Shown here: one piece after another, positions 1-64,000 of the stretch
Layout: each line of letters begins with the position of its first letter
Position numbering within the stretch: position 1 is the stretch's first letter
Origin: a virus
Reading direction: 5' to 3' (one strand)
DNA length: 64,000 nucleotides
Virus record (IMG/VR): IMGVR_UViG_3300006931_000005
Coordinates: 9,725 to 73,724 of that record
Made by a program: the position numbers and the translations under genes
Notes under the pieces: generated by a model
What the model was told of the DNA's origin: nothing
Database searches by the model: none
What the model saw: only the letters and a program-made list of their open reading frames with translations

Positions 1-72
1 CCCATGCTGTACCCGCTCGTTTTCAAACCTCAAGCGCCACATGGAAACGAAGCATCCTGAAGTTAGCAAGGC

Positions 73-1002
73 ATGAAGCTCCTGATCGTAGATGGCAGCA
101 ACATCGTGATGCGTGCCTCGTTCGGTGGAAAGATTGATCCCGCGCAATCCACACCGACAGCCATGGGCATGATCGACCGCGCTTACCGCGATCTTGAAGC
201 CACGCATCTCGTGATCGTGTTCGACTGCCCGGATTTTCCGACGTGGCGCAAAAAGCTTTACCCGGAATACAAGGCTCACCGCGAGACCGACACGCGGCCA
301 TGGATCGACGCCGCGCTCCGAGACTGGGATCGCTCGAAGCAATGGATTGAAGTAGCCGCAGGCTTCGAGGCGGACGACATCATCGCCACCATCGCCGAAC
401 ACGCGAAGCAAATGTGCGAAGTCTTGGTGCTCTCCAGCGATTCCGATCTGTTCCAAATTTCCTGCCCGGAAGTTTGCGTGTGCCGTCCGGTGAATGGTGG
501 CGGAGTATCGGCAATGACGGAGGACATGATCTGCGAGCGGTACGGCATCGGCTACCCGGAGCTCATCGTGGACTTCAAGGCTCTGACTGGCGAGGACGGC
601 GACAATGTGCCGGGCGTCGAAGGCATCGGAGCGGTCAAAGCCGCGCAGCTTTTGAAAGCCTACGGCACGCTGGAGGATGTCATCAAGGCCGGGCAATCGA
701 AGTCATGCAAGGGATCAACCAAGGTGGCGGAGGCCGCTGAAACGGCCCGGCTCGCCCATCGGTTGATCTCTTTGGACAAAGCAGCGCCAGTCGTGAACTT
801 GCTGTTGAAGCTTTTTTGTTTGAGCGAAAATTTCAAGCTCGCGCAGGATCAGTATCCAATGACGCTGCCGGAGCAGCGTGAGTACATTTACACTTTTCAG
901 GAGCGGCTTGGAATTCTTGGCGCGGATCGCAACCCGACGGACGATCAGATTATTATTGCGAAGCTCGACGCCCAAGCGGTGATTGAGAAAATGAGATTAT
1001 GA
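73..1002 (+). CDS. 5'-3' exonuclease / flap endonuclease (Pol I N-terminal, T5 D15-like)
   Basis: Motifs LLIVDGSN, WRKKLYPEYKAHR, FEADDIIAT, SSDSDL, GEDGDNVPGVEGIG (H3TH). Confidence 0.93.
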   Translation: MKLLIVDGSNIVMRASFGGKIDPAQSTPTAMGMIDRAYRDLEATHLVIVFDCPDFPTWRKKLYPEYKAHRETDTRPWIDAALRDWDRSKQWIEVAAGFEADDIIATIAEHAKQMCEVLVLSSDSDLFQISCPEVCVCRPVNGGGVSAMTEDMICERYGIGYPELIVDFKALTGEDGDNVPGVEGIGAVKAAQLLKAYGTLEDVIKAGQSKSCKGSTKVAEAAETARLAHRLISLDKAAPVVNLLLKLFCLSENFKLAQDQYPMTLPEQREYIYTFQERLGILGADRNPTDDQIIIAKLDAQAVIEKMRL

Positions 1003-1217
1003 GCCTGACCCGCGACCTCATTGCAAAAAAGCCTTGGGACTTTGCCGCCGAAGAAAAAAAGCACGCCGGGTGGATCACCATCGCGCAGCGTGTCGTCAAT
1101 GGTGATTACAGCAAGGCGGACGGCTCAACCCGGACAAGCCTCACCATCGGTCTCCGTGGATACCCTGATGACATTTGCCAACGTGCCGTGGAAATTCTGA
1201 AAAAATATGAACGCTAA
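999..1217 (+). CDS. hypothetical protein
   Basis: ATGA overlap with upstream gene. Confidence 0.65.
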   Translation: MSLTRDLIAKKPWDFAAEEKKHAGWITIAQRVVNGDYSKADGSTRTSLTIGLRGYPDDICQRAVEILKKYER

Positions 1218-1509
1218 CGATTACATAAAGCAGGCCGAAAAAATCGAACCTGAAAAAGCGGTGCGGATGGGCCAGCAGTACACGCAGCTCTGGTCAACGT
1301 CCGAAGTGACTTGCCACTGCGGAACAAAGATTCATTTCATGGACGCATTTCGCTGCCTCTACTGTGGCGAGTTTTTTTGCCAGCGGTGTGCCGAGGTTCA
1401 CTTCGGCCAGACGCACCGCGACTGGATGAAGCAAAAGCACCCTGAAGTATTGAAGCAACTAGATGGCGAAGCGATGGTCGAGTATTACAAACACCCGTCA
1501 AGGCCATGA
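1207..1509 (+). CDS. small Zn-finger protein
   Basis: CHC...CLYC...CQRC..H; coupled in operon. Confidence 0.65.
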   Translation: MNANDYIKQAEKIEPEKAVRMGQQYTQLWSTSEVTCHCGTKIHFMDAFRCLYCGEFFCQRCAEVHFGQTHRDWMKQKHPEVLKQLDGEAMVEYYKHPSRP

Positions 1510-2039
1510 TTAGCTTGTTGCAAACCATCCAGAATTATGTTGCAACGAAACTGAACTTGTATAATCTGGATGTCATGCACTCAACTGTTAAAAAAGATAA
1601 AAGGTGGAAGCATGGATTTGCTGTTAAAAAGCAGATCGCTCCAGAGTATAGTTGCTGGGCTACAATGGTTCAGCGTTGCACAAATAAAAAATCAAAGGAT
1701 TATAAATACTACGGAGGGCGCGGCATCAGGGTTTGCAATCGCTGGCGAAATTCATTCGTAAACTTTTTAAAAGACATCGGCAAAAGACCGTCCAAAAAAC
1801 ACTCTCTGGAGCGGAAAGATAATGACGGTCACTATACGCCATCAAACTGCCGCTGGGCAACAAAAGCAGAGCAATCAAGCAATCGTCGAGATAACAGGAT
1901 TTTAACTTACAAAGGCCAGTCAAAAACGATTACGGAATGGGCGCGGTTGACTGGCTCAAAATTTATGATTATTTCAAGGCGCATAGCAAGGGGGTGGAGC
2001 GTTGAAGATGCCCTGACCGAACCAATACAACAGCGATGA
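1506..2039 (+). mobile_element. HNH homing endonuclease (true start may be ATG 1575)
   Basis: [38 protein letters not shown]; AT-richer than flanks; TATAAT at 1560-1565. Confidence 0.88.
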
Positions 2040-2698
2040 GCGTCGAGAATCTAAAAAAAGTTTTCGTGCAGGCGAACGCCAGCGACATGGCTGACGGCAA
2101 GCGGTCGTACCAGCGGTACAACCAGTTGATGCGCCTGATGGGTGAGCAGAACGGATACGATCACACGATTGCCGCCGCAGTGTTCTGCGCCCTGTCTCCG
2201 AACAATGATTTCAACGGCAACCTGCGGGATGCCCGCAACCTCCTGAAAAATCACCGGGCCGGGCGCGGCATTGACGATTTCAAGGTCTCGACTTACGGCA
2301 ACAACAAGCGCAAGGCGTGGGCCATCGTAAACGGCGCTGATCCGCTGGAGTTAATCAAGGCTCCGAAAACGCGCAGCTTTTTTCTGAACGTCTGCGATCC
2401 GACCGACCACAAGCCGGTCACGGTGGACGGCCACATTTACAACTGCTGGAACGGAAAGCGGATGAATCTGATCGGACTCCGCACGCTTGGAAATTACGAC
2501 GAGGTGGCCGAGGGCGTGCGCGAGCTGGCGCGGGAGGAGAACATGGTGCCGTGCGAAATGCAGGGCATCCTCTGGTTCACATGGAAGCGCATCCACGGAA
2601 TTTTGAGCACGCCGCAGATGTCGTTCTGGCACGACGACATGATCCTCGCCGGAATCGGATTTCACCGCACTGAACAATTAACCGCCGCTGTCGCATGA
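2036..2698 (+). CDS. HhH-GPD-like (DNA glycosylase-fold) phage protein
   Basis: ALSPNN..N, PKTRSF..N, VTVDGH, QGILW motif series. Confidence 0.6.
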   Translation: MSVENLKKVFVQANASDMADGKRSYQRYNQLMRLMGEQNGYDHTIAAAVFCALSPNNDFNGNLRDARNLLKNHRAGRGIDDFKVSTYGNNKRKAWAIVNGADPLELIKAPKTRSFFLNVCDPTDHKPVTVDGHIYNCWNGKRMNLIGLRTLGNYDEVAEGVRELAREENMVPCEMQGILWFTWKRIHGILSTPQMSFWHDDMILAGIGFHRTEQLTAAVA

Positions 2699-3246
2699 GA
2701 AAAATTTTTGAAACCAGAATGTACTGGCCGCGCATCCCGCTCGCGCCGGTTGCCCACAAGATTTGCATTTACGAAAACCTTGTGGCGTTCAGGACTGAAA
2801 AAGAGATGGGAACGTACCACGAGAAAAAGTGCTCATCCTGCCCCATCTACCGGAAGTGGAAATGCCCGGTCTGCAACGGCTATCATTTTCTGGCCAAGGA
2901 GATGCCGGGTGCCGGTGGATCATCGGGCACGCAGCGGGAAAATACCATCAAGCTTCCGCGTGCCGAATGGGAGTTTAAAATCAAGCCGCAGGAGCCCGGT
3001 ACGCAGTTCAATGTGATGGTGTTCACCGAGCAGGATCGGGCTAGATTTGGCAAAGATGCCTCCGAAGAAGTTGTGCGCCGACTTGAAGGATACGGCGTAA
3101 AGATTGAGTGGAACAAAGGTCTGCCGATCACGGACGAGCGCGCCACACTGATGTTCGCCACAACTCCGATTCATTACCGGCGCAACGAGGCCGGTGACAT
3201 GATGTACGGCTGGCACGAAAAAGTGGCCGATTTGCAGCCGGTGTGA
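2695..3246 (+). CDS. hypothetical protein with Zn-ribbon
   Basis: CSSC..WKCPVCNGYH; ATGA overlap. Confidence 0.6.
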   Translation: MRKIFETRMYWPRIPLAPVAHKICIYENLVAFRTEKEMGTYHEKKCSSCPIYRKWKCPVCNGYHFLAKEMPGAGGSSGTQRENTIKLPRAEWEFKIKPQEPGTQFNVMVFTEQDRARFGKDASEEVVRRLEGYGVKIEWNKGLPITDERATLMFATTPIHYRRNEAGDMMYGWHEKVADLQPV

Positions 3247-3260
3247 AATCTTGAAATCAG

Positions 3261-3289
3261 TTGACCTCACGGGTTTTGGGTGCTAAGAC
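3261..3289 (+). promoter_or_regulatory. sigma70-like promoter, leaderless mRNA
   Basis: TTGACC-17-TAAGAC with TG extension; ATG 3296 follows 6 nt later. Confidence 0.6.
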
Positions 3290-3295
3290 AGCACT

Positions 3296-3514
3296 ATGGC
3301 AGCAACGGATAAAGATCGTTTGGCCCGGCGTTCGGACATCAGCGGCGTCCAGCCAGTGCCGGAGATCAAGTTTCCGAAGCTTCCGGCGAGGATAGTTCAG
3401 ATTGATCCAGAGGGTTGCAAGCAGTACCAGCAGCAGCTCGATCAGGTTTTTAACGACTGGATTCAAAAGCTGAACAATGTAACAGCCGGGCTTGCAGGCC
3501 AAATAAAACCGTGA
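3296..3514 (+). CDS. small virion-operon protein
   Basis: First ORF after promoter; GTGA overlap with next gene. Confidence 0.65.
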   Translation: MAATDKDRLARRSDISGVQPVPEIKFPKLPARIVQIDPEGCKQYQQQLDQVFNDWIQKLNNVTAGLAGQIKP

Positions 3515-5652
3515 AACTTTACTCTGCACTCGATACCCCGGCGCTCAATGGGACTACCCAGACACCGATCCGGGATTTGACCGGGAGGATCACCGGATAT
3601 TCAACCAATGGCACCGGCATCTCGACGCCGCTCTATGGCGCATCTCCAGTTAAACCGACCCGCGCCAAGCCACAGCAAAATTCCGAGGGCAAGTGGATCG
3701 ACACGAGCACGGGTATGCCGTATCACGGAACGTACACCGACGAGTCGGGCCGCACGCAGTATTACTCGAACGGCCAACAGGTGAGCAACGCGGCGGATGT
3801 CGGCATCCAGCAGCAGCCTTTCAGCGTTGAGCGCACGCCGAAAAATCCAACGATCAGCGGTGCCATCGACCAGCTCCAGTCGGAAATCCCGAACACCGGC
3901 CTGATGTCGAAGTCGTTCCAGAATTATTTGTCCGAGGCCAGCCGCGTGAACGCCGATGCGAAAGGCCAGCTCGCCAAAGATCAGGCCGCATACGACACGA
4001 CCAGCACCGAGAACCGGCTGAACAACGACGTGGCATCGCAGTCGGATGCGCTGCTCGCCAACAACCGGAATTACGAGCTTGGACAAAATCAGGTTTTGAA
4101 CGATGTCGGCGCGGCCACCCGGAATTACACGGGCGACCTTACCACCTCGCTCGCCGGGCTGGAAAAAGGCACGGCGCTCACCGCAGACCAGTTGCGGAAG
4201 AACAACGCCGATTATGCAGCGAATCAAAATAATGTTCAGGCGGATGTCGCCAATCAGACCCGTGATTACACGGCTGGCGAACAGTCGCGCATCAACGATC
4301 TCAATCAGCGGGCGGCGACAACCGATGCCAATATGCGTGCGAACAACGCGCAGTATTCCACGCAGCAGCACAATGTTCAGGGTGAGATCGCCGGACAGAA
4401 CCAGACCTATTCGACCACGGTGGCTGATCGGCTGAACAAGCTGAAGTCCGATCTCGATACGCAGAACGCGCAGTACGAGAAGGCTTCGCAGGCCGTCGCG
4501 GATCAGGCGTATGGCGCGGCCCAGAAGCGGAATGATCTTTACCAGTTGACGAGCGGCACGCCGACCTCCGGCAGCGGCAACCTCGACAACCGGTACATCA
4601 AGGCTTATCAGGACATCAACATCCCGCTGCAACAGCAGCTCGCGGATCGCCGCTATCAGCAGGTCAACCAGCTCGATGCCGCGCACGCCGGGGCGGACGC
4701 GCAGAATTATCAAAACCTGATGTCGCAGTACGCGGGTGAATCCGCGCTCAACTCCGACCTATCCAATCGCGGTATGTCGCTGGAGCAATACCTTTCCAGT
4801 TTGTACGGCCAGAACTACAACGCGAACGAGAACGCGGGCCACAACATTTACGGCGCGAATCTTTCCGTGGACGCCGGGGCCAGCGCGTTGAATTCCGATC
4901 TGGCAAACCGCTCTACGAGCCTCGACCAGTATCTCCAGAGCCTTGGCACGCAGAACTACGGTGCCGAGACTTCCACTGCCGGTGCTGTGAACAACGCCCG
5001 GCTCGGCCTTGCCAGCACGACGGCTGGAATGAATACGGATTTTGCGAACCGCAACGCGGACACTACGAAGTATCTGGCCACGACCGACGCGCAAACTGCA
5101 TCGCAGATTCAGGCGCTCCGGGTGCAGACCGCAGGAATGTCCCGCGCTGCCGCCGCCAGCTATCTCCAGCAGCTCGCCGTGCCGACGCAGATGGCGCAGC
5201 AGGTCTTGGGCAACGACATCGCCAACCAGAGCGCAGTGCAAGGTCTCGACGAGCGGGCGAACGCCTACACGTTCAACACGCCCTACGACGCTTCCCGCGT
5301 TCCGGCTTCGCCCGGATTTTCTGCGGTCGCACCGCGCAGCTACACGGCCACCTCCGGCGTGAACAACGGCCCGGTGTCCGGGAATTTGAACAGCCTGCCT
5401 TCGGGCTACACCGATACCGCAAGCAGCGGTCAGGTTGGAGCCGCTGGCGCAAATGGCTGGGTGCAGGGATCGGATGGAAATTATTATGTGCCCGATGCCA
5501 CGCAGAAAACCGGCTACCGGCTGGTTTGGCAGAAGCCCGCGACTTTGGGTGGCCCTTACAATGGTAACACCTACAACGTCGGTGGCCGCACCTACAACTA
5601 CGGTGAACCTGACAGCGGCAGCGGTGTCATTGATTACGGAGTACGCGCATGA
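3511..5652 (+). CDS. putative ejection / DNA pilot protein with 47-aa repeats
   Basis: Q/N/A/S-rich helical sequence, 141-nt periodic repeats, position before other internal virion genes. Confidence 0.65.
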   Translation: MKLYSALDTPALNGTTQTPIRDLTGRITGYSTNGTGISTPLYGASPVKPTRAKPQQNSEGKWIDTSTGMPYHGTYTDESGRTQYYSNGQQVSNAADVGIQQQPFSVERTPKNPTISGAIDQLQSEIPNTGLMSKSFQNYLSEASRVNADAKGQLAKDQAAYDTTSTENRLNNDVASQSDALLANNRNYELGQNQVLNDVGAATRNYTGDLTTSLAGLEKGTALTADQLRKNNADYAANQNNVQADVANQTRDYTAGEQSRINDLNQRAATTDANMRANNAQYSTQQHNVQGEIAGQNQTYSTTVADRLNKLKSDLDTQNAQYEKASQAVADQAYGAAQKRNDLYQLTSGTPTSGSGNLDNRYIKAYQDINIPLQQQLADRRYQQVNQLDAAHAGADAQNYQNLMSQYAGESALNSDLSNRGMSLEQYLSSLYGQNYNANENAGHNIYGANLSVDAGASALNSDLANRSTSLDQYLQSLGTQNYGAETSTAGAVNNARLGLASTTAGMNTDFANRNADTTKYLATTDAQTASQIQALRVQTAGMSRAAAASYLQQLAVPTQMAQQVLGNDIANQSAVQGLDERANAYTFNTPYDASRVPASPGFSAVAPRSYTATSGVNNGPVSGNLNSLPSGYTDTASSGQVGAAGANGWVQGSDGNYYVPDATQKTGYRLVWQKPATLGGPYNGNTYNVGGRTYNYGEPDSGSGVIDYGVRA

Positions 5653-6740
5653 TTCTCTACGCATCATCTCCTGATGGGGTCGCCCAGCAGCAGAATTACT
5701 ACGACCAGCTCCGAATGAACGCGGAGCAGAACAATGCCGCACGCTTCGACGCGGCACAGGCCCGTGCGCTTCAGGCCACCCTTCAGCAACGTGAATCCGA
5801 CCGGCGCTCGCAGGATGCCGCCGATACCTCCGCAGAGCAAGCTGACCAGTTCAACCAGCGTCTTGCCTTCGAGGGTCAGCAAGGTGATCTGAACCGCGCT
5901 TCACACGAGAAGGACGTGAACACGCAGTACAGCTCGACGCACGCCGACCGGCAGGATGCGATCAATCAGCGCGATTTCGAGCAGGCTCAAAAGCTGGCCA
6001 TGGCTGGTCAGATTCCGCAGACCGAGGAGAAGGTTGCCTCGCTGTATCCGAATTTCAGCAAAGACCAGATCAAAGTTTTGGCGGCGGCAAGCTCGCAGCA
6101 CGCCTTCGACCGTTTCGGCACCGCTCTCGATATGTCGATCCGCGCCGGTAATCCGTTGCCGCTTGAAGCCGTCTCCAAGATCGTCAACCCGGACTCTCCG
6201 ATGTACAAGGACGCGATTGATTTTCGCACCGAAAAACTCGCGCCGTTCGTCCAGCAGTTCAAGACCGGTGAGGACAAGGCCCGCAAGGGAAATTTAGCAG
6301 CAAAGATTCAGGCTGATACCGAGGCTGCACCGCTTCCGACTTCATTGAGCGCCAATACCCCTATGTGGGCTGGCGGTTATGCAAATCCTATCAACTGGGG
6401 TATTCGGCTCGGCGAGCATTTGTTCCCGGATATTACCCCAGATAATACAATCCAGCCTCGTGGCGACTGGCAGACGCGGGCTCCGTCGATTGTTTCATCG
6501 CTCCGCGCTGGGAATGATCCGGCTGTAACCACAGACGTTACAACTGGAAAATTTGTGAACACGATGCTCAATCCGAACGGTGGCCCGCAAGCACCGGAGC
6601 CGATTGTTCCGCCGATCCAGCCCGGCCCGGTCGCTCCTGTCCCCGGCGTTCCGACGGTCACAACTCAAGCCCAATTTGATGCGCTGCCCAGCGGTGCCAT
6701 TTACATTGGAAAAAACGGTAAGCAATTTCGCAAGCCATGA
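5649..6740 (+). CDS. putative internal virion (ejection) protein
   Basis: Q/A-rich coiled N-terminus; C-terminal PTVTTQAQFDALPSGAIYIGKNGKQFRKP of the kind seen in podophage ejection proteins. Confidence 0.65.
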   Translation: MILYASSPDGVAQQQNYYDQLRMNAEQNNAARFDAAQARALQATLQQRESDRRSQDAADTSAEQADQFNQRLAFEGQQGDLNRASHEKDVNTQYSSTHADRQDAINQRDFEQAQKLAMAGQIPQTEEKVASLYPNFSKDQIKVLAAASSQHAFDRFGTALDMSIRAGNPLPLEAVSKIVNPDSPMYKDAIDFRTEKLAPFVQQFKTGEDKARKGNLAAKIQADTEAAPLPTSLSANTPMWAGGYANPINWGIRLGEHLFPDITPDNTIQPRGDWQTRAPSIVSSLRAGNDPAVTTDVTTGKFVNTMLNPNGGPQAPEPIVPPIQPGPVAPVPGVPTVTTQAQFDALPSGAIYIGKNGKQFRKP

Positions 6741-9700
6741 AGCAAGATGATTTTGGCGGCATCGCATTGGACGATCCACAATCATCTGACGAATTTGGTG
6801 GTGTACCGTTGGCACCTTCCACATCGACAGATGAATTCGGTGGGGCACCTTTAACTTCACCGGCTCCGATTCAAGTCCCGGCGCAGAGCCAGCCGATGCC
6901 GGAGCCGATTCCATTCAAAAACCCGGACATCATCGCGCCCGCGCCGGAAGCGCCGTCGATCCCCGGCGTCTTGGCCCGCAGCGCGGCCAGAAATGTTCTG
7001 CCGACCGCAGGATTTATTGCGGCTGCGCCAGTCGGTCGCTTGGCCGGTGCTGCTGCTGGTGCCCGCACTGGCGCTCTGCTTGGAGCTCTGGTGCCCGGTC
7101 TTGGTGAAACTGGCGTCAGTGAGGGCGTTGGCGCAGTGATTGGTGGCCTTATCGGTATGTTCGCCACTGGAACAGCGGCGGCAACTGCAACGAAAGCACT
7201 TCAGACTGGCGCTGCCGATTACGTCGCACCAGATTCTTTCCTTGGAACGAAGTCGGAGCAGGCGGATATGGCGGCACATCCCATCGCCAGTGAGCTGGGA
7301 AGCCTTGCCGTCATCGGAAAACCGAATCCGTTCAACATCATCCGGGCTGCACGCACCATCGGGTCGGATACCGGACGCGCAGCACTCGCCGATCTGTTGA
7401 AAACTGGCGCGACCAAGGGCGGCTATCAGGAATGGGCCAAGACTTACTCGCCAGAGGTGCAAAAATCTGCTGTCAACGTGCTCAACGTCGCGCAGGCGGG
7501 CGGCATCAACGCGGCTTTCAATGTGTACGACCAGATCAAATCTGGAAATTACAGCGCGGGCGACCTTTTACGGTCGGCGGCGGAGGGCGCTTTGTTCAAT
7601 GAGCCTTGGATTCACGCAAAAAATCCTGCGACCGACTCGTTTGATTCCGCACTGACACCCGAACAGGCCACGGAAGCGAATAAAAACCTCCGGGCGTTGA
7701 GCCCGTACCCGGAAACCGGGACGCCGACGAACATCTCGAAGGGGATCGTGGCCGTTCCGGTCGGTCAGCGGACGCATATCATCCAAGTGAACGGTCAGGA
7801 CGCCGCCGTTTTGAAGCACGTCGATGGCGCGGACTTTCAGAAGGCGCAGGACGATGCTGGCGCGTCCGGGTGGGACGGATATTTTCTTAAAAAAGACCCG
7901 GAGAGCGGCAATCCGACGATCTACATCAACATGGATCACCTGAACCGTCAGGATTCCCTGTTCACGCACGAGTCAACGCATTTGCTGGAGGCCATGGGGC
8001 TCATCAACCAGCAGCAGATGGACGCCGTGAACACGACCTACGGCCAGATCAAGGTCAAGGACGCCGACGGAAATGAATTGCCCATCGCTCAAGAGGTGGC
8101 GAACCGTTACGCGAAATTTAATCAGGACAACAGCCGACCGGATCAGACGCCGGAAGATTTTCAGCGCGAACTTTTCGCCAACATCCTGCAACACTGGCAT
8201 GAAACCGGGACTGCGCCGAAAGACACCTTCATCAAGCGGGCGATTGATTTCATTTCCGGCATTGCCGGGCTCGATAAATCGGGCGAACAGCACGCGAGAG
8301 ACTATATCGCTGGCCGTTTTGAGAAGGCACCTGAAGAAGCCGGAGCTCCGGCGACCGCCGATCTTGTTCCGGCTGGCGCAGCGAGCGCGGCTCCTTTGCC
8401 AAATTTGGCATTTGACAAAAATCCTGTTCCGTCGCAGGCTACGGGTGATGTCAGACAAGCCGAAGAACGAGCAGGAGCCGGAGTACCACCGCCCGCCGAA
8501 GGGGTGGAAGCCGGGAGGCCCGCCGTTGGTGCTCCGCCCGCCCGCCCCGGTGCCGAGCCCAACGCCGCCGTCCAGCAAGCCGCCAATGCCTACAACGAAG
8601 CCGTAGGTCTCGGCCCAACGCAGCCGCATTACGTCCCGGTGGACGAGGCCCGTGCCCGCCAGATCGCCGCCGAGTACGAGAAGCTTCCGAAAACCGACCA
8701 GTCTCCGCAGACCCTTGCGTCCTACGAACAGCTTGGCAAGGAAATCCAGCAGCAGTGGGATTATGCCCGGAACAAAATGGGCATCACGTTCGAGGCTTGG
8801 ACGAAAGAGGGCCAGCCCTACGCGAATTCCCGCGAGATGGTGAAGGATGTCCGGGACAATCATCACCTTTATTTTTTCACAGGCGGCGATGAGCATCCGC
8901 TGCTCAACGTCAAGGACGCTGACGGGCTCACGCTCAATGACAAGCTCCGGGCTGTCCATGACCTGTTCGGTCATGCGGCGGAAGATTTTCAATTCGGCGC
9001 ACGCGGCGAGGAAAATGCGTGGATCAAGCACAGCCAGATGTTCACTCCCCTCGCGCAGAAGGCGCTGACGACCGAGACCCGTGGCCAAAACTCGTGGGTG
9101 AATTACGGGCCGCACAATTACGAGGCGACCGGTGCCCGGAGAAACATCAAGCCGCAGGATCGTCCGTTTGCGGATCAAAAAGTTGCCCTGCTCCCTGACT
9201 GGGTGCATGATTGGAAAGGCCCGTTAAATGAAAACCAAAAAGCACAGTTCAGCGTCCCGAAACAAGCGCCCGATTTCACCGACCTCCAGTGGTGGAAGCG
9301 TGACAAATCCGAACCGGATGCAGGCGCTCGTGAATCTGGCGCTCCAAGAACTATCGCAGGTAATCCCCGCGAGCTCGCCCCCGGCGAACGCGACGGCAAA
9401 GTAACACTCACGCACTGGTCGAACTTCGACCTTCACGGAAAGGCGATTGATCCGAATTTTTACGGCTCCGGTTATGCCGGTGAGGAAAAAGGCCGTCGGG
9501 TTTTCAAAAAGTCTTGGCTGAACCGCAGCTATTTTGGAATGAAGGGCTACGTCAAAGAAGGTGGCCTTGGCCGATTCAAGCACAGCGTCACGGTGGACGT
9601 GAACAAGCTCTACGACCTGAAGAATGATCCCGACCGGCTGGGTGAAAAAGTCGGCGCGATCTCCGACCGGCTGTATCCGAAGGGTGGCACGCAAGCCGAT

Positions 9701-12700
9701 CTCACCGTTTACGAAAATCTCATCAAGAAGGCCGGGTACATCGGATACTACAACACCGATTATGCGGTGGCCGCGCTGTTCGACAAGGTGCGCGTCCCGG
9801 CCCGCGTTTCAATCATTCACTCGGTTGAAAATTTCAAGCCCGCCACACACAAGGACATGACGCCGGAGGAGCTGCTGACATCGGCGCAACAGGTGCGGAT
9901 CAAGGCTCCTTCCGGGACTACCGCATTGCGTGTGATCGACTCGAACGGCAACACCGTGATTCATAACCTGTCGAAATTCTCGACCAGAAATCCGCTGTTC
10001 AACAAGGATGTGGTGCGTGTCAGCCCGGTATCGGTGAAAACCAGTGGCGTGTACAAGAACCATCCGATCCCAGTGAAAGGGCCAGTGCGCGTCGAGCCGA
10101 CGGCGATGTTTTCGGTGCCGAAGAAAAAAGAATTTTTAGATGCGGGCGAGGAATCTCGCAATCCAAGACCTAATGCTACGACATTGCCGACTCCACCGAC
10201 AGGGGGGCTTAAAGAAATCGGAGATCGTACCGCATCTAAGTTTAATTACGATAAAAACGTGCTGGATGAAAATGGCGCGATGAAGCGATTTTATCACGGA
10301 ACAGGAAAATCGGATCAATTAGTAAAATCTGGAGGATTTAGCTATGAAAAAGCCAGCGACGAATCACTGTATGGAAAAGGATTATATTTCACTGAAAATC
10401 CTGAAATTGCTGGAGGAACAGTCGTAGGCGCTGATTTGGTAAAACGCGGATATGCTGGCAGCTCTGGTGCTGTCATTCCGGTCAACATCAATGCCAAAAA
10501 TCTTTTTGATGATTCGGTCGGTATTCCGAAGCAGCAAGCCGAAAAGCTGGTGCTAAAATATATTGATAAAAACGGTGAAAACGATGTCCAGCTTAACGGC
10601 AAGTATGGATCATTCGCCGCCGCAAAACCGGTAATTAAAGCGCGTGAATCAATAGATAATTCGTTTCGAGAATTGATTGATGATTTGGCGCAAGAAAAAT
10701 CAATTCGGGATTTAGTTAAAAAATATGTTCCAGCCGGAAGTTTATCTGGAAGCCAGACCATAAAAGATCGTTTGAGCTGGGCTTTTGGTCGGCGCAGTAT
10801 CCATAACTCAATCGCGTCTGAACAGGATAAGTCGGCTGGTGGAATACGGGCTGAATCAACAGGTGATATTAAGCAAAAAATTTACCAACTCGATGATCTT
10901 GAAAAGCAAAGCAATGCTCTTGATCGTCAAATTTCAGAGGCGATGGGGCAGGTTGGTAAGTATTCTGACTTTGTAAAAAAAGTAATTGAAAATGTTGATG
11001 GCCCTGTGAAATACGGCGATCTTACAGATATTTTTTTACAGGACAAAAACGAGGTCAATAATTTTTTAAGAAATTCTGGATACGATGGGATTACTCATAT
11101 TGGAGGAACTATCACAGGTAGCGATCCACATCGCGTTGTAATTGTTTTCGATCCGAAGCAGATTCGCTTTGCGATTGGCGCAGATCAGCCTTTCTTTTCA
11201 GTTCCAAAAAATTCATCTCAAGAGCTGAAAAAATTTCCGCGCACAGCCATCGACATTCTGATGGACGAATCGGTAATCAATCCGGTGCGTCCGAAGCAGG
11301 TTGCCGAATTCGATCTCATGGGCGATGACGAGGCCGCAGGATCGACCAGCTTCTCCCGCGTGTTCGCGGTTGCCGACCACCTTTCCCGCCGATCCGCGCA
11401 GCTTGGCGGTGGAGCCCTGCACGAGCTCAACGACACAAACGCCGAGACGCTGGCAAACACTGTGGCGAACGAGGCGGAGTACGCGATCAACCGCGATCCG
11501 AAGGCGATTGGCTGGTACGACCGCGAAATGAAGGCGGCGATGGGCCAGATTTTTAACCGGCACCCGGAGCTGAAGAAAGATCGCGGCCTGCAATCCGTTT
11601 TCAAATCCATTCTGGCGATCACCAACAACGGCCAGAATGTTTTTGCGAATTTCGCGCAGGCGGACAAGCTTTACACGGATTGGCGCACGGCGGGCAAGGT
11701 GCCGGACGAGGAGAACTGGGGCGGCAAGAGTAAGGGCGCGATCAACGACGGCCTGAAGATGCTCAACCTGCTCATCGAGAAGCTGGGCACCGCGAATCTG
11801 GAAAAGTTTTTGGCCAAGGAATTCAAGGTTGGCGATCTCAAGAGGGCTGGATTCGACATCAGTTCTGAAAACACCGAGCACATGGCGCACGGCTCGCTGA
11901 TCTACGGCCCGAAGGTCGGCGGCGGATTCTATCAAAACCTGATCGGCAACCTGAATCCGATCACGATGGATATGTGGCTCATGCGGACGATCAACCGTAT
12001 GCGCGGCACGCTCACCGAGCCCAGCCTCACGGCGCTCCCGGATCAGATCGACCGGTTCATCAAGTCGATGAAGAAGCAGCCGGACAGCGAGGCGATTATC
12101 GCGGATGCCAAGCGCGTGAAGCAGCAGATTTTGGACGGCACGCTCGACGTGAACAAGGAGAAGGATGCTCCGGGTGTGATGCTGACCGCCGCCAAGAATT
12201 TGTACGACGATTACCGCAACAGCGGGTTCGTAAAGCGGACGGAGCTCAACCGCAGCTCGAAGCTGATCGCCGAGGAATTTTTCGGCATCAACGAAGCGCC
12301 GACTTCGGCGTCCGAGCGTGATTTCATCCGCAATGTTTTCGTCCGGGCGCAGGAGAAGTTGAAAGCGAAAAAAATCGACATCACGAACGCCGACCTGCAA
12401 GCCGTTCTGTGGTATCTTGAGAAGGATATTTATGGAAAACTTGGAGCAACCGACCGCCGATCCGCGCCCGCCAGCTACTCGGACGCCGCCGCAGCCCTCA
12501 ACCGAAAACAGCTCGGACTTTTCGATGAAGAACAAGGACGATCAGGCGATCTTCGAGGAGCTGAATCCGCTGGCCCGGAGATCAATCGCTTCGGTGAAGC
12601 TGGCAAGCAGCTTACTGGCGCACAGGCGCTCAAGCGGGTCTCCGTCCAAGAAGCGGAGCCTGTACCGCAGTTCTCGGTGACGAAGAAGCTGAAGTTTTAC

Positions 12701-15700
12701 GAAGGCAAACGCTTCGGTGACGTGAAGGACGAGGTGGTGCCGGAAGTTCCGCCGTTTCATCCGCTCGGCGTCGAACAATTCAAGCAGGCCCGCGACAGCA
12801 TCGTGAACCTCGCGCACACGACCGGCGCGATCCAAGCGCGTGGTATGCGGATCAACTTCGCCAACCCTGATCCGGTCACGGCCAAGCGCCTTGGCGTTGA
12901 CCAGAACAGCATGGTGGCCCGCGCCATCCACGCGATCTCAAATTCCGACCGGCGCACGGCGAACGAAAACAAGGTGCTGCTCGCCGACAACATTTTGAAC
13001 ACGGTGAAGCAGGCTGATTTCGTCACCAAGATTCAACGTGATTCAACGGACGGTGATAATGTCGGCCAGTACGGTACGGCATTCATCAAGGCTTACGATA
13101 TTGACGGCAAGAAGGTCTGGCACCTTGTCCAAGTGGACGGCAATGGTGATTTTATCACGCAATTTTCTTGGCCGGATACGGAAGCTGAAAATGGACGGGT
13201 GATGCGGTCGCAGATTGTGCAGGTTGGTCAGCGGGTTGGTGGTTTGCTAGAGTCGAAGGTTAATCCGCAGGCCGAAGCCCCGACGCCTTCTAATTTCGCT
13301 CCGCCAACCGCTGACCAAGGTGAGATTGCCACATCTGGCAAAGAGGCGCAACCTCAATTTTCAGTAGCCAAGGAGGAGAAGCGGGCGCAGGTCGGCGGCA
13401 TCCCTGAAGTCGGTCAGGTGCGCGATACCGAATCCATTTCCGACAACCAAGCGCACATCCGCGAGCGCCTGTTCGACGGCACGCAGCCTGTTTCTGACGA
13501 GAACACATCCGCCGCGTGGCAGGTATTCGACGAGATGACGGGCAACAACCGCTCCCAGATCGCCGGGCAGTTGAAAGACGCCTTTGGCGGATCGCGGCTG
13601 CTCCTTGGCCTATATAAAGGCGAGGTCTGGAAGTACGCCCGCAAGCTGGCGGTCAACGGTGACGATTCGCTGCTGCGGGCGATGTACGATCACAGCGAAC
13701 AGTTTGAGACCCTTGCCGGTGGTGGCGCATCAACCGCTGGCTCCGCGCTCCGGGCCGAGGCCGAGAATGCAAACGATCCGGTCAACCGGGCACTCCAGTC
13801 CGCCTACGAGACCGAGCGCGAAAATGCGGCCCAGTCCGCCTCCGGCATCGACCGCGAGACCTTCACCGGACTGCTCAAGCGCCTGCGTAGCCTGAAGCTG
13901 ACGCCGGACGAGGTTGAGAAGGTGGTCAAGGAGGGCAAGCTGCCGGACGGCAAAACCCTCGAAGAAGCTTTGGACGAGCTTACGCCGGAATCGAAGGAGG
14001 CCATGGCGTTGCTCGACAAGTATCAGCGTTCGCAGACGGAATGGCTGAAGCCGGACGTGAAGAAGTCGATCATCCGCGTGATCGTGGACGCCGCCATCGG
14101 CGAGAACAAGCTGGCGCGTTACGACGAGAAGGATTTTCAGGATCGGTTGTCCACCCGGCTGCAAGAAGCCACGGTGCCGAAGGAAGTCGCCGACCAGCTC
14201 GCGTTCGAGGTGTGGAAAGACAAGGCTGCACGCGAGGCCACCAAGACCGACAAGGCTGTCAAGGCGGATGCCGCGTTCGAGCAGAACCGGGCGCAGGCCA
14301 TTCTCGACAAATTGCAATCTGACCAGACCGAAGTGTTCAGTCAGGCCCGGCGCTCGAAGGTTGCTGACATCGTTAAGGCGTTTTACAAAAACCCTGCGGC
14401 GTCCGAAGAAGTGCGAGCCCAGCAGATCGCGCAGCTCGAAAAAGATTTGGTTAATGAGACCGTGAAACCCGCAACGGCCAAGGAGCTGGCGCGGGAAGCT
14501 GGCCAGCGCAAGCTGGTGCTCGAAGCAAACGACCGGCTGGCGCAGGAGAAGGTCACGGCCAACGAAGCGCAGCAGACCGCTGAACGCGAGCTCGCAAAAT
14601 TCGAGGAGAAAAACTCCGGTGTCGAATGGCTGAAGGAAAAAGGCAAACGCGATCAGGTGCTTCAGGCGATTGCCGATGCGCTGAAGTCGAAGTCGCCGAT
14701 CCTCGATGATCCGACACCGCTGGTGAACGAGACCAAGGCGAAGCTCACTGCGCTCGGCGTAGATGAGGCCACGGCGGGCAAGCTGGCTTTCGAGATCGAG
14801 ACCGTCCGGCGCACGCAGTTCGCCAACAGCCGCGTGAAGGCGATGGAAAATGCCGCCAAATCTAAAAGCCTGCGGTCGCTCATCGAATCTATCCTCGAAA
14901 CCCCGTACCGCGCCCAGTCCGACCCGAAATGGCTGCATGAAACTGCTGTCCGCTGGTTCGAGTCGAACGGTCTCGGCAAGGATCAGGCTGAAGCCGCCGC
15001 CCGGCTGTTCGACAAGGAGTTTAAAGAGGCGTTGGCGCAGGCCAGCACCAAGGTTGCCGAGGCTGAACTGAAGAAAAAAGTATCGCCCCGCACTTACGAT
15101 GATCTGGAGCGGTTGATCCGGGCCGGAATTTTCGACCCGGACAAAAACTGGATCGACCAGCTCGCGGCGAAGAACGGCTGGAAGAAGCCATCGCGTGACC
15201 AGATGCTCAAATTGCAGGAATTGGAGCACAAGCTTTCCGATCCTGAATTGTCACCCGAAGAAGTGCGCGACATCCAAGAGCAGCAGATGCACGTCCTGCG
15301 TCACGTCGGCAAAAAAAGGGGCCAGACCCTCCGGGCGCTCGGCGAATCGTTCACTGCCTCGCTGCTGTCCGGCATCCGCACGCTTACCGTGCAGACCTCG
15401 CCGACGGTCATGGCCCTCCGCGATCTGCCGATCATGGCGCTGTCCGATCCGAAGAACGCGATGAATTTTGCGAAGGCGATGTACAACTCCTTCAAGGCAA
15501 ATGCGGTCGCGGCGTTCAAATTCGCGTGGATGAAGGACGCCTACGGTTTTCACTTGAGCGAGCTGGAGCACGGCTTCAACGAGATGAAGCGCATCTCCGA
15601 GGAGACGGATCAGGTGGTCAACTCAAAGACCTCGACGCCGGTTGCCAAGGCGCTCGCGTACACCAAGAAGCTCTACGCGCTCCAGCGTTTTGTTTTCCGC

Positions 15701-17515
15701 AACCTGAATTCCATCGACCAAGCTTCGATGGCTGTCACCCGCGAATGGAAGCTGGCGTATTATTCCGCTTCTGCGTTCAAAGAAGCCGGGCTGACGAACA
15801 CGGACATTTCGCAGTTGATCGACCACATCGAGATGCTGCGTAAAAACGAATTCGAGAAAGCCATCGACGCCGGGCTGGATGCGAACACGGCCAAGGTGCG
15901 GGCCAACAGCCGGGTCGCGGATTCCGTCTGGGATTTCGTGAATAACAAGACCGGTCGCAGCGATCTTGCGGATCAGGTTATCAAGGCTACCGAGAACGAC
16001 GTGTACTCCACCGTCGGTCGTGTGCCGCACGGCTTGAATTCAACGGATGAAGGCTTCCTGACCCGGTTCTCCGGCTTTAATCATTTCCTGCAATTCGTGT
16101 CCAAGGTTCGCGGCGAAGGCGGGCTCCAGAACATCGGCACCACGGCGCTGATCGGCATGATTAACATTCCATTCCGCACGACCCGTTATTTTTCTGACTT
16201 CTCGCCCTACGGCCTGCTGCGCTACGGTATCTACAAGTACCGGCTGAATCGCGGCAAGGAAAACTTCTGGAAACAGACGTATGGCAACGCGCTTCAGGCT
16301 CGCGCCCGGCTGTACTCCGCGCTCGCGGGCACCGTTGCCATGGCCGCAGCGACCGCATGGGCGCTCAAGAGCAACACGGCGGACGACAAGGCTGGTGACG
16401 AGGACTTCGGCCTGTACATCACCGGCAAGGGGCCGAACAACAAGGTGCTGGCCGATGCGTGGGTCAAGCGTGGATTCAAGCAGTATTCGGCAAACTTTGT
16501 TTTCGGTGGCCACATCGTTGCGATTCCGCTGACCCGTGCGGGCGAAGCCCTGATGATGCCCTTCATCCTGCCCGCCGCGCTCGATGACTATGCGTGGAAA
16601 TCGAAAGAGGCGGAAGCGGGCGGTCATCCGATCAAGACTCCGATTTCATCCGCCACTGCATCACTGATCGGCGAGGCAATGTACATGACCGGCCAGTCAG
16701 GTATCCTCCAGACTTTTGGCCAGCTCCAGCAGGCGACTGAAAACGGCGGCAGCTTGGGCAAGGCGGCGGTCAAGGTCGGTGTGAGCGCGGCATCATCGAC
16801 GGTGTTACCCTTCCGCCAGCTCCTCGCGTCCGTGAGCGAAATGCTTTTCGGAAGCATGGATAATTCAAGCATCAGCTCGCTGATCGCAAACCAGTTTCCA
16901 ATCGTGGGCCTGCCGTTTCAGAATCCGGCTGTCAACCGCTTTGGTGATCCGATGTACGACCGTAGCTGGTACGGTCTGATCGCCCGCACTGGCGTTCCCA
17001 TCGCTTTTCAGATTTCGCGTTCGCCGGAAAATGAGCGGTTGTACACGACGCTCGTGGAAAAAGGAATTTCGCCACCGCCGCTGAATCGCTCCGATCTTGA
17101 ATCGAAGTACGGCGACATGACCGATCAGCAGTTCAAGCAGTTTGCTACCGTTTCAGGTCAGGCGTTGAAGCAGGCAATCACAAAGAATCTTCCCGACCTT
17201 CAGGGCATGAGCTCGGTGGACGCGAAGAACCTGATGTTCAAGCTGGCGATGCAGGCGAACGCTCAAGCGGCCATGGCCATTGGCGTGGCTCCGCAGCCCG
17301 CAGCCGGTCAGACTGCCGCCGCAGGGTCGGCTGGTGCCGCGCCGTCGAAACAGAAAAAGGCGAAGCTTTCCAAGGCGTCTAAATCAGTCCGGTCGCTTTA
17401 CAAGCTGCCGAAGATGAGCCTGTCTCCGGTCGGTAAGAAATCTCACAAATCGACCACGGCCCGGCGCGGTGGATCGCTCTACGGCGTGCAGCCACGCCAC
17501 CTCTACGGCACCTGA
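6737..17515 (+). CDS. giant polyvalent ejected virion protein (3592 aa): HExxH peptidase-like, HDxxGH domain, two ADP-ribosyltransferase-like modules, HhH glycosylase-like, BECR-like nuclease, helical C-terminus
   Basis: THESTH; RAVHDLFGH..F..RGEENAW; LTHWS..RSYFG; FYHGT..YGKGLYFT..GYDGI..VVIVFDPKQIR; GWY..GPKVG..ITMDMW..LQAVLW; modules joined by FSVxK. Confidence 0.85.
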   Translation: MKQDDFGGIALDDPQSSDEFGGVPLAPSTSTDEFGGAPLTSPAPIQVPAQSQPMPEPIPFKNPDIIAPAPEAPSIPGVLARSAARNVLPTAGFIAAAPVGRLAGAAAGARTGALLGALVPGLGETGVSEGVGAVIGGLIGMFATGTAAATATKALQTGAADYVAPDSFLGTKSEQADMAAHPIASELGSLAVIGKPNPFNIIRAARTIGSDTGRAALADLLKTGATKGGYQEWAKTYSPEVQKSAVNVLNVAQAGGINAAFNVYDQIKSGNYSAGDLLRSAAEGALFNEPWIHAKNPATDSFDSALTPEQATEANKNLRALSPYPETGTPTNISKGIVAVPVGQRTHIIQVNGQDAAVLKHVDGADFQKAQDDAGASGWDGYFLKKDPESGNPTIYINMDHLNRQDSLFTHESTHLLEAMGLINQQQMDAVNTTYGQIKVKDADGNELPIAQEVANRYAKFNQDNSRPDQTPEDFQRELFANILQHWHETGTAPKDTFIKRAIDFISGIAGLDKSGEQHARDYIAGRFEKAPEEAGAPATADLVPAGAASAAPLPNLAFDKNPVPSQATGDVRQAEERAGAGVPPPAEGVEAGRPAVGAPPARPGAEPNAAVQQAANAYNEAVGLGPTQPHYVPVDEARARQIAAEYEKLPKTDQSPQTLASYEQLGKEIQQQWDYARNKMGITFEAWTKEGQPYANSREMVKDVRDNHHLYFFTGGDEHPLLNVKDADGLTLNDKLRAVHDLFGHAAEDFQFGARGEENAWIKHSQMFTPLAQKALTTETRGQNSWVNYGPHNYEATGARRNIKPQDRPFADQKVALLPDWVHDWKGPLNENQKAQFSVPKQAPDFTDLQWWKRDKSEPDAGARESGAPRTIAGNPRELAPGERDGKVTLTHWSNFDLHGKAIDPNFYGSGYAGEEKGRRVFKKSWLNRSYFGMKGYVKEGGLGRFKHSVTVDVNKLYDLKNDPDRLGEKVGAISDRLYPKGGTQADLTVYENLIKKAGYIGYYNTDYAVAALFDKVRVPARVSIIHSVENFKPATHKDMTPEELLTSAQQVRIKAPSGTTALRVIDSNGNTVIHNLSKFSTRNPLFNKDVVRVSPVSVKTSGVYKNHPIPVKGPVRVEPTAMFSVPKKKEFLDAGEESRNPRPNATTLPTPPTGGLKEIGDRTASKFNYDKNVLDENGAMKRFYHGTGKSDQLVKSGGFSYEKASDESLYGKGLYFTENPEIAGGTVVGADLVKRGYAGSSGAVIPVNINAKNLFDDSVGIPKQQAEKLVLKYIDKNGENDVQLNGKYGSFAAAKPVIKARESIDNSFRELIDDLAQEKSIRDLVKKYVPAGSLSGSQTIKDRLSWAFGRRSIHNSIASEQDKSAGGIRAESTGDIKQKIYQLDDLEKQSNALDRQISEAMGQVGKYSDFVKKVIENVDGPVKYGDLTDIFLQDKNEVNNFLRNSGYDGITHIGGTITGSDPHRVVIVFDPKQIRFAIGADQPFFSVPKNSSQELKKFPRTAIDILMDESVINPVRPKQVAEFDLMGDDEAAGSTSFSRVFAVADHLSRRSAQLGGGALHELNDTNAETLANTVANEAEYAINRDPKAIGWYDREMKAAMGQIFNRHPELKKDRGLQSVFKSILAITNNGQNVFANFAQADKLYTDWRTAGKVPDEENWGGKSKGAINDGLKMLNLLIEKLGTANLEKFLAKEFKVGDLKRAGFDISSENTEHMAHGSLIYGPKVGGGFYQNLIGNLNPITMDMWLMRTINRMRGTLTEPSLTALPDQIDRFIKSMKKQPDSEAIIADAKRVKQQILDGTLDVNKEKDAPGVMLTAAKNLYDDYRNSGFVKRTELNRSSKLIAEEFFGINEAPTSASERDFIRNVFVRAQEKLKAKKIDITNADLQAVLWYLEKDIYGKLGATDRRSAPASYSDAAAALNRKQLGLFDEEQGRSGDLRGAESAGPEINRFGEAGKQLTGAQALKRVSVQEAEPVPQFSVTKKLKFYEGKRFGDVKDEVVPEVPPFHPLGVEQFKQARDSIVNLAHTTGAIQARGMRINFANPDPVTAKRLGVDQNSMVARAIHAISNSDRRTANENKVLLADNILNTVKQADFVTKIQRDSTDGDNVGQYGTAFIKAYDIDGKKVWHLVQVDGNGDFITQFSWPDTEAENGRVMRSQIVQVGQRVGGLLESKVNPQAEAPTPSNFAPPTADQGEIATSGKEAQPQFSVAKEEKRAQVGGIPEVGQVRDTESISDNQAHIRERLFDGTQPVSDENTSAAWQVFDEMTGNNRSQIAGQLKDAFGGSRLLLGLYKGEVWKYARKLAVNGDDSLLRAMYDHSEQFETLAGGGASTAGSALRAEAENANDPVNRALQSAYETERENAAQSASGIDRETFTGLLKRLRSLKLTPDEVEKVVKEGKLPDGKTLEEALDELTPESKEAMALLDKYQRSQTEWLKPDVKKSIIRVIVDAAIGENKLARYDEKDFQDRLSTRLQEATVPKEVADQLAFEVWKDKAAREATKTDKAVKADAAFEQNRAQAILDKLQSDQTEVFSQARRSKVADIVKAFYKNPAASEEVRAQQIAQLEKDLVNETVKPATAKELAREAGQRKLVLEANDRLAQEKVTANEAQQTAERELAKFEEKNSGVEWLKEKGKRDQVLQAIADALKSKSPILDDPTPLVNETKAKLTALGVDEATAGKLAFEIETVRRTQFANSRVKAMENAAKSKSLRSLIESILETPYRAQSDPKWLHETAVRWFESNGLGKDQAEAAARLFDKEFKEALAQASTKVAEAELKKKVSPRTYDDLERLIRAGIFDPDKNWIDQLAAKNGWKKPSRDQMLKLQELEHKLSDPELSPEEVRDIQEQQMHVLRHVGKKRGQTLRALGESFTASLLSGIRTLTVQTSPTVMALRDLPIMALSDPKNAMNFAKAMYNSFKANAVAAFKFAWMKDAYGFHLSELEHGFNEMKRISEETDQVVNSKTSTPVAKALAYTKKLYALQRFVFRNLNSIDQASMAVTREWKLAYYSASAFKEAGLTNTDISQLIDHIEMLRKNEFEKAIDAGLDANTAKVRANSRVADSVWDFVNNKTGRSDLADQVIKATENDVYSTVGRVPHGLNSTDEGFLTRFSGFNHFLQFVSKVRGEGGLQNIGTTALIGMINIPFRTTRYFSDFSPYGLLRYGIYKYRLNRGKENFWKQTYGNALQARARLYSALAGTVAMAAATAWALKSNTADDKAGDEDFGLYITGKGPNNKVLADAWVKRGFKQYSANFVFGGHIVAIPLTRAGEALMMPFILPAALDDYAWKSKEAEAGGHPIKTPISSATASLIGEAMYMTGQSGILQTFGQLQQATENGGSLGKAAVKVGVSAASSTVLPFRQLLASVSEMLFGSMDNSSISSLIANQFPIVGLPFQNPAVNRFGDPMYDRSWYGLIARTGVPIAFQISRSPENERLYTTLVEKGISPPPLNRSDLESKYGDMTDQQFKQFATVSGQALKQAITKNLPDLQGMSSVDAKNLMFKLAMQANAQAAMAIGVAPQPAAGQTAAAGSAGAAPSKQKKAKLSKASKSVRSLYKLPKMSLSPVGKKSHKSTTARRGGSLYGVQPRHLYGT
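8397..8440 (+). promoter_or_regulatory. internal operator plus promoter inside the giant gene
   Basis: TGCCA-AATT-TGGCA (8397-8410), then TTGACA(8412)-17-CAGGCT(8435); ATG at 8448. Confidence 0.55.
8448..8606 (+). CDS. nested +1-frame micro-protein (52 aa, MSDKPKNEQEPEYHRPPKGWKPG...)
   Basis: Own promoter; G/C third-position bias moves to this frame. Confidence 0.5.
   Translation: MSDKPKNEQEPEYHRPPKGWKPGGPPLVLRPPAPVPSPTPPSSKPPMPTTKP
9228..9404 (+). CDS. nested +1-frame micro-protein (58 aa, ...MQALVNLALQELSQVIP...)
   Basis: Spans first FSVPK linker; G/C third-position bias in this frame over its second half. Confidence 0.42.
   Translation: MKTKKHSSASRNKRPISPTSSGGSVTNPNRMQALVNLALQELSQVIPASSPPANATAK
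12525..12680 (+). CDS. nested +1-frame micro-protein (51 aa, MKNKDDQAIFEELNPLARR...)
   Basis: Giant frame has atypical A/T-ending codons here (GAA CAA GGA CGA TCA) while +1 frame reads AAG AAC AAG GAC GAT CAG GCG ATC TTC GAG GAG CTG. Confidence 0.52.
   Translation: MKNKDDQAIFEELNPLARRSIASVKLASSLLAHRRSSGSPSKKRSLYRSSR
13226..13316 (-). ncRNA. antisense structured RNA embedded in the giant gene
   Basis: Long closing stem GGUCAGCGGUUGGCGG/CCACCAACCCGCUGACC; GGC-UUCG-GCC hairpin on minus strand; 5' G follows a -10 box by 6 nt. Confidence 0.6.
13323..13351 (-). promoter_or_regulatory. antisense promoter with operator
   Basis: TTGCGC-17-CAATCT; TCTTTGCCAGATGTGGCA is 17/18 identical to the tRNA-cluster promoter. 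Confidence 0.6.
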
Positions 17516-17525
17516 AAATTCCCTG

Positions 17526-17553
17526 TTGACTTCTTTGCCAGATTTGGCATTGT
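17526..17553 (+). promoter_or_regulatory. promoter with TGCCA-N4-TGGCA operator
   Basis: TTGACT-16-CATTGT with TG extension; palindrome at 17536-17549. Confidence 0.6.
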
Positions 17554-17559
17554 TACTTC

Positions 17560-17630
17560 GTGGCCCGAATAACGGAGCGTTACCGTAACGGCGAAGTCCT
17601 CTGGATGGAGCGTGCAAGAGCAGAGGCCAC
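17560..17630 (+). ncRNA. unknown structured RNA at predicted transcription start
   Basis: GTGGCC/GGCCAC closing stem; CGTTA/TAACG hairpin; alternative CCTCTG/CAGAGG pairing. Confidence 0.4.
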
Positions 17631-17633
17631 GAC

Positions 17634-17707
17634 GCGGAAGTAGCTCAATGGTAGAGCCGCCGTTTTCCAAACGGCACACGAGAGTTCGATTCTCTCTTTC
17701 CGCTCCA
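17634..17707 (+). tRNA. tRNA-Gly(TCC)
   Basis: GCGGAAG/TTTCCGC acceptor, GCTC/GAGC D arm, GCCGT-TTTCCAA-ACGGC, GAGAG-TTCGATT-CTCTC, U73 and encoded CCA. Confidence 0.96.
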
Positions 17708-17802
17708 ATTACCGAGTGCCGGAATCAGATTCCGTCAGCCTAGTTGCATGGGCGCATTGCATCCGCAGCGGTGGGCGAATTCCACCGCACGATTTGCAGA
17801 GC

Positions 17803-17888
17803 GGTGGGTGCGGAGTACGGCTCGTAGCTGGATACTACGGATGCGGCCAACCAGTCCGAGTGGAAAAGCCAGCACGCACCTGCCACCA
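17803..17888 (+). ncRNA. tRNA-like RNA with GGA (Ser) pseudo-anticodon and ACCA end
   Basis: GGTGGGTGCG/CGCACCTGCC stem plus ACCA; CGTAG-CTGGATA-CTACG arm; no canonical T loop. Confidence 0.45.
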
Positions 17889-17895
17889 ATTTGAA

Positions 17896-18309
17896 ATGGA
17901 AAAAAAACGACTAATTTTTAACTCGCCGACGAATGACGAGCTTAAAGTGCTGAAGCACTTTTTGCCGAAGATCAAGGCGCAAGCCGAGTCCGAGGCGTCA
18001 ACTGATGTCAAAGCCAAGCGCGGTGCTCTAGTTCAAAAATTCTGCGGCATCTGCGGCGAGAGCCTGATCGACAAGCAGAAGCGAAGTCCGAATCCAAAAT
18101 TGTGCAAAGAGTGCGATGAATTTTTAACCGCTGGCCAGACCGCTCTTGTCACGATGGATGGGCGCTATGCGTTTGTACAATCTGACGGCTCCGAGGAGGC
18201 AAAGGCGATAGCTGGAAAAATCATTCCGGTTGAATCCAAGCTGCTGGATGAAATGGCGCAGAAACAAGGCATCGAAATCAAAGAGAATCCCAATGTCAAA
18301 AACAACTGA
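17896..18309 (+). CDS. hypothetical Zn-finger protein (start moved to ATG 17896)
   Basis: CGIC..CKEC; upstream part of the called ORF lies over the RNA cluster. Confidence 0.7.
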   Translation: MEKKRLIFNSPTNDELKVLKHFLPKIKAQAESEASTDVKAKRGALVQKFCGICGESLIDKQKRSPNPKLCKECDEFLTAGQTALVTMDGRYAFVQSDGSEEAKAIAGKIIPVESKLLDEMAQKQGIEIKENPNVKNN

Positions 18310-18652
18310 TAAAACCCTTCTGGAATTTATGAATCGCATCCCCCCGGCGCTCTGCCGGGCGATGGCCGTGAATTGCGGCAAGGGCAAGACGCCGGTTCTC
18401 AAGCCGAACGAGGAGATCGTCGAGCGGAGCGGTCTCAATCTGCGAACGATCTGCCGGTTGAACTACGCGCCGTCGTGGAAGGGAATCCGCATCGAGGTCG
18501 CGTCCGCGTTCATCTACGGCTGCGGTTTCAACATCCTGAAAAACAGCGACGTGAACCGGTTTTTGAAATTGAAAACGGCGACGGACTTTTCACACCTGAT
18601 GCCGTTCCAGAAGAAGCTGCTTTGGCAGGCGATGAACTGGTCTGAAAAATAA
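18293..18652 (+). CDS. hypothetical, possibly HTH DNA-binding protein
   Basis: EEIVERSGLNLRTICRL helix-turn-helix-like segment. Confidence 0.5.
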   Translation: MSKTTDKTLLEFMNRIPPALCRAMAVNCGKGKTPVLKPNEEIVERSGLNLRTICRLNYAPSWKGIRIEVASAFIYGCGFNILKNSDVNRFLKLKTATDFSHLMPFQKKLLWQAMNWSEK

Positions 18653-18654
18653 TT

Positions 18655-19104
18655 ATGAAATTGCAATTTGGCTGCGGTGAAAACAGGCTCCCGGACTTCG
18701 AGAACCATGACAATGACCTCGATGTGTGTGTCTGGCCACTTCCGTTCCCTGACGGAAGCGCCGACATCATATTCGCCGAACATCTGGGGGAGCACCTGAA
18801 TTCGCCGCAGCTTCTTGGCTTTCTGACCGAGTGCTACCGCATCCTGAAGCCCGGTGGTGTCATGCGCCTTTGCTGCCCGGTGATCGGGCCGCACCTGAAG
18901 CGTGAGCACGCCCGCGATCTGGCGATCAACCATGGCCATCAGCAGACGTTGAACCGTGAGTCGATGTTCACATTCCTGTGGATGGCTGGATTCGATTGGG
19001 GCTCGATCAATGCCACCGAGCGCCGTGATATAGATGGTCACTGGAAGATTATCGGCAAAGAGAAGGATGATCTGGAGACCTGTCGCATGGAGGCTAGGAA
19101 GTGA
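18655..19104 (+). CDS. class I SAM methyltransferase (type 11-like)
   Basis: LQFGCG, PLPFPDGSADII..EH, ECYRILKPGG. Confidence 0.88.
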   Translation: MKLQFGCGENRLPDFENHDNDLDVCVWPLPFPDGSADIIFAEHLGEHLNSPQLLGFLTECYRILKPGGVMRLCCPVIGPHLKREHARDLAINHGHQQTLNRESMFTFLWMAGFDWGSINATERRDIDGHWKIIGKEKDDLETCRMEARK

Positions 19105-19454
19105 AGTGGGCCACGCTCATCCTGCTGCTCGCGCTCCAGCTCCGGGCCGCTGACAACCAGCCAGTGATCTACACGACGTTCGTGTATAACGATTTTTACA
19201 CGGGTCGTCAGTATTGCTCGTGCTATGCGAGCAACGTCCAATACGGCACGCTTTGGGAGTTTCAAGTTAATACAAACCTCGCCACGACCAACTGGGTTCA
19301 TTTTGGCAGCGATTACTACACCGGATGGGGGACAAATTATTACTGGGTGCCGTATGCGATGGCAGACTGGCCGACGGATCGTGGCCCGCAGGCTTTTTTT
19401 CGGATGCGCCAGATTGGTACAAATTTTATGTTCTACCCGTTTTATCAGCTATGA
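19101..19454 (+). CDS. exported protein with Verrucomicrobia-type TNL..W...FFR motif
   Basis: Signal peptide MKWATLILLLALQLRA; QVNTNLATTNW...QAFFR. Confidence 0.7.
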   Translation: MKWATLILLLALQLRAADNQPVIYTTFVYNDFYTGRQYCSCYASNVQYGTLWEFQVNTNLATTNWVHFGSDYYTGWGTNYYWVPYAMADWPTDRGPQAFFRMRQIGTNFMFYPFYQL

Positions 19455-20020
19455 ACGAAATCATCCATCTGCCGAAACGCATCGACCTGATCGCCATGCT
19501 ACCGCAGGGCTCGGTGATCGCCGAGATTGGCGTCTGGCGCGGTTACTTCTCTTGCGAGATGCTGAACTTGCCGAATCTTGGCCATCTCTACCTGATCGAC
19601 GCATGGAAGTCCCAGCCCGGTTACAACGATCCGCTGTCCGATGCCGACCACGAGGCGAATCTGGCGGAGACCAAGCGCAACATTAGCGGCCACATTCCCG
19701 GTGGCCGGGTCACGATCATCCGTGCCGATTCGGACAAGGCTGTCACGCACGAGCATTTCAAAGAGCAGCCACGGCTCGATGCGATCTTTCTCGACGCCGA
19801 TCATTCGTATGACGCAGTTCTCCGCGATCTCCGGTACTGGGTGAAATTCGTCAAGCCTAACGGCTGGATCATGGGCCATGATTACACGAACAACGCCATG
19901 TCCCAGCAGCACAAGTGGGGCGTGATCCCGGCTGTCGCTGATTTCTGTGACGAATTTGGCTGGAAACTCACACACCTGACCGACGAGGATTTTGCGTCCT
20001 TCGGCCTGCGAAAAGCATGA
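19451..20020 (+). CDS. class I SAM methyltransferase (Methyltransf_24-like)
   Basis: AEIGVWRG, IDAW, IFLDADHSYDAV..D, GHDY. Confidence 0.9.
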   Translation: MNEIIHLPKRIDLIAMLPQGSVIAEIGVWRGYFSCEMLNLPNLGHLYLIDAWKSQPGYNDPLSDADHEANLAETKRNISGHIPGGRVTIIRADSDKAVTHEHFKEQPRLDAIFLDADHSYDAVLRDLRYWVKFVKPNGWIMGHDYTNNAMSQQHKWGVIPAVADFCDEFGWKLTHLTDEDFASFGLRKA

Positions 20021-20601
20021 TCCCGAAAATCATTCATCAAGTCTGGTTCGGCGACCGGCCTGAAGAAATCCGGCAGTTGATGCTCACCGTCCGGGCGATC
20101 CATCCGGGCTGGGAGATCAGGATGTGGCACGAGGACAACATCGAAAAGCTTGGCCTGAACTGGGCTGATCTGATCGACAAATGCCAGAACGCCGCCAGCG
20201 TCTCGAATATCGTCCGGCTTTTTGCTGTGCTGCAATTTGGCGGATTTTATTTGGACTGCGATGTGCGCTGTCAGAATCCGTTGACGCCATTGCTGATTCA
20301 CCGGGCTGTGGCTGCTTTTCAGGGCCAGACAGATGAGCGTATTTGCAATGCGATTTTTGGTGCCGAGCCGAAGCATCCGTGGATCGCGTGGCAGCTAAAT
20401 GGAGATAATCTTGAGAAGCTGAAAAATGCCGATGCCGCTCGCGGTGTTTACATTATGACCGAAGCACCGCGCCAAGGTCTTTCGCTAATCTGGAGCCACA
20501 AATTTTATCCAATCGGCTGGGAGAATCCGCCCAAAGAACGCAAGCTGCCGACTGACAGCTTCACCGATCACTATTGGAACGGGAGCTGGAAGGAGAAATG
20601 A
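20017..20601 (+). CDS. glycosyltransferase family 32 (OCH1-like, DxD)
   Basis: IPKIIHQVWFG, R...GGFYLDCD, HYWNGSW. Confidence 0.92.
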   Translation: MIPKIIHQVWFGDRPEEIRQLMLTVRAIHPGWEIRMWHEDNIEKLGLNWADLIDKCQNAASVSNIVRLFAVLQFGGFYLDCDVRCQNPLTPLLIHRAVAAFQGQTDERICNAIFGAEPKHPWIAWQLNGDNLEKLKNADAARGVYIMTEAPRQGLSLIWSHKFYPIGWENPPKERKLPTDSFTDHYWNGSWKEK

Positions 20602-20855
20602 AAATTAAACAGATAGATTGGCAAGAAAGGCCAAGCGAGCGTTACCCAAATTCAAAACTTTGGGTTGGTAGCGTAGGTGGTAAATTTATTTTTGGCGCTA
20701 CAAATTCAATGCAAGACGGAAGCGGTCAGTGGGGACTCCAGTTTTTCATCGGCCTACATCCAGATGAAAACGTGAAGTGGTTTCCAACTGTTGAAAAAAT
20801 GAAAGAGGCGGCAACATTGCTTCTTGAAAACCACGTCAAAGGATTGATCGAATGA
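20598..20855 (+). CDS. hypothetical protein (AT-rich insert)
   Basis: ATGA overlaps on both sides. Confidence 0.6.
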   Translation: MKIKQIDWQERPSERYPNSKLWVGSVGGKFIFGATNSMQDGSGQWGLQFFIGLHPDENVKWFPTVEKMKEAATLLLENHVKGLIE

Positions 20856-21850
20856 AATATCTTGTAACAGGCGGAGCCGGTTTTATCGGCAGTCATCTGG
20901 TGGACGCGCTGCTCGCGGACATCAATACCACCGAGGTCAGGATCATCGACGATTTCTCGTCCGGCAAGATCGAGCACCTGTACCAGCACGGCGCGAACGT
21001 GGCCGATGGTCGTCTGAAGATTCACAAATTTGATCTGGTTCAACCCAACCCGGCAACCCATGTATGCTTCAAAGACATTGATTGTGTTTTCCATCTGTCT
21101 GCTAATCCCGATGCCCGTCTCGGAATCGAGAATACTCATTTGGATTTGGAGCAGGAGGTACTGGCTACCTACAACGTGCTTGATGCCATGCGTCGGGCTG
21201 GTTGTAAGAAGATCATTTTTTCTTCCTCCGGCACGGTCTATGGAGACATCGGCACAACTCCGGCGAAAGAAGGTATGGGAGAACGTCACCCGATTAGTCT
21301 CTACGGGGCAGGTAAAGTTTCCAGCGAAGCCTTCATCGCAGCTTATTGCGGAACTTTCGGCTTTTCGTCGGTGATCTTCCGTTTCGGCAACGTCGTCGGT
21401 GAGCGCACCACTCACGGCTGCATTTTTGATTTCATGGCCAAGATCAAAAAGCACCCGGACAAGTTGGTGGTGCTCGGCAATGGCAAGCAATCGAAGCCTT
21501 ATATCTACGTCCGCGACATTGCTGCTGGGTTGATCCACGGCCTTACCATGCTTACAGGCGGAGGCATGGGGCCGGGAAGCTGTTTTCCGTTCAATCTAGC
21601 ACCGTCTGGTGCTACAACTGTTCAGTTTATCGCCGAGGAGCTGGTTCGTCAGATGGGGCTCGAAGGAAAAATCGAGATCGTTTACGGCGAATCAGAATCA
21701 GGCTGGGCTGGCGACGTGCCACACTCACGCATGGACGCATCGAATCTTGAATTGTACGGATTCAAGCCCAGCCTGACCTCCGACGGCGCGGTGATGCGGG
21801 CGATCTACGAAATCTTGAACTACAAGCAACCCGAACCTCCGAAAGAATGA
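20852..21850 (+). CDS. NAD-dependent nucleotide-sugar epimerase/dehydratase (GalE-like)
   Basis: VTGGAGFIGSHL, SSSGTVYG, YGAGK, RFGNVVG. Confidence 0.95.
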   Translation: MKYLVTGGAGFIGSHLVDALLADINTTEVRIIDDFSSGKIEHLYQHGANVADGRLKIHKFDLVQPNPATHVCFKDIDCVFHLSANPDARLGIENTHLDLEQEVLATYNVLDAMRRAGCKKIIFSSSGTVYGDIGTTPAKEGMGERHPISLYGAGKVSSEAFIAAYCGTFGFSSVIFRFGNVVGERTTHGCIFDFMAKIKKHPDKLVVLGNGKQSKPYIYVRDIAAGLIHGLTMLTGGGMGPGSCFPFNLAPSGATTVQFIAEELVRQMGLEGKIEIVYGESESGWAGDVPHSRMDASNLELYGFKPSLTSDGAVMRAIYEILNYKQPEPPKE

Positions 21851-22545
21851 AGCCTCAACCCTATATGCTCGGCTCTGGCTACCACTGGGAATTTCACCGT
21901 GGCCCGGACACGTTTTTCAAAACGTGGATGGACAACATCTGCCGCCTCGATGTAAAGCCGGATAAGATCGTCATCATCGCCGATACCGGAGCCCGGCCAC
22001 CGATTGACGGCCTGTTCATTCCGGCGACGATCCCAGTGATCCCAATCCACTTGAGCGGCGATCTGGGTAACTGCCATGTGTTGCTAAACGGGATCAAGCA
22101 GCACAAGTTCTCCGGTTGGACTGGCGCAGTTTGCCAGTTGGCCTTGACCGCTTACTGCGATGAGAAGGATTTTATTTTCTTCGAGCAGGACGTGCTCGCC
22201 TTCGGCCCGATCATCCACAAGATGTACGAGGAGATCAAAGACGCCGGGATAATCTTCGGCAAATGCAACTGGATGCCCTGCGAGCAAAGCCTGTTTCTTG
22301 TTCGCCACCATTACATCCCGGAATTCGTTCGACTTTTCTTGAGCCAAGGCCCGCAGAATTGCGAGGAGAATCTTGGCGAGCACATTTTCATGCGTCTCGC
22401 CCGCGAGCACACGAAGGACTGGTTTCAATTTGAAATCCAGTACGGTCGTAACCGGCCCATCAATTTTGATGATCCGGTTTTCTACGCCCAAAAATGGGAG
22501 CCCTGCGAGCTCGCGGAGCTTCTGAAACGCACAATGATAATTTGA
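21847..22545 (+). CDS. putative GT-A glycosyltransferase
   Basis: FIFFEQD (DxD-like); glycan-cluster context. Confidence 0.55.
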   Translation: MKPQPYMLGSGYHWEFHRGPDTFFKTWMDNICRLDVKPDKIVIIADTGARPPIDGLFIPATIPVIPIHLSGDLGNCHVLLNGIKQHKFSGWTGAVCQLALTAYCDEKDFIFFEQDVLAFGPIIHKMYEEIKDAGIIFGKCNWMPCEQSLFLVRHHYIPEFVRLFLSQGPQNCEENLGEHIFMRLAREHTKDWFQFEIQYGRNRPINFDDPVFYAQKWEPCELAELLKRTMII

Positions 22546-22574
22546 CCGCAGTAAACCAATAAACAAAAACTGAT

Positions 22575-22934
22575 ATGCACGACCACGACCCATCACTAAC
22601 CGCATTTAACAACTTGGCCAATTCTGAATTGACCAGAAAAATGAACGAGCTGAACGCCGCTGGCGTCCAGATGGAGATGCCGAAATACAAATGCCACAAG
22701 CAGGTCTGGGCATTGAAGATCGGCGTGCTCCGTGATCCAACCGAGCCCGGAAACGAATCAGACGGAAGCCGCATCATCATTCCGGTCGAGCCCGGCTACG
22801 CGCCGTTTAAGGTCGATGCTGATTTCGTCAGGAAGCATAAGCCTGAAGCTGGCGGCTACTACGTCGTTTACGCTGATGGCTATAAATCCTATTCGCCAGC
22901 GAAAGCTTTCGAGGATGGTTACACCAAAATCTGA
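22575..22934 (+). CDS. conserved phage protein
   Basis: MPKYKCHKQVWALKI...GGYYVVYADGYKSYSPAKAFEDGY, a pattern common in phages. Confidence 0.7.
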   Translation: MHDHDPSLTAFNNLANSELTRKMNELNAAGVQMEMPKYKCHKQVWALKIGVLRDPTEPGNESDGSRIIIPVEPGYAPFKVDADFVRKHKPEAGGYYVVYADGYKSYSPAKAFEDGYTKI

Positions 22935-22936
22935 TT

Positions 22937-23791
22937 ATGCACGATCCAATGACACAGATATGCTCATGGCCCAGCTACGATTTCCAGCAGCGGTATAAAA
23001 ACCGCTGGTGGTTTCCGAAGTGGCTGGGAAATTTTACGCTGTTCACGCTCTGGCACGTCGATCCATGCAAGCGCAAGGGCCGGTCGGTGCGCGGCGATGA
23101 TTCCTGCGGCTGGTTTATGCGGTCGGGCCACGGCGACCCGGAGGTGCTGGCCAAGATCGTCAGCCGGTTCAAATTCGACTGGGATCGCACGTTCACGTCG
23201 GACGACAAGCGCGTTTATTTCTGCGGCCTGTTCTGCCCGAACGGTGATCCACACCATTCCGTTCAAGCCATCGTGTTGAATCTTTTCTTCGATGCCGCGA
23301 ATGTTTATTTCACGGTCGATGGTCGGTCGAACTGGAAAAAGACCCGGAAATGGATGCAGAAAAATTTGTTCGACATCCTGATGTTTGCGGAAAATCCGAC
23401 CGACAGCCTGTTCGACGGCATCACCCGTAAGTTCAGCGATGGAGCCGCCGAGTCGCCGCGTGACCGCGAGGAGCGGATCGAGCGCATGGCATCGTGCATC
23501 TACGGCTGGATTCTGCGCGAGCAGCGGCCTTGGTATCGCCATCCCCGCTGGCATATCAATCACTGGAGCATCCAGATTCATCCGTGGCAAAAGATTCACC
23601 GCTGGCTGTTCGCCCGGTGCGCGATCTGTAAGCGCGGATTCAAATATGGCGAGACGCCCATGGGCAACTGGGGTGGTGATAAAATCTGGCATCAGAAATG
23701 TGATGCGGCACAATGCCCCGATCCATGTAGCGGATCGCAGCTTGCACAGCAGGCGGGAGTCACGCCGGATAAACCTTGGCCGAGAAAATAA
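22937..23791 (+). CDS. hypothetical Trp/His/Cys-rich protein
   Basis: In-operon ORF; WHVDP..DDSCGW, HPRWHINHW, CAIC. Confidence 0.7.
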   Translation: MHDPMTQICSWPSYDFQQRYKNRWWFPKWLGNFTLFTLWHVDPCKRKGRSVRGDDSCGWFMRSGHGDPEVLAKIVSRFKFDWDRTFTSDDKRVYFCGLFCPNGDPHHSVQAIVLNLFFDAANVYFTVDGRSNWKKTRKWMQKNLFDILMFAENPTDSLFDGITRKFSDGAAESPRDREERIERMASCIYGWILREQRPWYRHPRWHINHWSIQIHPWQKIHRWLFARCAICKRGFKYGETPMGNWGGDKIWHQKCDAAQCPDPCSGSQLAQQAGVTPDKPWPRK

Positions 23792-23793
23792 TT

Positions 23794-26064
23794 ATGGGAG
23801 TAACAGCAATCTTGGTGGCAACTGGTCGGATCGAACGCTTGAACGAGGCGATAGCCAGCTTTCTGGATCAGGATTTGGAGGACAAGCAACTCATCGTTTT
23901 TAACTCTTGCTTCCGGCAGACGTTGAGCGGCGACTTTCCGAATGTCATTTTCATCAATGCGAAGGAAATGACGATGCCAATGCGGTGCAAAAACATCTCC
24001 ATCGAAAACGCGAAGCACCCGATCATCGTTTTATGGAGCGAGATTGATTACTACCTGCCCGGCCACCTTTCGCGTGTGGTAAAAAACATGGAAGGCCGTG
24101 ATTGGTGCTGGTTCGAGCGTGAATTCCAGTCGGATCATCGCCGCCACCTCCGGGTTGAGCAGGGCTCTGAATCTGTGTTCTCATTTTCCCGCACAGCATG
24201 GCGCAAGGTCGGCGGCTTTCATCCCGGCATCAACGGCGCGGACGACCGTAACTTCATCGCCCGTGTCACGGGTGAATGCGAGGGCCAGAAGATTCCCACC
24301 TCGCCCGCCGAGATCACCTTCATTCGCGTTGGAAACGAAGAAGCGCGGGCCGCGTGCAAGCCTACAATCAAGAGCGGGCCGATCAAGGTTGAGCCGCTTT
24401 TATCCCGCGACTATCGCAGCCAGATTCTCCAGTTTCTTTCCGGCAAGATTGAGAACAAAGTCTGCGTCGTTGAGCTGGGCCGGTTCGGTGATCTCATCAA
24501 CATTCTGCCCTATCTGCGGATGATCCACGAGCTGTACGATACGCCCGCCGTCTGCGTCAGTCAGGAATTTGTTTCGCTGTTCGACGGGATTTCCTACGTC
24601 AAGCCGTGGCCGCTGCCGATCAAGAACGAGGAGCTGGGCCAAGCCCTGTCGCTGGCCAAGGAGGAATTCTCCATTGTCATCAACGCGCAAATCTGGGGCC
24701 GTGGCTGGTCGCAGCGCCGGACTACCGAAAGCTACAACAAGGAGAGCTGGGCCAACTGTGGCATCCTGAATCTTTTTGAGGACAAGGAGATCAGACCCGC
24801 GTTCGACCGGCGTGATCCGGCGCGTGAAGCGCAGCTCATCAAAACGGTTCTTACTTCTGACGTTGACTCGCTCGTATCTCCGGGCATCACCGAACCCTTG
24901 CTGGTCGCCAGCAGGCCGGTGATCTTGGTGAACACCAGCAAGGCCATCAGCTCGCCGTGTCCAACGTGTGATGTCGTGCTCGACGAGATCAGGAAGCTCT
25001 GGGGTGTTGATAACATTGTCGTTGATCTGGCCAAGGTCACGGCGGAAAGAATTTACGATCTGCTCGGACTGTTTGAAATCTCATCGTGCCTCGTGTGCAT
25101 CGACAGCGCGTTCCTTCATCTCGCGCAGGCAGTGGACATCGGGATCGTGGCGATCACTAACCCAAAGCCGTGGGCAGGTACAATCGTCCGCCGAAATTTG
25201 GTGGCGCAGACCGACTACGAGAAGCTGGACATGGCCAAGATTCACGAGGGCATTGCAGCCTGCCTAAACATTGGGCCTTTGAGGATCAAAACGCCGGAGA
25301 TTCTGAAGCCGTTGCTGTACCGGGCCTTCAACTTGATCGACAAGTTTGAGGATTCGGACGAGATGGCGATCCGCCGCAAATCGCACGCCGTAAAATCACA
25401 GGATGATCTTTACGAGAACGGCAGGCTGACCCCGATCCATGTCTGGGATTACCCGCGCACGGCGGACAAGGAGCTTGGCGATCCGCGCAGGCTTCCGTAC
25501 CTGAAAGACCTGTTCCAGAAATTCTTGGACGTGTCTGAAAACGCCAATGATGTCTGCATCTGGTCGAACGACGACACGATCCTGCATCCAAACATCGTGG
25601 AGTACGCAAAATTTCATTGCGCGGTGTACGGCGCTTGCTCGTTCTTCCGCAGCGAGTTTGGGCCGAACCCTCCGTCACTTGAATCAAGGCCGGAAGATTA
25701 CGCCCGGCAATCGCGTGGCCGTCACATTGGGCGTGATGCGTTCGCCTTCAGCCGTAGTTGGCTGCATGAGAATTGGGACGACATACCGGACTTCGTGCTT
25801 GGTGCGTCTGGCTGGGATTTGTGCATGGCGGCGATCATCCGGCTGACCTTCGGCATCAAGACGACCGGCGCAAACCTTGGCGAGCAGATTTTCCCGGCAG
25901 AGCCGCCGAACGGGTATGTCGGCCACATCGCGCACAAGTCGCTCTGGAATCTGGAGCACACGGTTAATTCGCCGTCGAACGTCTGGAACGGAAAGCTGTT
26001 TCGCAAGTGGTCGGAGAAAAACGACATGGCGCTTCAGTTTACGCCGGAAAATAATCTCGCATGA
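23794..26064 (+). CDS. tri-modular glycosyltransferase (GT2-like, GT9/heptosyltransferase-like, GT-A-like)
   Basis: AIASFLDQD; LGRFGDLINILP...IDSAFLHLAQA; WSNDD. Confidence 0.8.
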   Translation: MGVTAILVATGRIERLNEAIASFLDQDLEDKQLIVFNSCFRQTLSGDFPNVIFINAKEMTMPMRCKNISIENAKHPIIVLWSEIDYYLPGHLSRVVKNMEGRDWCWFEREFQSDHRRHLRVEQGSESVFSFSRTAWRKVGGFHPGINGADDRNFIARVTGECEGQKIPTSPAEITFIRVGNEEARAACKPTIKSGPIKVEPLLSRDYRSQILQFLSGKIENKVCVVELGRFGDLINILPYLRMIHELYDTPAVCVSQEFVSLFDGISYVKPWPLPIKNEELGQALSLAKEEFSIVINAQIWGRGWSQRRTTESYNKESWANCGILNLFEDKEIRPAFDRRDPAREAQLIKTVLTSDVDSLVSPGITEPLLVASRPVILVNTSKAISSPCPTCDVVLDEIRKLWGVDNIVVDLAKVTAERIYDLLGLFEISSCLVCIDSAFLHLAQAVDIGIVAITNPKPWAGTIVRRNLVAQTDYEKLDMAKIHEGIAACLNIGPLRIKTPEILKPLLYRAFNLIDKFEDSDEMAIRRKSHAVKSQDDLYENGRLTPIHVWDYPRTADKELGDPRRLPYLKDLFQKFLDVSENANDVCIWSNDDTILHPNIVEYAKFHCAVYGACSFFRSEFGPNPPSLESRPEDYARQSRGRHIGRDAFAFSRSWLHENWDDIPDFVLGASGWDLCMAAIIRLTFGIKTTGANLGEQIFPAEPPNGYVGHIAHKSLWNLEHTVNSPSNVWNGKLFRKWSEKNDMALQFTPENNLA

Positions 26065-26831
26065 CACCCCTGCACATTTTCACGCTGGCGCTGGACGCCA
26101 TCGACTTCCTGCCGTGGCAGCTTGAGACCTTCGAGGCGCTGAATCGCCCGTGGACGTGGCATATCATCACCGGAGTCGCCGACAATGTGGCGGATACAAA
26201 ATGGTGCTCCAAGATCGCGCCACGGTTAAGCCGTGACGGTACGGAAGAATGGCTGGCGAAGCACGCGAAGCATCCGAACATCCGCGTTTATAGACGCCAG
26301 CTCTGGCCGGGCAAGACCGCCATGTGCAATGCGGCCACCTCTAAGATCAACGAGGACTGCGTGCTCATGCAGATCGACGCGGACGAAATTTGGACTGCCG
26401 GGCAGCTCGAAAAAATCTGCAAACTATACGAGTCCGGTAGCTACGACCGCATCAGATTTCTGTGTCGGTACTTTGTAGGCGAGAGCTTGGTCGTGTCATC
26501 CAACTGCGGCTGGGGGAACAAGCCCGGCGAGTGGAGCCGGTCGTGGCTGTTCCGGCCCGGTATGTTTTTCACCTGTCACGAGCCGCCCGTGCTGGAGGGC
26601 TGTGGACGGCGTGAGATGTCACGCGAAGAATCGAGCGGTCATGGTCTCGTTTTCGATCATCTGGCGTATGTGATGGAGCGTCAGGTGGCGTTCAAGGAAA
26701 AGTATTACAAGTACGCCGGGGCGGTTGATGGCTGGCGTCGTTTACAGGCGCAGACAGAATTCCCGTGCAGGCTGAAGCCGTTTATGCCGTGGGTGGACGA
26801 CGGTACGATGGTGGACAAGATCAAAGCCTGA
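26061..26831 (+). CDS. GT2-like glycosyltransferase
   Basis: SRDGT, MQIDADEIW, FDHLAY. Confidence 0.85.
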   Translation: MTPLHIFTLALDAIDFLPWQLETFEALNRPWTWHIITGVADNVADTKWCSKIAPRLSRDGTEEWLAKHAKHPNIRVYRRQLWPGKTAMCNAATSKINEDCVLMQIDADEIWTAGQLEKICKLYESGSYDRIRFLCRYFVGESLVVSSNCGWGNKPGEWSRSWLFRPGMFFTCHEPPVLEGCGRREMSREESSGHGLVFDHLAYVMERQVAFKEKYYKYAGAVDGWRRLQAQTEFPCRLKPFMPWVDDGTMVDKIKA

Positions 26832-28431
26832 CCCGGATCGGCTCGGTCTGATGCTGACGCCGGGTGCTCGCCCGGATGCTTCGCACATCTTCCTGAAGCT
26901 CATCCCAAAGCTCTCGAGCCAGCGCGTAAGTGAGCGCGTCGAACGGATGTTTGTGCCGTGAGTGCGCGGCAATGGTGCCCTCCACCTTGCCCTTGCCGAT
27001 GCACTGAAGCATCTCGATCAGCTTGGGGCATTTCGATGACGAAATAATCAGCCGGTTCTGGATCAGCAATTTCTTCAGCAGCCGGATGCGGTTGCCGACA
27101 GAGCCACGGCCCTTGTCCACACCGATCAGGCGCAGCCGTCCGTCGCTGATGGTGTACATCTCGTCCGCGACCGTCCGGTTCGCAATCGACTCCTTGAAAT
27201 TCACGGCGCTCGAATCCGCCCAGCAGGATGACCAGTCAAAATCCCAGCCGCAATTCTTAACCCAGCCAGTCTCGCGCTCCCACTCATCCATCTTCTCCAT
27301 TAACAGGATGGTGAATTCGCTCACTTGAATTTCTTCGCCAATGTACGCAAGCTCGTCGAGCACCTTAAATACGCTCACCGGCTTCAGGGTGTGAACCCCT
27401 TTTATAATCACCGGTCTTTGGTCGGTGACTTTTTCGATGATGTATGAGACCGGGTTTACGCCACCGGCATCGTGGCCGGTAATCAGCCCGGTGCATCCGG
27501 GCTCCGGGATCAGATCGTCGAGCGGGTCTGGATTTTTAAGCGCCCCGGAAAGATGGATCAGCGGAAGAAATGCGTCAGCAAACAGAGCGCCCTTGACCGC
27601 CGCCGTCCACTTGCCAAGGATATAGCGGTCGTATTGCGCCGGATTTTTTTCGTACACCTTCCGGGTGAGCGCCTTTCGCTCGTCGGATACGAACGGGTTG
27701 TCCTCCATCGTCCACTCGGTCAGGTGCAGGCAGCGGCGGATCAGCAGCTCGTCGGCATCACATTCAGATTCCGGCGCGATCCGCAGCTCGTAGAAAAGTT
27801 TGTAGAGAAAATGTTCCGTGCCGGTATCAGGTGGATTCGCGTCGATCAGCATGACGTGCTCCTCATCGTGGAGACCCATGATGCGGAGCGCCATGAACAG
27901 CGTCATAAATGTGGTCTCATCCCGGAATTCACCCGCTTCCGACCAGTAGATCATCGAGTAATAGCGTGACTTGTATTTGTCCTCGACCTCGCGCTCGTCA
28001 TCGAGCGAGTCCAGCTCCAGCTTGGAAATTCCGCCGTGCTTGTTCCTAACGGAAGCGACCATCTTTTTCGTGGCACCATGAATCTTTGGCTCCATCTCCC
28101 ACTCGAAGAAAACCTGCTGCTTCTGGCCATCAACCTCGATCTCGACGCCGATGTTCTGGTTGATCCAGTCGGGCAAAACTTTTTCCGTGAGCTCCGTCCA
28201 GATGCCGGAGGTTGCTGCTGCGCCAGCGGTGTGGCAGAGAACGAGGACTGATCCATCCTTGGTTTCCCATAGATGCTCGGCGATGGCATCAAGACAGCCA
28301 ACACTTTTGCCGGAGATACGGGTGCCGAAAACAGCGATTACCTTCATTACCCCGGTGCGCTTCCGGCACAAGGCCCGCAATGCTTTCTGCTTGGGGGACT
28401 GGATCAGCGTTCCGTTTTTGTCGAATGGCAT
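26821..28431 (-). CDS. terL: terminase large subunit
   Basis: Walker A GTRISGKS, variant Walker B IYWSEAGE, DANPP, DNPF..RYILGKW; nuclease HDAG, WADS, HPFDALTY. Confidence 0.9.
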   Translation of the reverse strand: MPFDKNGTLIQSPKQKALRALCRKRTGVMKVIAVFGTRISGKSVGCLDAIAEHLWETKDGSVLVLCHTAGAAATSGIWTELTEKVLPDWINQNIGVEIEVDGQKQQVFFEWEMEPKIHGATKKMVASVRNKHGGISKLELDSLDDEREVEDKYKSRYYSMIYWSEAGEFRDETTFMTLFMALRIMGLHDEEHVMLIDANPPDTGTEHFLYKLFYELRIAPESECDADELLIRRCLHLTEWTMEDNPFVSDERKALTRKVYEKNPAQYDRYILGKWTAAVKGALFADAFLPLIHLSGALKNPDPLDDLIPEPGCTGLITGHDAGGVNPVSYIIEKVTDQRPVIIKGVHTLKPVSVFKVLDELAYIGEEIQVSEFTILLMEKMDEWERETGWVKNCGWDFDWSSCWADSSAVNFKESIANRTVADEMYTISDGRLRLIGVDKGRGSVGNRIRLLKKLLIQNRLIISSSKCPKLIEMLQCIGKGKVEGTIAAHSRHKHPFDALTYALARELWDELQEDVRSIRASTRRQHQTEPIRVRL

Positions 28432-28445
28432 GGCGAATAAACTTG

Positions 28446-28503
28446 TTGCAAGTATCGCCCGATTGAATTACAAATCAATAGGAAACGCCAAATATGGCAA
28501 TAT
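28446..28503. promoter_or_regulatory. divergent promoter region (terL / head operon) with operator
   Basis: CGCCA-AATA-TGGCA at 28486-28499 running into TGG-CAATAT; minus-strand TTGATT-16-GATACT. Confidence 0.5.
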
Positions 28504-28528
28504 CAAATCCTTAACCCGCAAAACTTTT

Positions 28529-28762
28529 ATGGACTCTCTTACCATCGCCGTACCACCCGAACAACAGGATGCCGTTTCAAGCTGGCAGGATGGCGAATCC
28601 TACACCGTCACCATCAAGCAGACCGGCCCCGGCCAGTTTGATCTTGTTTCCGTCGAGCCCGAAAGCCCGGCAGAGGACAAGACCGAGACCACCGAGGAAG
28701 GCCCGGCCATGGATGCGAATCCTTCCATGGATGTGGTGATGAAGCAGAAAAAGGGTGCATGA
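28529..28762 (+). CDS. small acidic protein
   Basis: ATG 28529; ATGA overlap with the portal candidate. Confidence 0.65.
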   Translation: MDSLTIAVPPEQQDAVSSWQDGESYTVTIKQTGPGQFDLVSVEPESPAEDKTETTEEGPAMDANPSMDVVMKQKKGA

Positions 28763-31110
28763 TCTCGAAGGCGACCATAAAGAAGTACAAGCTCGACACG
28801 GAATCGCTTAAAACGCTGTTCACGGCGGACAAGCCGAGCAAGCCGATCAAGAGTCTGACAAACTTGATCGGCAACCGCATAAAAGAATGGCGGGAGCGAA
28901 ATTTCTCCGACTACAAAATCTGGGCGGCGGTCGATTATGCTTACGACACGCCGTTCTCACAGACCACGGCCACGGTGCTCCGGCACATCATGTCGGAATG
29001 CACCAAGCCGGAAGAAATTCTGACCGCGCTCCGGGGCTGGGGGCTTTCGGATGAAACGCTTTTCACAACCGAGGTGGACGGCGACAAGAAAAAGCACCAC
29101 CTGAATATGTCGGTGTTCACCGAGGTATTCATCCCGCTCGTCCGGGCCTACCTGACGATCCGGCTTTCAAAGATTTACAACGACCGGAACATCTCGCCAC
29201 TTTTCACCTATTCGCCGGTTTTCGCCACGGCTGAAAATCGCTTCCTCTGCGAAGTTCTTCAAGAGCTGGTCGAGACCATGGCGACCAACTTCGGTTATCC
29301 GGCAGTGCTCCGCGATTTCATCTTCAACGCTCTGATGTACTCCGTCTCGCTCAAGTTCCCGGTCGAGCCGTGGACTGAATACAAGCAGGAGGATGCGGAT
29401 GGCAAAGAGATCGTCGAAAAAGAGGGTGTGCGCTACGTCATTCCGCACGTCAGCCGCATTGGTTATGATCTGAATTTTCCGCTGCACACCCTGAACACCG
29501 GCACCGGCTGCTCCTACGCGCTTTACTGGGAGGTCACGCGCTGGGGTGATATTGACGAGGATGTTTTTTGGAATTTGGACAAGGTGCCGCACGGCACCAA
29601 CTGGCTTGATCCGTCGCAGGGCTGGCATAATTATTTTACGGAGGTCTATCCGTGCTCGCTCCAGTTCCCGACCACCACCGCTGCAATCAAGGGCAAGAAA
29701 ACAAACCGTGAGGACATGGCGGCAGGCTTCTACAACAAGGATGACTACGACAGCGCGTTTTTTCAGACCTATATTTTCATGGAGCTGGTGCCCTCTGAAT
29801 GGGGGCTTGGCGATTACGATAACAAGGTGTGGATGAAGTTCACGGTCGGCTCCGACCGGACGATCATATACGCCGAGGTCTGGCAATACCGACCAGTTGA
29901 TTACATTGGTTATGACGCAGACAGCGGACGTGGCCGTAATGCGAGCTTGGCACTGGAGATCATTCCGTTCCAAGATTTGACGGGCAATGCGCTGAACCAA
30001 TTCCTGCTGACGATCAAGCGCAACCTGACGAACGTGGTTTTTTACAACAACGAGGCTGTTGATGAAAACCAGATCAAGTCCTTGAACCGCGAAAGCAATT
30101 CGCAGTATCAGCAGTTGAATTTTGTCGGCTTCGACGGGTTGAAGATGGAACGCGCTGGCGTGGACATGGGCAACGTGTTCAAGGCCGTGACCTTTCCATA
30201 CGCTGATCCAAGCCCGGTGCTGCTTTCGCTCAACACGATCATCGCCGTGCTCGAACGGGTGCTCGTCATTTCCGCGCAGGAAAGCGGATCGTCCGCCAGC
30301 CATCAGCAGTCGAAGAAGGAAGTCGAGATCACCAACGCGAACACGAGCAATCGCGTTTCATACACGGCTGGATTCGTTGACGAGGGATCGGACGCATGGA
30401 AGCGGCAGCTCGTGGAAGCGGCCCTGTGTAACATGACTGGCAACGAGGTCATGGCCAACGTCTCGACCGACATTCCGGGCCTTGCCGATCTGGTTAAAAA
30501 ACTTGGATTTGAATTTGTGAACGGGTTGCCGGTTGCGGGCGAGAAAAAAGTTCTGGTCAAGGGCAAGATTCCGGCGACCAAGCTGGTGCAGTTGATCGCA
30601 CGCCGGGCCGAGACCGACCGCGAAACCGATGCGGCCACGGCGCAGGCCATGTTCAACGCGATCTCCTCGATCTCAAACAGCCAGTTCTTGTCCTCCGTCG
30701 TCGATCCAGCATCGCTCGTCGAAGCTCTGGAGCTCGCGTCGAAGCTCGCTGGTGCCGACAACGATTTCAAAATCCGGCTGAATCAGGACGGGGCCATGGC
30801 CGGTCAGGTTCAAAAGCTCATCGGCCAAATCCAGCAGCAGATCATGCAGGCCGTCGAGAAGGAAGTCGCGCAGCCCGCCGCCGACGCCATCGCGCAGCAA
30901 GGCCAGAAGAATAACGAGAATACCGCCAACATTGAGGCGCTGACAGCCGCGCTCGAAAAGATTCAGCAGATGATTTCCGCCAGCGCACCGTTGCCGACAC
31001 CGACGGTCACTGCAAAATTGGCCACCGCACCAGCCCCGTCGGCTGCGCCCGCGCCAGCACTAGCACCAGACCTTAATGCACCTCCAATCCAACCCCCTAT
31101 CAGCGGCTAA
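28759..31110 (+). CDS. portal protein (putative)
   Basis: 783 aa, position between terL and scaffold/capsid, Q/A/P-rich coiled C-terminus. Confidence 0.7.
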   Translation: MISKATIKKYKLDTESLKTLFTADKPSKPIKSLTNLIGNRIKEWRERNFSDYKIWAAVDYAYDTPFSQTTATVLRHIMSECTKPEEILTALRGWGLSDETLFTTEVDGDKKKHHLNMSVFTEVFIPLVRAYLTIRLSKIYNDRNISPLFTYSPVFATAENRFLCEVLQELVETMATNFGYPAVLRDFIFNALMYSVSLKFPVEPWTEYKQEDADGKEIVEKEGVRYVIPHVSRIGYDLNFPLHTLNTGTGCSYALYWEVTRWGDIDEDVFWNLDKVPHGTNWLDPSQGWHNYFTEVYPCSLQFPTTTAAIKGKKTNREDMAAGFYNKDDYDSAFFQTYIFMELVPSEWGLGDYDNKVWMKFTVGSDRTIIYAEVWQYRPVDYIGYDADSGRGRNASLALEIIPFQDLTGNALNQFLLTIKRNLTNVVFYNNEAVDENQIKSLNRESNSQYQQLNFVGFDGLKMERAGVDMGNVFKAVTFPYADPSPVLLSLNTIIAVLERVLVISAQESGSSASHQQSKKEVEITNANTSNRVSYTAGFVDEGSDAWKRQLVEAALCNMTGNEVMANVSTDIPGLADLVKKLGFEFVNGLPVAGEKKVLVKGKIPATKLVQLIARRAETDRETDAATAQAMFNAISSISNSQFLSSVVDPASLVEALELASKLAGADNDFKIRLNQDGAMAGQVQKLIGQIQQQIMQAVEKEVAQPAADAIAQQGQKNNENTANIEALTAALEKIQQMISASAPLPTPTVTAKLATAPAPSAAPAPALAPDLNAPPIQPPISG

Positions 31111-31387
31111 ACAGGCGATGGTACGCCGCACGCTCGATTCGGACGGCTTTCCCGTTCTGATCGAGGTTCTGCGTTCAAAGGCTTTTGAATTCGAGGTCGA
31201 AGTCGCCAACGCTTCGCTCACTTCAACCACCGGCTACGAGAACAAGGCGAAGGATTTCGCGCAGAAGGCCATCGCCGCGCACGCCGCCATCAAGCTGCTT
31301 ACGGAAATGTACGAGCACGACAGCAAAAACAATTTTAAAGTTTCGACGGCGACACCATCGGAAAACACCAACACCATAACCAAGTAA
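31076..31387 (+). CDS. small head-operon protein
   Basis: Helical ORF between portal and scaffold. Confidence 0.6.
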   Translation: MHLQSNPLSAAKQAMVRRTLDSDGFPVLIEVLRSKAFEFEVEVANASLTSTTGYENKAKDFAQKAIAAHAAIKLLTEMYEHDSKNNFKVSTATPSENTNTITK

Positions 31388-31391
31388 AAAT

Positions 31392-32831
31392 ATGCCAGAA
31401 GCACCCAAGACCGATCTTCCGAAACCCAACGCAACCACCGACGCTGAAAAGCAGGAGAATCGCACAGCGTTCATCCGCAACATCGTCGGCATCAGAAAGC
31501 CGAAGGAGAGCACCGAGAAGCCAGCAGAAAAGCCGGGTGACAAACCGGCTGAAGCCAAGCCCGGAGAAAAGCCTGCGGACAAACCCATCGCTGCCGCGAA
31601 GAAAAAAGTCACGGCTCCGAAGGCGGCTCCCGTTGCGCTTTCCACGGAAGATTTGGCGACCGCCGTTTCGACCGGCGTGCGCGAGGCTCTGAAGCCTGCG
31701 GACAAGCCGAAGGTCGAGGAGCCGAAGCCGACCGACAAACTCTCGGACAAGGACAAGAAGCGTTACGCCGTGTTCGAGCAGATGGAGAAAAACAATCCGA
31801 CGGCGAACACCGGGCTGGCCAAGAAGTTTTTGGAAAACCGCACCAAGCACGAGGAGTATCAGAAGGCTTGGGAGGCAAAAAATCCGGGCAAGAAATTTGA
31901 CATCGGCGAGGATGAGCACGCTGATTTCATCGCGGCCAACGATTTGACGTGGGACGAGGATGAATACGTCGAGGCGCTGACCGATCTGAAATCCAGCAAG
32001 GCGCTCAACAACGTGGAGGAAAAATTCAAGGGCCAGCTCACGGAGCAGCAGCGCCAGCGCGAGCAGGAAGAACGCGCCCGCGAAGAAGCCCCGCTCGTGA
32101 TCCGGCATCAAGTGGACACGGCCCGGACGCTGTTCAAAAATCTTGGTGATGAATTCGCCAAGGTGCTGAACGAGGACGGCAACATCAACATCGAGGAGGT
32201 GAAGCGCCTGTCGGAAGAAAATCCGATCTACAAGAAAACCGTTTTTCCGATGGCGCAAAAGGTCGAGGCATTCGCGGGCGAGCTGCTTCGCATTGCGCGT
32301 GGCCATACTTCGATCCGCGAGACCGAGCCGACCGCCGCTGAATGGGCGAAGATGAATCCGGCAGCGCGGGCGCAGCATCTTTTGCACGCCGAGATCGTGA
32401 ACTACGTCACGCAGCAGGAGCAAATTTTCGACCAGCTCCCGGATGAGAAGAAGATGAACCAGCGCGATCAAATGTTCACCACGTCCGAGAAATACTCGAA
32501 GATGACCAAGGCGCAACAGGCGAAGCACTGGGTTTTGCGCGACTCGGAATTGTCCGCGCTTTACGCCATGGACGCCTCCGTCGCCATCAAAAAATCCATC
32601 GAAGCCGAGGAGGGAAACTTCCGCCAGATCGCCGAGAAGCGCGGTCTCAAGCTTCCTGAAGCGCCCAAGCCCGGCGAGAAACCAGCCGAAAAACCTGTTG
32701 ATGACAAGGCTGCGGATGTTACTGGCCGTCGTCCGCCGCCGTCCACTGTTTCGCCAAGAATGGCAACGAAGCCCGGTGAGCAGAAAGATGAAAAAACTGC
32801 TACCTATAAAGGACTTCTTGGACGAAGATAA
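31392..32831 (+). CDS. capsid scaffolding protein (putative)
   Basis: K/E/P/A-rich, coiled, directly upstream of the capsid candidate. Confidence 0.7.
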   Translation: MPEAPKTDLPKPNATTDAEKQENRTAFIRNIVGIRKPKESTEKPAEKPGDKPAEAKPGEKPADKPIAAAKKKVTAPKAAPVALSTEDLATAVSTGVREALKPADKPKVEEPKPTDKLSDKDKKRYAVFEQMEKNNPTANTGLAKKFLENRTKHEEYQKAWEAKNPGKKFDIGEDEHADFIAANDLTWDEDEYVEALTDLKSSKALNNVEEKFKGQLTEQQRQREQEERAREEAPLVIRHQVDTARTLFKNLGDEFAKVLNEDGNINIEEVKRLSEENPIYKKTVFPMAQKVEAFAGELLRIARGHTSIRETEPTAAEWAKMNPAARAQHLLHAEIVNYVTQQEQIFDQLPDEKKMNQRDQMFTTSEKYSKMTKAQQAKHWVLRDSELSALYAMDASVAIKKSIEAEEGNFRQIAEKRGLKLPEAPKPGEKPAEKPVDDKAADVTGRRPPPSTVSPRMATKPGEQKDEKTATYKGLLGRR

Positions 32832-32871
32832 TTCCAACAGCGGAATATAACCCTCCGCTAAAAATAAAATT

Positions 32872-34596
32872 ATGGGAAAAGCACCCGCATCAATCGCCAA
32901 CGTATTCCAACGCTGCTCGCCAGCGATCCGCTCCAACATCGCCGAATGCGGATCGGTAACTTTGTGCGCCAACACGAAGCCTGAAACGCTGGATGATCTG
33001 CTGAACATCTACACGTCGGACGGCGAATACCGCCTGCTGAATCATTTGCTGATGACGCACTTCACCATCAAGGCGTGCGGCACGGTCAAGCGGGGGATGC
33101 GTGATTTCTTCATGGCGAACCTGAAAACGACCCAGAAGTCGCAGATCAAGTTCGACCAGAACGAACGGGCGCTGACCAAGGTTGCGCCGTTCATCATGGC
33201 GGATCAGAAGATTCCGCGTAACAACATTTCATGGCAGGCCACGGCTGGCGCTTCCGCTGACGGCGGCAACTGGTCGATGCGTATGGCTTCCGCCGACGGC
33301 ATCCCGGCCCACGCCCGCTATTTCCCGGCTGGCATGGTCTTGTTCGTTGTCGGCATCGGTGCCGGTGGCGTGAAGGTGAAGTGGCAGGGCGACGTGGTTT
33401 CATCCACGCTCTCCGCCGACGGCACATACGTCACCGTCGTAATGACTCCGCAGAACGCGGGGTCGTTGATGCCCGCTGCGAGCACGGCGAATCCCACGAC
33501 CGGCGTGGCTTATCGCGGTGTCGCCAACGTCGGCAAGACCGAAAGCTACTGCGACGATACGCCCGCCTTGGTTGACACCAAGCGCGTGCCGTTCTGGATG
33601 CAGGATATGCGCTGGACGATGTGTACCTCCGAGCTGTTCAACGAATGGCAGGATTTGGTCATGGCGAACAACCCGCTGTACAAGGCGTACCAGTACATCC
33701 CCGAAGTCGAACGGATGCGCCAGATGGGTGAGGACTTTGAGGCCCGGCTGTTCAACGCCGCGTGGTTTCAGGCTCCGATCAGCGAGAAGCAAAACCTGTC
33801 GGAATACAACCAGCTTCCCGAACTGACGAACTACCTTTCCGCCACCGGGCTCGGTGTCGAAGGTGGCCGTTGCGTCGGTCGCCGGGCGAACATGGTCGGC
33901 TGGCTCGAACAGCTCCGCGAGTGCGACCGCTGGTTCGACGCGGCTGGTGCCCAGCTCAACCTGTACAGCATCTTTGATGCGATCTACGCGATGTCCCGCG
34001 TCCGGGCCGGTATCGGCTCCATGGCGGCGAAACGCTTCGACGTGTTCACCGACGGCATCACTGCCGCCGCGATTGAGCAGGCGTTCATCGGCTACTACGG
34101 CGTGAAGTTTGGCGACAAGGATCGTTATCAGATGTACGCCAAGAGCGGCGAGAACGAGGAGCTGGGCATGGTGTTCACCAGCTACGTCCTCGACGGTCGC
34201 AACACGGGCGTCACCCTGAACGTCATCACCGACTGGGCGTTCGACGACACGCTCGCGGATTTCGCGGCGATGAACCTGACGAACGCCGGTCGCACGCTGA
34301 TGTTCTTGGACATGACGGGCATCTACTTGCAGGTCATCGAATCCGGCAAGCAGACGAATCACACGGGCGACATCAAGGCGCTGGCCGCTGTGGACGCGAG
34401 CTACCGCTGCGTGATCGAGACGTACACGATGGATACGGAGATCAACTATGTGAAGATGGCGGCGGTGGTCGAATGCCCGCAGGCATCGCTCATCATCGAC
34501 AACTTCTCCAGTGACGTGCCGAAGTTCGCCAAGGCGGACGCCACGGGCCGTCCGAGCTACATCCCCGGCCACGTCATCACGCCCTACGCGCTGTAA
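32872..34596 (+). CDS. major capsid protein (putative)
   Basis: Very strong codon bias, follows scaffold, followed by terminator. Confidence 0.75.
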   Translation: MGKAPASIANVFQRCSPAIRSNIAECGSVTLCANTKPETLDDLLNIYTSDGEYRLLNHLLMTHFTIKACGTVKRGMRDFFMANLKTTQKSQIKFDQNERALTKVAPFIMADQKIPRNNISWQATAGASADGGNWSMRMASADGIPAHARYFPAGMVLFVVGIGAGGVKVKWQGDVVSSTLSADGTYVTVVMTPQNAGSLMPAASTANPTTGVAYRGVANVGKTESYCDDTPALVDTKRVPFWMQDMRWTMCTSELFNEWQDLVMANNPLYKAYQYIPEVERMRQMGEDFEARLFNAAWFQAPISEKQNLSEYNQLPELTNYLSATGLGVEGGRCVGRRANMVGWLEQLRECDRWFDAAGAQLNLYSIFDAIYAMSRVRAGIGSMAAKRFDVFTDGITAAAIEQAFIGYYGVKFGDKDRYQMYAKSGENEELGMVFTSYVLDGRNTGVTLNVITDWAFDDTLADFAAMNLTNAGRTLMFLDMTGIYLQVIESGKQTNHTGDIKALAAVDASYRCVIETYTMDTEINYVKMAAVVECPQASLIIDNFSSDVPKFAKADATGRPSYIPGHVITPYAL

Positions 34597-34619
34597 TTTG
34601 GTCATGGTCTGGTGTCAAG

Positions 34620-34656
34620 CGAGCGGTGGCCAAAAGCCGCCGCTCGTTTTTTGTTT
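34620..34656 (+). terminator. intrinsic terminator
   Basis: CGAGCGGTGGC-CAAAA-GCCGCCGCTCG followed by TTTTTT. Confidence 0.85.
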
Positions 34657-34682
34657 GATAAACGACGGGCAGGCATTAGGAT
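34655..34682 (+). promoter_or_regulatory. promoter, leaderless mRNA
   Basis: TTGATA-16-TAGGAT; ATG 34689 follows 6 nt later. Confidence 0.5.
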
Positions 34683-34688
34683 AAAAAC

Positions 34689-35120
34689 ATGGCTAAGATG
34701 TATTTCAAAAAGTTGAACACGGCCAATGTCATCGCTGACCGGGCCGGATCACCAATCGAGTGGGAATCCCTTGGCGACCGTGACCGCACTGGCGTCCGGG
34801 CGCTGGACACCGAAATCGACGCGAACCTCATCGCCGACCTCGACAAATACGCCGACGACCGGGTGGGCGGCGTCATCAGGATCAGCCCGGAGATTTACGA
34901 GGAGCTTAAAAAAAAAGAGGAGCCACCGAGAAAATCATCGGCGCAATTATCCGGGCTCCGTCTGGCGGCACAGCCAGAGCCGTACAGCCGCCCGTCGGTC
35001 GAGGCTGCTCCGTCTGCGGCGGCGGTCGAGTCCGCTAGTTTTCAAGAGCCTCCCCCTCCGAGTGCGTCAACATTTTTCGCCCGCACGCGCCGGGCTCAAG
35101 CCCAGAAACCAACTGAATGA
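34689..35120 (+). CDS. hypothetical virion-operon protein
   Basis: Follows capsid gene; ATGA overlap with next. Confidence 0.7.
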   Translation: MAKMYFKKLNTANVIADRAGSPIEWESLGDRDRTGVRALDTEIDANLIADLDKYADDRVGGVIRISPEIYEELKKKEEPPRKSSAQLSGLRLAAQPEPYSRPSVEAAPSAAAVESASFQEPPPPSASTFFARTRRAQAQKPTE

Positions 35121-37306
35121 ATCTTGGAGAATTAAAGGCGGAGGTTCGTGCAACACTTTGGCCGGATGGCGAGGCTGAAAATCTCATCGGGCCGCACGAT
35201 AAAAAGTTCATTGAAGCCCTCGTCGATCTTCAAGAAGCGGTGCCCTGTCTGAAGATCGGCAACACCGACATCTACGCGCATTGCGCCACTTACTTCGATT
35301 GCGGCATGACCGTGTTCCCGGCCCCCCGTGGACAGATCAACGCCGTTTACACCATCGGCAAGCAGCAGGATGCGAGCGGTGTAGCCAATGGCACCTCGAT
35401 TGGATCGGTTGATCTGCCCGCGTCACAAAACCAGTTATTGATCGACGATGGCGGCGGCAACCTCATCGCCCCGCCCGCAACGCAGGCTGACGTGGCCGTA
35501 ATCCCGGCTGACGGCCTGTACACGATCCAAGTCCAGCAGAGCAATGCCGCGAGCTCGCTGTATCCCGCGAATGCCGCGCAGTATTTTCGGACGGAAGTGA
35601 TTTACACGGACACGGGCGGCGTCGTGCAGACGATCCAGCCAGCGCCCTTGATCCACATGAACGTGTCGTCGAACAACGGCTCCATGGTCATCAGCGCCAA
35701 GGCGGGCACCACGGTCTCCTGCCGGGTCAGCTCGTTCAATTCACCGCAGGTTGATGGCGGCATCGAGGTCATCGTCAACGTGCTGAAGGGATCGACAGTG
35801 AACAATGATGATTGGTGCTCAAAGGTTTTTTATGATCGTGTTGATTACTCACACCTCGAACGGTATGGCCGCATCTGCTCTCGCCAGACTTCTGGCATCC
35901 GGGCCATTGCTACCGCGCTGTTTGCCAGTCTGTTTGGTTGCGGACGATTCCGCCCAAAGTATTCCTATCCCGCCCCTGACGATGCCGGATACCAGCTCCT
36001 CCCTTCGCTCCCGTATGGCATCCATTACCCGCAACGCTCGACGGATGCTGGAGGTCGATCCCCCCGTGGCGTGTACGCAATCCACCATGGCCGCGTTTAT
36101 ATCGCGCCGTGGATCGAGAGCACGGAATCAGTGGTCATCGAATGGAATGGTCACAAGACCGAATGGAGTGATACCGACTCGGTTAATAGCCATCCGAAGT
36201 TCAAGAAAGCGGTGACGGAATTCGTGGGCCGCGAGCATTACACTTACTACGAATCAGATGACACTCGCAAAAACGATTTCATCAAAAATTATGCGCTGTC
36301 CGTGCGCGAGCTCATCAACGACTGCCGGAACAACACTCGCAAATTCAGCCTGAATGAAGCCGGTGTTTCGCCATCGGCGGCGACCGGCAACGGCACGATC
36401 TCCGGTGGATCAGGCGGCGTCAGCGGCGGCGGATCGGGCAGCTCCGGTGGTGGTGGATCGGGCACGTTCTACAACGATGAGCAGTCTTACACGGCGACGT
36501 GCCCTGCCGGTCAGACCGGCCAGTCGGTCACGTCCACAGTTTCAGCCGGTCAGGTGGGTAGCACGCTTTCCGTGGCGGACGCAAACGCACGGGCCTTGGC
36601 GCAGGCGCAGGCTGACGCGCAATCAAAGCTTTCATGCTCTCCGGCGTCCAGCGTGTTTCTGAACGTCGAGCAGACGTACACTGCCAACTGCCCCGGTGCC
36701 AACGGATCAACGCCCGCCTCGGTCGGCACTCCGGTCACGGTCACGATCCCGGCAGGCGCTTACCAGTCCGCCGTTTCGCAAGAGCTGGCTGACACGGCGG
36801 CTTTGCAAGCGGCCATGGAGCAGGCTAACGCCCAGCTCGTTTGCACGTTCTACAACGCCCCGCAGACAGCCACCGCCACCTGTCCGACGGGCACCACCGG
36901 CACGCAGCAGCAGGCCACGGTCGCAGCCGGTCAGTTCAACGATGTCACGCAGCAGGGTGCGGATGCCAAGGCGCTCGCCGCCGCCCAGACGCAGGCCACC
37001 GCCGCGCTTACCTGCTCCGGCACCACGTTTCAGGTCGGCAATACGCCGCAGACCGCCACCCGCGCCGGATCGGTTGTGCCACCGGGCTGTACGCGGGTTT
37101 TCACCTACAATCTGTCGGCGACCGTTTTGCAAAACACCTATGTCGCGCTGACAACGGCTGCAAATCAAATGGCAACGCAGGCTTCTTTGAACGCACAAGC
37201 GCAGGCGGCGGCACAGAACGCCGTAGGATTGCTATACTCGCAGCAGCTAAACAAATTCATGGCCTCGAACTGCGGTAGAACTGGGCCGGGAACGATCCTG
37301 CAATAA
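35117..37306 (+). CDS. head-tail adaptor-like protein with beta-sandwich insertion and DUF5977-like repeats
   Basis: MNLGELKAEVR start and VYIAP motif; Gly/Ser linker; about 4 repeats FYN..Q..TATCP.G..G..VTV.AG..S..S...A...A...A...L.C. Confidence 0.65.
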   Translation: MNLGELKAEVRATLWPDGEAENLIGPHDKKFIEALVDLQEAVPCLKIGNTDIYAHCATYFDCGMTVFPAPRGQINAVYTIGKQQDASGVANGTSIGSVDLPASQNQLLIDDGGGNLIAPPATQADVAVIPADGLYTIQVQQSNAASSLYPANAAQYFRTEVIYTDTGGVVQTIQPAPLIHMNVSSNNGSMVISAKAGTTVSCRVSSFNSPQVDGGIEVIVNVLKGSTVNNDDWCSKVFYDRVDYSHLERYGRICSRQTSGIRAIATALFASLFGCGRFRPKYSYPAPDDAGYQLLPSLPYGIHYPQRSTDAGGRSPRGVYAIHHGRVYIAPWIESTESVVIEWNGHKTEWSDTDSVNSHPKFKKAVTEFVGREHYTYYESDDTRKNDFIKNYALSVRELINDCRNNTRKFSLNEAGVSPSAATGNGTISGGSGGVSGGGSGSSGGGGSGTFYNDEQSYTATCPAGQTGQSVTSTVSAGQVGSTLSVADANARALAQAQADAQSKLSCSPASSVFLNVEQTYTANCPGANGSTPASVGTPVTVTIPAGAYQSAVSQELADTAALQAAMEQANAQLVCTFYNAPQTATATCPTGTTGTQQQATVAAGQFNDVTQQGADAKALAAAQTQATAALTCSGTTFQVGNTPQTATRAGSVVPPGCTRVFTYNLSATVLQNTYVALTTAANQMATQASLNAQAQAAAQNAVGLLYSQQLNKFMASNCGRTGPGTILQ

Positions 37307-37308
37307 CT

Positions 37309-40300
37309 ATGAACTTTGATCCACTCAACCGGGCTGACTGCGTGATCCCGCAATCGCTGATCGACGGCGGCTCTGGCGGTCAGCAGCCGGACGCCCGGTG
37401 CAGCGATGCGGCTTTCGCGGCGGCAAATCCCGGCATCTGCGGGTCGCGCCCCTACTTGGTCATCAAGCCCTCATCCGCTCTCATTATGCGGCTTTCGTCC
37501 ATCGGCTTCACGGTGTTCGAGTATTCCAATGGCGTGGAGTCACAGGTCGTTGACGGGCTTTCTTTTTCGAGCTCCAACCCGGATATTTTTCTGATTGGCG
37601 CGTCCTCCGGCTCCGGCACCGGTATGCTCAAGGGCACCTCGATCATCACTGTGACCCGCAACGGGCTTTCCGCCAGCGCAAGCGTGACTGTTCTTGACTC
37701 GACGATTGGCTGCTTGGGCACGGCTGTTAAAAGCTTGCTCCTGATTGACAACTCGCGCTCGATGAGTCTCGCGTTCGGCGGCGTTTACCAGTCGCGGCTT
37801 GATTTCGCAAAGGCGGCGGCAAAGCGGTGGACGGACAAGCTGATTATGGTGAGCGGTGTGGCCAAGGACGGATTCAAGCTCGCGTCATTTTCAAACGCGA
37901 TTGCCAACGTCACGACCGATTACATCGGCGACCAGACCGCGCTCGATTCCGCCATTGACGGCATCGAGCAGACGTTGGACAAGACTGACGTTTTTGATTC
38001 ACTGACCGCCGCGATCATGGACATCACGCTGGAGACGGCGGACGAAAAAGTGATCGTGCTGATTTCCGACGGCGAGCAAAATTCATCGGCCAACTATCAG
38101 CCGATCTACGACGCGGCGGCTGCATTCAAGGCGGCAGGCGGCATCATTGTCGTGATCGGCGTCCGCGCCTCTGGATCGGCGTTCGATATGCTTGAACGTG
38201 TGGCGACCGGTGGATTCTTCCTGAACGGCACGCCATCCACCTCCAATGCCGTGCTCGACGGTCTCGCATTTTTGAAATCTTCCGTCTGCGTCGGATCGTG
38301 CGTGGATGCCGGTGATGTTTATGTGAATCAGGGCGAGCTGAATTACTCCTCGTTCCAAAACTGGGAGGTACTTTCTGGCACGGTCGATCTTTGCGGCAAC
38401 GGCTTCGCTGATTTCCTGCCGAACAACGGGCTGTATCTGGACATGGTTGGCACCGCTTCGTTTACGAACGATAATTCAGGCAACACAATTCCGCTTGGCG
38501 CGATGATCCGCAGCATCGACTCGTTCGCTCTGGTTGGCGGCTCTGATTACACCATCTCTTTCAAGTGCGCCGGGAACAACCGGGTCAAGCCCATCGGCGG
38601 CATCCAGTCGATCAAGGTTTATCTGCGCGATCCGTCAGCCCCGGCCACGAATCCGAACCTGTTTGAACACTTGGTCGCACCGAGCTGGGATGCCGGATTC
38701 CAGCGTTACACTTTCACGTTCACCGCGCCCTACTCGGCGAACGCCAAGATTTATTTCCAGCAAATTCTGGCCGTGGGCCGGAACGGAAACGCCATCGACG
38801 AGATCACGTTCGCGGATTCAAATCTGAACATCCTGCTCTCCGATAATTTTGACTCGGAGAATCCGGTCTATCTTCCGCCCGCGTGCGGCAAGGGCACTAC
38901 GCCGATTCCTTATGTCGGCGGATCGGTCGTGTACAATGCGCTGATTCCAGCTATGACCGGGGCGTCAACCCCGTCAGGCACCGCATCCGCATCTGCCAAC
39001 AGCGGCGGCTTTTTGCCTTGGATGGCTTTCGCACAAGCCGGATACAGCGAAGCGGGTTTGCCAAACAAGTGGCAGTCAGTCGGAAGTTTTTCAGGCGACA
39101 TTCCTGATTGGCTTGCGTATCAGTTTGGAAGTCCGCAGGTAGTTACACGGTATGAATTCGGCGGCAATAACAGCTTTGGCGCATCGCCTGTTGACTGGAC
39201 GTTTGAAGGATCGAATGATGGCGCGAGCTGGACTGTGCTTCACACTATGGTTGGCTATCATTGGCCGAAACCGTACACCGTTCCTGCGAGCGATAATTTT
39301 TACGTCTCCAGCTTCAACATCACGAATACGACGGCCTATTCCCGCTATCGCATTCGCTGCACGAAATCTGTCGGCGGCTTATTCGAGGTGTTCTTGTACC
39401 GGATATATCAGTTTCAGATGTACTCCAGCACGCTCGTCACCACCTACACCTATGCTTTTGGTTACGGCGGATGCTACGGCGACAACTGCTCGCAACAGGC
39501 CGCAGTCGGCCCGCAATTCCAAGATTCAAATCCGCTGCCGGATATTGAATCAGGTGTGGCACCGACGAAGTACACAGGCAATAAAAGTTTTTGCGCCCAG
39601 TGTCTTGCCGGGACGGTGAACATTCAGGCGGATGATTCCGACATCGGCAACCGGACGGTGATCGACGCGGCGGACGGCACGGTGTTCAACTTCGACACAC
39701 CACCGACGCTGAATATCATCTGCTGGACGTTTGCGGTATCCGGCTCCTTCGTGCTTTCAATCTACGGGTCGAATGACGGTACGACGTGGTTTAAGATTTT
39801 CATCACCACAGGCCATGGCTACGCGGCCACGCCCACGGGTGACGCGAACATCGGTTTTGTCAGCGGCAGTTGCAGCTCGTTCGATCCGGTGCAGTACAAA
39901 TACTTCAAGCTTGCCTACGACAAGACCAAAGGCACGCTCTCGAAATACAGTTTCGGCGGGATCAAGATCGCCGATTCGCCGCAGGTCTGCAAAAGCGCCA
40001 CGGCCACCAGCTACATCAGCCAGAGCGATGCCGACTCGAAGGCATTGGCGGCGGCAACGCTCGCGGCCCAGTCCGCGCTCCAATGCGTGCAGGTTTACAA
40101 TTCGACGCAGACGTACACGGCCACCTGTCCGCTCGGCAACGGATCGTCCGTGACCAAGACCGCCACGGCCACCAGCTTCACCTCGCAGGCGGCGGCTGAT
40201 GCCGAGGCGCTGGCGGACGCGAAGGCACAGGCGCTCGCGGCCATTGATTGCAGCCAGTCGAATAATACGCAGCCGGTCACGATCAATGACAATGCCGTGG

Positions 40301-40740
40301 CCACACCCTATCCGAGCGTCAAGGTGGTCTCCGGGATGACCGGCCATATCACCAAGGTCACGGTCGCCATCAAGGGATTCAAGCACACCTACCCGAACGA
40401 CGTTGACATCCTGCTTGTCAGCCCAAGCGGAGCCATGGTGAATCTGATGCGGCTTTGCGGCGGTCAGGTTCTCGTAACCGGCGTCAACCTCGTGTTCGAC
40501 GACGCGGCCAGCGGATCGTTGAACAACACAACTCTGGTCAGTGGCACATTTAAGCCGACCGTACTCGGCCCGTTAATTTCATTTCCAGCGCCGTGCCCAT
40601 CTGGAACACCAAGCACGACGCTCGCGGCGTTCATCGGCGGAATTCCGAACGGCGGCTGGGCGCTCTATGTGCAGGATGTCAAGCAGCAGGATGTGGGATT
40701 GATTGCACAAGGCTGGGATTTGACTATAACCTCTGCGTAA
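37309..40740 (+). CDS. multi-domain receptor-binding protein (Ig-like, vWA, lectin-like, discoidin, DUF5977-like, proprotein-convertase P domain)
   Basis: MIDAS DNSRSM..ISDGE; PVDWTFEGSNDG..W..YSRYRI; HTYPNDVDILLVSP..NGGWALYVQD..GWDLTI. Confidence 0.8.
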   Translation: MNFDPLNRADCVIPQSLIDGGSGGQQPDARCSDAAFAAANPGICGSRPYLVIKPSSALIMRLSSIGFTVFEYSNGVESQVVDGLSFSSSNPDIFLIGASSGSGTGMLKGTSIITVTRNGLSASASVTVLDSTIGCLGTAVKSLLLIDNSRSMSLAFGGVYQSRLDFAKAAAKRWTDKLIMVSGVAKDGFKLASFSNAIANVTTDYIGDQTALDSAIDGIEQTLDKTDVFDSLTAAIMDITLETADEKVIVLISDGEQNSSANYQPIYDAAAAFKAAGGIIVVIGVRASGSAFDMLERVATGGFFLNGTPSTSNAVLDGLAFLKSSVCVGSCVDAGDVYVNQGELNYSSFQNWEVLSGTVDLCGNGFADFLPNNGLYLDMVGTASFTNDNSGNTIPLGAMIRSIDSFALVGGSDYTISFKCAGNNRVKPIGGIQSIKVYLRDPSAPATNPNLFEHLVAPSWDAGFQRYTFTFTAPYSANAKIYFQQILAVGRNGNAIDEITFADSNLNILLSDNFDSENPVYLPPACGKGTTPIPYVGGSVVYNALIPAMTGASTPSGTASASANSGGFLPWMAFAQAGYSEAGLPNKWQSVGSFSGDIPDWLAYQFGSPQVVTRYEFGGNNSFGASPVDWTFEGSNDGASWTVLHTMVGYHWPKPYTVPASDNFYVSSFNITNTTAYSRYRIRCTKSVGGLFEVFLYRIYQFQMYSSTLVTTYTYAFGYGGCYGDNCSQQAAVGPQFQDSNPLPDIESGVAPTKYTGNKSFCAQCLAGTVNIQADDSDIGNRTVIDAADGTVFNFDTPPTLNIICWTFAVSGSFVLSIYGSNDGTTWFKIFITTGHGYAATPTGDANIGFVSGSCSSFDPVQYKYFKLAYDKTKGTLSKYSFGGIKIADSPQVCKSATATSYISQSDADSKALAAATLAAQSALQCVQVYNSTQTYTATCPLGNGSSVTKTATATSFTSQAAADAEALADAKAQALAAIDCSQSNNTQPVTINDNAVATPYPSVKVVSGMTGHITKVTVAIKGFKHTYPNDVDILLVSPSGAMVNLMRLCGGQVLVTGVNLVFDDAASGSLNNTTLVSGTFKPTVLGPLISFPAPCPSGTPSTTLAAFIGGIPNGGWALYVQDVKQQDVGLIAQGWDLTITSA

Positions 40741-40741
40741 G

Positions 40742-42553
40742 ATGGCTGATAAATACAAGACAGTCCCGATGACGCCGCTCACCGGCATCTTCGATGCGCG
40801 TACCTCCGTCGATCAGGAGCCAACGGGTGCGTTTGCGTGGAAGCAGAACTTCGAGATCACGCCGGATGGAAAGCTGCGTCAGGCCACCGGCTTCATCAAA
40901 CCGTTCGCGCAGTTCAAGACTGTGAATCTCCAGCCGTGCCCCTACGCCAATGCCGACTGGCATAACCAAGGCGGCATCGCCAGCAACCGCGAGCCAATCA
41001 CACTGATCTTTCCGTCCACATCGAACACTCAAGTCCGAAAACTTTACGCCGGAACCAAGACGAAATTCATCCGCTTGGACGAGGGCAGCGGCCAGTGGAC
41101 TGTGATCGGCAGCGGATTTGGAAATGACGGCAGCACGCTCCACACCTCGGCCCGATGGAAGGCGGCGGCATTGCAGAACAAGATTTTCCTGACCAACGGA
41201 ATTGACAAGATTCAGTACCACGACATCTCGACGGACGTGATGCAGGAAGTGACCAGCCTGAACACGGCTGGAGTTGGCGGAGCGGCTGTGAGCAAGGCTA
41301 TGATCGTGATCGAATATCAGGGCGCGATCCTGCTGATGAATATGTACGAGGGGGCGACCCGGTTTGGTAGCCGAATCCGCTGGTCTGGCCTGAACAACGG
41401 CACGGACTTTACGATCTCCGGCAGCAGCATCACGGATTACCAAGACCTCGATTACGGTGAGGAGATTCTGAACGCGATCATCATGTCCGGGCTGCTCTAC
41501 ATCTTCACCGACCGGGCGATCTGGAAGTGCAATTTCACGGTGGACGCCGTGAATAATCAGGCGGCTCTGACGTGCAACCGTTTTTACAGCGAGCCCCGCA
41601 ACAAGGCGAAGTGCTTGGCGTTCCCGAACACGCTGGTCAGCACCGGGCTTGACCTGTATTACGCGGGCACCGACGCGATCTACCATTACAATCCGTATCT
41701 CGCGGAGCCGGAGCGCGTCGAGTGGATTTACCGCTCGACCTCCATCATCTTTGACGACGGCAACATCCAGATTGACCGCGAGGCGTGCCAAGCTCCGGTC
41801 GCTGATTTCTGGCCGGATAAAAACGAGATTCATTTTTCGTGGCCCATCGTGGATGCGAGCCCGACATCGGCTGACGTGCCCAACTGCAACTCACCGGCCA
41901 ACAAGTCGGTGAGCTCCGGCATCAACCGGTACACGATGGTCATCAACACGAAATATATGACGTGCGATTTCCGGGATTACGGGATGTCCGCGTACTCGAA
42001 TTTCCGCTCCGACCTCCATGCAGTCGGCGACTGCAACCAGTCCGTGCTTTTTCTTGGTGCCCATGGCACGGACTTCTGCCTGAAGCAGCTCGGCACCGGT
42101 TATTACCGGGAGATTTACGATCCGGTTTTTGACTCCTACAAAAACACCGGTTACACGCCGATGCTGCGCGGAATTTTCCCCTTCGGTCGCTTCGACGCCG
42201 ACAAGATCATCAGCAAGTTCGTGATCGACGGGATCGCCGACGGCGACAACGGCACCGTGTTCGCGCTGCGGATCGGCACGTCATTTACGCTGATGAATCC
42301 GAATGAGACCGTGGCCGGATGCAGCGTGCTCTGGAAGAAGCTTTCCAACAAGCCGATCAAATGCCTGATGAACAAGTCGGCGGAAGCATACTCCGCCGCC
42401 AATGTCAGGCCGAACACAAACACCAACTGGGATTTTTACTACCGTGGACGGTATTTGTATTTCGAGATTTCTATCCAGAACAAGGATGGCACCCCGGCGA
42501 ACGCTGGCGGCGTCATGCTATCACGGCTTGAGGTAAAGGCGATTGCCGCATGA
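40742..42553 (+). CDS. tail nozzle / stabilisation protein (beta-propeller, P22 gp10-like)
   Basis: Beta-rich; SRIRWSG, LYIFTDRAIW, EIHFSWP, RGRYLYFEI. Confidence 0.7.
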   Translation: MADKYKTVPMTPLTGIFDARTSVDQEPTGAFAWKQNFEITPDGKLRQATGFIKPFAQFKTVNLQPCPYANADWHNQGGIASNREPITLIFPSTSNTQVRKLYAGTKTKFIRLDEGSGQWTVIGSGFGNDGSTLHTSARWKAAALQNKIFLTNGIDKIQYHDISTDVMQEVTSLNTAGVGGAAVSKAMIVIEYQGAILLMNMYEGATRFGSRIRWSGLNNGTDFTISGSSITDYQDLDYGEEILNAIIMSGLLYIFTDRAIWKCNFTVDAVNNQAALTCNRFYSEPRNKAKCLAFPNTLVSTGLDLYYAGTDAIYHYNPYLAEPERVEWIYRSTSIIFDDGNIQIDREACQAPVADFWPDKNEIHFSWPIVDASPTSADVPNCNSPANKSVSSGINRYTMVINTKYMTCDFRDYGMSAYSNFRSDLHAVGDCNQSVLFLGAHGTDFCLKQLGTGYYREIYDPVFDSYKNTGYTPMLRGIFPFGRFDADKIISKFVIDGIADGDNGTVFALRIGTSFTLMNPNETVAGCSVLWKKLSNKPIKCLMNKSAEAYSAANVRPNTNTNWDFYYRGRYLYFEISIQNKDGTPANAGGVMLSRLEVKAIAA

Positions 42554-42924
42554 TCCACAGAAACAAAACCTTCGTGCGCGTAGTGCTGACAGCCGCCTTC
42601 TATTCGATCAATCATCCTTCAAAAATTCCGCCCGCGCTGATGTCGGTCTGGCGGGCATTTTTCTTCAACCGTGGCCAGCAGGCCAGCCGGACGATGTACA
42701 TCCGGCGCTGCCTGCGCTGCCGGTCATGCCCAGTGTTCCACAAGCCGACGCGATCCTGCGGGGCTCCGACTTCCGACAACCCGGAGCTGGGCTGCTGGTG
42801 CTTCGCATGGTATAAGAACAAGCTGAAGTCAGCCCGGTGCTGGATGCGCGACAACTGTGAATACAAAGCAACCAAGGAATTCTCATGGCCAACGAAACTG
42901 ATGCGCCAAAAGTGGTCGCGGTGA
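42550..42924 (+). CDS. Cys-rich hypothetical protein
   Basis: RCLRCRSCP..CG..GCWC..K..ARC; ATGA overlap. Confidence 0.6.
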   Translation: MIHRNKTFVRVVLTAAFYSINHPSKIPPALMSVWRAFFFNRGQQASRTMYIRRCLRCRSCPVFHKPTRSCGAPTSDNPELGCWCFAWYKNKLKSARCWMRDNCEYKATKEFSWPTKLMRQKWSR

Positions 42925-43478
42925 TCGACATCCCGCCCCCCGTCTCGGCAGAGCCAAAGCGCGACTGGCGCGAGCCGCCGCCAAATCTGCCATTCGGCCA
43001 CCGGCTGCTCAACGAGATAGACCCGGAGCGCACCATGCTCTACCCGGATCAGCAACGCAAGGTTCTGGCCATCGAAAACGAGGAGGCGCTGAAGGCGATG
43101 CTCTACGCCGACCTTGGCGACACGCTGAATCCCGACATAATGACCGCCCAGAAGGTTTTCGGAGACCTTGTAAAGCGCGAATTTGAGATTCCCAGCATCC
43201 TGATGACATGGCAGTTTTACACCCTTGCCCAGTGTATGCTGGCCATCGACGATGGGCGCAAGCTGGCGGCTGATAAAACGCTGTCCGGGGCCGAGCGGGT
43301 GAAGGGATTTCAAATCCAGATGGAGGGAGTACGCGCCCTGATCCAGATCAACGGTAGGCTGTCAAAACTGGCGTCGAAGATGGGCGCGATCAAATATCAG
43401 AGCAAGAAAAAGAAGGTGGCCAAGGTTGCCCGCGCCATCCGTGCCGCGCCAACTTTGTCACCGGAGCCACAGGCATAG
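42885..43478 (+). CDS. hypothetical protein
   Basis: Typical codon usage; basic C-terminus. Confidence 0.65.
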   Translation: MANETDAPKVVAVIDIPPPVSAEPKRDWREPPPNLPFGHRLLNEIDPERTMLYPDQQRKVLAIENEEALKAMLYADLGDTLNPDIMTAQKVFGDLVKREFEIPSILMTWQFYTLAQCMLAIDDGRKLAADKTLSGAERVKGFQIQMEGVRALIQINGRLSKLASKMGAIKYQSKKKKVAKVARAIRAAPTLSPEPQA

Positions 43479-43486
43479 GATTACCC

Positions 43487-43515
43487 TTGTTTAAGCGGCT
43501 GTTTGAACTTAATGT
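43487..43515 (+). promoter_or_regulatory. promoter, leaderless mRNA
   Basis: TTGTTT-17-TAATGT; ATG 43522 follows 6 nt later. Confidence 0.45.
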
Positions 43516-43521
43516 TTTCTC

Positions 43522-43866
43522 ATGGCTCTTGATCCACAAGGCAATTATTACGCGGCACTCCCGGACGAAGTTCGCGGGAATGGAACCGGCTCAATCAGCG
43601 CCATTGGCTCCGGTTCTGGAGCGCCTGATGCCAGCACCAAGGTCACTACCATTTATGTGGATGTCGCCACCGGTAATATTTATGCCTACGTTTCAGGGGC
43701 TTGGGTGGCCAGTGGTGGTGCGGGCAGCAACGGCCAGATCGTGATCTACACCAGCGGCACCCCGTCCAACCCGTCGGACATCACCAAGCCAGCCCTTGCT
43801 TACGATCCGAACGGCATCCAGCCGATTGTCGGATGGAACACAACCACCCACCTCTGGAGCCTCTAA
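43522..43866 (+). CDS. small fibre/decoration-like protein
   Basis: GSGAP...IYVDVATGNIY....GAW motif seen in phage fibres. Confidence 0.6.
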   Translation: MALDPQGNYYAALPDEVRGNGTGSISAIGSGSGAPDASTKVTTIYVDVATGNIYAYVSGAWVASGGAGSNGQIVIYTSGTPSNPSDITKPALAYDPNGIQPIVGWNTTTHLWSL

Positions 43867-43871
43867 TTTTT

Positions 43872-45500
43872 ATGAAGAAAATCACCTCACTAGCCATACT
43901 GTTTTTCACCCTGAACCTGATGGCGCAGACCGCGCAGTTGAAGGGCACCAACAATTTTACAGGCAACAATGCGTTCAACAATTTTGTCGGATTTACGAAC
44001 GGAGCGAACGTCTATGCGATGGATGGCGTCGGCAGGTTTACGATGACCAATTTGGCGAATGGCGCGTACTGGATCATGGGCACCAATGGTCATTACAGGG
44101 GCGTTGACCAGTTTGGAAATCTGCGCGAGTGGACGACCAACCGATTTACGGTTCAAACCACTGTTGGCGGAGTATCGAAAACGCTGCTGTTTTCAAACGA
44201 TGTTTTGTCCGTAGATGGCACAGCAGTTTTACTTACCGGCGCAAGCGTAACATTGCCGCCGGACATTTACGGGAACAATATCAACGCATCAAACAAACTG
44301 ACCTTTACCAATCGCGTTCCGCTGATTGATGCTTCTGCCACAACACCGGGTCAATTCGGGTTGTACGATGCGTGGTCAACGAATTACAACGGCGTTCCAA
44401 ACACGACTCCGGTTTATGGTGTTGCGGTTCAGAACGGGCAATCGAGCGCCGGAAATTGGTACACCGAGGCCTTTCCAAGTTCTTATCTAATCCCGCAAAA
44501 TGGATATGTTTCACCGCCTGCGGTGCCGGGAGGGGGAAGTTGTGTTCAGAACTATATCTGGAACGCTCACTGGCAACCCATTGGAGGGGATGACCGGTTC
44601 AATGTGGGATTGGCTGAAATGTGGGGGCCTAACGGGATTGGTGGTGGAGTAACTGAATTTCTTGTTAAAAAATCAACCAACGCACCATCGAGCGTTGGTG
44701 CATTGTTTTGCACTCCGCTCGTAATAGATGGCTATAACCGTGTCACCATAGCGCGGAATTTTTCACAACACACAATCTATAATGTTGCGGCTGGTGTGCT
44801 TGATATTTGGGATGGCGTTGACATAGTACCGGCAATCAAATTCCACAATGGGGGGCTAATCGCCACGCCTTCACCGAGGGGGCTTGAGGCTGACAGCAGC
44901 GGCAATCTTTTTTGGACGGATAATACATCCACCCGTTCGCAGGTATTTGTAGGGTCGAACGCATCTTCGCTCACTAACATGAGCGTCAGCACGGCGACCG
45001 GAAGCCTGCCATCAGCCTCATCGTGGAAGCAGAGGCTTATGTACTCCGGTGTTACCAATGCACTGACTTCCGGCAATGGCACGAACTATGTTGGTATTCC
45101 AGCCAATAAAATTGTGAACATTGGAGACAAGATTACTTTTGATGCAATGGTTTACTCTGGCAGCGCACCAGCCCTGCGCAGCGTGATGTTTCAGGTAAAC
45201 AATACGAATGTATTTTCGGCGGGTCGTAAACTTGGCTCCAGCGGCGTAAACTGGACTACATTTCAGGGGACTTTGAAGTATGTCGGCTTGACGAATGCCA
45301 TTATTGAGGGTCTTAAAATGACATCGGCGGGCGGGGCGAACATGAATGATGAAACTCAAACTGGAAATCCAGACCGCCAAGGCGTTCCTTTCTATTTCGA
45401 CCCCACAGTTACGAATAACCTGATGATTTACGACACCGGCAAGGATGGTAAAACGATAGTCGAATGGTTTGACGGCGAATACAGCTCGGCCACGCAATGA
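43872..45500 (+). CDS. fibre-like beta protein with Sec-type signal peptide (start at 43872)
   Basis: MKKITSLAILFFTLNLMA-Q; G/T/N-rich; 14 TN dipeptides. Confidence 0.7.
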   Translation: MKKITSLAILFFTLNLMAQTAQLKGTNNFTGNNAFNNFVGFTNGANVYAMDGVGRFTMTNLANGAYWIMGTNGHYRGVDQFGNLREWTTNRFTVQTTVGGVSKTLLFSNDVLSVDGTAVLLTGASVTLPPDIYGNNINASNKLTFTNRVPLIDASATTPGQFGLYDAWSTNYNGVPNTTPVYGVAVQNGQSSAGNWYTEAFPSSYLIPQNGYVSPPAVPGGGSCVQNYIWNAHWQPIGGDDRFNVGLAEMWGPNGIGGGVTEFLVKKSTNAPSSVGALFCTPLVIDGYNRVTIARNFSQHTIYNVAAGVLDIWDGVDIVPAIKFHNGGLIATPSPRGLEADSSGNLFWTDNTSTRSQVFVGSNASSLTNMSVSTATGSLPSASSWKQRLMYSGVTNALTSGNGTNYVGIPANKIVNIGDKITFDAMVYSGSAPALRSVMFQVNNTNVFSAGRKLGSSGVNWTTFQGTLKYVGLTNAIIEGLKMTSAGGANMNDETQTGNPDRQGVPFYFDPTVTNNLMIYDTGKDGKTIVEWFDGEYSSATQ

Positions 45501-45970
45501 AATTCTCGGCAATCATCTTGGTGGTCGCAATCTGCTCGCTGGCGCGGGCAGACATTGTTTTTTCGTGGACTGATTGCACGAATCATTTGAAGGGGTCGAC
45601 CACGCTCATCTGGGCTGGCACCAAAGCGCCGTTGAATTATTCGACATCGTATCCGACGCTAGGAACAAACTTTCTGTTTCCTGCATCGGCGCTGCCAGTT
45701 GGCTTGAGCTATTTCGCCTGTCAGCAGATTGCAACCAATAAAGATGGGTCGGTCTGCGCCACGCCCATGTCCGGCGAAATCCAAGTTCAGGTAAACCCGG
45801 CGGTCGAGGTAGATGTTCAGACCATGGCCAGCACCAATCTAGGATCAGGCTGGACGGTCGTAAGCCAGCAGTCGCTTGTATTTCCAACCGCAGACGCGCA
45901 GCAGCAATTTTTCAGAACCCAACAGCGGATGATCCGCACAAACCTAATCGTACTACCCCCATCACCATGA
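45497..45970 (+). CDS. exported FN3-like protein with STNL..W...FFR motif
   Basis: Signal peptide ending SLARA; FSW...SGEI; ASTNLGSGW...QQFFR. Confidence 0.7.
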   Translation: MKFSAIILVVAICSLARADIVFSWTDCTNHLKGSTTLIWAGTKAPLNYSTSYPTLGTNFLFPASALPVGLSYFACQQIATNKDGSVCATPMSGEIQVQVNPAVEVDVQTMASTNLGSGWTVVSQQSLVFPTADAQQQFFRTQQRMIRTNLIVLPPSP

Positions 45971-46368
45971 GCGAAAATTGGCAAATTGCATTGTTCACAA
46001 TCGTCGGCGGCTGGCTGTTTGTCGGATCATCGGCGGTTACTGGAATGTTTTTTTCCATGCGTGACCGGCTTACCCGTGTCGAAACATCGGTCGAATTTAT
46101 GATTGATGCGACTGGCAGGTTGGCGGCGAAAAAGCTTCACAGCCCGGACAATCATCTTGGCATTGATGGTATGCTCGACAAGTATATCGAGAGCCACCAA
46201 ATGACTACTGAAGAATGGTTGGAACTTAAAAACCTGTGCATTCTTACGCGCTCAAATCCAGCCGCCAGCAAGACTGAAAAGGTGTACGCAGAATTCTTGG
46301 TTGAAATCTGTGAGCACAAACTTTCCCCAAAAAGTCTTTCACACTCAAAAGGAATCCTTAAAATCTAA
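45967..46368 (+). CDS. membrane-anchored protein (lysis cassette?)
   Basis: N-terminal transmembrane segment then RDRLTRVET coiled coil. Confidence 0.55.
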   Translation: MSENWQIALFTIVGGWLFVGSSAVTGMFFSMRDRLTRVETSVEFMIDATGRLAAKKLHSPDNHLGIDGMLDKYIESHQMTTEEWLELKNLCILTRSNPAASKTEKVYAEFLVEICEHKLSPKSLSHSKGILKI

Positions 46369-46373
46369 ACGCT

Positions 46374-46688
46374 ATGAAATCTAAAACCAATCTTGGCGGG
46401 GCTCTGATGGTTCTCGGCTCCGCGCTTACCGGCGTCGGCGTGCTAACGCAGTTTGCGCCCAGCGTCGGCATGGAGATACCCCACCCTGTTATGATCGCCA
46501 TGTGGTTTGTCGCCTTGGCTGGATTCATCATTGGCGCGGTCGGTAAATTCGTGACCGCTTATTTTGCCGCAGACAACGCGGACGTGCAGAGTGTGGCAAA
46601 GACGGTAGATACCATAAACCAAAGCGGCCCGGCTATGATCGCAGCCCCGGCCATCAACGCAAACCAAGACACCAACAAAACACCATGA
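46374..46688 (+). CDS. holin-like protein with two transmembrane segments
   Basis: KSKT start and two hydrophobic helices. Confidence 0.55.
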   Translation: MKSKTNLGGALMVLGSALTGVGVLTQFAPSVGMEIPHPVMIAMWFVALAGFIIGAVGKFVTAYFAADNADVQSVAKTVDTINQSGPAMIAAPAINANQDTNKTP

Positions 46689-47107
46689 AAAATAACAAAT
46701 GGCTTATCGCCATCACCTCCCTGATCGCCCTGACTTCCGTGCTTTACGGAATCGCCATGACCACGGGCTGCAAGTCGCCTCCCGAAGCAGGAGTCTATCG
46801 CACCGAGAAGCTGATCGCTGATGCGGCGACCAGCGCCGTTCACACGTTCAACGTGTACTATAAGCAGCAGACCGCAACCGCCCCTGCGAGCGCCGATCTT
46901 GAGGCAACCCGCACTCAAATCTACGACGCTTCGCGCAAGCTGTCGGCAATGCTCAATGTCGTCGATCAAGCCCGGCTGAACTACACGCAGAACCCGGCGC
47001 AGACCAACCAGTCCTCGATGTTCATCGCGCTGCAAGCCGCGTCCGACCAGTCATCGAACATCGTGGCCGTCGTTAATCTTTTCCGTGCAGCTCATCCCGC
47101 GAAGTAA
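46685..47107 (+). CDS. putative lipoprotein (spanin-like?)
   Basis: Hydrophobic leader ending TTGC; helical body. Confidence 0.55.
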   Translation: MKNNKWLIAITSLIALTSVLYGIAMTTGCKSPPEAGVYRTEKLIADAATSAVHTFNVYYKQQTATAPASADLEATRTQIYDASRKLSAMLNVVDQARLNYTQNPAQTNQSSMFIALQAASDQSSNIVAVVNLFRAAHPAK

Positions 47108-47140
47108 ACACCAACCAATCGAAACCTGACCAAATAAATT

Positions 47141-47479
47141 ATGAAAACCCTTCTCATCTCTGACGCCCAGCTCGGTCAACCCGGCGCTGGTGATTTCACC
47201 GGCCAGTCTCCGGCCCCGGCTCCTGCGATCTCGACCGCCGACAAGATCAAGGCCATTGAAGCCGAGCTTGGTGCTGGCCTTACGCTGGCTGCGAACATTT
47301 CCGGTGCCATCGACCCGGCACTGATCCCGTTCATCGTCATTGGCAAGGCCGCAGCCGCCGCCGTCCCCGGCATCGTGGATGACGTGACTGCGATGATCGA
47401 AGGCGGAGCCCCGTCCCCGGAGGACAATGTGGCTCTCGCCCAAAAGATCGCCGGTCTCAACAGCCCGGAGAATCTGTAA
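47141..47479 (+). CDS. Ala-rich hypothetical protein
   Basis: Last ORF before terminator. Confidence 0.6.
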   Translation: MKTLLISDAQLGQPGAGDFTGQSPAPAPAISTADKIKAIEAELGAGLTLAANISGAIDPALIPFIVIGKAAAAAVPGIVDDVTAMIEGGAPSPEDNVALAQKIAGLNSPENL

Positions 47480-47495
47480 CAAATCTTCAAAACAA

Positions 47496-47526
47496 AAAGG
47501 CGCGACCCGTGAGGGCCGCGCCTTTT
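47496..47526. terminator. bidirectional intrinsic terminator
   Basis: AAAAGGCGCG-ACCCGTGAGGGC-CGCGCCTTTT at the convergence of the two gene blocks. Confidence 0.88.
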
Positions 47527-47575
47527 GTCTGTTAGCTATGGATCGGGCTTTCACCGTCAGCGGCTAAACCGCACT

Positions 47576-47764
47576 TTAACCAGATTTTTTCCGACCTTGC
47601 TGATACTTGTACTTCGCCAGTTTCGCTCTGGCCCAGTCGGGTGTCTTGTGAAAAGCGTACCCGATGGCTTTGATCGTGTAACCCCTCGACGCGAGGAACG
47701 CCACAGCCTCAAGCCGGGCCGGGATCGCGGATTGATGATCTTCCTTGTTGTATTGCTTACTCAT
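47576..47764 (-). CDS. small HTH-like protein
   Basis: GYTIKAIGYAFHKTPDWAR. Confidence 0.5.
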   Translation of the reverse strand: MSKQYNKEDHQSAIPARLEAVAFLASRGYTIKAIGYAFHKTPDWARAKLAKYKYQQGRKKSG

Positions 47765-47967
47765 GGTGGGGGTGTGGGTTGTGGGGAGGTGCGGGTGTTC
47801 CATCTCTTAACAGCATCCTCTTTCTTTGTCATTCCGCTTGGTGGAACTAGAGATTCAATACTTCCGCCGCATACAATGCACCAAACAGAGTTTGCATGTA
47901 TGCGTGCTTTATCTGCTCCACAAAACGGACAAGGCAACAACCTCACTTCTTTTTCAGGGGATGGCAT
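47761..47967 (-). CDS. Lar-family (restriction alleviation) Zn-finger protein
   Basis: LLPCPFCG..CIVCG..AVKRWNTR. Confidence 0.82.
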   Translation of the reverse strand: MPSPEKEVRLLPCPFCGADKARIHANSVWCIVCGGSIESLVPPSGMTKKEDAVKRWNTRTSPQPTPPP

Positions 47968-47971
47968 AGGG

Positions 47972-48220
47972 TTATTTCTTTCTAAATTGAACTATTGTCC
48001 AGTTGCCGTTGGTAATGATAACAGGATAGTAGTTGGTTGAGAGTTCGACTTGGAAATTTGTTATTGAATCACGGCCACCGTCATTTGTGCCGTTGAATAC
48101 ATATTGGCGTTTTATCCAAAGACGTGTATCAACATTGCGGTCTATGTAAACATAAGCGGGCATTCTGCTTAGTGATATTGAGTCCCTCGGTTCTATGAGT
48201 AATGGTAAATCGTTTGTCAT
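47972..48220 (-). CDS. TN-rich hypothetical protein
   Basis: AT-rich ORF with 5 TN dipeptides. Confidence 0.5.
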   Translation of the reverse strand: MTNDLPLLIEPRDSISLSRMPAYVYIDRNVDTRLWIKRQYVFNGTNDGGRDSITNFQVELSTNYYPVIITNGNWTIVQFRKK

Positions 48221-48221
48221 C

Positions 48222-48377
48222 TCATTTCTTCTTTCTATTTGGTCTTGGTGTTTGGCAGATGGGGCAGCATTGCCAGCGTTCAGTCACAAATATCTTTAGC
48301 CTATCAGCCTTCCATGTGCCTGTTCGCAACTCGTATCCAAGCGGCGTTATTACAAGATGCCTGCACCATTTCTTCAT
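48222..48377 (-). CDS. small Cys-containing protein (51 aa, not in ORF track)
   Basis: MKKWCRH...WQCCPICQTPRP fills the gap; ATGA overlap. Confidence 0.5.
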   Translation of the reverse strand: MKKWCRHLVITPLGYELRTGTWKADRLKIFVTERWQCCPICQTPRPNRKKK

Positions 48378-49288
48378 ACTGATTTTTTGGTTGTGGGTTG
48401 GAGGGCTTTAGAACACTTCTGCACAATGAAGTGAACACCTTCACCGGGATTGTGTGCCATCCACTGAATAGCTTCATGCAAAGCACTATTCATCCGCTTC
48501 TCCCGCTCCAACAGGTCTAGCGCGGCTTGGGGAGTGGTGGGGAGGGCAACGTCAATTGCTTCGCCAGCTTCTTCAATCCACTGGGCTGATTGGTCAAAAG
48601 TCACTTCGCCAGCACAACTATTTCCACCATAAGGATGTGACCAAGCGATAGCCTGCTTTGACTTTTTCAACGCCTCACTCATCACCGCCATTTGAGCGGT
48701 GGCGAGGGTGAGTTGGTTTCTTAAATCTTCCACGACTGACAAAGCAATCATGTCTTTGCAAGCATCAGTTACAGTCTGGCCGATTGCTTTGTCAGACATC
48801 TGTTGCTCCAACTCCTTCACGCTGGATTGGAGGGTGACAAGCTTTTGTGCAGCTTGTTTATCTATTGTTTTCCAAACATTGATACTGGCCAAAGCCTCCG
48901 TCAGTTCGCGTTCAAGGGTGCGATACTTCATGTCAAAGAAAATCCTTATGGTATCAGGACAATCTCCAAACTGTTGCCAGAACTCTTTCCATAAAGCATC
49001 CGTCCTCGGCGTTGGTGGGGTGGTGGGTGTTGACATAGGTTTTTTAGTTTGTCGTTTCAGGGCCAGCTCACGCTGGGTTATCAGGATCGCGCCGGACTTG
49101 ATCGCCAGCTCGCGCTTGGTCAGGCAGACATCGAAGTGTTCCTTCCAAGTGCCGGGCGATTGAATCCATTTTCGCTGCACGCCGATCTTGTCCACCATCG
49201 CCAGAAGCTCGTCGCTGGTGTCCGCGATCATGTGGCACATTCGCATCCGCTTGAAGGCCATCCGCGCATCGTCGATGTAAACGCTCAT
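48374..49288 (-). CDS. DUF4031-like domain in frame with an AT-rich coiled-coil protein
   Basis: VYIDD...CHMIADT.DEL...HFDV..KR..AI; second part starts MSTPTTPPTPRTDA. Confidence 0.7.
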   Translation of the reverse strand: MSVYIDDARMAFKRMRMCHMIADTSDELLAMVDKIGVQRKWIQSPGTWKEHFDVCLTKRELAIKSGAILITQRELALKRQTKKPMSTPTTPPTPRTDALWKEFWQQFGDCPDTIRIFFDMKYRTLERELTEALASINVWKTIDKQAAQKLVTLQSSVKELEQQMSDKAIGQTVTDACKDMIALSVVEDLRNQLTLATAQMAVMSEALKKSKQAIAWSHPYGGNSCAGEVTFDQSAQWIEEAGEAIDVALPTTPQAALDLLEREKRMNSALHEAIQWMAHNPGEGVHFIVQKCSKALQPTTKKSV

Positions 49289-49692
49289 AGTGATTCGATT
49301 TTTACGACGACGCCTTTTCGCCCTCTGGTTTCGACCTGCCCATATTGATAACGTATTCGTTTATCGCCATCGTCGATGCCGAGGGTGGCTGACACTGCAT
49401 CACGGAGGGGCTTGCAAGCCGCTGCGAGATTGTCTGTATCGAGCTCTCGATGGACGTAGGCGATGAAAGTAACGACGACTGCCAAGCGGCCTTTGCGTCT
49501 TTTGAATGTTGGCTGACGAGCCGCCAGTGCTTTCGCAGCAGCCGGTTTGGGCTGATGGGTTTCCACGCCACCCAGAGGAGGATACAGGTGTGGGTTTCTT
49601 TTCCTGACGGATTCGCTGACATTTTTTGGTATCTCGTTCACTTCGAGTTTCGGCGGTTGTTTGCTTGCTGCTTTCGCGTTGCCCAATAGCAA
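49285..49692 (-). CDS. RusA-like Holliday junction resolvase
   Basis: LDTDNL...KPLRDA...GIDDGD. Confidence 0.7.
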
Positions 49693-50105
49693 TTCTTTGG
49701 CGTGTAATTGCCGTTATTATTTCTGCGTTCCACGGTCAAGCCCGGTGGCCGCTTGCCCATGTCGGCCAAAAAGTTTTTGAACTTCAACCACCGTTTACAA
49801 ACGCGGATGCCGCGACCGCCATAATATCGGTAGATGCGACAGGTTGGAGATAAGCATCGGCTTTTAATTCCAGCCCATATTCGATATTCGGCAGTTTTCG
49901 ATTTGCCATGAGTGGTACTGTCTTTGATGGCTTGCGCGGATCGTAAGCAGCCACAGCTTTTGGTGTGACCGTTTTGTAGGTTGTAGGCAAATGCGACCGC
50001 AGATTTACCGCAGTCGCATTTGCACCGATACTTCTTTTTGCCAGCCTTCGATACGAGCCTTAAAACTACAAGGCTACCGAATCGAAGGCCGATGATTGAT
50101 GTCAT
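49638..50105 (-). mobile_element. HNH homing endonuclease
   Basis: [43 protein letters not shown]. Confidence 0.9.
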
Positions 50106-51436
50106 GTCTTAGGTACGATCTCGCCGTCCTGAATGAGTAGCGCCATCGGATCAGTGGATCGTGCATCTTCAATCCAGATTTGTACATCTTTTTCTGCCGC
50201 CATTTTTGCCACAATTTCTAGGCCGTTCTGGTCGAGCAGCGATCCGTCTCGGATGAACATCACCCGCAGGTTGGGATTGAGCGCGATCCCGATGCTCACG
50301 CTCACCAGCAGCTTCTTCGCCGTAGATGCCTGCGAGAACGGAATCCGGTTGAACAGGATTTCGTCGCCGTCGATGGACAGCCCTTCGAGCGGGAACTTGC
50401 AATCGGCGAGAAGCTTTGCCTTCTGCCCGTCGATCTGTTCGAGCTTGGCCGTGAGCTCGGCGGACTTCGTGGCCTTCGCGGTCACGATCTCCTTCTGGTC
50501 GTTGTGCGACTTATTGGCCTGCACCTTGGCGTTGACTGCCGCCGCGCTGTTGATCGCGTCAGTGATCGCCTGCGTGTCCACATCAACGACCTCCGCAAGT
50601 GCGGCATCCGCGATCTTGATTTTCTCCTCGCCTGCGGTGATGGCCAGCCGCTTCGCAGCCAGAACACCTTCGGCACTCGTGACCGCAGCCTTGGCCGCTT
50701 GCAGCTCTTGTTCGAGGCGCGTGACTTCCGCCTTTGCGCTCTCAACGCCCTGCTGGGCCGTCTGCTCCTCGGTCTTAGCCGTACCCAGCAACTCCCGGAG
50801 CCGATCTACGGCCCGGCGCTGCTCGGCGTTGGACTCGTTCTGTTGCTGGGCGAGTGTCAATTTTTGAATCAATTCGCTGACATCCACGGCCTGTGCAGGA
50901 GCCGCAGGATCGTGCGGGAACAGCGCCAGACGCGCCTTGGCGCTGTCATGCTCCCGGTTGACGATGGTTCGTTCGCCAAACACAGCCGCACGCTCTGCGT
51001 CGAGCTTGGAGGTGTCCAGCCCTACGAGCCTGCGAAGGGTCACGAGCTGCACTTCAGGCTTCTGGCGGGAGAATTCCAGCGGATCGAATGACAGCTTGCC
51101 GACCAAGCTGTCGAGGATGCCTTGTGGCGATTTTTGTACAGCGCCCTCCCGGTTCGTGACCTTGATCGCGGTGCCCGTCGGCCCGAACGTCCGGGTGGCC
51201 ACGAGGTCGCCAAGGTCGAGGACGATGCTGGCCTTGCTGGTGCCGTCCCGGATGGGCCGGGGCGGGATCGCGTCGGCCCCACCCATGACCATCTGGATGC
51301 AGTCGAGGATCGAGCTCTTGCCCGCTTCGTTGGCCCCGGTCAGGACGACAGTGTTGCCCTGCGGGGTGATGCTGATGGCCTTCAAGACCTTCACGTTGGA
51401 AGCTTGAAGGGATACGATTTTGTGTGTCGGTGTCAT
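50102..51436 (-). CDS. SMC/Rad50-like ATPase
   Basis: GANEAGKSS, long coiled coil, QASTA signature, FIRDGSLLD. Confidence 0.85.
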
Positions 51437-51466
51437 TTTGTTTTCGGTGTCTGGTGTTGCGGATGG

Positions 51467-52309
51467 TTAAAAAATACGGTCGATGATTTCAGAGATGTAC
51501 GCGGCGTTGAGCTTGGCCGGGTCGGTGCCTTCGAGGGCTTCAAGGAGTTGTGCGAAGTACGCCGAATCGACGCCAACCAACTGCTCCTGAAGAACGGCGA
51601 TGTTAAACAGGTCAAGCTCGTTGAGCTGAAGAATGACCTTCAACATCTGACCGGCGTTGATCGTCCAGCCACGGGCGATGAACTTGCGGAGCCGGATCAG
51701 CGAACAGAGCGGATACTTGCTGCCGACGTAGTTCAGCTCCTTCGTCATAATCGACTGGAGCGCGGCCAGCGGCGTGACCAGTTCCTCGTCCCACGATTTC
51801 CAGTACGATGTGCAGTGAACGAAATCGTAGTTCGCGTGAATCTCCTCCGGCTGGCCGAAGAAGCGCACCACGATTTGAATCTGGCCGGAGAGCGTGATCG
51901 CGTTCGAGGACATGAACACGGGCTCAAACTTCTCGTCCTCCTTCAGCTCTGGAGATTCATCGGAAGCTTCCTCGTCGCCCATGTAAACGATGTCCGGCGT
52001 CGTGCGGATTGAGATGCGCTGCGGGTCTGCGGGAATTCCGCGATCAGGATCGGCAGGAAGTCCGTCCCAGATCGTGACCTTGCCCGGAAAAAACTTGGCG
52101 TAGTATTCCGCCACGGCCAGACAGGTCGAGCGGTCGCGGAAATACAGGTCAAAGTCATTCGGCTTTTCGTTCTGCAACAGGCTGACGATGGAGCCGCCCG
52201 TGATGATGGTGCCGTCGATGACTTTCTTGCGAAGGTTTTCGTCGGTGATCGAGTTGGCCCAGAGGTTGAATCTCGCGGCCAGCAGTTTCTTTATTGATTT
52301 TAACTTCAT
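51467..52309 (-). CDS. Pol-beta-superfamily nucleotidyltransferase-like protein
   Basis: GGSIVSLL...NDFDLYF; YDFVHC; RLRKFIARGW. Confidence 0.7.
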   Translation of the reverse strand: MKLKSIKKLLAARFNLWANSITDENLRKKVIDGTIITGGSIVSLLQNEKPNDFDLYFRDRSTCLAVAEYYAKFFPGKVTIWDGLPADPDRGIPADPQRISIRTTPDIVYMGDEEASDESPELKEDEKFEPVFMSSNAITLSGQIQIVVRFFGQPEEIHANYDFVHCTSYWKSWDEELVTPLAALQSIMTKELNYVGSKYPLCSLIRLRKFIARGWTINAGQMLKVILQLNELDLFNIAVLQEQLVGVDSAYFAQLLEALEGTDPAKLNAAYISEIIDRIF

Positions 52310-53373
52310 GGCATTACGTCGGGGTTTTGTGTTTTGGCTTCTTGTTGCGTTATCGGAAAGTCGATCATCCGCTCGTCGTCAAGCGAGGCGTTGATGTCCC
52401 ACTGGCTCGGCTCGGTGATCGTCCAGCCGTTCATCACCATCTTGCCAGTTTCGTAGTCCGGCCAGAATTTATGCTTCAGGCATTGGCAGTAAAACTTGAG
52501 TGCTGCCATGTATTTGGCTCGGCCCACCTCGATGAATTCGTGCGACAGAATACGTCGGCCAGTTTGATATGGCGCACTGCTCTCTTGGATCAGGTGCCGG
52601 AATTCTTGGCGCTCAATTTCGGGTGTTGCCGCCGTGTGTAGGTCAAGATTCAGCGCAGCCTGCACATGGTAGGCATAAGCCCCCACGGTCTTTGGCCATT
52701 TGTTCGGGTGGCCGTCCTCTGAAGTTTTGAAGTCACCCAGCGACTTGCCATACAGCTTGTGCAGCGGATCTGGCACGAGGTCGGTGAGCACCCGGATCGG
52801 CACAATCAGCCCGGTGGCCGCATCAACATACTCGGCTGTGACCATGACCTGCACTTTCGAGCAGTTGATGAATTCCCGGATACGGTCATCGGCGAACAGC
52901 CGCTCGACCGCAGCGCCAGCTTCATCGGCATCACCCTTTTTAATCAGGATTTTGTCCGACCGCTTCGCCGCCCAATCCTTGCAAAAATTCGCGTTGTTAT
53001 TCCAAGGTTTCTCCTCGCCCCTTTCTGACACATAGGTCTCCGGGTATTGCTCGTAAATCTGATCTACCTTGTCCGGCGTCAACACAAGCATATCGAGATA
53101 GCTGCCATACTTCAGGCTGGGCGTTATCTCTTTCTCTGGCGAAGCCAACCACTTCATAGGACACTTCACAAACTCCATGAGCTCGCCGCGTGACATGACG
53201 TAACGCGGGTCGCCACGCTTCACTAATTTCACATCCAGCGGGTCTTGAGTGACCGGCTTTGTTTCATCAGGCAGCGCCAAGGCAGTTGCTTCTAGGTCAA
53301 CCGGCTGCTTGGCATAGGTTTCGTAGTCGATATTATCGCCGACGACCTTGGCGTTTTGGAATGGTAATTTCAT
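52306..53373 (-). CDS. PD-(D/E)XK exonuclease (RecE / exonuclease VIII-like)
   Basis: TD...DFKTS, YHVQAA, QESSAPY, FWPDY. Confidence 0.85.
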   Translation of the reverse strand: MKLPFQNAKVVGDNIDYETYAKQPVDLEATALALPDETKPVTQDPLDVKLVKRGDPRYVMSRGELMEFVKCPMKWLASPEKEITPSLKYGSYLDMLVLTPDKVDQIYEQYPETYVSERGEEKPWNNNANFCKDWAAKRSDKILIKKGDADEAGAAVERLFADDRIREFINCSKVQVMVTAEYVDAATGLIVPIRVLTDLVPDPLHKLYGKSLGDFKTSEDGHPNKWPKTVGAYAYHVQAALNLDLHTAATPEIERQEFRHLIQESSAPYQTGRRILSHEFIEVGRAKYMAALKFYCQCLKHKFWPDYETGKMVMNGWTITEPSQWDINASLDDERMIDFPITQQEAKTQNPDVMP

Positions 53374-54497
53374 GGCATGACGACCGGCTTGGTGATTTCG
53401 GGTTTGGCTTTGACTTGGTTGATGAGGGCTTCGAGCCCGGCGAGGGACAGTTTTTCGACGGCATGATCGACGTTACCGCCATCCAGAATCTCGGCCCGGT
53501 ACAAGATTGCGTTGATGATCTTCCAGTCAGCCGGAGCCTTCTTGGTGGCCGGGTCGATGTTGACTTCCTTGAACAGATTCCACAGCTCGGCCTTGGCCTT
53601 GACCATGGGATCATTCGGATCGCGCTTCGGCTTGGCCGGGCTGGACTGCGTGGTGGTTGCATTGGGCGTGCCACCGCAGAGCTTCAGGATCGCTTCAGCA
53701 TGATCGAACGTGAGTCGCTGGCCATTCTCCGGCAGGCAGGACAGAATTGACGGATGCGTGAACTTCGTGCCCTGTCCAAGCGGGAGCTCGAACGAGCACA
53801 GACCGCCGACGCCCTGCTCGTCCGCAGTCACCAGACCGACGGCGAGCGCCGTGCGGGTCAGCCCGGACTCTTGGATCGGGCTCTGGAATTCGTTCGGCTT
53901 GGATGCCGCCGCGTTGAATTTCTGCTTCGCTTGGAACAGGAGCACAAGGTTGGTCTTGGGCGTGGTCAGCTTGTTGACCAGCCGTTGATGTGTCCACGGC
54001 TTCACGGCGGCGGCAGCAGCGGCGGCACTGCGCTTCTTCTTCGCCTCGTCCTCGCCCGCCATCTTGTTCAGCACCTCATCCTTCAGGTCGAGATAGCCGC
54101 CTTCAGAATCCCATGCCTGCGACATGACATCTTCGATGATCGTGACACAGCCCAGTTCTTCCAGAGCTTCAGTCGCGGCGATCACCTTCAGCGGATTGAA
54201 CGGCGGATCGACGTGGATCACGCGGAAGCGGTCGATCCAACTGGCCTTGGTGCCACCGTATTTCTTTGCCGCCATGTCCGCCACAACGTCAATGGCCCAG
54301 CCGGAGCGATGGCCCTCGCCGTCAACCCAGCCGATCAAGCCTTTGGGCGTGATGCCCACGGCAAAGATGCCAGCCGTCACAGACTTTCCACCACCGACCG
54401 ATCCAAAAAGTCCGAAGGTTATGGTGCGACCGCTGATGACGGACGGTTCAGGTTTCATCGCCTGTTTGTATTTTGCTACTTCTTCTTTCCAGTTCAT
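53370..54497 (-). CDS. P-loop ATPase, Sak4-like recombinase
   Basis: GSVGGGKS, VDGE, PPFNP, IEDVMSQAW..EGG; next to the exonuclease. Confidence 0.75.
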   Translation of the reverse strand: MNWKEEVAKYKQAMKPEPSVISGRTITFGLFGSVGGGKSVTAGIFAVGITPKGLIGWVDGEGHRSGWAIDVVADMAAKKYGGTKASWIDRFRVIHVDPPFNPLKVIAATEALEELGCVTIIEDVMSQAWDSEGGYLDLKDEVLNKMAGEDEAKKKRSAAAAAAAVKPWTHQRLVNKLTTPKTNLVLLFQAKQKFNAAASKPNEFQSPIQESGLTRTALAVGLVTADEQGVGGLCSFELPLGQGTKFTHPSILSCLPENGQRLTFDHAEAILKLCGGTPNATTTQSSPAKPKRDPNDPMVKAKAELWNLFKEVNIDPATKKAPADWKIINAILYRAEILDGGNVDHAVEKLSLAGLEALINQVKAKPEITKPVVMP

Positions 54498-54500
54498 AGT

Positions 54501-54710
54501 TCAGTGAGTTGTGATTTTGATGCGGACAAATAAAAGGCAGAGGACGATGATCCAAAACATCAGGCTCATCGCCCGCGCTTCAGCCGTTCCGTACAAAGCC
54601 CAAGACCGCAGCGTCATCTTTTGACGACGCCACGGGTGAGATTTCGGCAGCAATGGTTTCATGGCCAGCGTAAGCAGCCAGATTGGTATCCAGATCAGCA
54701 TAGGCTTCAT
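54501..54710 (-). CDS. small membrane protein
   Basis: Two hydrophobic segments. Confidence 0.5.
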   Translation of the reverse strand: MKPMLIWIPIWLLTLAMKPLLPKSHPWRRQKMTLRSWALYGTAEARAMSLMFWIIVLCLLFVRIKITTH

Positions 54711-54715
54711 GTTTA

Positions 54716-55072
54716 TCAGCCCATCATTTGCGGGAATTCGACGCTGGAATTTTCGGCGGTCTCAAGGGCTTCGATGAAAGATTCGAGCTCGCTGATTGCA
54801 GTGTCGAGGTCATCCGCCTTTTGACCGGACTGAAGATTCTCCGGCAGACCGTCGCGCCATTCTTGCAGCTCGTCGCGCAGAGCTTCGCCGGTCTCTTTGG
54901 CATCTGCCGCCAAGCCCTGCGCTTCGCTGAAGCGGTCAGCGCGTGATTCGGCTGGCTCTTTGCGGGCCACATGAATGGATGCGTCCGGGTATTTGGTTTT
55001 GATGGCAGCTTCGACAAGCTGCTTGATGGTTTCAGCGCGAGCGCCTTTTTGGTTTACGGATATTTGGATCAT
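54716..55072 (-). CDS. helical phage protein
   Basis: LRDELQEWRDGLPENLQSG motif; start moved to ATG 55072. Confidence 0.65.
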   Translation of the reverse strand: MIQISVNQKGARAETIKQLVEAAIKTKYPDASIHVARKEPAESRADRFSEAQGLAADAKETGEALRDELQEWRDGLPENLQSGQKADDLDTAISELESFIEALETAENSSVEFPQMMG

Positions 55073-55073
55073 A

Positions 55074-55301
55074 TTATTTGAGTTGGTTGATGGCCTTAAT
55101 GTGCTGGTCAAACGCTTCTTGCGTCCAGTCGAAGCGGCCCTTCTCGCGGTGAGAAATGGTGACGCCGGAGACGCCCATTTTCTTGGCAAGATCGCATTGC
55201 AAGACGCCGCAGAATTCGCGGTAACGCTTGACCTCCGCCCCGGTCTCCACGTTGTCGATGGGCTGTGCGGCTTGGGTTTGAAGTTTGATGGTCGGAGTCA
55301 T
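55074..55301 (-). CDS. XRE/Cro-type HTH regulator
   Basis: VKRYRE..GVLQCDLAKKMGVSGVTISHREKG. Confidence 0.85.
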   Translation of the reverse strand: MTPTIKLQTQAAQPIDNVETGAEVKRYREFCGVLQCDLAKKMGVSGVTISHREKGRFDWTQEAFDQHIKAINQLK

Positions 55302-55342
55302 TTCAGATACGGGTTTAAATTTAACACGAGATGTAAAGAGTA

Positions 55343-55362
55343 CAATGACAAACTTGTCATTG
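55343..55362. promoter_or_regulatory. palindromic operator upstream of the HTH gene
   Basis: CAATGACA-AACT-TGTCATTG, abutting minus-strand TTGTAC-16-TAAATT. Confidence 0.65.
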
Positions 55363-55527
55363 CTTTGGCGGTAGTTGCTTGCCGCGCCAGCTATGGCCAC
55401 GGAGCCGTGGATTCTTCCGCAGCTCGGCCAGTTGCTTGGTGATACCGGTGACATTGATCGCGGCGGGCGCTTCGCCGGATGAGCTGTGGATACGATTAAG
55501 GAGCGCCGGGCGTGTGGGTTTTGACAT
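55357..55527 (-). CDS. small basic protein (56 aa, not in ORF track)
   Basis: MSKPTRPALLNRIH... fills the gap. Confidence 0.45.
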   Translation of the reverse strand: MSKPTRPALLNRIHSSSGEAPAAINVTGITKQLAELRKNPRLRGHSWRGKQLPPKQ

Positions 55528-55545
55528 AATTAGATTTGCCGAAGA

Positions 55546-55821
55546 TCATATATCGCTTTCCGCTTCTGCGATCATGGCATCCGCAATCTGATATGATGCT
55601 GCTGCAACCTCTTTCGGTGCGGTCTTGCCGATAGATGCCAGCCGCTCGATCATCACAGGCAATGCAGCCGCCGCGAAAAAATCACGGCGCGTAAGCCCGG
55701 CTTGAACGTCTGTAACATTTTTAGTGATTGCGGTTTCTTGGCCATTTTGAATGACCACATCACCAGCTTTCATGGCTATCATCCATGGAAAAGCTGATCC
55801 GCCATTTTTAGGTTTGCTCAT
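55546..55821 (-). CDS. conserved phage protein
   Basis: NGGSAFP...GLTRRDFFAAAAL...YQIADAMIAE. Confidence 0.75.
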   Translation of the reverse strand: MSKPKNGGSAFPWMIAMKAGDVVIQNGQETAITKNVTDVQAGLTRRDFFAAAALPVMIERLASIGKTAPKEVAAASYQIADAMIAEAESDI

Positions 55822-56092
55822 AAGTTTTAAGTCTGTGTACCAGCCTGCGTAATTGCGACTGGATTTGGATTAGGATCGAAGCCCGCTGTGCTGGGTTGTC
55901 TGGATTATATTCTTTGAACCAGAAGGTTTTCATCACGAAGCTGCAACCGATCAGGCTGGCGTGAACACGGGTGCGACCGCTTGAATCTTTCCATGGCTTA
56001 TACCTCCAATCGCCGACCTTTGAATTCTCGCGGTCGAGCACGGTCGAGACCTCAACCTTTAGGTCGCTCCACGTCAGCGGTCTTGTCCTCAT
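55808..56092 (-). CDS. hypothetical protein
   Basis: Tightly packed ORF. Confidence 0.55.
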   Translation of the reverse strand: MRTRPLTWSDLKVEVSTVLDRENSKVGDWRYKPWKDSSGRTRVHASLIGCSFVMKTFWFKEYNPDNPAQRASILIQIQSQLRRLVHRLKTYEQT

Positions 56093-56264
56093 AGATTTTT
56101 GTCCTCGTGCTTTGGTTGACGATCATCAGGGTGCCGGGATTCTCGGCGACTTGCGCGAGGGCCGTCACGTCATCGGGCAGACGGATCGGGTAAAACCCGT
56201 CCGCCCGGTGAAACGTGTACATGAATCCATCCTGAAATATGTCATCCGTCAGCTTTGCGTTCAT
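56052..56264 (-). CDS. hypothetical protein
   Basis: Tightly packed ORF. Confidence 0.55.
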   Translation of the reverse strand: MNAKLTDDIFQDGFMYTFHRADGFYPIRLPDDVTALAQVAENPGTLMIVNQSTRTKIYEDKTADVERPKG

Positions 56265-56526
56265 GGCTTGGTTCGCGTTCCGGTTGCGGTGTGGCGAATG
56301 TATAGTCACCAGTTGCCATTGTCATGTCGGGCAGGCTGGATATGAATTTTGCCTTGGTGCGCCATTGCGCCCGGCATCCAAGGCAGGTCACGCTGGAGTA
56401 ATCGCTATACGTCTGGCGATAGCCGCTGAACGCAGAGTGATTACAATGGCGTTGAATTACACCCCAGCGCCGATTAGCCATCGGCTTTTCACTTTCAGGG
56501 CACTTGCAGGTATAGCCTTGGCTCAT
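56242..56526 (-). CDS. Zn-binding hypothetical protein
   Basis: CKC..CNHSAF..CLGC..WRT. Confidence 0.6.
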   Translation of the reverse strand: MSQGYTCKCPESEKPMANRRWGVIQRHCNHSAFSGYRQTYSDYSSVTCLGCRAQWRTKAKFISSLPDMTMATGDYTFATPQPEREPSHERKADG

Positions 56527-57422
56527 ATATTTTTGAATTTCTTGGCCGCTTCGATCAGTTGCTCTCGGCCCTTCTCCTGCTTGGCGAGGCTGGCGCGAAA
56601 TAAGTCCTCGTCCATCAAGTCCATGACAGCGTTCTCCACGAGCCGGGCCAGCATCTTGGGCTCGATGGCGTCCAATTCCCATGACGACGGGCCGAAGTTT
56701 TTGATGTACTCCTTGGCCCGGCTGTCGGTGATCTTCGCCGGGTTCTCCGGTGGCTTCAGCTTGTGAACCTGATCCATGTTCAATGCCACGCGATGCACGT
56801 TGATGGTGAATTCATCGTCGCCAGTGCTTTCCGCAAACTGGCGCAGGCGATCCTCCACATCGCGGGTCATGTCGATGCCGGACGGGTCATGGTCGCCGAG
56901 ATAGATGACGTGGACATGGCGGTCATTGCTAAGATGTCGCAGCATACGACGACCCGCTTCGTACATGGCGCTCGACGACGAGTAACCCTTGTTCGCGGTG
57001 AAGGCGATGTCGAGCTTCCGGGCCACCGGCTCAAGCACGCCAGAGAGCGCGTCCTTCTCGACCATCACCTCGACGTAGTTCTCCTGCCCGATCCAGTGGT
57101 CGATCTTGAATTGCGGAGCGACGGACTCAATGAAGTCCTTGGGATCGTCCCAGTGCGCGTTCTGCACCATCTCGCGGCCACGATCTTTTATCATGTCCCA
57201 GTCGATCAGCCCGGCGAGCCAGGCATCGGACACGAGATTGCCGGTGTTCTTGTAACTGCGCTCGGTGTTCTCGATCACCCCACGGGCAACGAGCTGGTAG
57301 TAACACTGGCGCAACGACAGGCCATATCCCTGCTGGGCATACGAATCGAGGATGCCGTTGATGGTGTCGATCAGGGAGAGGGCCGCTGATCCGAATTTCT
57401 TGTCTACGAATAGGCGTTTCAT
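56523..57422 (-). CDS. wHTH plus TOPRIM protein (Topo VI-A / JetD-like)
   Basis: LRQCYYQLV, VEVMVEKDAL, KGYSS, YLGDHDPSG, WELDA. Confidence 0.82.
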   Translation of the reverse strand: MKRLFVDKKFGSAALSLIDTINGILDSYAQQGYGLSLRQCYYQLVARGVIENTERSYKNTGNLVSDAWLAGLIDWDMIKDRGREMVQNAHWDDPKDFIESVAPQFKIDHWIGQENYVEVMVEKDALSGVLEPVARKLDIAFTANKGYSSSSAMYEAGRRMLRHLSNDRHVHVIYLGDHDPSGIDMTRDVEDRLRQFAESTGDDEFTINVHRVALNMDQVHKLKPPENPAKITDSRAKEYIKNFGPSSWELDAIEPKMLARLVENAVMDLMDEDLFRASLAKQEKGREQLIEAAKKFKNI

Positions 57423-59041
57423 GTTTGGCTTTTTGGTTTGATGTCTTTATGGATCGCCAGCAGTTTGAATGTTTTCAGGTCGATTGCCTGATCCCGATGC
57501 CGAGCGTGGCGGATCGCCAGCTTCAGGAGATTTTTAACATCGCGCCCGACGATCCCCGGAAATTCCTCGCACAGTTGGTCGATGAATTTATCGGTGAACT
57601 TCTGGCCGAATTGAACCGAGAGCGTCACCCAGATTTCGCGCAGCTCACTGGGCGTGGGCTTCACATATTTAAGGTGGACGGTGGCCCGCGACATGATCGC
57701 GTCGTCGATGATCGTGGCCAAGTTGGAGGTCAGGAACAGAACGCCGCGATAGTATTCCAGCACCCGCAGGAACACGCCGACGATTGCGTTTTGCTGGATG
57801 TCGGCTCCGCGTTCGCGGACATACACGTCAGCCTCGTCGATCAGGAGCAAGGCTTTCCACCGCGCAGCCCGGTTCAGCACGAGGTTGAGAGTCTTTTCGA
57901 TCTCCTCCTCATTGGTGCCGAGCTGCGAGCAGTTGACCTTGTACAGTGGCCGCTGGATCACCTCGCTCGTGACCTCTGCGGTCAGCGTCTTGCCCGTTCC
58001 CGGTGGGCCGGTGCAAATGACGATAGTGCCGCCCGACTTCCCCTTGATGATGTCGTCGATGTCGTCTGCCGCCGTCTCCATGAGCACGGTGATAACATCC
58101 TTGTGATCGGCGGGCAGGATCAGCTTGTCACCGAGCGAGGGAGTCCACTTGTATTCCTCAAGCTGGTCGGTGTTCACCTCGATGAAACAGTGGTTGTCCA
58201 GATCGAACAGCTTGACATACGGGTGAACTGGCAGCGCCACCCGTGCGGCCTCATCCTTCTCACCCTTGAACCAGTAGACATCCGCCTCCATTCCGTCATC
58301 GTCCCCGTACTCCGGGCCGTCATCCGACAGGTCATCCATCACCAGCTTGAGGGGCACGCCATCCCGGATCAGCGAGGTGCTGTTGTGGCTGTACCGGTCA
58401 GACATATCCCGGCCCTCACCCGTCGCAATGAACTGCTCGCCGGTCTGGGGCTGGAACTTTTTGTACTGCTCCATGGATTTCCGGTAGTCAACGACCTGCT
58501 CCTCGGTCGAGATCGCCGACGCCCGACGACGCAGAAGATCGCCGACGTTCAAGCCTTCGGCGATGTCCTCGCCATGCCACGTCATGCACTTGTTGATCTC
58601 CTTGCCGCGCTGGATGGCCTTCAGGCTCATGTCAACGTGAGCCGGACAATCCTTTTCAAACGGGTGATATTCAATCTTCCGGATGAACCAAGGCAGGAGC
58701 CGCTGATCCTTCTCCACGAACAGCCAGTGGTTTACTGACTTCGTGAGGTAGAGGCGCAGGGCTTGCGCCAAGTCCTCAAGCCGTCGGATATTTTTTCCGC
58801 CCGGATTGGCCAAGATATTCCGGTAAGCCGCGATCCGTTTGCCAGCGGTCTCACAGCCGGGCTCGGTCTTGTGCTTTTCGCAATAATCTTCGAGTGTATT
58901 AAGCTCGCCCTCGGTGAGCTTGTGGATTTCGACTTCGCGGGTGCTGTCCTTGTCGCCCCACTCCATCGCATCCAGCATCTCCTCGTCGTTGTGTTCCTTG
59001 GCGATCAGCCGCCAGACTTTGATTTGCAGTTTCAGTATCAT
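57419..59041 (-). CDS. AAA+ ATPase
   Basis: GPPGTGKT, LLIDEAD, FLRVLEYY.G.LFLTSN, DDAIMSR. Confidence 0.9.
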   Translation of the reverse strand: MILKLQIKVWRLIAKEHNDEEMLDAMEWGDKDSTREVEIHKLTEGELNTLEDYCEKHKTEPGCETAGKRIAAYRNILANPGGKNIRRLEDLAQALRLYLTKSVNHWLFVEKDQRLLPWFIRKIEYHPFEKDCPAHVDMSLKAIQRGKEINKCMTWHGEDIAEGLNVGDLLRRRASAISTEEQVVDYRKSMEQYKKFQPQTGEQFIATGEGRDMSDRYSHNSTSLIRDGVPLKLVMDDLSDDGPEYGDDDGMEADVYWFKGEKDEAARVALPVHPYVKLFDLDNHCFIEVNTDQLEEYKWTPSLGDKLILPADHKDVITVLMETAADDIDDIIKGKSGGTIVICTGPPGTGKTLTAEVTSEVIQRPLYKVNCSQLGTNEEEIEKTLNLVLNRAARWKALLLIDEADVYVRERGADIQQNAIVGVFLRVLEYYRGVLFLTSNLATIIDDAIMSRATVHLKYVKPTPSELREIWVTLSVQFGQKFTDKFIDQLCEEFPGIVGRDVKNLLKLAIRHARHRDQAIDLKTFKLLAIHKDIKPKSQT

Positions 59042-59223
59042 GGTGTTTGTTTTTTATACCAAGCTTCTTCAAATTTCATGTTCGCATTGTACGATTCCGC
59101 CAGTTGTATGGCGTGATTTTCGTCGTCGCATTTTGCGACCGTCATATCCGTCTGATCCCGTATCTCAAACTTGCCCTCTCGCACAGGCTGAACGCGGAGC
59201 CTGCCGTGTATGGCCTTGCTCAT
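59038..59223 (-). CDS. hypothetical protein
   Basis: ATGA-coupled on both sides. Confidence 0.55.
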   Translation of the reverse strand: MSKAIHGRLRVQPVREGKFEIRDQTDMTVAKCDDENHAIQLAESYNANMKFEEAWYKKQTP

Positions 59224-59615
59224 AGCCTCACGTTCTCCGAATTGGATACGGCTTCATTGGCCTTGGTCAGCGCCTCGATAAAGGCGTCACGCTCCGAGGG
59301 CCGCACGCGGATGACATCGTTATCCACCAGCTTGAGAAAGTCGGTGAACGCCGAGAGCAGGGCCGGGAACTGGTTGGCCGCATGGATCGCGTACCGGGCA
59401 TGGTTGATCGAATTCTCATTGATCCTCCCGCGTGCCGGGGGATCGGAGTGGGTCGGTGTCCGCATGATTTCCTCGCCGTGGCTGTCGTCGTCATAGATGA
59501 CGCAAACATTTTCCTTTAGGCCGTCGGCGTTCGAGTCCTCTTGAGTTGTCATCACCCAGCTCTTAGGGTCGATGGCGGTCAGCAGGAGTTTAATGTGAAC
59601 GTGTTTTTTGCTCAT
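59220..59615 (-). CDS. hypothetical protein
   Basis: ATGA-coupled. Confidence 0.6.
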   Translation of the reverse strand: MSKKHVHIKLLLTAIDPKSWVMTTQEDSNADGLKENVCVIYDDDSHGEEIMRTPTHSDPPARGRINENSINHARYAIHAANQFPALLSAFTDFLKLVDNDVIRVRPSERDAFIEALTKANEAVSNSENVRL

Positions 59616-60145
59616 GGTGTGGTTTTCTTTTGCACCAGAACTAGCATGGCATTGCTCCAGCGCAGGGTTTTTCCGTTGAATCCTTTGATCGTGTAGACCT
59701 TGCCCTCCTTTGGATCGTTCTCGATTATCATCAGCTCGCCGACTGACGCATCATTGGCCAGCCCTTTGGCTCCAAACATGAGGGTGTGAGTGAATTCACA
59801 AACGATGTCCCCCACTTCCGGCCTGTACCGACCGGCCATCGGATCGGCTTGGGCCAGCTTGTTGGCCAGCGAGACGATATGATAAGCCCACTTGCTTGCG
59901 ATGAACCGCTGGCCGGTCGAACGCTGGACGCACTGGCAGTGGGCCAGCTCGTCGAACACCCTTTGCCGTTGCGTCATAACCGGAACCTGCTCCAGACCGA
60001 CATATAGCCGGAGCTCGTTGACCGTAAGATCACCGGCCCCCTTGTAGCTTTTGATTTCGCCGCTCTCGATCAGCGGCTTGATGACTTGGGGCAGCGTCGA
60101 TCCAATCCGTTCGCACAGGTGGCGGGCGCGTGATGAAAGTTTCAT
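59612..60145 (-). CDS. hypothetical protein
   Basis: RBS AAGGA before ATG 60145. Confidence 0.6.
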   Translation of the reverse strand: MKLSSRARHLCERIGSTLPQVIKPLIESGEIKSYKGAGDLTVNELRLYVGLEQVPVMTQRQRVFDELAHCQCVQRSTGQRFIASKWAYHIVSLANKLAQADPMAGRYRPEVGDIVCEFTHTLMFGAKGLANDASVGELMIIENDPKEGKVYTIKGFNGKTLRWSNAMLVLVQKKTTP

Positions 60146-60231
60146 GTGTTTCCTTTTCTCCGACCTCGACAATGAGATCGGAGGAAAAGAGCCGGGCCTG
60201 TCTTTGCAGATGTTCAGGCGCGGCCATGCGT

Positions 60232-60378
60232 TTATTTCTGGGCGCGTTTCAATCCTTTCTCGACCCTGCGGTCACGGTTTTGCTTGAGCCTCGCCGACAG
60301 GTTGACCGTGGCCAGACGGCCAATGACCTCCCGTTCCTGCTTGGCGTTGATCCGAATGATTTCTTGGAGTCCGTGCAT
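60232..60378 (-). CDS. small basic protein (48 aa, not in ORF track)
   Basis: AAAGGA RBS; MHGLQEIIRINAKQ... Confidence 0.5.
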   Translation of the reverse strand: MHGLQEIIRINAKQEREVIGRLATVNLSARLKQNRDRRVEKGLKRAQK

Positions 60379-60481
60379 TTTGTCCTTTGTGTTTGGTTGA
60401 CCGTAAAGTGACCATCGCCATTTTGCTCATTTAACCGAGGTACACTGATGGCGGATGGTTGGCTGCGTAAGTGCAGCCAAA

Positions 60482-60814
60482 TTATTTCTTGGCCTGATGG
60501 TAATTGGCGAGCGCCATCTGAAGGTTTGAACCCTTCTCGCACTCGCGGAAACCATACTCGAACGCCAGTTGCAACTGTGATTGATTGGTGTCTTGCGTCA
60601 GGACGATCGTGTCCTCGATGACCTTGGCCGGTGAGACGCCCGCGCCGTCGTGCCATTCTTTCAGCGCGTCACGAATGTATTCCGCGAATTCTCCGGGCTC
60701 GCCGCCGAGCTCCCCGGAATCAACCGTCACCAAGACGGTCTCATTGTATCCGCGTATGCCCGCGCCCATCTCGGACGGGCGTTCGATTTCATAGATCAGA
60801 GTTTTGGATTTCAT
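60482..60814 (-). CDS. acidic hypothetical protein
   Basis: Typical codon usage. Confidence 0.6.
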   Translation of the reverse strand: MKSKTLIYEIERPSEMGAGIRGYNETVLVTVDSGELGGEPGEFAEYIRDALKEWHDGAGVSPAKVIEDTIVLTQDTNQSQLQLAFEYGFRECEKGSNLQMALANYHQAKK

Positions 60815-60984
60815 AAAGTAAAGGCTGGCCGCGCACCTTCCAAAAGTACCCGCACAACAGGTGCGGGAAGGAAATCAGGACAGATGGCGACCAGCGAAAG
60901 TTTAGCGTGGCGAGCTGACGTACCAGAGGATCAGGAACGCCGCGCCAATTAGAAGGACTGCAATGCTGGCAATGGTTTCGGTTT

Positions 60985-61176
60985 TCATGGTGATTTGCTG
61001 ATTTTTTTGACCGGCACATCCCGGCTGCGTTTATCCACGGTGACGATGCCCGGCAACGGCCAGATTGACACAGTGTAGTACCGGCTGTCCGGTATGCCGC
61101 ACGCCTGCCTGACTTCAGCGTCATGCTTTCCGGGATCGGAGATGTACCGGGCGAGCAATTCAGGGGAAACGCTCAT
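60985..61176 (-). CDS. hypothetical protein
   Basis: ATG 61176; typical codon usage. Confidence 0.5.
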   Translation of the reverse strand: MSVSPELLARYISDPGKHDAEVRQACGIPDSRYYTVSIWPLPGIVTVDKRSRDVPVKKISKSP

Positions 61177-61513
61177 GCTTGGTAGCCCTTCGCAAATAGA
61201 TGGTAAGCTGGTCGTCTGATTGGGATTCAAGCCAGCAGAGATATTGGCCACCGCTTTTGCCGGTGTACAGGCCGTGCAGCTTCAGGATCATTTCGTCGCG
61301 TTTCATGTCAGTAGCCTTTCACTTTGTCAATCCTACGGGCGATTGCGAAAGCCAGCAACAGATTGCCGTCAGCCACGGCAATATCCCGGCGAGCGCGTAA
61401 GTCGTCCAGCGGAATGTTGCGGGGTAGTTTGATTTTTTTGGGTGATTTGGTTTTCATAAAGTCAGTTCAATAGTCGCATCACCGGCTTGGCCGATGATGC
61501 GAGTGCTGGACTG

Positions 61514-61564
61514 TCAGTGCTTGACGGGCGGGAGATGCTTCCCGCCATGCTTGGTTTGCTTCAT
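61514..61564 (-). CDS. 16-aa peptide MKQTKHGGKHLPPVKH
   Basis: Perfect AAGGAGGTG RBS 6 nt upstream. Confidence 0.45.
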   Translation of the reverse strand: MKQTKHGGKHLPPVKH

Positions 61565-61577
61565 TCGTTTCACCTCC

Positions 61578-62198
61578 TTAAATATCGTATCCCCAGAGCG
61601 TGTAGATCAGGATTTTGGTCTTGGTCTCGCGCTTGATGTGAGCGCCACGATCAAAGTATTTGCCGCTGCAATCGTGGGCGCTGTTCGTGCGGGTCGGCTC
61701 ACCATGTTCTTCGAGATACCGTTTGGCCAGCTCCTTGTCGGTGAACAGCAGCCAAAAGATGCCGCTGTCGGATTCAATGCGGCTACGTTCGAGCTGCGTG
61801 ATCCCAGCCGGATGTTCGTGATCGCGCTCCCATTGTGAATGATGGTAGCGTGTACCTTCACGCGCTGATCCATTGATGCAACCAGTCGCCAGCAAAAGGC
61901 GCTCGACATCGAAATGGTTCATCCAGCACCAGCCACCAGTGCCCAGCAGGATCGCGCCGGGATAGATGCCGCAACGCGGGTTGAACTTGTTGAGCCAGTC
62001 GGCGAGCTGATCGCCGTACTGACCGCATTGCGGCCCGTTGGGATCAGACTGGTCGAGGACGTTCAGCGCGAACTCTCCGCGTGAATTGATCCCAAGAGAG
62101 GCTTCGTTTTTCCATGTGATGCCGAATTTTTGGGCAAGATTTTTGAGACCTTGAACGAGTATTTTTTCTCGCGCCCATGATTGTTTTAGAGGGTTCAT
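61578..62198 (-). CDS. hypothetical early protein
   Basis: AAAGGAAATCAC-ATG RBS; SAHDCSGK motif. Confidence 0.7.
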   Translation of the reverse strand: MNPLKQSWAREKILVQGLKNLAQKFGITWKNEASLGINSRGEFALNVLDQSDPNGPQCGQYGDQLADWLNKFNPRCGIYPGAILLGTGGWCWMNHFDVERLLLATGCINGSAREGTRYHHSQWERDHEHPAGITQLERSRIESDSGIFWLLFTDKELAKRYLEEHGEPTRTNSAHDCSGKYFDRGAHIKRETKTKILIYTLWGYDI

Positions 62199-62269
62199 GT
62201 GATTTCCTTTTTTGGTGTAGCGTGATTGCTACAACCGGCCACCTCTGTCGAAGTGGCCGGGTGTAAAAG

Positions 62270-62659
62270 TCACCATCCTCTTTCCTTCCGCGCCTGCCGC
62301 CTCGCCTCGGCCAGCGTCATCACTTTCTTCAGCTCGCGCACCCGCGCATCGTACCGGCCCGTTGAGACGCGGATCATAAAGCGGTAGATGTCCTGCGCCG
62401 TCGCCGAGACCTCCCGGCGCGTGCCGGTTGGCCGCATCACGATCACGTCGCCATCCGCCAGCGTCACAGCCAGCCGCCTGCGCCGATCCTTGCCGAATTG
62501 TCCGCCCAGTTCGTCACGGGTCATCGCAGCCACGGGTGATGGCACTTGAGCGATGACTGCGCCCGCCTTGTCACGCACCGGCCTTTTATGTCCAAAGGTT
62601 CTCACGGTTTGACCTCGCTTTCTCCGGTTGGCTCGTTTCAGATTTTGCTGGCTCGGCAT
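62270..62659 (-). CDS. Arg-rich hypothetical protein (start uncertain)
   Basis: Typical codon usage in the 3' two thirds. Confidence 0.55.
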   Translation of the reverse strand: MPSQQNLKRANRRKRGQTVRTFGHKRPVRDKAGAVIAQVPSPVAAMTRDELGGQFGKDRRRRLAVTLADGDVIVMRPTGTRREVSATAQDIYRFMIRVSTGRYDARVRELKKVMTLAEARRQARKERGW

Positions 62660-62777
62660 TTCGAGCCCTGATTTTAGCAAAGTCGATCAGCCAGCCCGTG
62701 CCTTCGCAGGCCGGGCAGTTGTCGCGCTGGATTCCTCGCCTGCATCCGCATTTGAATCCTGTTTTTGGTTGGTACAT
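62586..62777 (-). CDS. Zn-finger early protein
   Basis: CGC...CPACEGTG; AAAGGAAATCGT-ATG RBS. Confidence 0.65.
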   Translation of the reverse strand: MYQPKTGFKCGCRRGIQRDNCPACEGTGWLIDFAKIRARNAEPAKSETSQPEKARSNRENLWT

Positions 62778-62801
62778 ACGATTTCCTTTGGTTCAAACGA
62801 T

Positions 62802-62853
62802 GATCTCGTCAGCATCCGAATTACGGATGGACGCCCGTGTGGGCGTTTCGATC
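62802..62853 (-). ncRNA. hammerhead ribozyme (type II) C
   Basis: GAUC-GAAA-CGCCC(ACAC)GGGCG-UC^CAUCCG(UAAUU)CGGAUG-CUGACGA-GAUC; predicted cut 62830/62829. Confidence 0.93.
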
Positions 62854-62863
62854 TTCAGGTAAA

Positions 62864-63151
62864 TCACCAGCACTCGATGAACGGCTGGATGTCGGTTTTG
62901 TAAATCCGGTCGCAGATGGTTTCGTACTGGATTGCGATTTGGATTTTACCCTTCAGGCGGCAGTCGATGGCCGTCACCTTGTTCCACGCATAGTTGGTCA
63001 GCGCGTTGGCGCATTTGAACGCCCGACGACCTTTGAAGCCAAGGCGAAACGCCAACGTAGCGTTCCGGGCATTGCCGTACTTTTCGACAAATGCCTTCGC
63101 CTCGGTTTCATCGTCGAGGTTGAGCTCGATCTTGAACAGTTTTTTGCTCAT
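62864..63151 (-). CDS. hypothetical early protein
   Basis: Stop lies just before ribozyme C. Confidence 0.65.
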   Translation of the reverse strand: MSKKLFKIELNLDDETEAKAFVEKYGNARNATLAFRLGFKGRRAFKCANALTNYAWNKVTAIDCRLKGKIQIAIQYETICDRIYKTDIQPFIECW

Positions 63152-63156
63152 GCGAT

Positions 63157-63375
63157 TTATGAGCGTTGCGGAATGATGCCAACCGTCACCTTGCCAACAA
63201 CCAGCTTTTCAAAGCCGCCGTTTTCTTCAGCCATCTTCTCGAAAGATGCGAAGCTGAAATACGATCCGTAGTTGTTGCCGTCACTGTCACAGATCGAAAC
63301 ATTCGATCCGTTGGGCACGATCAGGAATGTGAAATTCCCACGGCCACGCTTCACGATTTTGAATACTTCAGTCAT
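63157..63375 (-). CDS. hypothetical early protein
   Basis: AAAGGAAATCGT-ATG 63375, after ribozyme B. Confidence 0.65.
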   Translation of the reverse strand: MTEVFKIVKRGRGNFTFLIVPNGSNVSICDSDGNNYGSYFSFASFEKMAEENGGFEKLVVGKVTVGIIPQRS

Positions 63376-63400
63376 ACGATTTCCTTTATGTTCAGATGAT

Positions 63401-63450
63401 GGACTCATCAGTACCGGATTTACCGGCAGACGCCCGTAGGCGTTTCGTCC
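63401..63450 (-). ncRNA. hammerhead ribozyme (type II) B
   Basis: GGAC-GAAA-CGCC(UACG)GGCG-UC^UGCCGG(UAAAU)CCGGUA-CUGAUGA-GUCC; predicted cut 63429/63428. Confidence 0.95.
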
Positions 63451-63452
63451 TT

Positions 63453-63723
63453 TTATTCACCTCCTTTCAAGCCCAAACTCACGTTCACAAGATCGTGAAC
63501 GAAATCCCGCCGCCCACCCTTGAATTCGTTGATGAGGGACGCGACGGCATCGTGGCCTTGGCTGTCCAGACCGGATGCCGGGCCTTTCAGGAATGCCGAC
63601 AGCTCCTTTGCGACCACGGTGATGACTGCCCAGAACTTCCAGCGCCACCTTGATTCGGGCATCGCTCGTGGCGATCTGTTTTTTGAGTTTCTTGTCGGCC
63701 AGTGCTTTCGATTTTTTGCTCAT
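63453..63723 (-). pseudogene. early gene apparently split by a 1-nt frameshift near 63630
   Basis: Codon bias switches frame at CTG-G-GCA; second frame stops 2 nt before ribozyme B. Confidence 0.5.
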
Positions 63724-63749
63724 GGTTTGATCCTTTGTTCAGATAAGTG

Positions 63750-63803
63750 AAGTCTCATCAGTGTGCGCGTAACGCACAGACGGCCACTTGGCCGTTTCGA
63801 CCT
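63750..63803 (-). ncRNA. hammerhead ribozyme (type II) A
   Basis: AGGUC-GAAA-CGGCC(AAGU)GGCCG-UC^UGUGCG(UUACG)CGCACA-CUGAUGA-GACUU; predicted cut 63779/63778. Confidence 0.95.
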
Positions 63804-64000
63804 TACAACCAGCCCTGCGCCTTGGCGAACCGCTCGATCTCATCCCAGCCGATGCGATGGCAACCGGCGACCACGCCCTGATCGTTTACGGCGTCAAGCT
63901 GGAAGTCGCCAACCTTGAACGTCTCGCCATTGCGATGCCAGCCGGTTTCGCGCTTGCTGGTGATGAACCGGAAGGCGAGCTTGGCTTCAGCCAGCGGAAC
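63803..64000 (-). CDS. 3' end of an early gene truncated by the window edge
   Basis: Open frame ...VVAGCHRIGWDEIERFAKAQGWL*; TAA overlaps stem II of ribozyme A. Confidence 0.7.
   Translation of the reverse strand, partial: VPLAEAKLAFRFITSKRETGWHRNGETFKVGDFQLDAVNDQGVVAGCHRIGWDEIERFAKAQGWL

Follow-up and report, generated by a model that had tools for sequence, protein, structure and literature searches.

Prohead proteases of phages cut internal head proteins at a short consensus, which is L/I-x-E for T4 gp21 and S/A/G-x-E for phiKZ gp175. In both phages, capsid and scaffold proteins bear this motif too, and a prohead protease gene can be recognised. [quoted passage not shown] That account already proposes that such proteins are autoprocessed by a zincin, with RNA-virus polyproteins as the analogy, and it cites the N4 virion RNA polymerase as a polyvalent protein that has a zincin domain and is packaged uncut. 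The podovirus OANV1 (Octadecabacter Antarctic BD virus 1) encodes a gp16 of 2,986 aa in a gp14–gp15–gp16 position before the tailspike gene (PMC9239159).

The locus analysed here belongs to an uncultured phage. The window is the whole stretch of 64,000 nucleotides that was analysed, positions 9,725 to 73,724 of IMG/VR record IMGVR_UViG_3300006931_000005. The genome comprises 73,724 bp with direct terminal repeats, is rated 100% complete and contains phage replication and tail genes. ORF 6737–17515 is open on the plus strand for 3,592 codons, and its ATG overlaps the stop of an upstream 363-aa ORF (ATGA). The giant protein of the window is referred to as P0001; other P-numbers denote giant homologues, and G-numbers denote phage genomes. 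The features, in window coordinates, are as follows.

3511–5652, plus strand: 713-aa ORF, two genes upstream of the giant gene
5649–6740, plus strand: 363-aa ORF, translationally coupled to the giant gene, with no family match
6737–17515, plus strand: giant polyvalent-protein gene, 3,592 aa, with homologues in at least 42 giant proteins
6746–6844, plus strand: three N-terminal D-x-F-G-G repeats (aa 4, 18 and 32), seen in the sequence
6959–7231, plus strand: Gly/Ala-rich hydrophobic segment (aa about 75–165), conserved in P0003, P0044 and P0045
7724–8281, plus strand: HExxH domain (aa about 330–515), a candidate metallopeptidase, with invariant residues in four homologues
8327–8533, plus strand: Pro/Ala-rich low-complexity linker (aa 531–599), without FSVxK
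8534–9226, plus strand: module A (aa about 600–830), a phrog_3170-type domain found in 5,023 protein clusters
9248–9262, plus strand: junction 1 (J1), FSVPK (aa 838–842)
9263–10108, plus strand: module 1 (aa 843–1124), an unnamed domain with a BLAST homology core at aa about 872–1034
10109–10123, plus strand: junction 2 (J2), FSVPK (aa 1125–1129), in GC-rich resident codons
10124–11236, plus strand: low-GC cassette (codons 1130–1500), ART-PolyVal (aa 1177–1482) and junction 3, from GC3 and profile match
11195–11209, plus strand: junction 3 (J3), FSVPK (aa 1487–1491), in AT-rich cassette codons
11237–12670, plus strand: module 3 (aa 1501–1978), an unnamed domain common to about 17 giant proteins by BLAST
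12671–12685, plus strand: junction 4 (J4), FSVTK (aa 1979–1983)
12686–13261, plus strand: module 4 (aa 1984–2175), with a weak lead to MuF_C/PBECR nuclease clusters
13358–13372, plus strand: junction 5 (J5), FSVAK (aa 2208–2212)
13373–17512, plus strand: C-terminal backbone (aa 2213–3592), a helical region followed by hydrophobic segments at aa 3192–3210 and 3260–3278

The chain appears to consist of a backbone and a central array carried by it. The backbone would comprise the N-terminal repeats and hydrophobic region, the HExxH domain and a 1,380-residue helical and hydrophobic C-terminal part. The array would hold five effector cassettes (module A, module 1, an ADP-ribosyltransferase, module 3 and module 4), and the peptide x-F-S-V-x-K is present at every cassette boundary, in a linker that is otherwise unconserved.

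P0001 belongs to a known class, and the idea of its processing is already published. As predicted from its domains, it is a very large, phage-encoded chain with several unrelated effector-type domains, and it resembles the polyvalent proteins of PMC5512222 in combining ART-PolyVal with other effector-type domains and an HExxH domain. Unlike the polyvalent MPTase, that HExxH domain has no match to Pfam MPTase-PolyVal. OANV1 gp16 is homologous to P0001, so that a second likeness, to the T7 gp16-type core or ejection protein, lies in the T7-like gp14-15-16 position of this homologue and in the C-terminal hydrophobic segments. Compared with T7 gp16, P0001 is nearly three times longer and carries effector cassettes, the likeness being one of position and hydrophobic segments. 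The surroundings also differ from those in T7: the giant gene has replication genes on its upstream side (DnaB, SSB, endonucleases, an exonuclease, HNH and DUF7178) and is followed by a tRNA and a glycan cluster. By analogy, OANV1 synteny and family knowledge support, though they do not prove, that the giant protein is packaged and ejected with the DNA.

An earlier note on this DNA had pointed to five FSVxK linkers in the 3,592-aa protein, and they are indeed there. The F residues are at aa 838, 1125, 1487, 1979 and 2208, with codons at nt 9248, 10109, 11195, 12671 and 13358; the coordinates given earlier (9245, 10106, 11192, 12668 and 13355) are those of the residue before each F. From composition, 0.04 copies would be expected (Poisson p about 7e-10), and FSVxK is the top-enriched gapped four-residue pattern in P0001 at that same p of about 7e-10. 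The best pattern in a control set of 60 shuffled giant proteins reached p = 6.8e-7. All five cassette junctions carry FSVxK, and the junction between the HExxH domain and module A is without it. The motif is conserved at the level of the protein, as had been claimed. From J1 to J5, Ser is encoded by AGC, TCG, TCA, TCG and TCA, and Val by GTC, GTG, GTT, GTG and GTA, which uses all four Val codons; both codons are also in use for Phe and for Lys. The flanks of the five copies are unrelated to one another (6% identity). Because the codons vary, Ser even between AGC and TCN, while the residues stay the same, selection acts on the peptide and not on the DNA.

The distribution of the motif is narrow. 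In the complete 73.7-kb genome, two plausible genes alone contain FSVx[K/R]: the giant ORF and, with a single copy, the adjacent ORF of 713 aa. The same holds for G003, the phage of P0003, where the motif is likewise restricted to the corresponding pair of genes. TQFGA was found three times in G001, a third complete phage, always inside the giant ORF and again with differing codons. The arrangement resembles the processing of T4 and phiKZ head proteins in that a short phage-specific motif is placed on proteins that are, or in the present case would be, packaged and ejected. It differs in that only the giant gene and a single neighbour bear the motif, and in that the genome has no S77, S78 or S49 match.

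The claim that the motif falls between domains passed a check of domain boundaries. (i) ART-PolyVal (PF18760) extends over aa 1177–1482, between J2 and J3, and covers profile positions 1–136 of 140. Its score is 41.6 bits when the module is scanned alone, compared with a curated cut-off of 31.2, and 29.4 bits in the whole-protein scan. (ii) Among the best 150 of 5,023 homologous clusters of module A, the match nearly always ends at query positions 262–275, and in most of the best approximately 150 homologues this end lies 4–17 residues before J1. (iii) BLAST segment ends from 42 giant relatives cluster at the FSVxK motifs, delimiting module 1 (839–1034), module 3 (about 1517–1976), module 4 (1948–2214) and a C-terminal part from 2207. 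In the same BLAST comparison of giant relatives, the C-terminal backbone (aa 2213–3592) is common only to P0003 and P0045.

P0001 has ART-PolyVal and at least four other modules, each with an independent set of homologues. Language-model and protein-atlas comparisons give module 4 a weak lead to MuF_C/PBECR nucleases, and an AlphaFold2 (AF2) model of module 4 with J4 and J5 has a pLDDT of 35, too low for it to bear on BECR or on how the linkers are ordered. Of the zincin, ART and BECR domains that the earlier note listed for such proteins, ART-PolyVal stands above its cut-off, the HExxH domain gives no clear zincin match and BECR is a weak lead. A second DUF7178-like domain inside the giant protein was rejected, as it amounted to a 26-residue BLAST match with E = 0.036. 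The profiles of LPD23 and LPD1, both protein-atlas suggestions, had no match in the genome, and PDB sequence searches with P0001, the A1 profile and the 713-aa and 363-aa neighbours returned nothing useful.

Composition adds a further line of evidence, cassette capture at the tags, which is a contribution of this window. The GC3 of aa 1125–1486 is 0.34, and that of every neighbouring module is 0.67–0.77. A two-change-point fit, with a log-likelihood gain of 57, places the drop at codon 1130 (support 1128–1132), the first codon after the Lys of J2. The recovery falls at codon 1501 (support 1496–1505), about 10 codons past J3, which is the start of homology to module 3 of P0004. The ADP-ribosyltransferase cassette is compositionally foreign. 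Since J2 is written in GC-rich codons and J3 in AT-rich ones, the incoming cassette brought its own FSVPK.

The window also contributes an independent capture in another phage and, separately, the conservation of an FSVx[K/R] site in the protein encoded next to the giant one. P0003 comes from the 70.9-kb phage G003 and is 63% identical to P0001. It is without modules 2 and 3, and the breakpoints are at the motif: its sole junction there is preceded by the upstream flank of J2 and followed by the downstream flank of J4. Between FSAAK and FSVSK, P0003 carries a different, canonical ART, at a place where P0001 has J5 alone. The GC3 of this cassette (aa 1440–1616, within locus L011, G003 17236–26208) is 0.39, compared with 0.59–0.73. 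As the low-GC ARTs occupy different junctions in P0001 and P0003, the two phages have captured different ART cassettes. Orthologous junctions in P0003 and P0045 keep the tag across 35–50% sequence divergence. The earlier description of the modules as swappable is borne out by the GC3 change points at J2 and J3, the cassette indels of P0003 and the independent low-GC ART cassettes; as judged from these comparisons, the motif marks points of cassette gain and loss.

Motif discovery protein by protein showed that about 20 related giant proteins carry a recurrent junction peptide of their own, again with unrelated flanks. The tag is I-x-FMP in P0023, P0029, P0030 and P0031, [FY]LPAK in P0021 and P0024, I-x-FSR in P0042, RSTxRD in P0038 and [FY]SV[RD] in P0034. 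P0045, a full-length relative of the backbone, has six copies of FSA. Further tags are FSSG (P0049/L006), RFS[KAI] (P0004), TQFGA (P0006/L003) and ESRAV (P0007-9), and others found elsewhere are AQFxP, LHPxD, [FY]SPER, LTPxE, HAYAP, NLKP, GLKT, ESxRP, SRQR and QVGK. In P0123 the tag is LHP[KR]D (aa 682–1499), followed in three of four copies by x-x-GQF. Not every relative is tagged: none was found in OANV1 gp16 or Pag-Yong1.

Different tags occupy the same position relative to homologous domains. The C-terminus of the ART domain (signature SATGNxGxF..DI[RT]) is followed, depending on the protein, by FMP, YLPAK, FSR, YSL, RSTxRD, R[ST]GR, FSVSK or [FY]SVR. Module A (signature RPFAxQK) is followed by FSVPK, FSA, FSSG, ESRAV, TQFGA, FMP, YLPAK, AQFxP, LHPxD, SPER or others. 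A survey covered 125 giant relatives of at least 1,500 aa, with a top motif counted as significant at p below 2e-7, and 24 of them had one. In proteins with a significant motif and a module A anchor, the motif lay 17–34 residues past the anchor in 12 of 19 cases, where 2.2 would be expected; proteins without a significant motif had one at the same offset in 11 of 69 (Fisher p = 1e-4). Because the tags are uniform within a protein, differ between lineages and occupy the same positions, a lineage-specific reader is implied. In the text of the 2017 account neither 'linker' nor 'FSV' appears, and 'cleavage site' appears once; the junctions here have a defined peptide that is uniform per protein and differs between lineages. 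A junction code with these properties, marking points of exchange, was not found in the literature searched.

The preferred reading is that the FSVxK junctions are processing sites of a phage polyprotein, and on the comparisons above its probability is put at roughly 0.55. Every lineage of phages would have its own factor that reads the peptide. This is most likely an endopeptidase, whose cuts would free the individual enzymes in the manner of RNA-virus polyproteins. A hydrophobic residue at P1' is a frequent preference of zincins, and a cut just before the Phe would therefore fit. Such a cut, which the earlier note placed after ejection, may fall in the capsid or in the host. Comparative support for cleavage comes from the homogeneous junction peptides that relatives have of their own at the same positions.

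It is distinctly less probable that the motif is a docking strand in a chain that stays intact. An extended F-x-V segment would then bind a repeated phage partner, for which the capsid interior, a chaperone, or proteins of the portal or core (the 713-aa neighbour, for instance) may be proposed, and the modules would be folded, packed or threaded in order. The comparative data require a lineage-specific reader and nothing more, which docking would also provide, and the alternating hydrophobics of F-S-V and I-x-F suit beta-strand addition. The Q-x-FSVx[K/R]-T-x-KNP of the 713-aa protein, of which F and V are kept in distant homologues, looks more structural than linker-like, and there is the precedent of the N4 virion RNA polymerase, packaged uncut (PMC5512222). 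Against binding, however, the motifs immediately follow the ends of domains, within unconserved linkers rich in Pro, Gln, Glu and Lys, like polyprotein sites; purely polar dialects such as RSTxRD, SRQR and QVGK would make poor docking strands; and no partner of matching copy number has been identified. A by-product of cassette insertion at short shared sequences, or a generic linker preference with no reader and no role, would account for breakpoints of gain and loss that coincide with the motif or lie no more than about 10 codons away, and a cassette inserted next to a junction would duplicate it, yet it is improbable given that third positions and the Ser codon family differ around four invariant residues, which indicates selection on the peptide, that the tag persists at the orthologous junctions of P0003 and P0045, that tags are uniform per lineage despite their flanks and that the low-GC cassette brought its FSVPK in low-GC codons.

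If cleavage at the junctions is real, the protease is somewhat more probably the HExxH domain of the same chain than any other factor. The N-terminal HExxH (THESTH) reported earlier was found as HESTH at aa 411–415, upstream of the cassette array. H411, E412, H415, D474, E478 and A481 are invariant in four homologues. In an AF2 model of the domain (mean pLDDT 69), H411, E412 and H415 lie in a predicted helix, 108–120, that follows a beta-sheet, and D474, E478 and A481 lie in helix 173–191. The model thus has the predicted hallmark of a zincin, an HExxH in a helix and a downstream Glu-bearing helix. Foldseek gave no match to the model at E ≤ 0.001, and VIA returned a best Z of 4.4, with Certhrax/lethal-factor-like proteins, PPEP-3 and YbeY at Z 3.4–3.8 and no clear fold. 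Searching all six frames of the genome with PF18818 (MPTase-PolyVal) gave nothing at E ≤ 10, and Pfam scans did not match it either. A complex prediction for the HExxH domain (aa 324–531) and a 40-residue J2 peptide scored 0.00, which speaks neither for nor against binding.

An HExxH upstream of the cassette array is also present in most tagged relatives. The detectable homologues of the domain itself, in P0003, P0045, P0049/L006 and P0004 and remotely in P0017/18/25, all occur with [FY]-S-x tags. As tag type largely follows module A phylogeny, this association of tag and HExxH family is confounded by shared ancestry. In the set of 125 giant relatives, 19 of the 24 with a significant motif and 61 of the remaining 101 have an HExxH, a difference that is not significant (p = 0.10). 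P0144, P0123 and P0157 have clear tags without HExxH, and P0021 has HEVGE (aa about 920–930) where its relative P0024 has HEMGH, and keeps eight Y/FLP tags; these four may be fragments or may depend on a protease encoded elsewhere. Profile searches recognised no other protease family in the genome, the S77, S78 and S49 models included. ORF 57419–59041 on the minus strand, labelled 'ATP-dependent protease' by PHROGs, was dropped as reader because Pfam finds an AAA ATPase only and no protease domain. Self-cleavage of the Nup98/PIDD HFS type was also rejected: no His precedes the F, and Ser is not conserved across dialects (FMP, YLP, FQP).

A wider proposal, offered tentatively as a possibility well short of even odds, is that the junction peptides form a private punctuation code. 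The reader of a lineage, probably an embedded protease, would see only its own tag of 4–6 residues. A cassette would work only if flanked by the tag of the recipient, so that phages of the same dialect would be communities of cassette exchange across GC boundaries, and the low-GC ART cassette with its own FSVPK would be one such exchange. In a tree of module A the dialects are mostly clustered, with 16 changes where the minimum is 15; free shuffling of module A between dialects, which had been expected, is not what this tree shows. P0008 has 67% module A identity and an unrelated backbone, compared with 51% in P0045, which shares the backbone, and only this contrast suggests transfer. Through the FSVx[K/R] of the 713-aa neighbour, the same reader would also act on a second virion protein.

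That site reads QQQP-FSVER-TPKNP and is at aa 104–108 (nt 3820–3834) of the 713-aa protein. Q-x-FSVx[K/R]-T-x-KNP is kept in eight homologues, including one in the phage of P0003, and distant homologues keep F-x-V. The chance expectation of FSVx[K/R] in the rest of the proteome is about 0.3 by a rough estimate, so that one occurrence is not unlikely. Either the reader of the giant protein may act here too, at a sixth site, or FSVER may be a structural strand. G001 and G002 yielded no homologue of the 713-aa protein.

Polyvalent proteins are regarded as the first weapons that a phage delivers. Since 2017 they have been hypothesised to process themselves, but with no sites defined. With a protein-specific junction peptide, the residues to mutate and the termini to seek by mass spectrometry can be named exactly. 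Junction tags also offer a sequence-based way to split thousands of unannotated giant proteins into functional cassettes. Should the tags be read by co-evolving proteases, they would provide orthogonal protease and site pairs as well as a rule for which phages exchange effector cassettes.

PHROG and Pfam searches identified no capsid, portal, scaffold, terminase or prohead protease among the genome ORFs, and a blastn search of isolated phages with window positions 3500–9000, which cover the upstream ORFs and the opening 2.3 kb of the giant gene, gave no hit. Late ORFs of 783, 479, 574, 729, 1143, 603 and 599 aa at 28759–45500 have almost no PHROG or Pfam match, the matches being DUF5977, VWA, P-domain and one tail hit only. 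Relatives have their own versions of the triple N-terminal repeats, namely FDD..P in P0003, I.ASD in P0030, WDD.T in P0156 and QIHA in P0106; these repeats may be a packaging or portal-binding signal that is also lineage-variable. ARAGORN detected a single tRNA-Gly(TCC) at 17634–17707, shortly after the end of the giant gene. A cluster at 18655–26831, which separates the giant gene from the large late ORFs, encodes two methyltransferases, a DXD glycosyltransferase, a GalE-like epimerase and further GT-like ORFs.

What the first reader, a model, noticed from the sequence alone, without database searches (positions are those of the whole stretch)
8397..12680. Nested +1-frame micro-genes in the inter-domain linkers of the polyvalent protein (candidate built-in immunity genes)
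Seen: three ATG ORFs of 51-58 aa (8448-8606, 9228-9404, 12525-12680), plus a weaker one at 10140-10283. All are in the +1 frame and all sit at module boundaries. In the three stronger ones the G/C third-position bias moves from the giant frame into the +1 frame. The 8448 ORF has a perfect TTGACA-17-CAGGCT promoter, an adjacent operator and a near-leaderless ATG. Inference: each enzyme module carries a small cognate inhibitor overprinted on its flexible linker, making the gene a toxin-antitoxin array read in two frames.
Basis: partly seen in the sequence, partly recalled or inferred. Interest (0 to 1): 0.85.

Follow-up and report, generated by a model that had tools for sequence, protein, structure and literature searches.

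The report
Hidden small genes inside giant phage gene
Of four small shifted-frame reading frames inside a 3,592-residue phage "polyvalent" protein gene, one is very probably a real hidden gene whose peptide is predicted to dock onto the neighbouring enzyme module, a second is probably real, and two look like chance.

Summary
The window is a complete 73.7-kb phage record. Gene 6737-17515 encodes a 3,592-aa polyvalent protein. All four ORFs exist and lie in the +1 frame, but their number equals chance (25 open stretches of 45 codons or more; 25.2±2.6 expected). The GC shift comes from Ala/Pro/Gly-rich linkers, and the "perfect promoter" has a 2-of-6 -10 box.

Relatives change the verdict for two ORFs.
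- **ORF 8448-8606:** its +1 motif [YF]xRPPxGW is kept in 11 lineages with +1-wobble changes (Arg CGN/AGA). +1 identity is 0.70, main frame 0.38 and the synonymous-redraw null 0.23±0.02. Some relatives have AAGGAG-N6-ATG.
- **Predicted binding:** a complex model places the peptide on invariant residues of the adjacent module (ipSAE 0.83, best control 0.02). This is a prediction only.
- **ORF 9228-9404:** +1 is the only one of six frames similar in all three relatives. Another clade has a clearly conserved 57-59-aa +1 ORF in the same linker.
- **ORFs 10140-10283 and 12525-12680:** no support.

So there are nested genes, not a full toxin-antitoxin array. This scan has noted nested genes in polyvalent-gene linkers on other DNA (TnpV; a Bacteroidales phage). 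The held paper library has nothing on it.

The parts
6737..17515 (+). Host gene: 3,592-aa polyvalent protein. It comprises an N-terminal part with HESTH (HExxH, aa 411, nt 7967), module 1 of unknown family, module 2, an ART-PolyVal module, two more modules and a long C-terminal part.
   Evidence: Relatives are giant proteins that carry PolyVal Pfam families.
8448..8606 (+). ORF A: nested +1 gene of 52 aa. It is very probably protein-coding.
   Evidence: Start and stop are kept in L002. An intact ATG ORF of 43-106 aa occurs in 11 lineages. AAGGAG-N6-ATG is present in L045/47/76 and L048.
8484..8513 (+). Conserved +1 core motif YHRPPKGWKP (family consensus [YF]-[HRK]-R-P-P-[KQR]-G-W-[KDN]-P). 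The main frame reads the same DNA as VPPPAEGVEA.
   Evidence: +1 identity is 0.70, main 0.38 and +2 0.45. Codon differences are 166 synonymous/164 nonsynonymous in +1 and 30/339 in main. The null is 0.23±0.02, with 0 of 5000 reaching the observed value. In 157 control windows +1 never exceeds main. The antisense frame is rejected.
8537..9241 (+). Module 1 (main frame), phrog_3170, with no Pfam family. It has invariant HDLFGH (8957-8974), GEENAW and ETRGQNSW motifs. It is the predicted binding partner of the ORF A peptide.
   Evidence: The AF2 model has pLDDT 93. In the complex model the peptide touches G82, Y95, F114, N134, R138, D142, H146, F153, A212 and Q214.
9228..9404 (+). ORF B: nested +1 ORF of 58 aa in the module 1-module 2 linker. 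It is probably coding. The conserved core around ELSQVIP lies at 9348-9368.
   Evidence: A +1 stop directly precedes the ATG in the window and in L002. The 33-nt exact run 9209-9241 shared with L002 spans its start. ELSQ[AV][KI]P is encoded by different codons, including Ser TCG/AGC. +1 is the only one of six frames similar in all pairs.
10140..10283 (+). ORF D: +1 ORF of 47 aa. It has no support and is most likely chance.
   Evidence: No relative with alignable DNA was found. The global ORF count equals chance.
12525..12680 (+). ORF C: +1 ORF of 51 aa. It has no support and is most likely chance.
   Evidence: The only relative (L056) has no ATG at the matching place and a different stop. There the main frame keeps NRFGE.GK.
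8397..8417 (.). A 14-bp perfect palindrome TGCCAAATTTGGCA (8397-8410) followed by TTGACA (8412-8417). The same DNA encodes the main-frame border motif PLPNLAFDK. A promoter or operator role is unproven.
   Evidence: The main-frame motif PL[PS]N recurs in distant relatives.
9248..9262 (+). First of five main-frame FSVxK border motifs. The others are at 10109, 11195, 12671 and 13358. Modules are swapped exactly at these motifs.
   Evidence: Ser is encoded by both AGC and TCN, so selection acts on the main-frame protein. The L002 junction at aa 1216 joins the left side of window junction 1125 to the right side of junction 1979.

Best explanation
The giant gene is a phage polyvalent protein built of exchangeable modules. 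Two of its inter-module linkers are read in two frames.

**ORF A (8448-8606).** This is a genuine nested gene, started from its own ATG on the same mRNA. Its about 50-aa product has a short acidic head, a conserved [YF]xRPPxGW core and a Pro/Ser/Thr/Lys-rich tail. I infer that it binds the adjacent module 1, a putative metal-dependent enzyme, across the invariant N134/R138/D142/H146 face. In this reading it acts as a trans-acting lid or inhibitor, or possibly a chaperone, for that module.

**ORF B (9228-9404).** This is probably a second nested gene in the next linker. Its target is unknown.

**ORFs C and D.** These are chance open frames, of a kind that hydrophobic-poor linkers produce automatically.

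**Shown versus inferred.** Amino-acid-level selection in +1 is shown for A and is suggestive for B. Translation, binding and inhibition are inferred.
For: **ORF A, conservation**
- In 11 lineages whose module 1 is 57-82% identical, the +1 frame reads [YF][HRK]RPP[KQR]GW[KDN]P. It always lies 128-152 nt before the module anchor and always at frame offset +1.
- The +1 third positions vary: Arg is CGC/CGT/CGA/AGA, and Gly is GGG/GGC/GGA/GGT. The main frame over the same DNA reads VPPPAEGVEA, LQATTPGMGS or LQKTPERVGP.
- +1 identity is 0.70 and main-frame identity 0.38. Synonymous/nonsynonymous codon differences are 166/164 in +1 and 30/339 in main.
- When the main-frame peptides are kept and synonymous codons redrawn, +1 identity is 0.23±0.02 (maximum 0.34; 0 of 5000 reach the observed value).
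- In 157 control windows inside the module, +1 identity never exceeds main-frame identity, and the highest z is 6.3.
- In an unbiased scan of the window against L002, this region is the top outlier for +1 minus main identity (+0.25). It also holds the longest exact nucleotide run, 42 nt.

**ORF A, gene structure**
- Every lineage has an ATG upstream of the motif. L045/47/76 and L048 have AAGGAG 6 nt before that ATG.
- Most other +1 ATG ORFs of the gene are broken in L002.

**ORF A, predicted binding**
- The complex model scores 0.83, against 0.02 for the best of 3 controls. That mark was reached by 58 of 80 solved complexes and by 2 of 110 mismatched pairs. These counts hold only roughly here, because my own alignments were used.
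- The three runs share at least 74% of contacts, and the partner's pLDDT is at least 61.
- Peptide residues 8 and 10-32 touch ten invariant module residues.

**ORF B**
- The analogous ORF in the L096/L101/L102 clade scores 63-95 by Smith-Waterman in +1 (p<0.001), against 29-31 in the main frame (p>0.26). It has GGAG 7-10 nt before its ATG.
Against: - There is no expression or translation evidence.
- The window's own ORF A and ORF B lack a Shine-Dalgarno sequence. This is neutral, because only 5 of 36 genes of this phage have one.
- The 11 lineages were picked with a regular expression on the +1 peptide, which inflates the +1 identity somewhat. Nearly all relatives whose alignment reaches this region do have the motif.
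- Only about 10 residues are clearly better conserved in +1 than in the main frame. The C-terminal half of ORF A overlies the conserved main-frame RPNAEPNP.
- No stand-alone homologue of the peptide exists among 5.8 billion called proteins.
- The binding result is a model with my own alignments. No toxicity or inhibition is shown, and the fold and function of module 1 are unresolved.
- ORF B rests on three sequences. In L002 its stop comes 11 codons earlier, and in L056 the start differs.
Confidence: 0.62

Rival explanations
1. All four ORFs are chance open frames. The +1 similarity among relatives is a by-product of main-frame or nucleotide conservation.
For: The ORF count equals the shuffle expectation. 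The linkers lack T at codon position 2, so +1 stops cannot form there. The C-terminal half of ORF A and the first 24 codons of ORF B overlie conserved main-frame motifs.
Against: +1 identity of 0.70 cannot be reproduced from the main-frame peptides (0 of 5000). Main-frame synonymous sites are frozen: Gly is always GGG, and Val/Leu/Met are always NTG. Main-frame position 1 varies freely. Arg switches between CGN and AGA, and Ser between TCG and AGC, in +1. Control windows and other +1 ORFs behave differently.
Confidence: 0.08
2. The +1 motif is translated by programmed frameshifting, not from its own start. It would then form an alternative C-terminus of the upstream part (+1 shift). Alternatively, after initiation in +1 and a -1 shift, it would form an N-terminal pro-peptide of module 1.
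For: The +1 frame is open far upstream in the window (191 codons). From the +1 ORF's point of view the main frame is the -1 frame. The predicted docking on the module cleft would also suit a cis pro-peptide.
Against: In L039 and L052 the +1 frame opens only 17 codons before the motif Arg. I saw no conserved slippery site in the window sequence (inspection only). AAGGAG-N6-ATG or GGAG sites sit before the ATG in several lineages. For ORF B a +1 stop directly precedes the ATG. The motif accompanies module 1 whatever lies upstream.
Confidence: 0.1
3. The conserved stretches are nucleotide-level elements rather than a second coding frame. Candidates are recombination joints for module swapping, an internal promoter/operator, or RNA structure.
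For: Modules are exchanged exactly at the FSVxK borders. The runs of exact identity with L002 lie near module borders. The palindrome plus TTGACA island is kept in L002 and in a 93%-identical relative.
Against: Variation at the motif has period three, with its wobble at +1 position 3, and includes codon-family switches. That is not expected of DNA or RNA signals. The antisense frame that shares this wobble scores lower (identity 0.60, BLOSUM 2.97, against 0.70 and 4.90). It also has stops inside the motif in L050 and L056. The exact 30-mer occurs in only one other viral contig.
Confidence: 0.05
4. One reading: every module has its own overprinted inhibitor, so the gene is a two-frame toxin-antitoxin array.
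For: ORFs A and B are supported. Binding of A to its module is predicted. Nested ORFs occur in linkers of other clades.
Against: The +1 frame after junctions 1487 and 1979 has stops. After junction 2208 the window has no start, although L002 does. ORF C is not kept in L056. ORF D is untestable. No module is shown to be toxic. The polyvalent payload is presumably aimed at the host, so self-immunity is an assumption.
Confidence: 0.07

Closest known systems
Rz/Rz1 embedded spanin genes of phage lambda (own knowledge)
   Same: A small proline-rich protein is encoded entirely inside a larger phage gene, on the same strand and in the +1 frame. The two products bind each other.
   Different: Rz1 is a secreted lipoprotein with a signal peptide and a lipobox Cys. 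ORF A has no hydrophobic stretch and no Cys. The host gene here is a multi-enzyme virion or ejected protein, not a lysis gene. The overlap lies in a linker plus the first about 22 codons of a module.
Overprinted genes of viruses in general, such as phiX174 B in A and E in D (reviewed in PMC8227390, listed)
   Same: A younger ORF lies in an alternative frame of an older gene. Its product is short, compositionally biased and probably disordered. Synonymous sites of the older frame are constrained.
   Different: Here the overprinted stretch is a flexible connector of a modular polyprotein. The new product is predicted to act on the neighbouring module of the very protein whose gene hosts it.
Toxin-immunity and type II toxin-antitoxin pairs, including polymorphic toxin cassettes with conserved border motifs (own knowledge)
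   Same: A small cognate partner is encoded next to an enzymatic domain and travels with it. It is predicted to cover conserved residues of that domain. Cassettes are delimited by a short conserved motif (FSVxK here).
   Different: Immunity genes are separate downstream ORFs, not frames of the toxin gene. Neither toxicity nor neutralisation is shown here. Only one or two of six modules have a partner.
Polyvalent proteins of phages and conjugative elements (Iyer et al. 2017, own knowledge; Pfam ART-PolyVal PF18760)
   Same: The host gene is a member: a giant ORF of many unrelated enzyme modules, with an ART-PolyVal hit and relatives carrying LPD and PolyVal families.
   Different: In the held paper library no paper combines 'polyvalent protein' with 'overprint'. 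Nested genes in polyvalent linkers are known to me only from this scan's own earlier notes.

Membership tests
Same-strand overlapping (overprinted) protein-coding gene | The ORF is intact, with start and stop, in diverged relatives. | tested here: met
   ORF A is an ATG ORF of 43-106 aa in 11 lineages. ORF B is kept in L002 (47 aa) and L056. ORF C is not kept. ORF D is untestable.
Same-strand overlapping (overprinted) protein-coding gene | Purifying selection acts on the amino-acid sequence of the alternative frame and is not explained by the host frame. | tested here: met
   For ORF A. For ORF B the result is suggestive and rests on three sequences.
Same-strand overlapping (overprinted) protein-coding gene | The ORF has its own translation initiation signal. 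| tested here: inconclusive
   AAGGAG-N6-ATG or GGAG is present in several relatives. None is present in the window, but only 5 of 36 genes of this phage have a Shine-Dalgarno sequence.
Same-strand overlapping (overprinted) protein-coding gene | The product is detected (Ribo-seq or proteomics). | not testable with these tools
   The phage is uncultured and known only from a metagenome.
Toxin-antitoxin or toxin-immunity pair | The small protein binds its cognate enzyme domain. | tested here: inconclusive
   This rests on a model only. The score is 0.83 and the best of 3 controls is 0.02. The mark was reached by 58 of 80 solved complexes and 2 of 110 mismatched pairs. The runs share at least 74% of contacts and the partner's pLDDT is at least 61.
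Toxin-antitoxin or toxin-immunity pair | The enzyme domain is toxic and the partner neutralises it. | not testable with these tools
   The function of module 1 is unknown.
Embedded o-spanin (Rz1-like) | An N-terminal signal peptide with a lipobox Cys. | tested here: not met
   The ORF A and ORF B peptides have no hydrophobic N-terminus and no Cys.
Polyvalent protein (host gene) | A giant ORF in a phage or conjugative element that strings together several unrelated enzymatic modules, including PolyVal-type families. | tested here: met
   The gene encodes 3,592 aa in a 73.7-kb phage record with terminal repeats. ART-PolyVal scores 41.7 bits against a cut-off of 31.2. Modular mosaicism with L002 is seen.
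Sigma-70 promoter upstream of ORF A | -35 and -10 hexamers close to consensus at 16-18 nt spacing. | tested here: not met
   The -35 box is perfect but the -10 box matches 2 of 6 positions. The promoter scan does not list the site.

The most novel reading that the evidence does not exclude
Linkers of phage polyvalent proteins are a general nursery and home for overprinted small genes. Their products dock onto the neighbouring effector module and control it, for example by keeping it silent in the producing cell until it is packaged or ejected. On this reading the 'floppy connector' in the main frame is the price paid for a second, functional reading frame. Module plus nested regulator then move together as one cassette.
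Probability: 0.3. Interest if true: 0.85.

Novelty: new variant of a known kind. Interest (0 to 1): 0.72.

Why it matters
Gene callers never report nested same-strand genes, and no called protein among 5.8 billion resembles the ORF A peptide. Products of this kind are therefore invisible in current phage annotation.

If the 8448 peptide binds and controls the adjacent module, three things follow:
- Polyvalent effector proteins would carry built-in, co-mobile regulators.
- It would give a handle on a widespread module of unknown function (phrog_3170).
- It would add a clean, comparatively well-supported case to the short list of prokaryotic-virus overlapping genes in which the selected frame can be demonstrated.

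It also explains why some "linkers" are long, of low complexity and poorly conserved in the main frame.

Tried and rejected
**Tools or searches that gave nothing**
DNA of the close relatives P0004, P0005 and P0006 could therefore not be fetched by that route.
- Single-protein and two- or three-sequence scans of viral, metagenome and genome contigs for modules 2 and 4 returned only the contigs of L002 and L056. One alignment was too diverse to search with.
- A search for ART-module relatives in five phage records gave only a 28% match over 58 aa.
- No RNA holder is listed for 8000-9600, so there are no expression data.
- The ORF A peptide against 5.8 billion proteins gave no hit.
- Module 1 gave no Pfam hit and no PDB sequence hit. 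Foldseek's best hit was E 0.1 to aromatic amino-acid hydroxylases. VIA-align's best Z was 3.5, with several zincin-like peptidases among the weak rows. The fold is unresolved. HDLFGH resembles the HELLGH iron site of those hydroxylases only from my memory.

**Readings considered and rejected**
- The long version of ORF A (ATG 8073, 177 aa) is rejected. L002 has no far-upstream ATG. In a 93%-identical relative, 19 of 30 differences in 8000-8440 fall on main-frame position 3.
- The antisense 411-aa ORF 7973-9208 is rejected. It is only 94 codons open in L002, and stops fall in or next to the motif in six lineages.
- Other +1 ORFs (8847, 9624, 14850, 16281, 6993) are broken in L002.
- Homology between ORF B and the L096-clade ORF was not detectable.

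Full report
**Context.** The window is part of a complete 73.7-kb virus record with direct terminal repeats. Gene 6737-17515 is a single 3,592-codon ORF. It has an ART-PolyVal module (PF18760, 41.7 bits against a cut-off of 31.2) and a module matching phrog_3170. It also has an HExxH (HESTH) at aa 411. Its relatives are giant proteins of 2,000-4,800 aa with PolyVal and LPD Pfam families. It is therefore a phage polyvalent protein. Five main-frame motifs [QMF]FSV[PTA]K (aa 838, 1125, 1487, 1979, 2208) mark the module borders. Ser in this motif is encoded by both AGC and TCN, so the motif is selected as main-frame protein. The closest relative is L002, 62-65% identical. It lacks window aa 1136-1947, and its junction joins the left side of one window border to the right side of another. 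Other first-reader notes on this genome had already listed these motifs.

**The observation.** All four ORFs exist and are in frame +1. As a class they are not unusual:
- The +1 frame of the gene holds 25 open stretches of 45 codons or more, against 25.2±2.6 after synonymous shuffling. It holds 12 ATG ORFs of 47 aa or more, against 10.6±2.3.
- The shift of G+C to main-frame position 1 is real (0.89, 0.68 and 0.77). It occurs in 36 of 142 windows and follows from Ala/Pro/Gly/Glu-rich linkers.
- The same linkers are poor in codons with T at position 2 (0.11-0.19 against 0.24). A +1 stop cannot form without that T.
- The 'perfect promoter' has a perfect -35 box but a -10 box matching 2 of 6 positions, and the promoter scan does not list it.
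- The adjacent 'operator' is a real 14-bp perfect palindrome. It coincides with a main-frame border motif (PLPNLAFDK; PL[PS]N recurs in distant relatives).

**ORF A (8448-8606).** Comparison with relatives changes the picture.
- *Closest relative.* In L002 the same ATG and the same stop are kept. The longest exact nucleotide run in about 8 kb of aligned gene, 42 nt at 8474-8515, lies inside ORF A. An unbiased scan of +1 identity minus main-frame identity along the whole gene peaks here at +0.25.
- *Motif in 11 lineages.* I fetched about 80 viral loci and two metagenome loci that carry the homologous module 1. In 11 distinct lineages (module identity 57-82%) the +1 frame reads [YF]-[HRK]-R-P-P-[KQR]-G-W-[KDN]-P. 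It always lies 128-152 nt before the module anchor and always at offset +1. In 1.2 Mb searched in six frames there were only two unrelated matches.
- *Codon pattern.* The +1 third positions vary (Arg CGC/CGT/CGA/AGA; Gly GGG/GGC/GGA/GGT; Pro CCG/CCA/CCC). The main frame over the same bases reads VPPPAEGVEA, LQATTPGMGS or LQKTPERVGP. Its synonymous sites are frozen: Gly is always GGG and Val/Leu/Met always NTG.
- *Statistics.* Mean pairwise identity is 0.70 in +1, 0.38 in the main frame and 0.45 in +2. Synonymous/nonsynonymous codon differences are 166/164 in +1 and 30/339 in main. Keeping each main-frame peptide and redrawing synonymous codons gives 0.23±0.02 (maximum 0.34; 0 of 5000 reach the observed value). 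In 157 control windows inside the module, for the same sequences, +1 identity averages 0.34 against a null of 0.31 and never exceeds main-frame identity.
- *Antisense frame.* The antisense frame that shares the same wobble position is worse (identity 0.60, BLOSUM 2.97, against 0.70 and 4.90). It has stops in or beside the motif in six lineages.
- *Starts.* Every lineage has an ATG upstream of the motif. L045/47/76 and L048 have AAGGAG 6 nt before it. The window has no such site, but only 5 of 36 of its genes do.
- *Upstream region.* A 93%-identical relative shows that the DNA upstream of 8448 evolves as main-frame-only sequence, with 19 of 30 differences at main position 3. The short ORF is therefore the unit.
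- *Caveat.* The lineages were picked by a pattern on the +1 peptide.

**What ORF A may do.** The motif accompanies module 1 wherever that module sits. In relatives the module lies at aa 560 to 3045, and in L039 it is at the N-terminus of a 768-aa protein. Module 1 folds confidently (pLDDT 93) but matches no known family or fold convincingly. It has many invariant polar residues (HDLFGH, GEENAW, ETRGQNSW), which suggests an enzyme. A complex prediction of module 1 with the ORF A peptide, each supplied as an alignment, supports binding:
- The score is 0.83, against 0.02 for the best of 3 controls.
- That mark was reached by 58 of 80 solved complexes and 2 of 110 mismatched pairs. The counts hold only roughly here because my own alignments were used.
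- The runs agree in at least 74% of contacts, and the partner's pLDDT is at least 61.
- Peptide residues 8 and 10-32 touch G82, Y95, F114, N134, R138, D142, H146, F153, A212 and Q214, all invariant.

This is a model, not a measurement.

**ORF B (9228-9404).**
- A +1 stop directly precedes the ATG in the window and in L002, so entry by frameshift is excluded.
- The second-longest exact run shared with L002 (9209-9241) spans this start.
- In the poorly conserved linker, the +1 peptide ELSQ[AV][KI]P is shared by the window, L056 and L002, although almost every codon differs (Leu CTC/TTA, Ser TCG/AGC).
- Of six frames, only +1 is significantly similar in all three pairs. For L002-L056 the Smith-Waterman score is 39 (p≤0.001), against 17 for the main frame (p=0.64).
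- A separate clade (L096, L101, L102) has a 57-59-aa ATG ORF in the same linker, with GGAG 7-10 nt upstream. Its +1 peptides score 63-95 (p<0.001), while the main frame and all other frames are not significant. It is not detectably homologous to ORF B.

**ORFs C and D, and other junctions.** The only relative covering ORF C (L056) has no ATG at the matching place and a different stop. There the main frame keeps NRFGE.GK. No relative covers ORF D. After junctions 1487 and 1979 the +1 frame has stops. After junction 2208 the window lacks a start. Most other +1 ATG ORFs of the gene are broken in L002.

**Verdict.**
- The inhibitor role rests on a docking model. I put binding at about 0.55 and inhibition at about 0.35.
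- The 'array' claim is not supported.
- This scan has earlier noted nested genes in polyvalent-gene linkers on other DNA: TnpV in conjugative elements, and a small acidic protein in Bacteroidales phages. I did not test those notes.
- In the held paper library no paper combines 'polyvalent protein' with 'overprint'.

Noticed in passing
window 9248-9262, 10109-10123, 11195-11209, 12671-12685, 13358-13372: Five main-frame FSVxK motifs delimit the modules. The relative L002 lacks two modules exactly between two such motifs. Related motifs (KFSIVRL, KYSVARL) precede module 1 in distant relatives. They could be cleavage sites for the HExxH domain at aa 411 or for a prohead protease, or recombination joints.
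   Followed up: partly
window 10124-11209: The ART-PolyVal module is AT-rich (GC3 about 0.3, against 0.67 for the gene). It is absent from the closest relative, which suggests a recently acquired cassette.
   Followed up: partly
window 14268-14465 (+1 frame): A 65-aa +1 ATG ORF whose start lies in a 32-nt exact run shared with L002, where the ORF is kept at 60 aa. The peptide is Arg/Ser/Cys-rich and lies over a well conserved helical main-frame region, so it is probably a by-product.
   Followed up: partly
window 7973-9208 (- strand): A 411-aa antisense ORF opposite the N-terminal part and module 1. In L002 the same frame is open for only 94 codons, so it is not conserved.
   Followed up: yes
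window, gene starts throughout: Only 5 of 36 long genes have GGAG, GAGG or AGGA upstream. The leaders are A/C-rich, which suggests a host with Shine-Dalgarno-independent initiation.
   Followed up: no
window 9209-9384: Short contigs (151-157 nt) from two freshwater metagenome studies match the border motif plus most of ORF B with 0-1 differences. Other laid pieces of those runs that I looked at match at about 80-93% (table 8).
   Followed up: no
L002:10001-18973, junction at aa 1617: A second 'NEN...FSVSK' junction in L002 also creates a +1 ATG (MKTQ...; 55-aa ORF). The window has no start at the homologous junction 2208.
   Followed up: partly
window 8957-8974 (module 1, HDLFGH): An invariant H-D-x-x-G-H with downstream GEENAW. 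The weak fold rows are aromatic amino-acid hydroxylases and zincin-like peptidases. It is possibly a metal site, but the function is unknown.
   Followed up: partly

What the first reader, a model, noticed from the sequence alone, without database searches (positions are those of the whole stretch)
13226..13372. Promoter-driven antisense structured RNA hidden behind the nuclease module of the giant ejected protein (candidate RNA antitoxin)
Seen: just after the BECR-like module (AFIKAY..WHLVQV..FITQF), the minus strand has TTGCGC-17-CAATCT. Its TCTTTGCCAGATGTGGCA stretch is 17/18 identical to the tRNA-cluster promoter. Six nt downstream a 91-nt RNA begins, closed by GGUCAGCGGUUGGCGG/CCACCAACCCGCUGACC. 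It has a C(UUCG)G tetraloop in the minus orientation and crossing AAGG/CCUU and GUCG/CGAC pairings (possible pseudoknot). The promoter ends at the FSVAK linker, so nuclease, RNA and promoter could move as one cassette. Known: type III toxin-antitoxin systems (ToxIN) use pseudoknotted RNAs to inhibit RNases. Inference: this RNA neutralises the nuclease domain while the protein is made and packaged.
Basis: partly seen in the sequence, partly recalled or inferred. Interest (0 to 1): 0.9.

Follow-up and report, generated by a model that had tools for sequence, protein, structure and literature searches.

The report
Conserved hairpin inside giant phage gene
A 95-base hairpin and a promoter-like sequence lie inside the coding sequence of a giant injected phage protein and are kept in the only known relative, but nothing shows that they make an RNA that disarms the neighbouring nuclease-like domain.

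Summary
The sequence features are real. A 95-nt imperfect hairpin (13224-13318) lies in frame in the disordered linker after a PBECR-like module of a 3592-aa polyvalent phage protein. It folds better than shuffles on both strands (z -4.3 and -3.6). In the only relative with DNA available (G001), all 8 substitutions fit the fold, and four of them form two compensatory pairs (P about 0.002-0.005).

New here: the adjacent "promoter" is part of a roughly 118-nt inverted copy (13267-13384, minus strand) of the conserved region just after the giant gene's stop codon (17492-17609). The two match at 22/40, 17/18 and 26/60 positions in one fixed register.

The module, hairpin and promoter-like piece travel together between FSVxK junctions.

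Not supported: a ToxI-like RNA antitoxin. There are no tandem repeats, no ToxN-type toxin, no terminator and a sterically impossible pseudoknot, and a homologous module has a linker too short for the hairpin.

The strand is unresolved and no expression data exist.

Best guess (about 0.3): a weak antisense transcription unit acting on the giant mRNA. Close rivals are a sense-mRNA hairpin and a DNA-level quasi-palindrome.

Moderate interest, resting on two genomes.

The parts
6737..17515 (+). Giant ORF (3592 aa), a polyvalent virion or ejection protein with modules separated by FSVxK linkers
   Evidence: ORF list and translation. ART-PolyVal hit at aa 1177-1271, just under the cut-off. phrog_3170 hit. 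Module gain and loss relative to G001 falls exactly at the FSVxK motifs.
12668..13372 (+). PBECR-like cassette: QFSVTK, then a domain of about 175 aa, the hairpin linker, the promoter-like piece and QFSVAK
   Evidence: Kept as a block in G001 with different neighbours on both sides. Domain homologues occur in other giant proteins. ESM Atlas features point to PBECR2/3. The AF2 model has low confidence (pLDDT 47); it shows a helix followed by four strands, with the linker disordered.
13224..13318 (.). 95-nt imperfect rod-like hairpin. An 18-bp basal stem with one bulge (arms 13226-13242 and 13302-13317), inner stems, and an apical GGC-CGAA-GCC at 13270-13279 (cUUCGg on the minus strand). It encodes VGQRVGGLLESKVNPQAEAPTPSNFAPPTADQ.
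   Evidence: Folds. Pair counts on both strands show 98% of cells paired and 2 compensatory pairs. Substitution simulations. Empirical control along the gene: this is the only locus with at least 2 compensatory pairs and at most 1 broken pair. Single copy in G000 and G001 by covariance model.
13323..13351 (-). Promoter-like site: TTGCGC (13351-13346), a 17-nt spacer holding the palindromic 18-mer (13344-13327), TGg, then CAATCT (13328-13323). The predicted start near 13316 lies at the base of the hairpin.
   Evidence: Read directly. G001 keeps TTGCCC, a 17-nt spacer, TGt and CAAAGT although all three codons under the -10 differ. The site fails the tool's sigma-70 criteria.
13267..13384 (-). 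A unit: an inverted, in-frame copy of the control region that follows the giant gene
   Evidence: In a fixed ungapped register against 17492-17609: 22/40 upstream (P<0.0003), 17/18 core and 26/60 downstream (P=0.0025), including CGGAGCG at the same offset. 20 chance matches to the 18-mer pattern in other viral contigs give at most 16/40 and 20/60.
17492..17609 (+). B unit: the last codons of the giant ORF, GAAAATT, TTGACT, the 18-mer 17532-17549, TGg-CATTGT and the start of a stem-closed leader before tRNA-Gly
   Evidence: It is an island of conservation between G000 and G001 in otherwise diverged intergenic DNA. The leaders of both phages are closed by a stem that begins near the predicted +1 and ends just before the tRNA (z -1.8, z -3.1).
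17634..17707 (+). tRNA-Gly(TCC), the only tRNA in the window
   Evidence: ARAGORN.
8393..8410 (+). C: a third copy of the palindromic core only (CCTTTGCCAAATTTGGCA), in another linker of the giant ORF
   Evidence: It shows no flank similarity to B. G001 has the TGTCA variant here.

Best explanation
The feature has two parts.
1. A 95-nt hairpin, kept by selection for pairing, is encoded in frame in the disordered linker behind a PBECR-like module.
2. Beside it lies an inverted copy of the promoter/operator-like region that follows the giant gene and precedes the tRNA.

My preferred mechanism is that this copy still works as a weak, probably regulated, leftward promoter. The transcript would start at the base of the hairpin, which would act as a protective 5' stem-loop. 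The RNA would be a cis-encoded countertranscript of the giant mRNA. It would tune the amount or timing of the polyvalent protein, in the manner of lambda OOP or paQ, and would not bind the nuclease domain.

Shown: the hairpin, its maintenance in the one relative, the paralogy, and the cassette behaviour.
Inferred: promoter activity, the transcript and its target.
For: - Hairpin folding and z-scores.
- All 8 substitutions against G001 fit the fold, with two compensatory pairs. P is 0.002-0.005, and no other comparably diverged stretch of the gene does this.
- The region has high synonymous conservation: the 31-codon window on the hairpin is at about the 95th percentile, and the second-highest peak in the gene overlaps its 5' side. 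Its codons are somewhat non-preferred.
- The A unit is paralogous to the B unit over about 118 nt in a fixed register, well above 20 chance matches to the motif.
- B is a conserved intergenic island in front of a tRNA.
- A and B share the same layout in both phages: an A-tract, TTG, the 18-mer, TGn, CAxxxT, then 6-7 nt to a stem-closed RNA.
- The -10-like A and T and the TGn survive in G001 although the three overlapping codons all changed.
- A cUUCGg loop is present on the minus strand in both phages.
Against: - The hexamers are poor (3/6 and 2/6) and fail a standard scan, as does B. B itself is not proven to be a promoter.
- No terminator follows the hairpin on the minus strand, so there is no defined small RNA.
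- The two one-sided stem substitutions stay paired only on the plus strand. Overall, pair counts and energies are equal on both strands, so the strand is unresolved.
- A compact UUCG loop is a poor kissing loop for antisense pairing (my own knowledge).
- Only two genomes carry the element, so the covariation rests on one comparison.
- The promoter-like features could be inherited remnants of the duplication.
Confidence: 0.3

Rival explanations
1. Sense-strand element. The hairpin acts in the giant mRNA itself. It could be an RNase III-type processing or decay site, or a ribosome pause behind the PBECR-like domain. In this reading the promoter-like piece is only a relic of the inverted duplication.
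For: - The plus strand folds at least as well: -43.7 and -44.9 kcal/mol, z -4.3 and -5.5.
- Both one-sided stem changes are wobble-compatible only on the plus strand.
- The plus strand is certainly transcribed as part of the ORF.
- An 18-bp stem with stacked inner helices resembles RNase III substrates (my own knowledge).
- No promoter or terminator needs to be assumed.
Against: - The other linkers of the same gene, although conserved at the nucleotide level, do not fold, so this is not a general linker device.
- Cleavage inside an ORF would destroy the message.
- No slippery site lies upstream and no useful alternative frame exists.
- It does not explain why the stem starts exactly at the position equivalent to the start of the B leader.
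Confidence: 0.25
2. DNA-level quasi-palindrome with no RNA function. An inverted duplication or template-switch event created the palindrome and the B-like copy. Hairpin-templated correction, not selection, produced the paired changes. The conserved linker DNA mainly serves as homology for in-frame module exchange, like PeSLs.
For: - The whole 95 nt is one rod-like quasi-palindrome.
- The A/B copies are an inverted repeat.
- Module breakpoints between the two phages lie at the FSVxK codons next to the A unit.
- Other linkers also show exact-identity islands without structure: 8474-8515 and 9209-9241.
- Template-switch mutagenesis at quasi-palindromes is established (my own knowledge).
Against: - The same internal loops and bulge are kept in both phages and have not been corrected away.
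- All 8 changes are compatible with the fold.
- The breakpoints are at FSVxK and not in the hairpin.
- No recombinase is encoded.
Confidence: 0.22
3. A promoter-driven minus-strand RNA folds into a (pseudoknotted) structure that binds and neutralises the PBECR-like nuclease during synthesis and packaging, as in type III toxin-antitoxin systems.
For: - The hairpin and promoter-like piece co-travel with the nuclease-like module.
- The module resembles PBECR RNases.
- The structure is maintained.
Against: - There is no tandem repeat array and only a single copy.
- Position and strand are wrong for type III loci as described in PMC3401426.
- The toxin family differs.
- The proposed pseudoknot has a 0-nt connecting loop (plus geometry).
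- The module homologue P0006 has a 10-residue linker that cannot hold the hairpin. Other homologues have unrelated linkers.
- An unprocessed polyprotein domain may need no antitoxin (PMC5512222, proposes activation by metallopeptidase processing).
Confidence: 0.05
4. Chance. An ordinary strong local fold in GC-rich coding DNA, whose conservation only reflects a slowly diverging linker.
For: Dozens of 100-nt windows in this genome fold comparably after GC correction. Only one comparison genome exists.
Against: Two compensatory pairs with at most one broken pair (P 0.0007-0.002), and unique among comparably diverged windows of the gene.
Confidence: 0.1

Closest known systems
Intragenic antisense units of lambdoid phages (OOP RNA; paQ inside gene Q). 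Cited from my own knowledge, not checked here.
   Same: A short structured countertranscript would start from a weak promoter inside or against a phage coding region and act on the overlapping mRNA.
   Different: No terminator, no demonstrated transcript, and the host and regulator are unknown. Here the promoter-like DNA is also translated as a protein linker and is a copy of the gene's own downstream control region.
PeSLs, composite promoter/stem-loop cassettes of T4-like phages (PMC2839356, PMC4122927)
   Same: A promoter-like sequence plus stem-loop is repeated at the borders of exchangeable modules. The phage-to-phage differences are module indels at those borders.
   Different: PeSLs are intergenic, direct repeats and many per genome. 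Here there are two extended copies in inverted orientation, one of them in frame inside an ORF, and the breakpoints lie in the FSVxK codons.
Type III toxin-antitoxin RNAs (ToxI, CptI, TenpI; PMC3401426)
   Same: The idea of a structured RNA linked to an RNase-like protein.
   Different: ToxI-type antitoxins are tandem repeats upstream of and on the same strand as a ToxN, CptN or TenpN toxin, and the toxin processes them. None of this is seen here.
Rickettsia palindromic elements (in-frame palindromic inserts in ORFs). From my own knowledge.
   Same: A palindromic stretch of about 100 nt is translated in frame as a surface or linker peptide. A homologous module (P0006) lacks about 30 residues at this spot.
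   Different: RPEs are multicopy mobile families. This element is single-copy in both phages, and no family was found in 185,579 prokaryote genomes or in IMG/VR with the arm pattern.
RNase III processing hairpins of phage mRNAs (T7 R-sites, lambda sib). From my own knowledge.
   Same: A long imperfect hairpin with internal loops in a long phage transcript.
   Different: The known sites are intergenic or 3' of genes. This one is inside an ORF, and cleavage is untested.

Membership tests
Type III toxin-antitoxin (ToxIN/CptIN/TenpIN) | The antitoxin is encoded by short tandem direct repeats | tested here: not met
   TRF finds no array in 12000-14500 other than a 19-nt 10-mer duplication at 13030. 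The covariance model finds one copy per genome.
Type III toxin-antitoxin (ToxIN/CptIN/TenpIN) | The RNA gene lies upstream of the toxin gene on the same strand, separated by a terminator | tested here: not met
   The element lies 3' of the module, inside the same ORF, and is proposed on the opposite strand. No terminator is present.
Type III toxin-antitoxin (ToxIN/CptIN/TenpIN) | The toxin belongs to the ToxN/AbiQ, CptN or TenpN endoribonuclease families | tested here: not met
   No Pfam family matches the module or its 8 aligned homologues. The nearest feature-space clusters are PBECR2/3.
Type III toxin-antitoxin (ToxIN/CptIN/TenpIN) | The RNA binds and inhibits the toxin and is processed by it | not testable with these tools
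   Needs toxicity and rescue assays and binding assays.
Cis-encoded antisense RNA | Own promoter on the strand opposite to the target gene | tested here: inconclusive
   The hexamers are weak and fail the scan. However, the layout is shared with the conserved intergenic B unit and is kept in G001.
Cis-encoded antisense RNA | Defined 3' end (terminator) | tested here: not met
   No hairpin followed by a U-tract after 13224 on the minus strand.
Cis-encoded antisense RNA | Detected transcript | not testable with these tools
   No RNA run was available for this uncultured phage (see Tried and rejected).
Conserved structured RNA (general) | Base pairs maintained by compensatory substitutions across homologues | tested here: met
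   Two compensatory pairs, with 98% of cells paired on either strand. P is 0.002-0.005. This comes from a single two-genome comparison.
PBECR (phage BECR-fold nuclease) domain, for the upstream module | Match to the PBECR1-5 / MuF_C profiles | tested here: inconclusive
   No Pfam hit at E up to 1. ESM Atlas top clusters are PBECR2 at 0.91 with 191 shared features. The AF2 model shows a helix plus 4 strands but has pLDDT 47. Catalytic residues were not assessed.
PeSL-type mobile regulatory cassette | Many intergenic direct copies flanking swapped ORFs | tested here: not met
   Two extended copies in inverted orientation, one of them intragenic, plus one core-only copy.
Invertible DNA segment (Gin/Hin type) | Inverted crossover sites plus a site-specific recombinase | tested here: not met
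   The inverted A/B copies exist, but there is no resolvase or integrase domain in the complete genome. There is no long alternative ORF on the opposite strand, and G000 and G001 are collinear.

The most novel reading that the evidence does not exclude
A portable 'nuclease + guardian RNA' cassette. The PBECR-like RNase module of an injected polyvalent protein carries, inside its own linker codons, an antisense promoter and a structured RNA. That RNA neutralises the nuclease, or silences its mRNA, in the producing cell. This would be a toxin-antitoxin logic embedded in a single ORF and moved as one unit between giant proteins.
Probability: 0.05. Interest if true: 0.85.

Novelty: new variant of a known kind. 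Interest (0 to 1): 0.38.

Why it matters
Polyvalent proteins are thought to evolve by shuffling enzyme modules, but nothing is known about nucleic-acid signals inside their genes. Here a linker is at once three things: protein sequence, a maintained hairpin, and an inverted copy of the gene's own downstream control region. This would be a compact example of regulatory DNA reused as coding DNA, or the reverse. It would also give a concrete handle on how expression of a 10.8-kb, potentially self-toxic gene is controlled and how its cassettes are delimited. The caveat is that everything rests on two uncultured rhizosphere phage genomes and there is no expression evidence.

Tried and rejected
- **More homologues.** Arm-pattern scans of IMG/VR returned only G001. 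The same pattern found nothing in JGI metagenomes.
- **Peptide searches.** Peptide and profile searches of IMG/VR, metagenomes and GTDB genomes returned only G001 or nothing.
- **INPHARED phages.** No match by DNA or protein.
- **Arm pattern in genomes.** Eight hits in prokaryote genomes have unrelated interiors and are chance.
- **18-mer pattern in IMG/VR.** The 21 matching stretches fit the chance expectation, and apart from G001's own two copies they show no flank similarity.
- **Protein-level relatives.** Their DNA could not be read, including that of P0016, the one protein with a similar linker peptide.
- **Linker peptide in shorter proteins.** A word-based search found nothing.
- **Expression.** No RNA holder was listed; only the source rhizosphere DNA run was found. 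Laying its contigs gave only short unrelated pieces.
- **Rfam.** No match on the hairpin.
- **Pseudoknot.** Pairable on the minus strand in both phages, but rejected on geometry.
- **Long-range A-B pairing in the mRNA.** 17/18 complementary in the window but 15/18 with three true mismatches in G001, so it is not maintained.
- **Frameshift or alternative-frame product.** No slippery site and stops in the other frames.
- **Invertible segment.** No recombinase.
- **Hairpins as a general linker device.** The other conserved linkers do not fold.
- **Phage-specific repeated promoter.** No repeated motif.
- **Fold search of the module.** Not run, because the model is too poor. The profile against PDB sequences gave only noise.
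- **Complex prediction.** Not used; it does not accept an RNA chain.
Full report
**Context.** The window is part of a complete 73.7-kb IMG/VR phage genome with direct terminal repeats, from a rhizosphere metagenome. The finding lies inside a 3592-aa ORF (6737-17515). The ORF's only Pfam signal is ART-PolyVal. Its modules are separated by FSVxK motifs, so it is a polyvalent protein in the sense of Iyer et al. 2017 (PMC5512222). The phage is very novel. PHROGs recognises a terminase, some nucleases and a few structural proteins, and no RNA polymerase. Only one relative exists in IMG/VR, G001 (70.9 kb).

**The observation.**
- TTGCGC-17-CAATCT is on the minus strand.
- The 18-mer matches 17/18 to a site between the giant gene's stop codon and tRNA-Gly.
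- The stem arms are 16 and 17 nt.
- The cUUCGg loop is on the minus strand.

With a TT/AA extension the hairpin spans 13224-13318. It folds at -43.7 kcal/mol on the plus strand and -41.4 on the minus strand, with z -4.3 and -3.6. A genome-wide scan tempers this. After GC correction the locus ranks about 39th-84th of 7363 windows per strand, so stability alone would not single it out.

**Conservation.** G001 keeps the hairpin, with z -5.5 and -4.8. In 95 nt there are 8 differences:
- A-U to G-C in one helix and G-C to A-U in another, both true compensatory pairs;
- G-U to A-U, and a terminal A-U to G-U (as read on the plus strand);
- a change of the bulged base;
- one change in an internal loop.

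On either strand 98% of pair cells are standard pairs, and partner-slid controls show no compensatory pairs. Simulated placement of the same number and type of substitutions gives at least 2 compensatory pairs with P=0.005. A codon-aware version gives P=0.002, or 0.0007 when at most one broken pair is also required. Among all comparably diverged 95-nt stretches of the two giant genes, only this locus combines at least 2 compensatory pairs with at most 1 broken pair.

The region is also a peak of synonymous conservation. Codon identity among identical residues is 0.79-0.88, against 0.51 for the gene. It uses somewhat non-preferred codons. The peptide it encodes is predicted to be disordered. 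I conclude that pairing is probably under selection, with the caveat that this is a single two-genome comparison.

**Strand.** The data do not decide.
- Energies are equal on the two strands.
- The plus strand has three G-U pairs that are A-C mismatches on the minus strand. The minus strand has two of the converse kind.
- The two one-sided stem changes favour the plus strand.
- The cUUCGg loop is on the minus strand.

That alternative helix cannot coexist with AAGG/CCUU as a pseudoknot, because the connecting loop would be 0 nt.

**New result: the 'promoter' is part of a larger inverted copy.** Aligned on the 18-mer without gaps, the minus strand of 13267-13384 (A unit) matches 17492-17609 (B unit) as follows:
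- 22/40 upstream (P<0.0003);
- 17/18 in the core;
- 26/60 downstream (P=0.0025), including CGGAGCG at the same offset.

Twenty chance occurrences of the 18-mer pattern in other viral contigs reach at most 16/40 and 20/60. B is an island of conservation between the two phages, in an intergenic region whose flanks have diverged.

In both phages, both units share the same order: an A-tract, TTG, the palindromic core TTGCCA-N4-TGGCA, TGn, CAxxxT, then 6-7 nt to a structure closed by a stem. The linker after the PBECR-like module is therefore, read backwards, a diverged copy of the gene's own downstream control region. A third copy at 8393 shares only the palindromic core.

Neither A nor B passes a standard sigma-70 scan, and B has not been shown to be a promoter. 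No recombinase is encoded, and there is no alternative ORF, so an invertible segment is unlikely.

**Cassette behaviour.** Relative to the window, G001 lacks 854 residues between MFSVPK and QFSVTK. It also has 177 extra residues after the QFSxAK that follows the A unit.

The domain has distant homologues in other giant proteins and resembles PBECR2/3 in language-model feature space. Pfam and the AF2 model are inconclusive. These homologues carry other linkers. P0006 has only 10 residues where the window has 40, so the hairpin is not an obligatory partner of the domain. One ENA protein (P0016) has a similar linker peptide, but its DNA could not be fetched.

**Interpretation.** The antitoxin reading fails the defining features of type III systems (PMC3401426):
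- no tandem repeats;
- a single copy;
- the wrong position and strand;
- a different toxin family;
- no terminator;
- no Rfam match.

I keep it at about 0.05.

Three readings remain close.
1. A weak antisense transcription unit whose RNA begins with the hairpin and acts on the giant mRNA. I rank this first at about 0.3, because the shared promoter-to-stem layout of A and B in both phages is otherwise a coincidence.
2. A sense-mRNA hairpin, either a processing site or a ribosome pause, at about 0.25.
3. A DNA-level quasi-palindrome left by an inverted duplication and kept by templated correction, with the conserved linker DNA serving module exchange, at about 0.22.

Chance remains at about 0.1.

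**Verdict.** The hairpin is real and probably maintained, and its origin as an inverted copy of the gene's own control region is unusual. Its function and strand are unresolved, and the headline claim of an RNA antitoxin is not supported. Interest is moderate.

Noticed in passing
window 10106, 12668, 13355 (FSVxK codons); L126: The module differences between the two phages fall exactly at FSVxK motifs: 854 aa are absent from G001, and 177 aa are extra in G001. These motifs therefore mark in-frame exchange junctions, and perhaps cleavage sites for the N-terminal HExxH domain.
   Followed up: partly
window 8474-8515: A 42-nt stretch is identical between the two phages, inside an otherwise poorly conserved Pro/Ala-rich linker. 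It is the longest exact run in the two giant genes and has no significant fold on either strand.
   Followed up: partly
window 9209-9241: A 33-nt exact-identity run lies immediately before the QFSVPK linker, and it also has no significant structure. Nucleotide-level conservation seems to be a general property of the linkers.
   Followed up: partly
window 8393-8410 (+), 13327-13344 (-), 17532-17549 (+); weaker copy at 28486-28501 (-): The palindromic core TTGCCA-N4-TGGCA recurs in or next to the giant gene and looks like an operator for a dimeric DNA-binding protein. In G001 the two intragenic copies both read TGTCA in one half-site, while the intergenic copy keeps TGGCA.
   Followed up: partly
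window 17556-17633; L126 12255-12420: The leader between the B unit and tRNA-Gly is not alignable between the phages (78 nt against about 170 nt). In both it is closed by a stem that starts near the predicted +1 and ends 2-3 nt before the tRNA (z -1.8 and -3.1).
   Followed up: partly
window 13337-13351 (-); L002 equivalent: The A unit reads TTGC-N6-TTGC on the minus strand in both phages. This is the spacing of the lambda CII activator box (recalled from memory, not tested). The B unit has an imperfect first repeat and N5 spacing.
   Followed up: no
P0016 (ENA, 135 aa): This short metagenomic protein carries a similar tail and linker peptide (ENGRLLRSSVLQVGQR...HPQAKAP...PAD) without the rest of the module. 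It ends with a second VLQIGQR copy, so the tail-plus-linker may occur in other contexts.
   Followed up: no
window 49991-50090 (-), 34597-34696 (+), 61457-61556 (+): These are the strongest GC-corrected local folds in the genome (z -5.0, -4.3 and -4.1), stronger than the hairpin studied here.
   Followed up: no
window 13370-13378: A perfect Shine-Dalgarno-like AAGGAGGAG lies inside the ORF just after QFSVAK. It is not conserved in G001, and no start codon follows it.
   Followed up: yes

What the first reader, a model, noticed from the sequence alone, without database searches (positions are those of the whole stretch)
62802..63803. Three tandem hammerhead ribozymes punctuate the early operon
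Seen: three type II hammerheads within 1 kb, all in mRNA sense, each with an intact CUGANGA/GAAA/GUC core. Each starts 0-10 nt after a stop codon and is followed by a shared TGAAC..AAAGGA ribosome-binding leader. Stems differ in sequence but keep full pairing, which indicates selection on structure. Known: hammerheads occur in bacterial and phage intergenic DNA, and T7 uses host RNase III to cut its early mRNA into units. Inference: protein-independent processing of the early transcript, giving each unit a 5'-OH end capped by the stem I hairpin. More copies may lie beyond the window edge.
Basis: partly seen in the sequence, partly recalled or inferred. Interest (0 to 1): 0.87.

Follow-up and report, generated by a model that had tools for sequence, protein, structure and literature searches.

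The report
Hammerhead ribozymes between phage genes
Three (four in the whole genome) very probably genuine self-cutting hammerhead RNAs sit between small genes of an uncultured soil phage and most likely chop one long message into gene-sized pieces, a layout known in phages since 2011, so this is a clean new example and not a new kind of system.

Summary
Three canonical type II hammerhead motifs lie on the minus strand at 63803-63750, 63450-63401 and 62853-62802. A fourth copy lies about 1.5 kb upstream, across the junction of this complete 73.7-kb viral contig.

Shuffled genomes give 0.035 such motifs against 4 observed. All 16 helix pairs hold in all four copies, and 10 of them show changes on both sides. 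Rfam scores the copies below its threshold (24-27.5 bits against 37). A model built from 100 unrelated IMG/VR phage hammerheads scores them 60.6-67.2 bits, and the next best hit in the genome scores 12.7.

The arrangement is ordinary. In 258 sampled phage hammerheads, 229 follow a stop codon within 3 nt. The start codon lies a median 24 nt downstream. 42 of 187 loci carry arrays, always on one strand. Perreault et al. 2011 described such clusters and tested them. This scan has noted the layout before on other DNA, in at least 42 genomes.

Two additions. In all four copies the 3' tail can pair with the CUGANGA core, with a compensatory change at N7. A related phage has one hammerhead where this one has HH2, two genes and HH3, so the ribozymes mark a cassette boundary. 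No cleavage data exist.

The parts
63750..63803 (-). HH1, a type II hammerhead. Stem II 3' strand 63803-63799 (overlaps the UAA stop at 63805-63803), GAAA 63798-63795, stem III hairpin 63794-63781, U16.1-C17 63780-63779 (cut 63779/63778), stem I hairpin 63778-62 (63778-63762), CUGAUGA 63761-63755, stem II 5' strand 63754-63750.
   Evidence: Rfam RF02276 24.2 bits; model R1 60.6 bits, E 1e-14
63401..63450 (-). HH2, a type II hammerhead. Cut 63429/63428, stem II GGAC/GUCC, stem III closed by a UACG loop, loop I UAAAU.
   Evidence: RF02276 26.5 bits; R1 66.5 bits, E 2e-16. An orthologous hammerhead with changed stems I and III is present in relative L361.
62802..62853 (-). HH3, a type II hammerhead with N7 = C (CUGACGA). 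Cut 62830/62829, stem II GAUC/GAUC.
   Evidence: RF02276 25.2 bits; R1 67.2 bits, E 1e-16
63737..63749 (-). 3' tail of HH1. CUUAUC (63747-63742) can pair with G5-G10.1 of the core, followed by UGAAC.
   Evidence: MFE of the 3' cleavage product
63390..63400 (-). 3' tail of HH2. UCAUC (63399-63395) is complementary to GAUGA of the core, followed by UGAAC.
62791..62801 (-). 3' tail of HH3. UCGUU (62800-62796) is complementary to GACGA of the core. The G opposite N7 = C is the compensatory change relative to HH2.
63803..64000 (-). 3' end of a 292-aa gene (phrog_7247, function unknown) that runs across the contig junction. HH1 follows it.
63457..63723 (-). 88-aa orphan gene between HH1 and HH2. Its start codon is 26 nt after HH1.
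   Evidence: 50% identical homologue in L361
63157..63375 (-). 72-aa orphan gene, the first gene of the HH2-HH3 unit. Its start codon is 25 nt after HH2.
62864..63151 (-). 95-aa orphan gene, the second gene of the HH2-HH3 unit. No hammerhead lies between it and the 72-aa gene.
62586..62777 (-). 63-aa orphan gene after HH3. Its start codon is 24 nt after HH3.
   Evidence: 75% identical homologue directly after the single hammerhead of L361

Best explanation
The three motifs, plus a fourth just outside the window, are functional type II hammerhead self-cleaving ribozymes. They belong to a very common, compact phage subfamily with a 4-bp open stem II, a 17-nt stem I hairpin with a U-N-A-N-G loop, and no loop I / tail pseudoknot. 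They are transcribed as part of one leftward polycistronic mRNA. Each cuts itself after C17 without any protein. The upstream message then ends in the stem III hairpin with a 2',3'-cyclic phosphate. The downstream message begins with a 5'-OH buried in the stem I hairpin, 24-27 nt (counted from the ribozyme's 3' end) before the next start codon. The transcript is thereby divided into units of about 1590, 350 and 599 nt whose stability and translation can differ. Shown here: the motifs, their statistical significance, covariation, subfamily membership, and the generality of the layout stop codon / hammerhead / ribosome-binding site. Inferred: transcription as one operon, cleavage in vivo, and the consequences for stability and translation.
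For: All invariant core positions are intact in 4 of 4 copies, while the stems differ yet stay 100% paired. Ten of 16 pairs change on both sides, and 0 of 500 shuffles reach this. The genome has 4 motifs against 0.035 expected. The hammerhead fold is the MFE for three of four copies in a 61-66-nt context. Model R1, built from 100 independent IMG/VR hammerheads, gives 60.6-67.2 bits for the four copies and 12.7 for the next hit. All four are on the coding strand, directly after stop codons and 24-27 nt before SD+AUG. The same holds for 229 of 258 (stop codon) and 191 of 258 (SD plus start, median 24 nt) sampled phage hammerheads. All 42 loci with two or more copies have them on one strand. The orthologous hammerhead in relative L361 keeps the structure with different stem I and stem III sequences. 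No promoter-like or terminator-like sites above chance lie between the genes, and sigma-70-like promoters stand at the operon head. Published tests of analogous clusters showed cleavage in vitro and in vivo (PMC3088659; PMC8782182).
Against: There is no cleavage or RNA-end data for this phage. Rfam RF02276 scores are below the gathering cut-off. The loop I / 3'-tail pseudoknot that drives fast cleavage in the published type II consensus is absent, so the rate at physiological Mg2+ is unknown. In longer contexts the nearest-neighbour MFE prefers folds in which the tail masks the core or the flanks pair. The seeds of R1 were collected with a pattern taken from these copies, so agreement in the core is partly by construction.
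Confidence: 0.8

Rival explanations
1. Cleavage is not constitutive. It is gated, or locked afterwards, by the 3' tail, which folds back on the CUGANGA core. In one version the hairpin holds part of the RNA in an inactive state until something, for example a 30S subunit on the adjacent ribosome-binding site, opens it. In the other it forms after cleavage, hiding the single-stranded core, blocking re-ligation and giving the new 5' UTR a second hairpin. This refines the best explanation and does not exclude it.
For: All four 3' products fold with 5-6 of the 7 core bases paired to the tail, against 23% of shuffled tails that reach 5. HH2's MFE already takes this hairpin. With N7 = U the tail reads AUCAUC; with N7 = C it reads AUCGUU. 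An IMG/VR scan that left the base opposite N7 free gave 10 of 10 matches that covary, 7 distinct sequences. In the commoner register, N'UCAG directly after stem II occurs in 52 of 258 hammerheads against about 1% in control windows. It covaries with N7 (Fisher p 3e-11; 23 of 26 cluster-level cases agree). I found no description of it in the held literature.
Against: About three quarters of the sampled hammerheads lack any such tail, so it is not needed for function. The register used here is rare, and its carriers are partly related phages. The four copies are paralogues. Which of the two roles applies cannot be told from sequence.
Confidence: 0.4
2. The hammerheads persist mainly as boundaries of exchangeable gene cassettes. 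The conserved core plus leader offers short homology for recombination, and the RNA cut is secondary.
For: Relative L361 (a 70.9-kb contig) has the 88-aa homologue, one hammerhead and the 63-aa homologue. This phage has HH2, the 72-aa gene, the 95-aa gene and HH3 in the same place. The same 15 nt (AAAGGAAAUCGUAUG) stand at both ends of the extra segment. That relative has only one strong hammerhead against four here.
Against: This is a single comparison, and insertion and deletion cannot be told apart. Recombination homology does not need an intact catalytic core or compensatory stem changes, and both are seen. The idea also does not explain the fixed spacing to stop and start codons.
Confidence: 0.15
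3. The motifs are inactive look-alikes. They would be intergenic hairpins that act only as RNA stabilisers or as decayed ribozymes.
For: Scores are below the Rfam threshold. No pseudoknot is present. Perreault et al. found 4 of 18 consensus hammerheads inactive in vitro.
Against: Every invariant core base is intact in 4 of 4 copies despite divergent stems. The copies score 60-67 bits against the subfamily model. Decay would have hit the unpaired core first.
Confidence: 0.05
4. Pairs of hammerheads excise the segments between them, and these are then ligated into circular RNAs.
For: Each segment would carry the 5'-OH and 2',3'-cyclic phosphate that RtcB-type ligases join. HH4 and HH1 have compatible stem II strands.
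Against: The stem II strands of HH1/HH2 and of HH2/HH3 are not complementary, so hybrid ribozymes could not form. Perreault et al. looked for circular or spliced products and found none. The segments are ordinary mRNAs with ribosome-binding sites.
Confidence: 0.03

Closest known systems
Clustered hammerhead ribozymes flanking single genes or short gene blocks in prophages (Perreault et al. 2011, PMC3088659; tested sets from Clostridium scindens, Azorhizobium caulinodans and Agrobacterium tumefaciens)
   Same: Several hammerheads lie on one strand within a few kb, between small phage genes that are mostly of unknown function. The proposed role is the same: cutting a long transcript into gene-length mRNAs.
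   Different: This is another phage, an uncultured 73.7-kb virus from a rhizosphere metagenome, and its genes are different. No experiment has been done. All four copies are type II and none has the pseudoknot.
Type II hammerhead ribozyme, Rfam RF02276
   Same: The permutation (stems I and III capped, stem II open), the core and the cleavage site are the same.
   Different: Loop I has only 5 nt and cannot form the loop I / 3'-tail pseudoknot of the Rfam consensus. The scores are 24-27.5 bits against a gathering score of 37. In the arrays I checked, only 3 of the 19 listed Hammerhead_II matches pass it.
Type II hammerheads near phage-like genes of Desulfovibrio vulgaris, shown to cleave in vivo by cyPhyRNA-seq (PMC8782182)
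   Same: The ribozyme type is the same, the neighbouring genes are phage-like, and two of the copies lie about 300 nt apart.
   Different: Those are bacterial chromosomal loci with direct evidence of RNA ends. There is none here.
RNase III processing of T7 early mRNA; the synthetic RiboJ insulator (own knowledge)
   Same: The outcome is the same: a polycistronic phage message is cut between cistrons and each unit gets a defined, hairpin-protected end. In RiboJ a hammerhead plus a following hairpin insulates the ribosome-binding site.
   Different: T7 uses a host protein enzyme and leaves different end chemistry. RiboJ is engineered from a type III satellite-RNA hammerhead.

Membership tests
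Hammerhead ribozyme (any type) | Invariant core: C3 U4 G5 A6 N7 G8 A9, G12 A13 A14, the A15.1-U16.1 pair and H17 | tested here: met
   All four copies carry the full core with H17 = C. N7 is U in three copies and C in HH3.
Hammerhead ribozyme (any type) | Three helices around the core, with paired N10.1-N11.1 and N1.1-N2.1 | tested here: met
   64 of 64 cells are paired and 10 of 16 pairs show double changes. The MFE equals the hammerhead fold for HH1, HH3 and HH4.
Hammerhead ribozyme (any type) | Site-specific self-cleavage that gives a 2',3'-cyclic phosphate and a 5'-OH | not testable with these tools
   No RNA run holds the sequence.
Type II hammerhead, Rfam RF02276 | Stems I and III capped by loops, stem II open | tested here: met
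Type II hammerhead, Rfam RF02276 | Score at or above the curated gathering cut-off of 37 bits | tested here: not met
   Scores are 24.2, 25.2, 26.5 and 27.5 bits. This reflects the model's long loops and tail, not a defect in the core.
Type II hammerhead, Rfam RF02276 | Pseudoknot between loop I and the tail just 3' of stem II (present in a majority of members, not all; PMC3088659) | tested here: not met
   By inspection of the loop I and tail sequences printed, the 5-nt loops (UUACG, UAAAU, UAAUU, UUUUG) have no complement of 4 nt or more in the tail directly after stem II. The only one is HH4's CAAAA, 13 nt downstream.
   The subfamily consensus comes from 231 of the 262 hammerheads analysed, a set that includes the four copies here. 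The four copies score 60.6-67.2 bits. HH4 departs at the loop A, and HH1 has a fifth stem II pair.
Clustered phage/prophage hammerheads (Perreault 2011) | Two or more hammerheads on one strand that flank genes of a phage transcription unit | tested here: met
   Four copies lie on the minus strand with cut sites about 1590, 350 and 599 nt apart. The genome is viral with terminal repeats.

The most novel reading that the evidence does not exclude
The short 3' tail that can fold back on the CUGANGA box is a selected conformational switch of phage type II hammerheads. Here it takes a rare register that covers the whole box. It would either lock the 3' product after the cut or tie cleavage to events at the adjacent ribosome-binding site. 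That would give these ribozymes a built-in control element that the published consensus does not show.
Probability: 0.4. Interest if true: 0.55.

Novelty: new member of a known kind. Interest (0 to 1): 0.3.

Why it matters
As an instance it adds little. Tandem hammerheads between phage genes have been described and tested since 2011, and they are abundant in IMG/VR. Three points have some value. First, curated Rfam thresholds miss most of this compact subfamily, so phage annotations under-report it. Second, the core-masking tail covaries with the only free core position, which gives a concrete and cheap experiment on how phage hammerheads are controlled or made irreversible. Third, the comparison with a relative suggests that ribozyme plus leader marks the edges of exchangeable gene cassettes. 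The biological purpose of bacterial and phage hammerheads is still an open question (PMC6765202).

Tried and rejected
- Rfam at gathering thresholds finds only a tRNA. No other ribozyme class appears at E up to 0.5 in the window or in the first 9.8 kb.
- No match in the GenBank phage collection by blastn.
- Single-protein scans of IMG/VR gave one distant locus without hammerheads and nothing for the 540-aa ATPase.
- A leader-based pattern scan was mostly chance matches and was biased by its own GAAC/AAAGGA requirement. The loci it fetched are unrelated to this phage.
- Sequencing runs: no RNA holder is listed, only the probable source metagenome.
- Cleavage-dependent unmasking of the Shine-Dalgarno sequence by the upstream flank looked attractive for HH3 and HH4. 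It is not enriched in 261 hammerheads (mean z -0.1, Wilcoxon p 0.79) and is weak in the four copies here, so I dropped it.
- The loop I / tail pseudoknot was looked for by hand and is not present.
- Flanking proteins: no informative hit in PHROGs, Pfam or the ESM Atlas.
- N4-like identity, suggested by the 3592-aa ORF, is not supported by PHROGs.
- The internal promoter and terminator scan does not exceed shuffles.

Full report
**Context**

The window is bases 9725-73724 of a 73,724-bp IMG/VR virus record. The record has a 90-bp direct terminal repeat and an estimated completeness of 100%. Its only DNA holder is a rhizosphere metagenome. The finding lies at the right end of the window, on the minus strand. 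A 292-aa ORF runs seamlessly across the contig junction, so the operon continues into the first 3 kb of the contig.

**The observation**

Three type II hammerheads are visible by eye on the minus strand. My scan for GAAA / stem III / UH / stem I / CUGANGA / stem II finds exactly these three in the window. It finds a fourth, HH4, at genome 1483-1432(-).
- Coordinates are HH1 63803-63750, HH2 63450-63401 and HH3 62853-62802.
- In 200 dinucleotide shuffles of the genome the same scan finds 0.035 motifs per genome by loose criteria and none by strict criteria.
- On an alignment of the four copies, all 64 pair cells are standard pairs. Ten of 16 pairs change on both sides. No shuffle and no slid register comes near this.
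- The minimum-energy fold of HH1, HH3 and HH4 is the hammerhead fold.

**Database status**

Rfam's Hammerhead_II model recognises all four copies, but at 24.2-27.5 bits against a gathering score of 37. The reason is architecture, not decay. Loop I has 5 nt, stem III has a tetraloop, and the loop I / tail pseudoknot of the Rfam consensus is missing.

I drew samples from IMG/VR with two patterns that fix only the core and the hairpin lengths. After filtering for stems they gave 258 distinct type II hammerheads from other contigs.
- With the four copies here included (262 in all), 231 have a 4-bp stem II and 197 have a 17-nt stem I hairpin.
- Among the 231, the loop I consensus is U-N-A-N-G, and an A flanks stem II on the 5' side in 95%.
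- A covariance model built from 100 of them, one per contig and excluding this genome, scores the four copies at 60.6-67.2 bits (E 1e-14 to 1e-16). The next hit anywhere in the genome scores 12.7 bits.

The genome therefore has exactly four hammerheads, and they are typical members of a large compact subfamily. In other arrays only 3 of the 19 listed Hammerhead_II matches reach Rfam's cut-off.

**How ordinary the layout is**

In the sample of 258:
- 229 have a stop codon ending within 3 nt of stem II, against 72 in control windows.
- 191 have a Shine-Dalgarno sequence plus a start codon within 60 nt, at a median distance of 24 nt.
- 42 of 187 loci carry two or more hammerheads within the fetched stretch. 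All 42 have them on one strand, with a median spacing of 514 nt.
- One locus (L257) has 8 by my scan and 11 by Rfam E-value within 8.5 kb.

Perreault et al. [quoted passage not shown] They suggested processing into operon-length or gene-length mRNAs. They saw all expected products for three tandem sets in vitro and for one set in E. coli (PMC3088659). Type II hammerheads next to phage-like genes cleave in vivo in D. vulgaris (PMC8782182). A 2019 review still lists the purpose as open (PMC6765202). This scan has already noted the layout in at least 42 other genomes, with the same verdict from follow-up agents.

**Operon context**

The hammerheads sit in a block of minus-strand genes.
- Two identical sigma-70-like promoters (TTGACA-16-TAAATT) lie at genome 3207-3180 and 2373-2346 on the minus strand.
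- Between the hammerhead-flanked genes, promoter-like and terminator-like sites do not exceed shuffles.
- The gene order is: 192-aa gene, HH4, 188 aa, 292 aa, HH1, 88 aa, HH2, 72 aa, 95 aa, HH3, 63 aa.
- Further orphan genes follow, and then an ATPase, a topoisomerase-like protein and an exonuclease.
- The flanked genes have no informative homologues.

'Early' is therefore plausible but inferred.

The distances from the ribozyme's 3' end to the start codon are 27, 26, 25 and 24 nt for HH4, HH1, HH2 and HH3. Only the (U/A)GAAC element is specific to the hammerheads.

**What the tail does**

Folding HH2 gave a hairpin between GAUGA of the core and UCAUC of the tail. The same pairing exists in all four copies:
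- CUUAUC in HH1.
- UCAUC in HH2.
- UCGUU in HH3, whose core has N7 = C, so the A-to-G change in the tail is compensatory.
- CUCGCCAG in HH4.

The UG or AG of the conserved (U/A)GAAC element closes this helix on C3. In the predicted 3' cleavage products of all four, 5-6 of the 7 core bases pair with the tail. Only 23% of shuffled tails reach 5.

In the unbiased sample, a tail N'UCAG placed directly after stem II pairs with C3-N7.
- It occurs in 52 of 258 hammerheads, against about 1% in control windows.
- It covaries with N7: U goes with A in 25 of 26 cases and C goes with G in 27 of 30 (Fisher p 3e-11).
- At the level of sequence clusters, 23 of 26 cases agree.

The register used here is rare. 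A scan that fixed AUC-N-U after stem II but left N free returned 10 loci. All 10 have G with N7 = C or A with N7 = U, in 7 distinct sequences.

Pairing between tail and core therefore looks selected. It is mutually exclusive with the active core. The tail is transcribed last, and stem II is the only link between the two products. The simplest reading is a hairpin that forms after, or in competition with, cleavage. It would hide the single-stranded core and leave the A-rich ribosome-binding site free, much as the engineered RiboJ insulator does (own knowledge). A true gate on cleavage cannot be excluded. The energies of the two folds are close.

I found no description of this pairing in the held literature. 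Two earlier follow-ups in this scan reached the same observation on other phages. I saw those notes after my own analysis.

**A relative**

One of the ten loci, L361, lies in a 70,858-bp viral contig that is 96% complete. It encodes a 75%-identical homologue of the 63-aa gene and a 50%-identical homologue of the 88-aa gene. A single hammerhead lies between them.
- Its stem II and tail equal those of HH2.
- Its downstream flank equals that of HH3.
- Its stems I and III differ from both while keeping their pairing.

Relative to it, this phage carries the extra segment '72-aa gene, 95-aa gene, HH3'. The same 15-nt leader stands at both ends of that segment. The relative has only one strong hammerhead in its whole record. 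This gives an orthologous ribozyme with compensatory change. It also gives one case in which gene content differs exactly at a hammerhead boundary. Whether it arose by insertion or deletion cannot be told.

**Rejected ideas**

Pairing of the upstream flank with the Shine-Dalgarno region would make translation depend on cleavage. It appeared in the MFE of HH3. It is not enriched in 261 hammerheads (p 0.79) and is weak in the copies here. Circular RNA formation is unlikely because neighbouring stem II strands are not complementary, except between HH4 and HH1.

**Verdict**

The element is a new member of a well-known kind. Interest is modest. It comes mainly from the core-masking tail and the cassette boundary, both of which are general properties of the subfamily and not special to this window.

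Noticed in passing
L361:1927-2420 (minus strand) compared with window 62586-63723: The related 70.9-kb phage has the 88-aa homologue, one hammerhead and the 63-aa homologue. This phage has HH2, the 72-aa gene, the 95-aa gene and HH3 in the same place. The extra segment is bounded on both sides by the same 15-nt leader (AAAGGAAAUCGUAUG).
   Followed up: partly
L361:3360-3424 (minus strand): In the relative, a hammerhead-like motif with a closed stem II (CUGAUGAG-GCC...GGUC-GAAA, type III topology, stem III of only 3-4 bp) lies in the promoter-proximal part of the same operon. R1 gives it 18 bits. The homologous stretch of this genome has no such motif.
   Followed up: no
L354:2346-2373 and L354:3180-3207 (minus strand; genome coordinates, outside the window): Two sigma-70-like promoters with identical hexamers (TTGACA-16-TAAATT) head the leftward gene block. 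The second is followed by a leader of about 280 nt before the first gene.
   Followed up: no
L257, L123, L229, L158 and other IMG/VR loci: Hammerhead arrays much larger than this one exist, with 8-11 copies in 8.5 kb of L257. In the 8 array loci checked, only 3 of the 19 listed Hammerhead_II matches reach Rfam's gathering score, so standard annotation misses this subfamily.
   Followed up: partly
L001:1484-1505 compared with window 62854-62872 (minus strand): HH4 and HH3 share about 20 nt of upstream flank (GUGAUUUA...CUGAAG). In HH4 this stretch is the end of the coding sequence. In HH3 the ORF stops at the first UGA, which leaves the unusual 10-nt spacer.
   Followed up: no
window 6737-17515 (+): A 3592-aa ORF whose only PHROG match is an unknown-function family over residues 607-790. 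It gave no RNA-polymerase match of the N4 virion type.
   Followed up: no
window 62164-62266 (-): A weak match to Rfam PK-repBA (18.8 bits, E 0.8) over a hairpin plus the ribosome-binding site of the 206-aa gene. It is probably chance.
   Followed up: no
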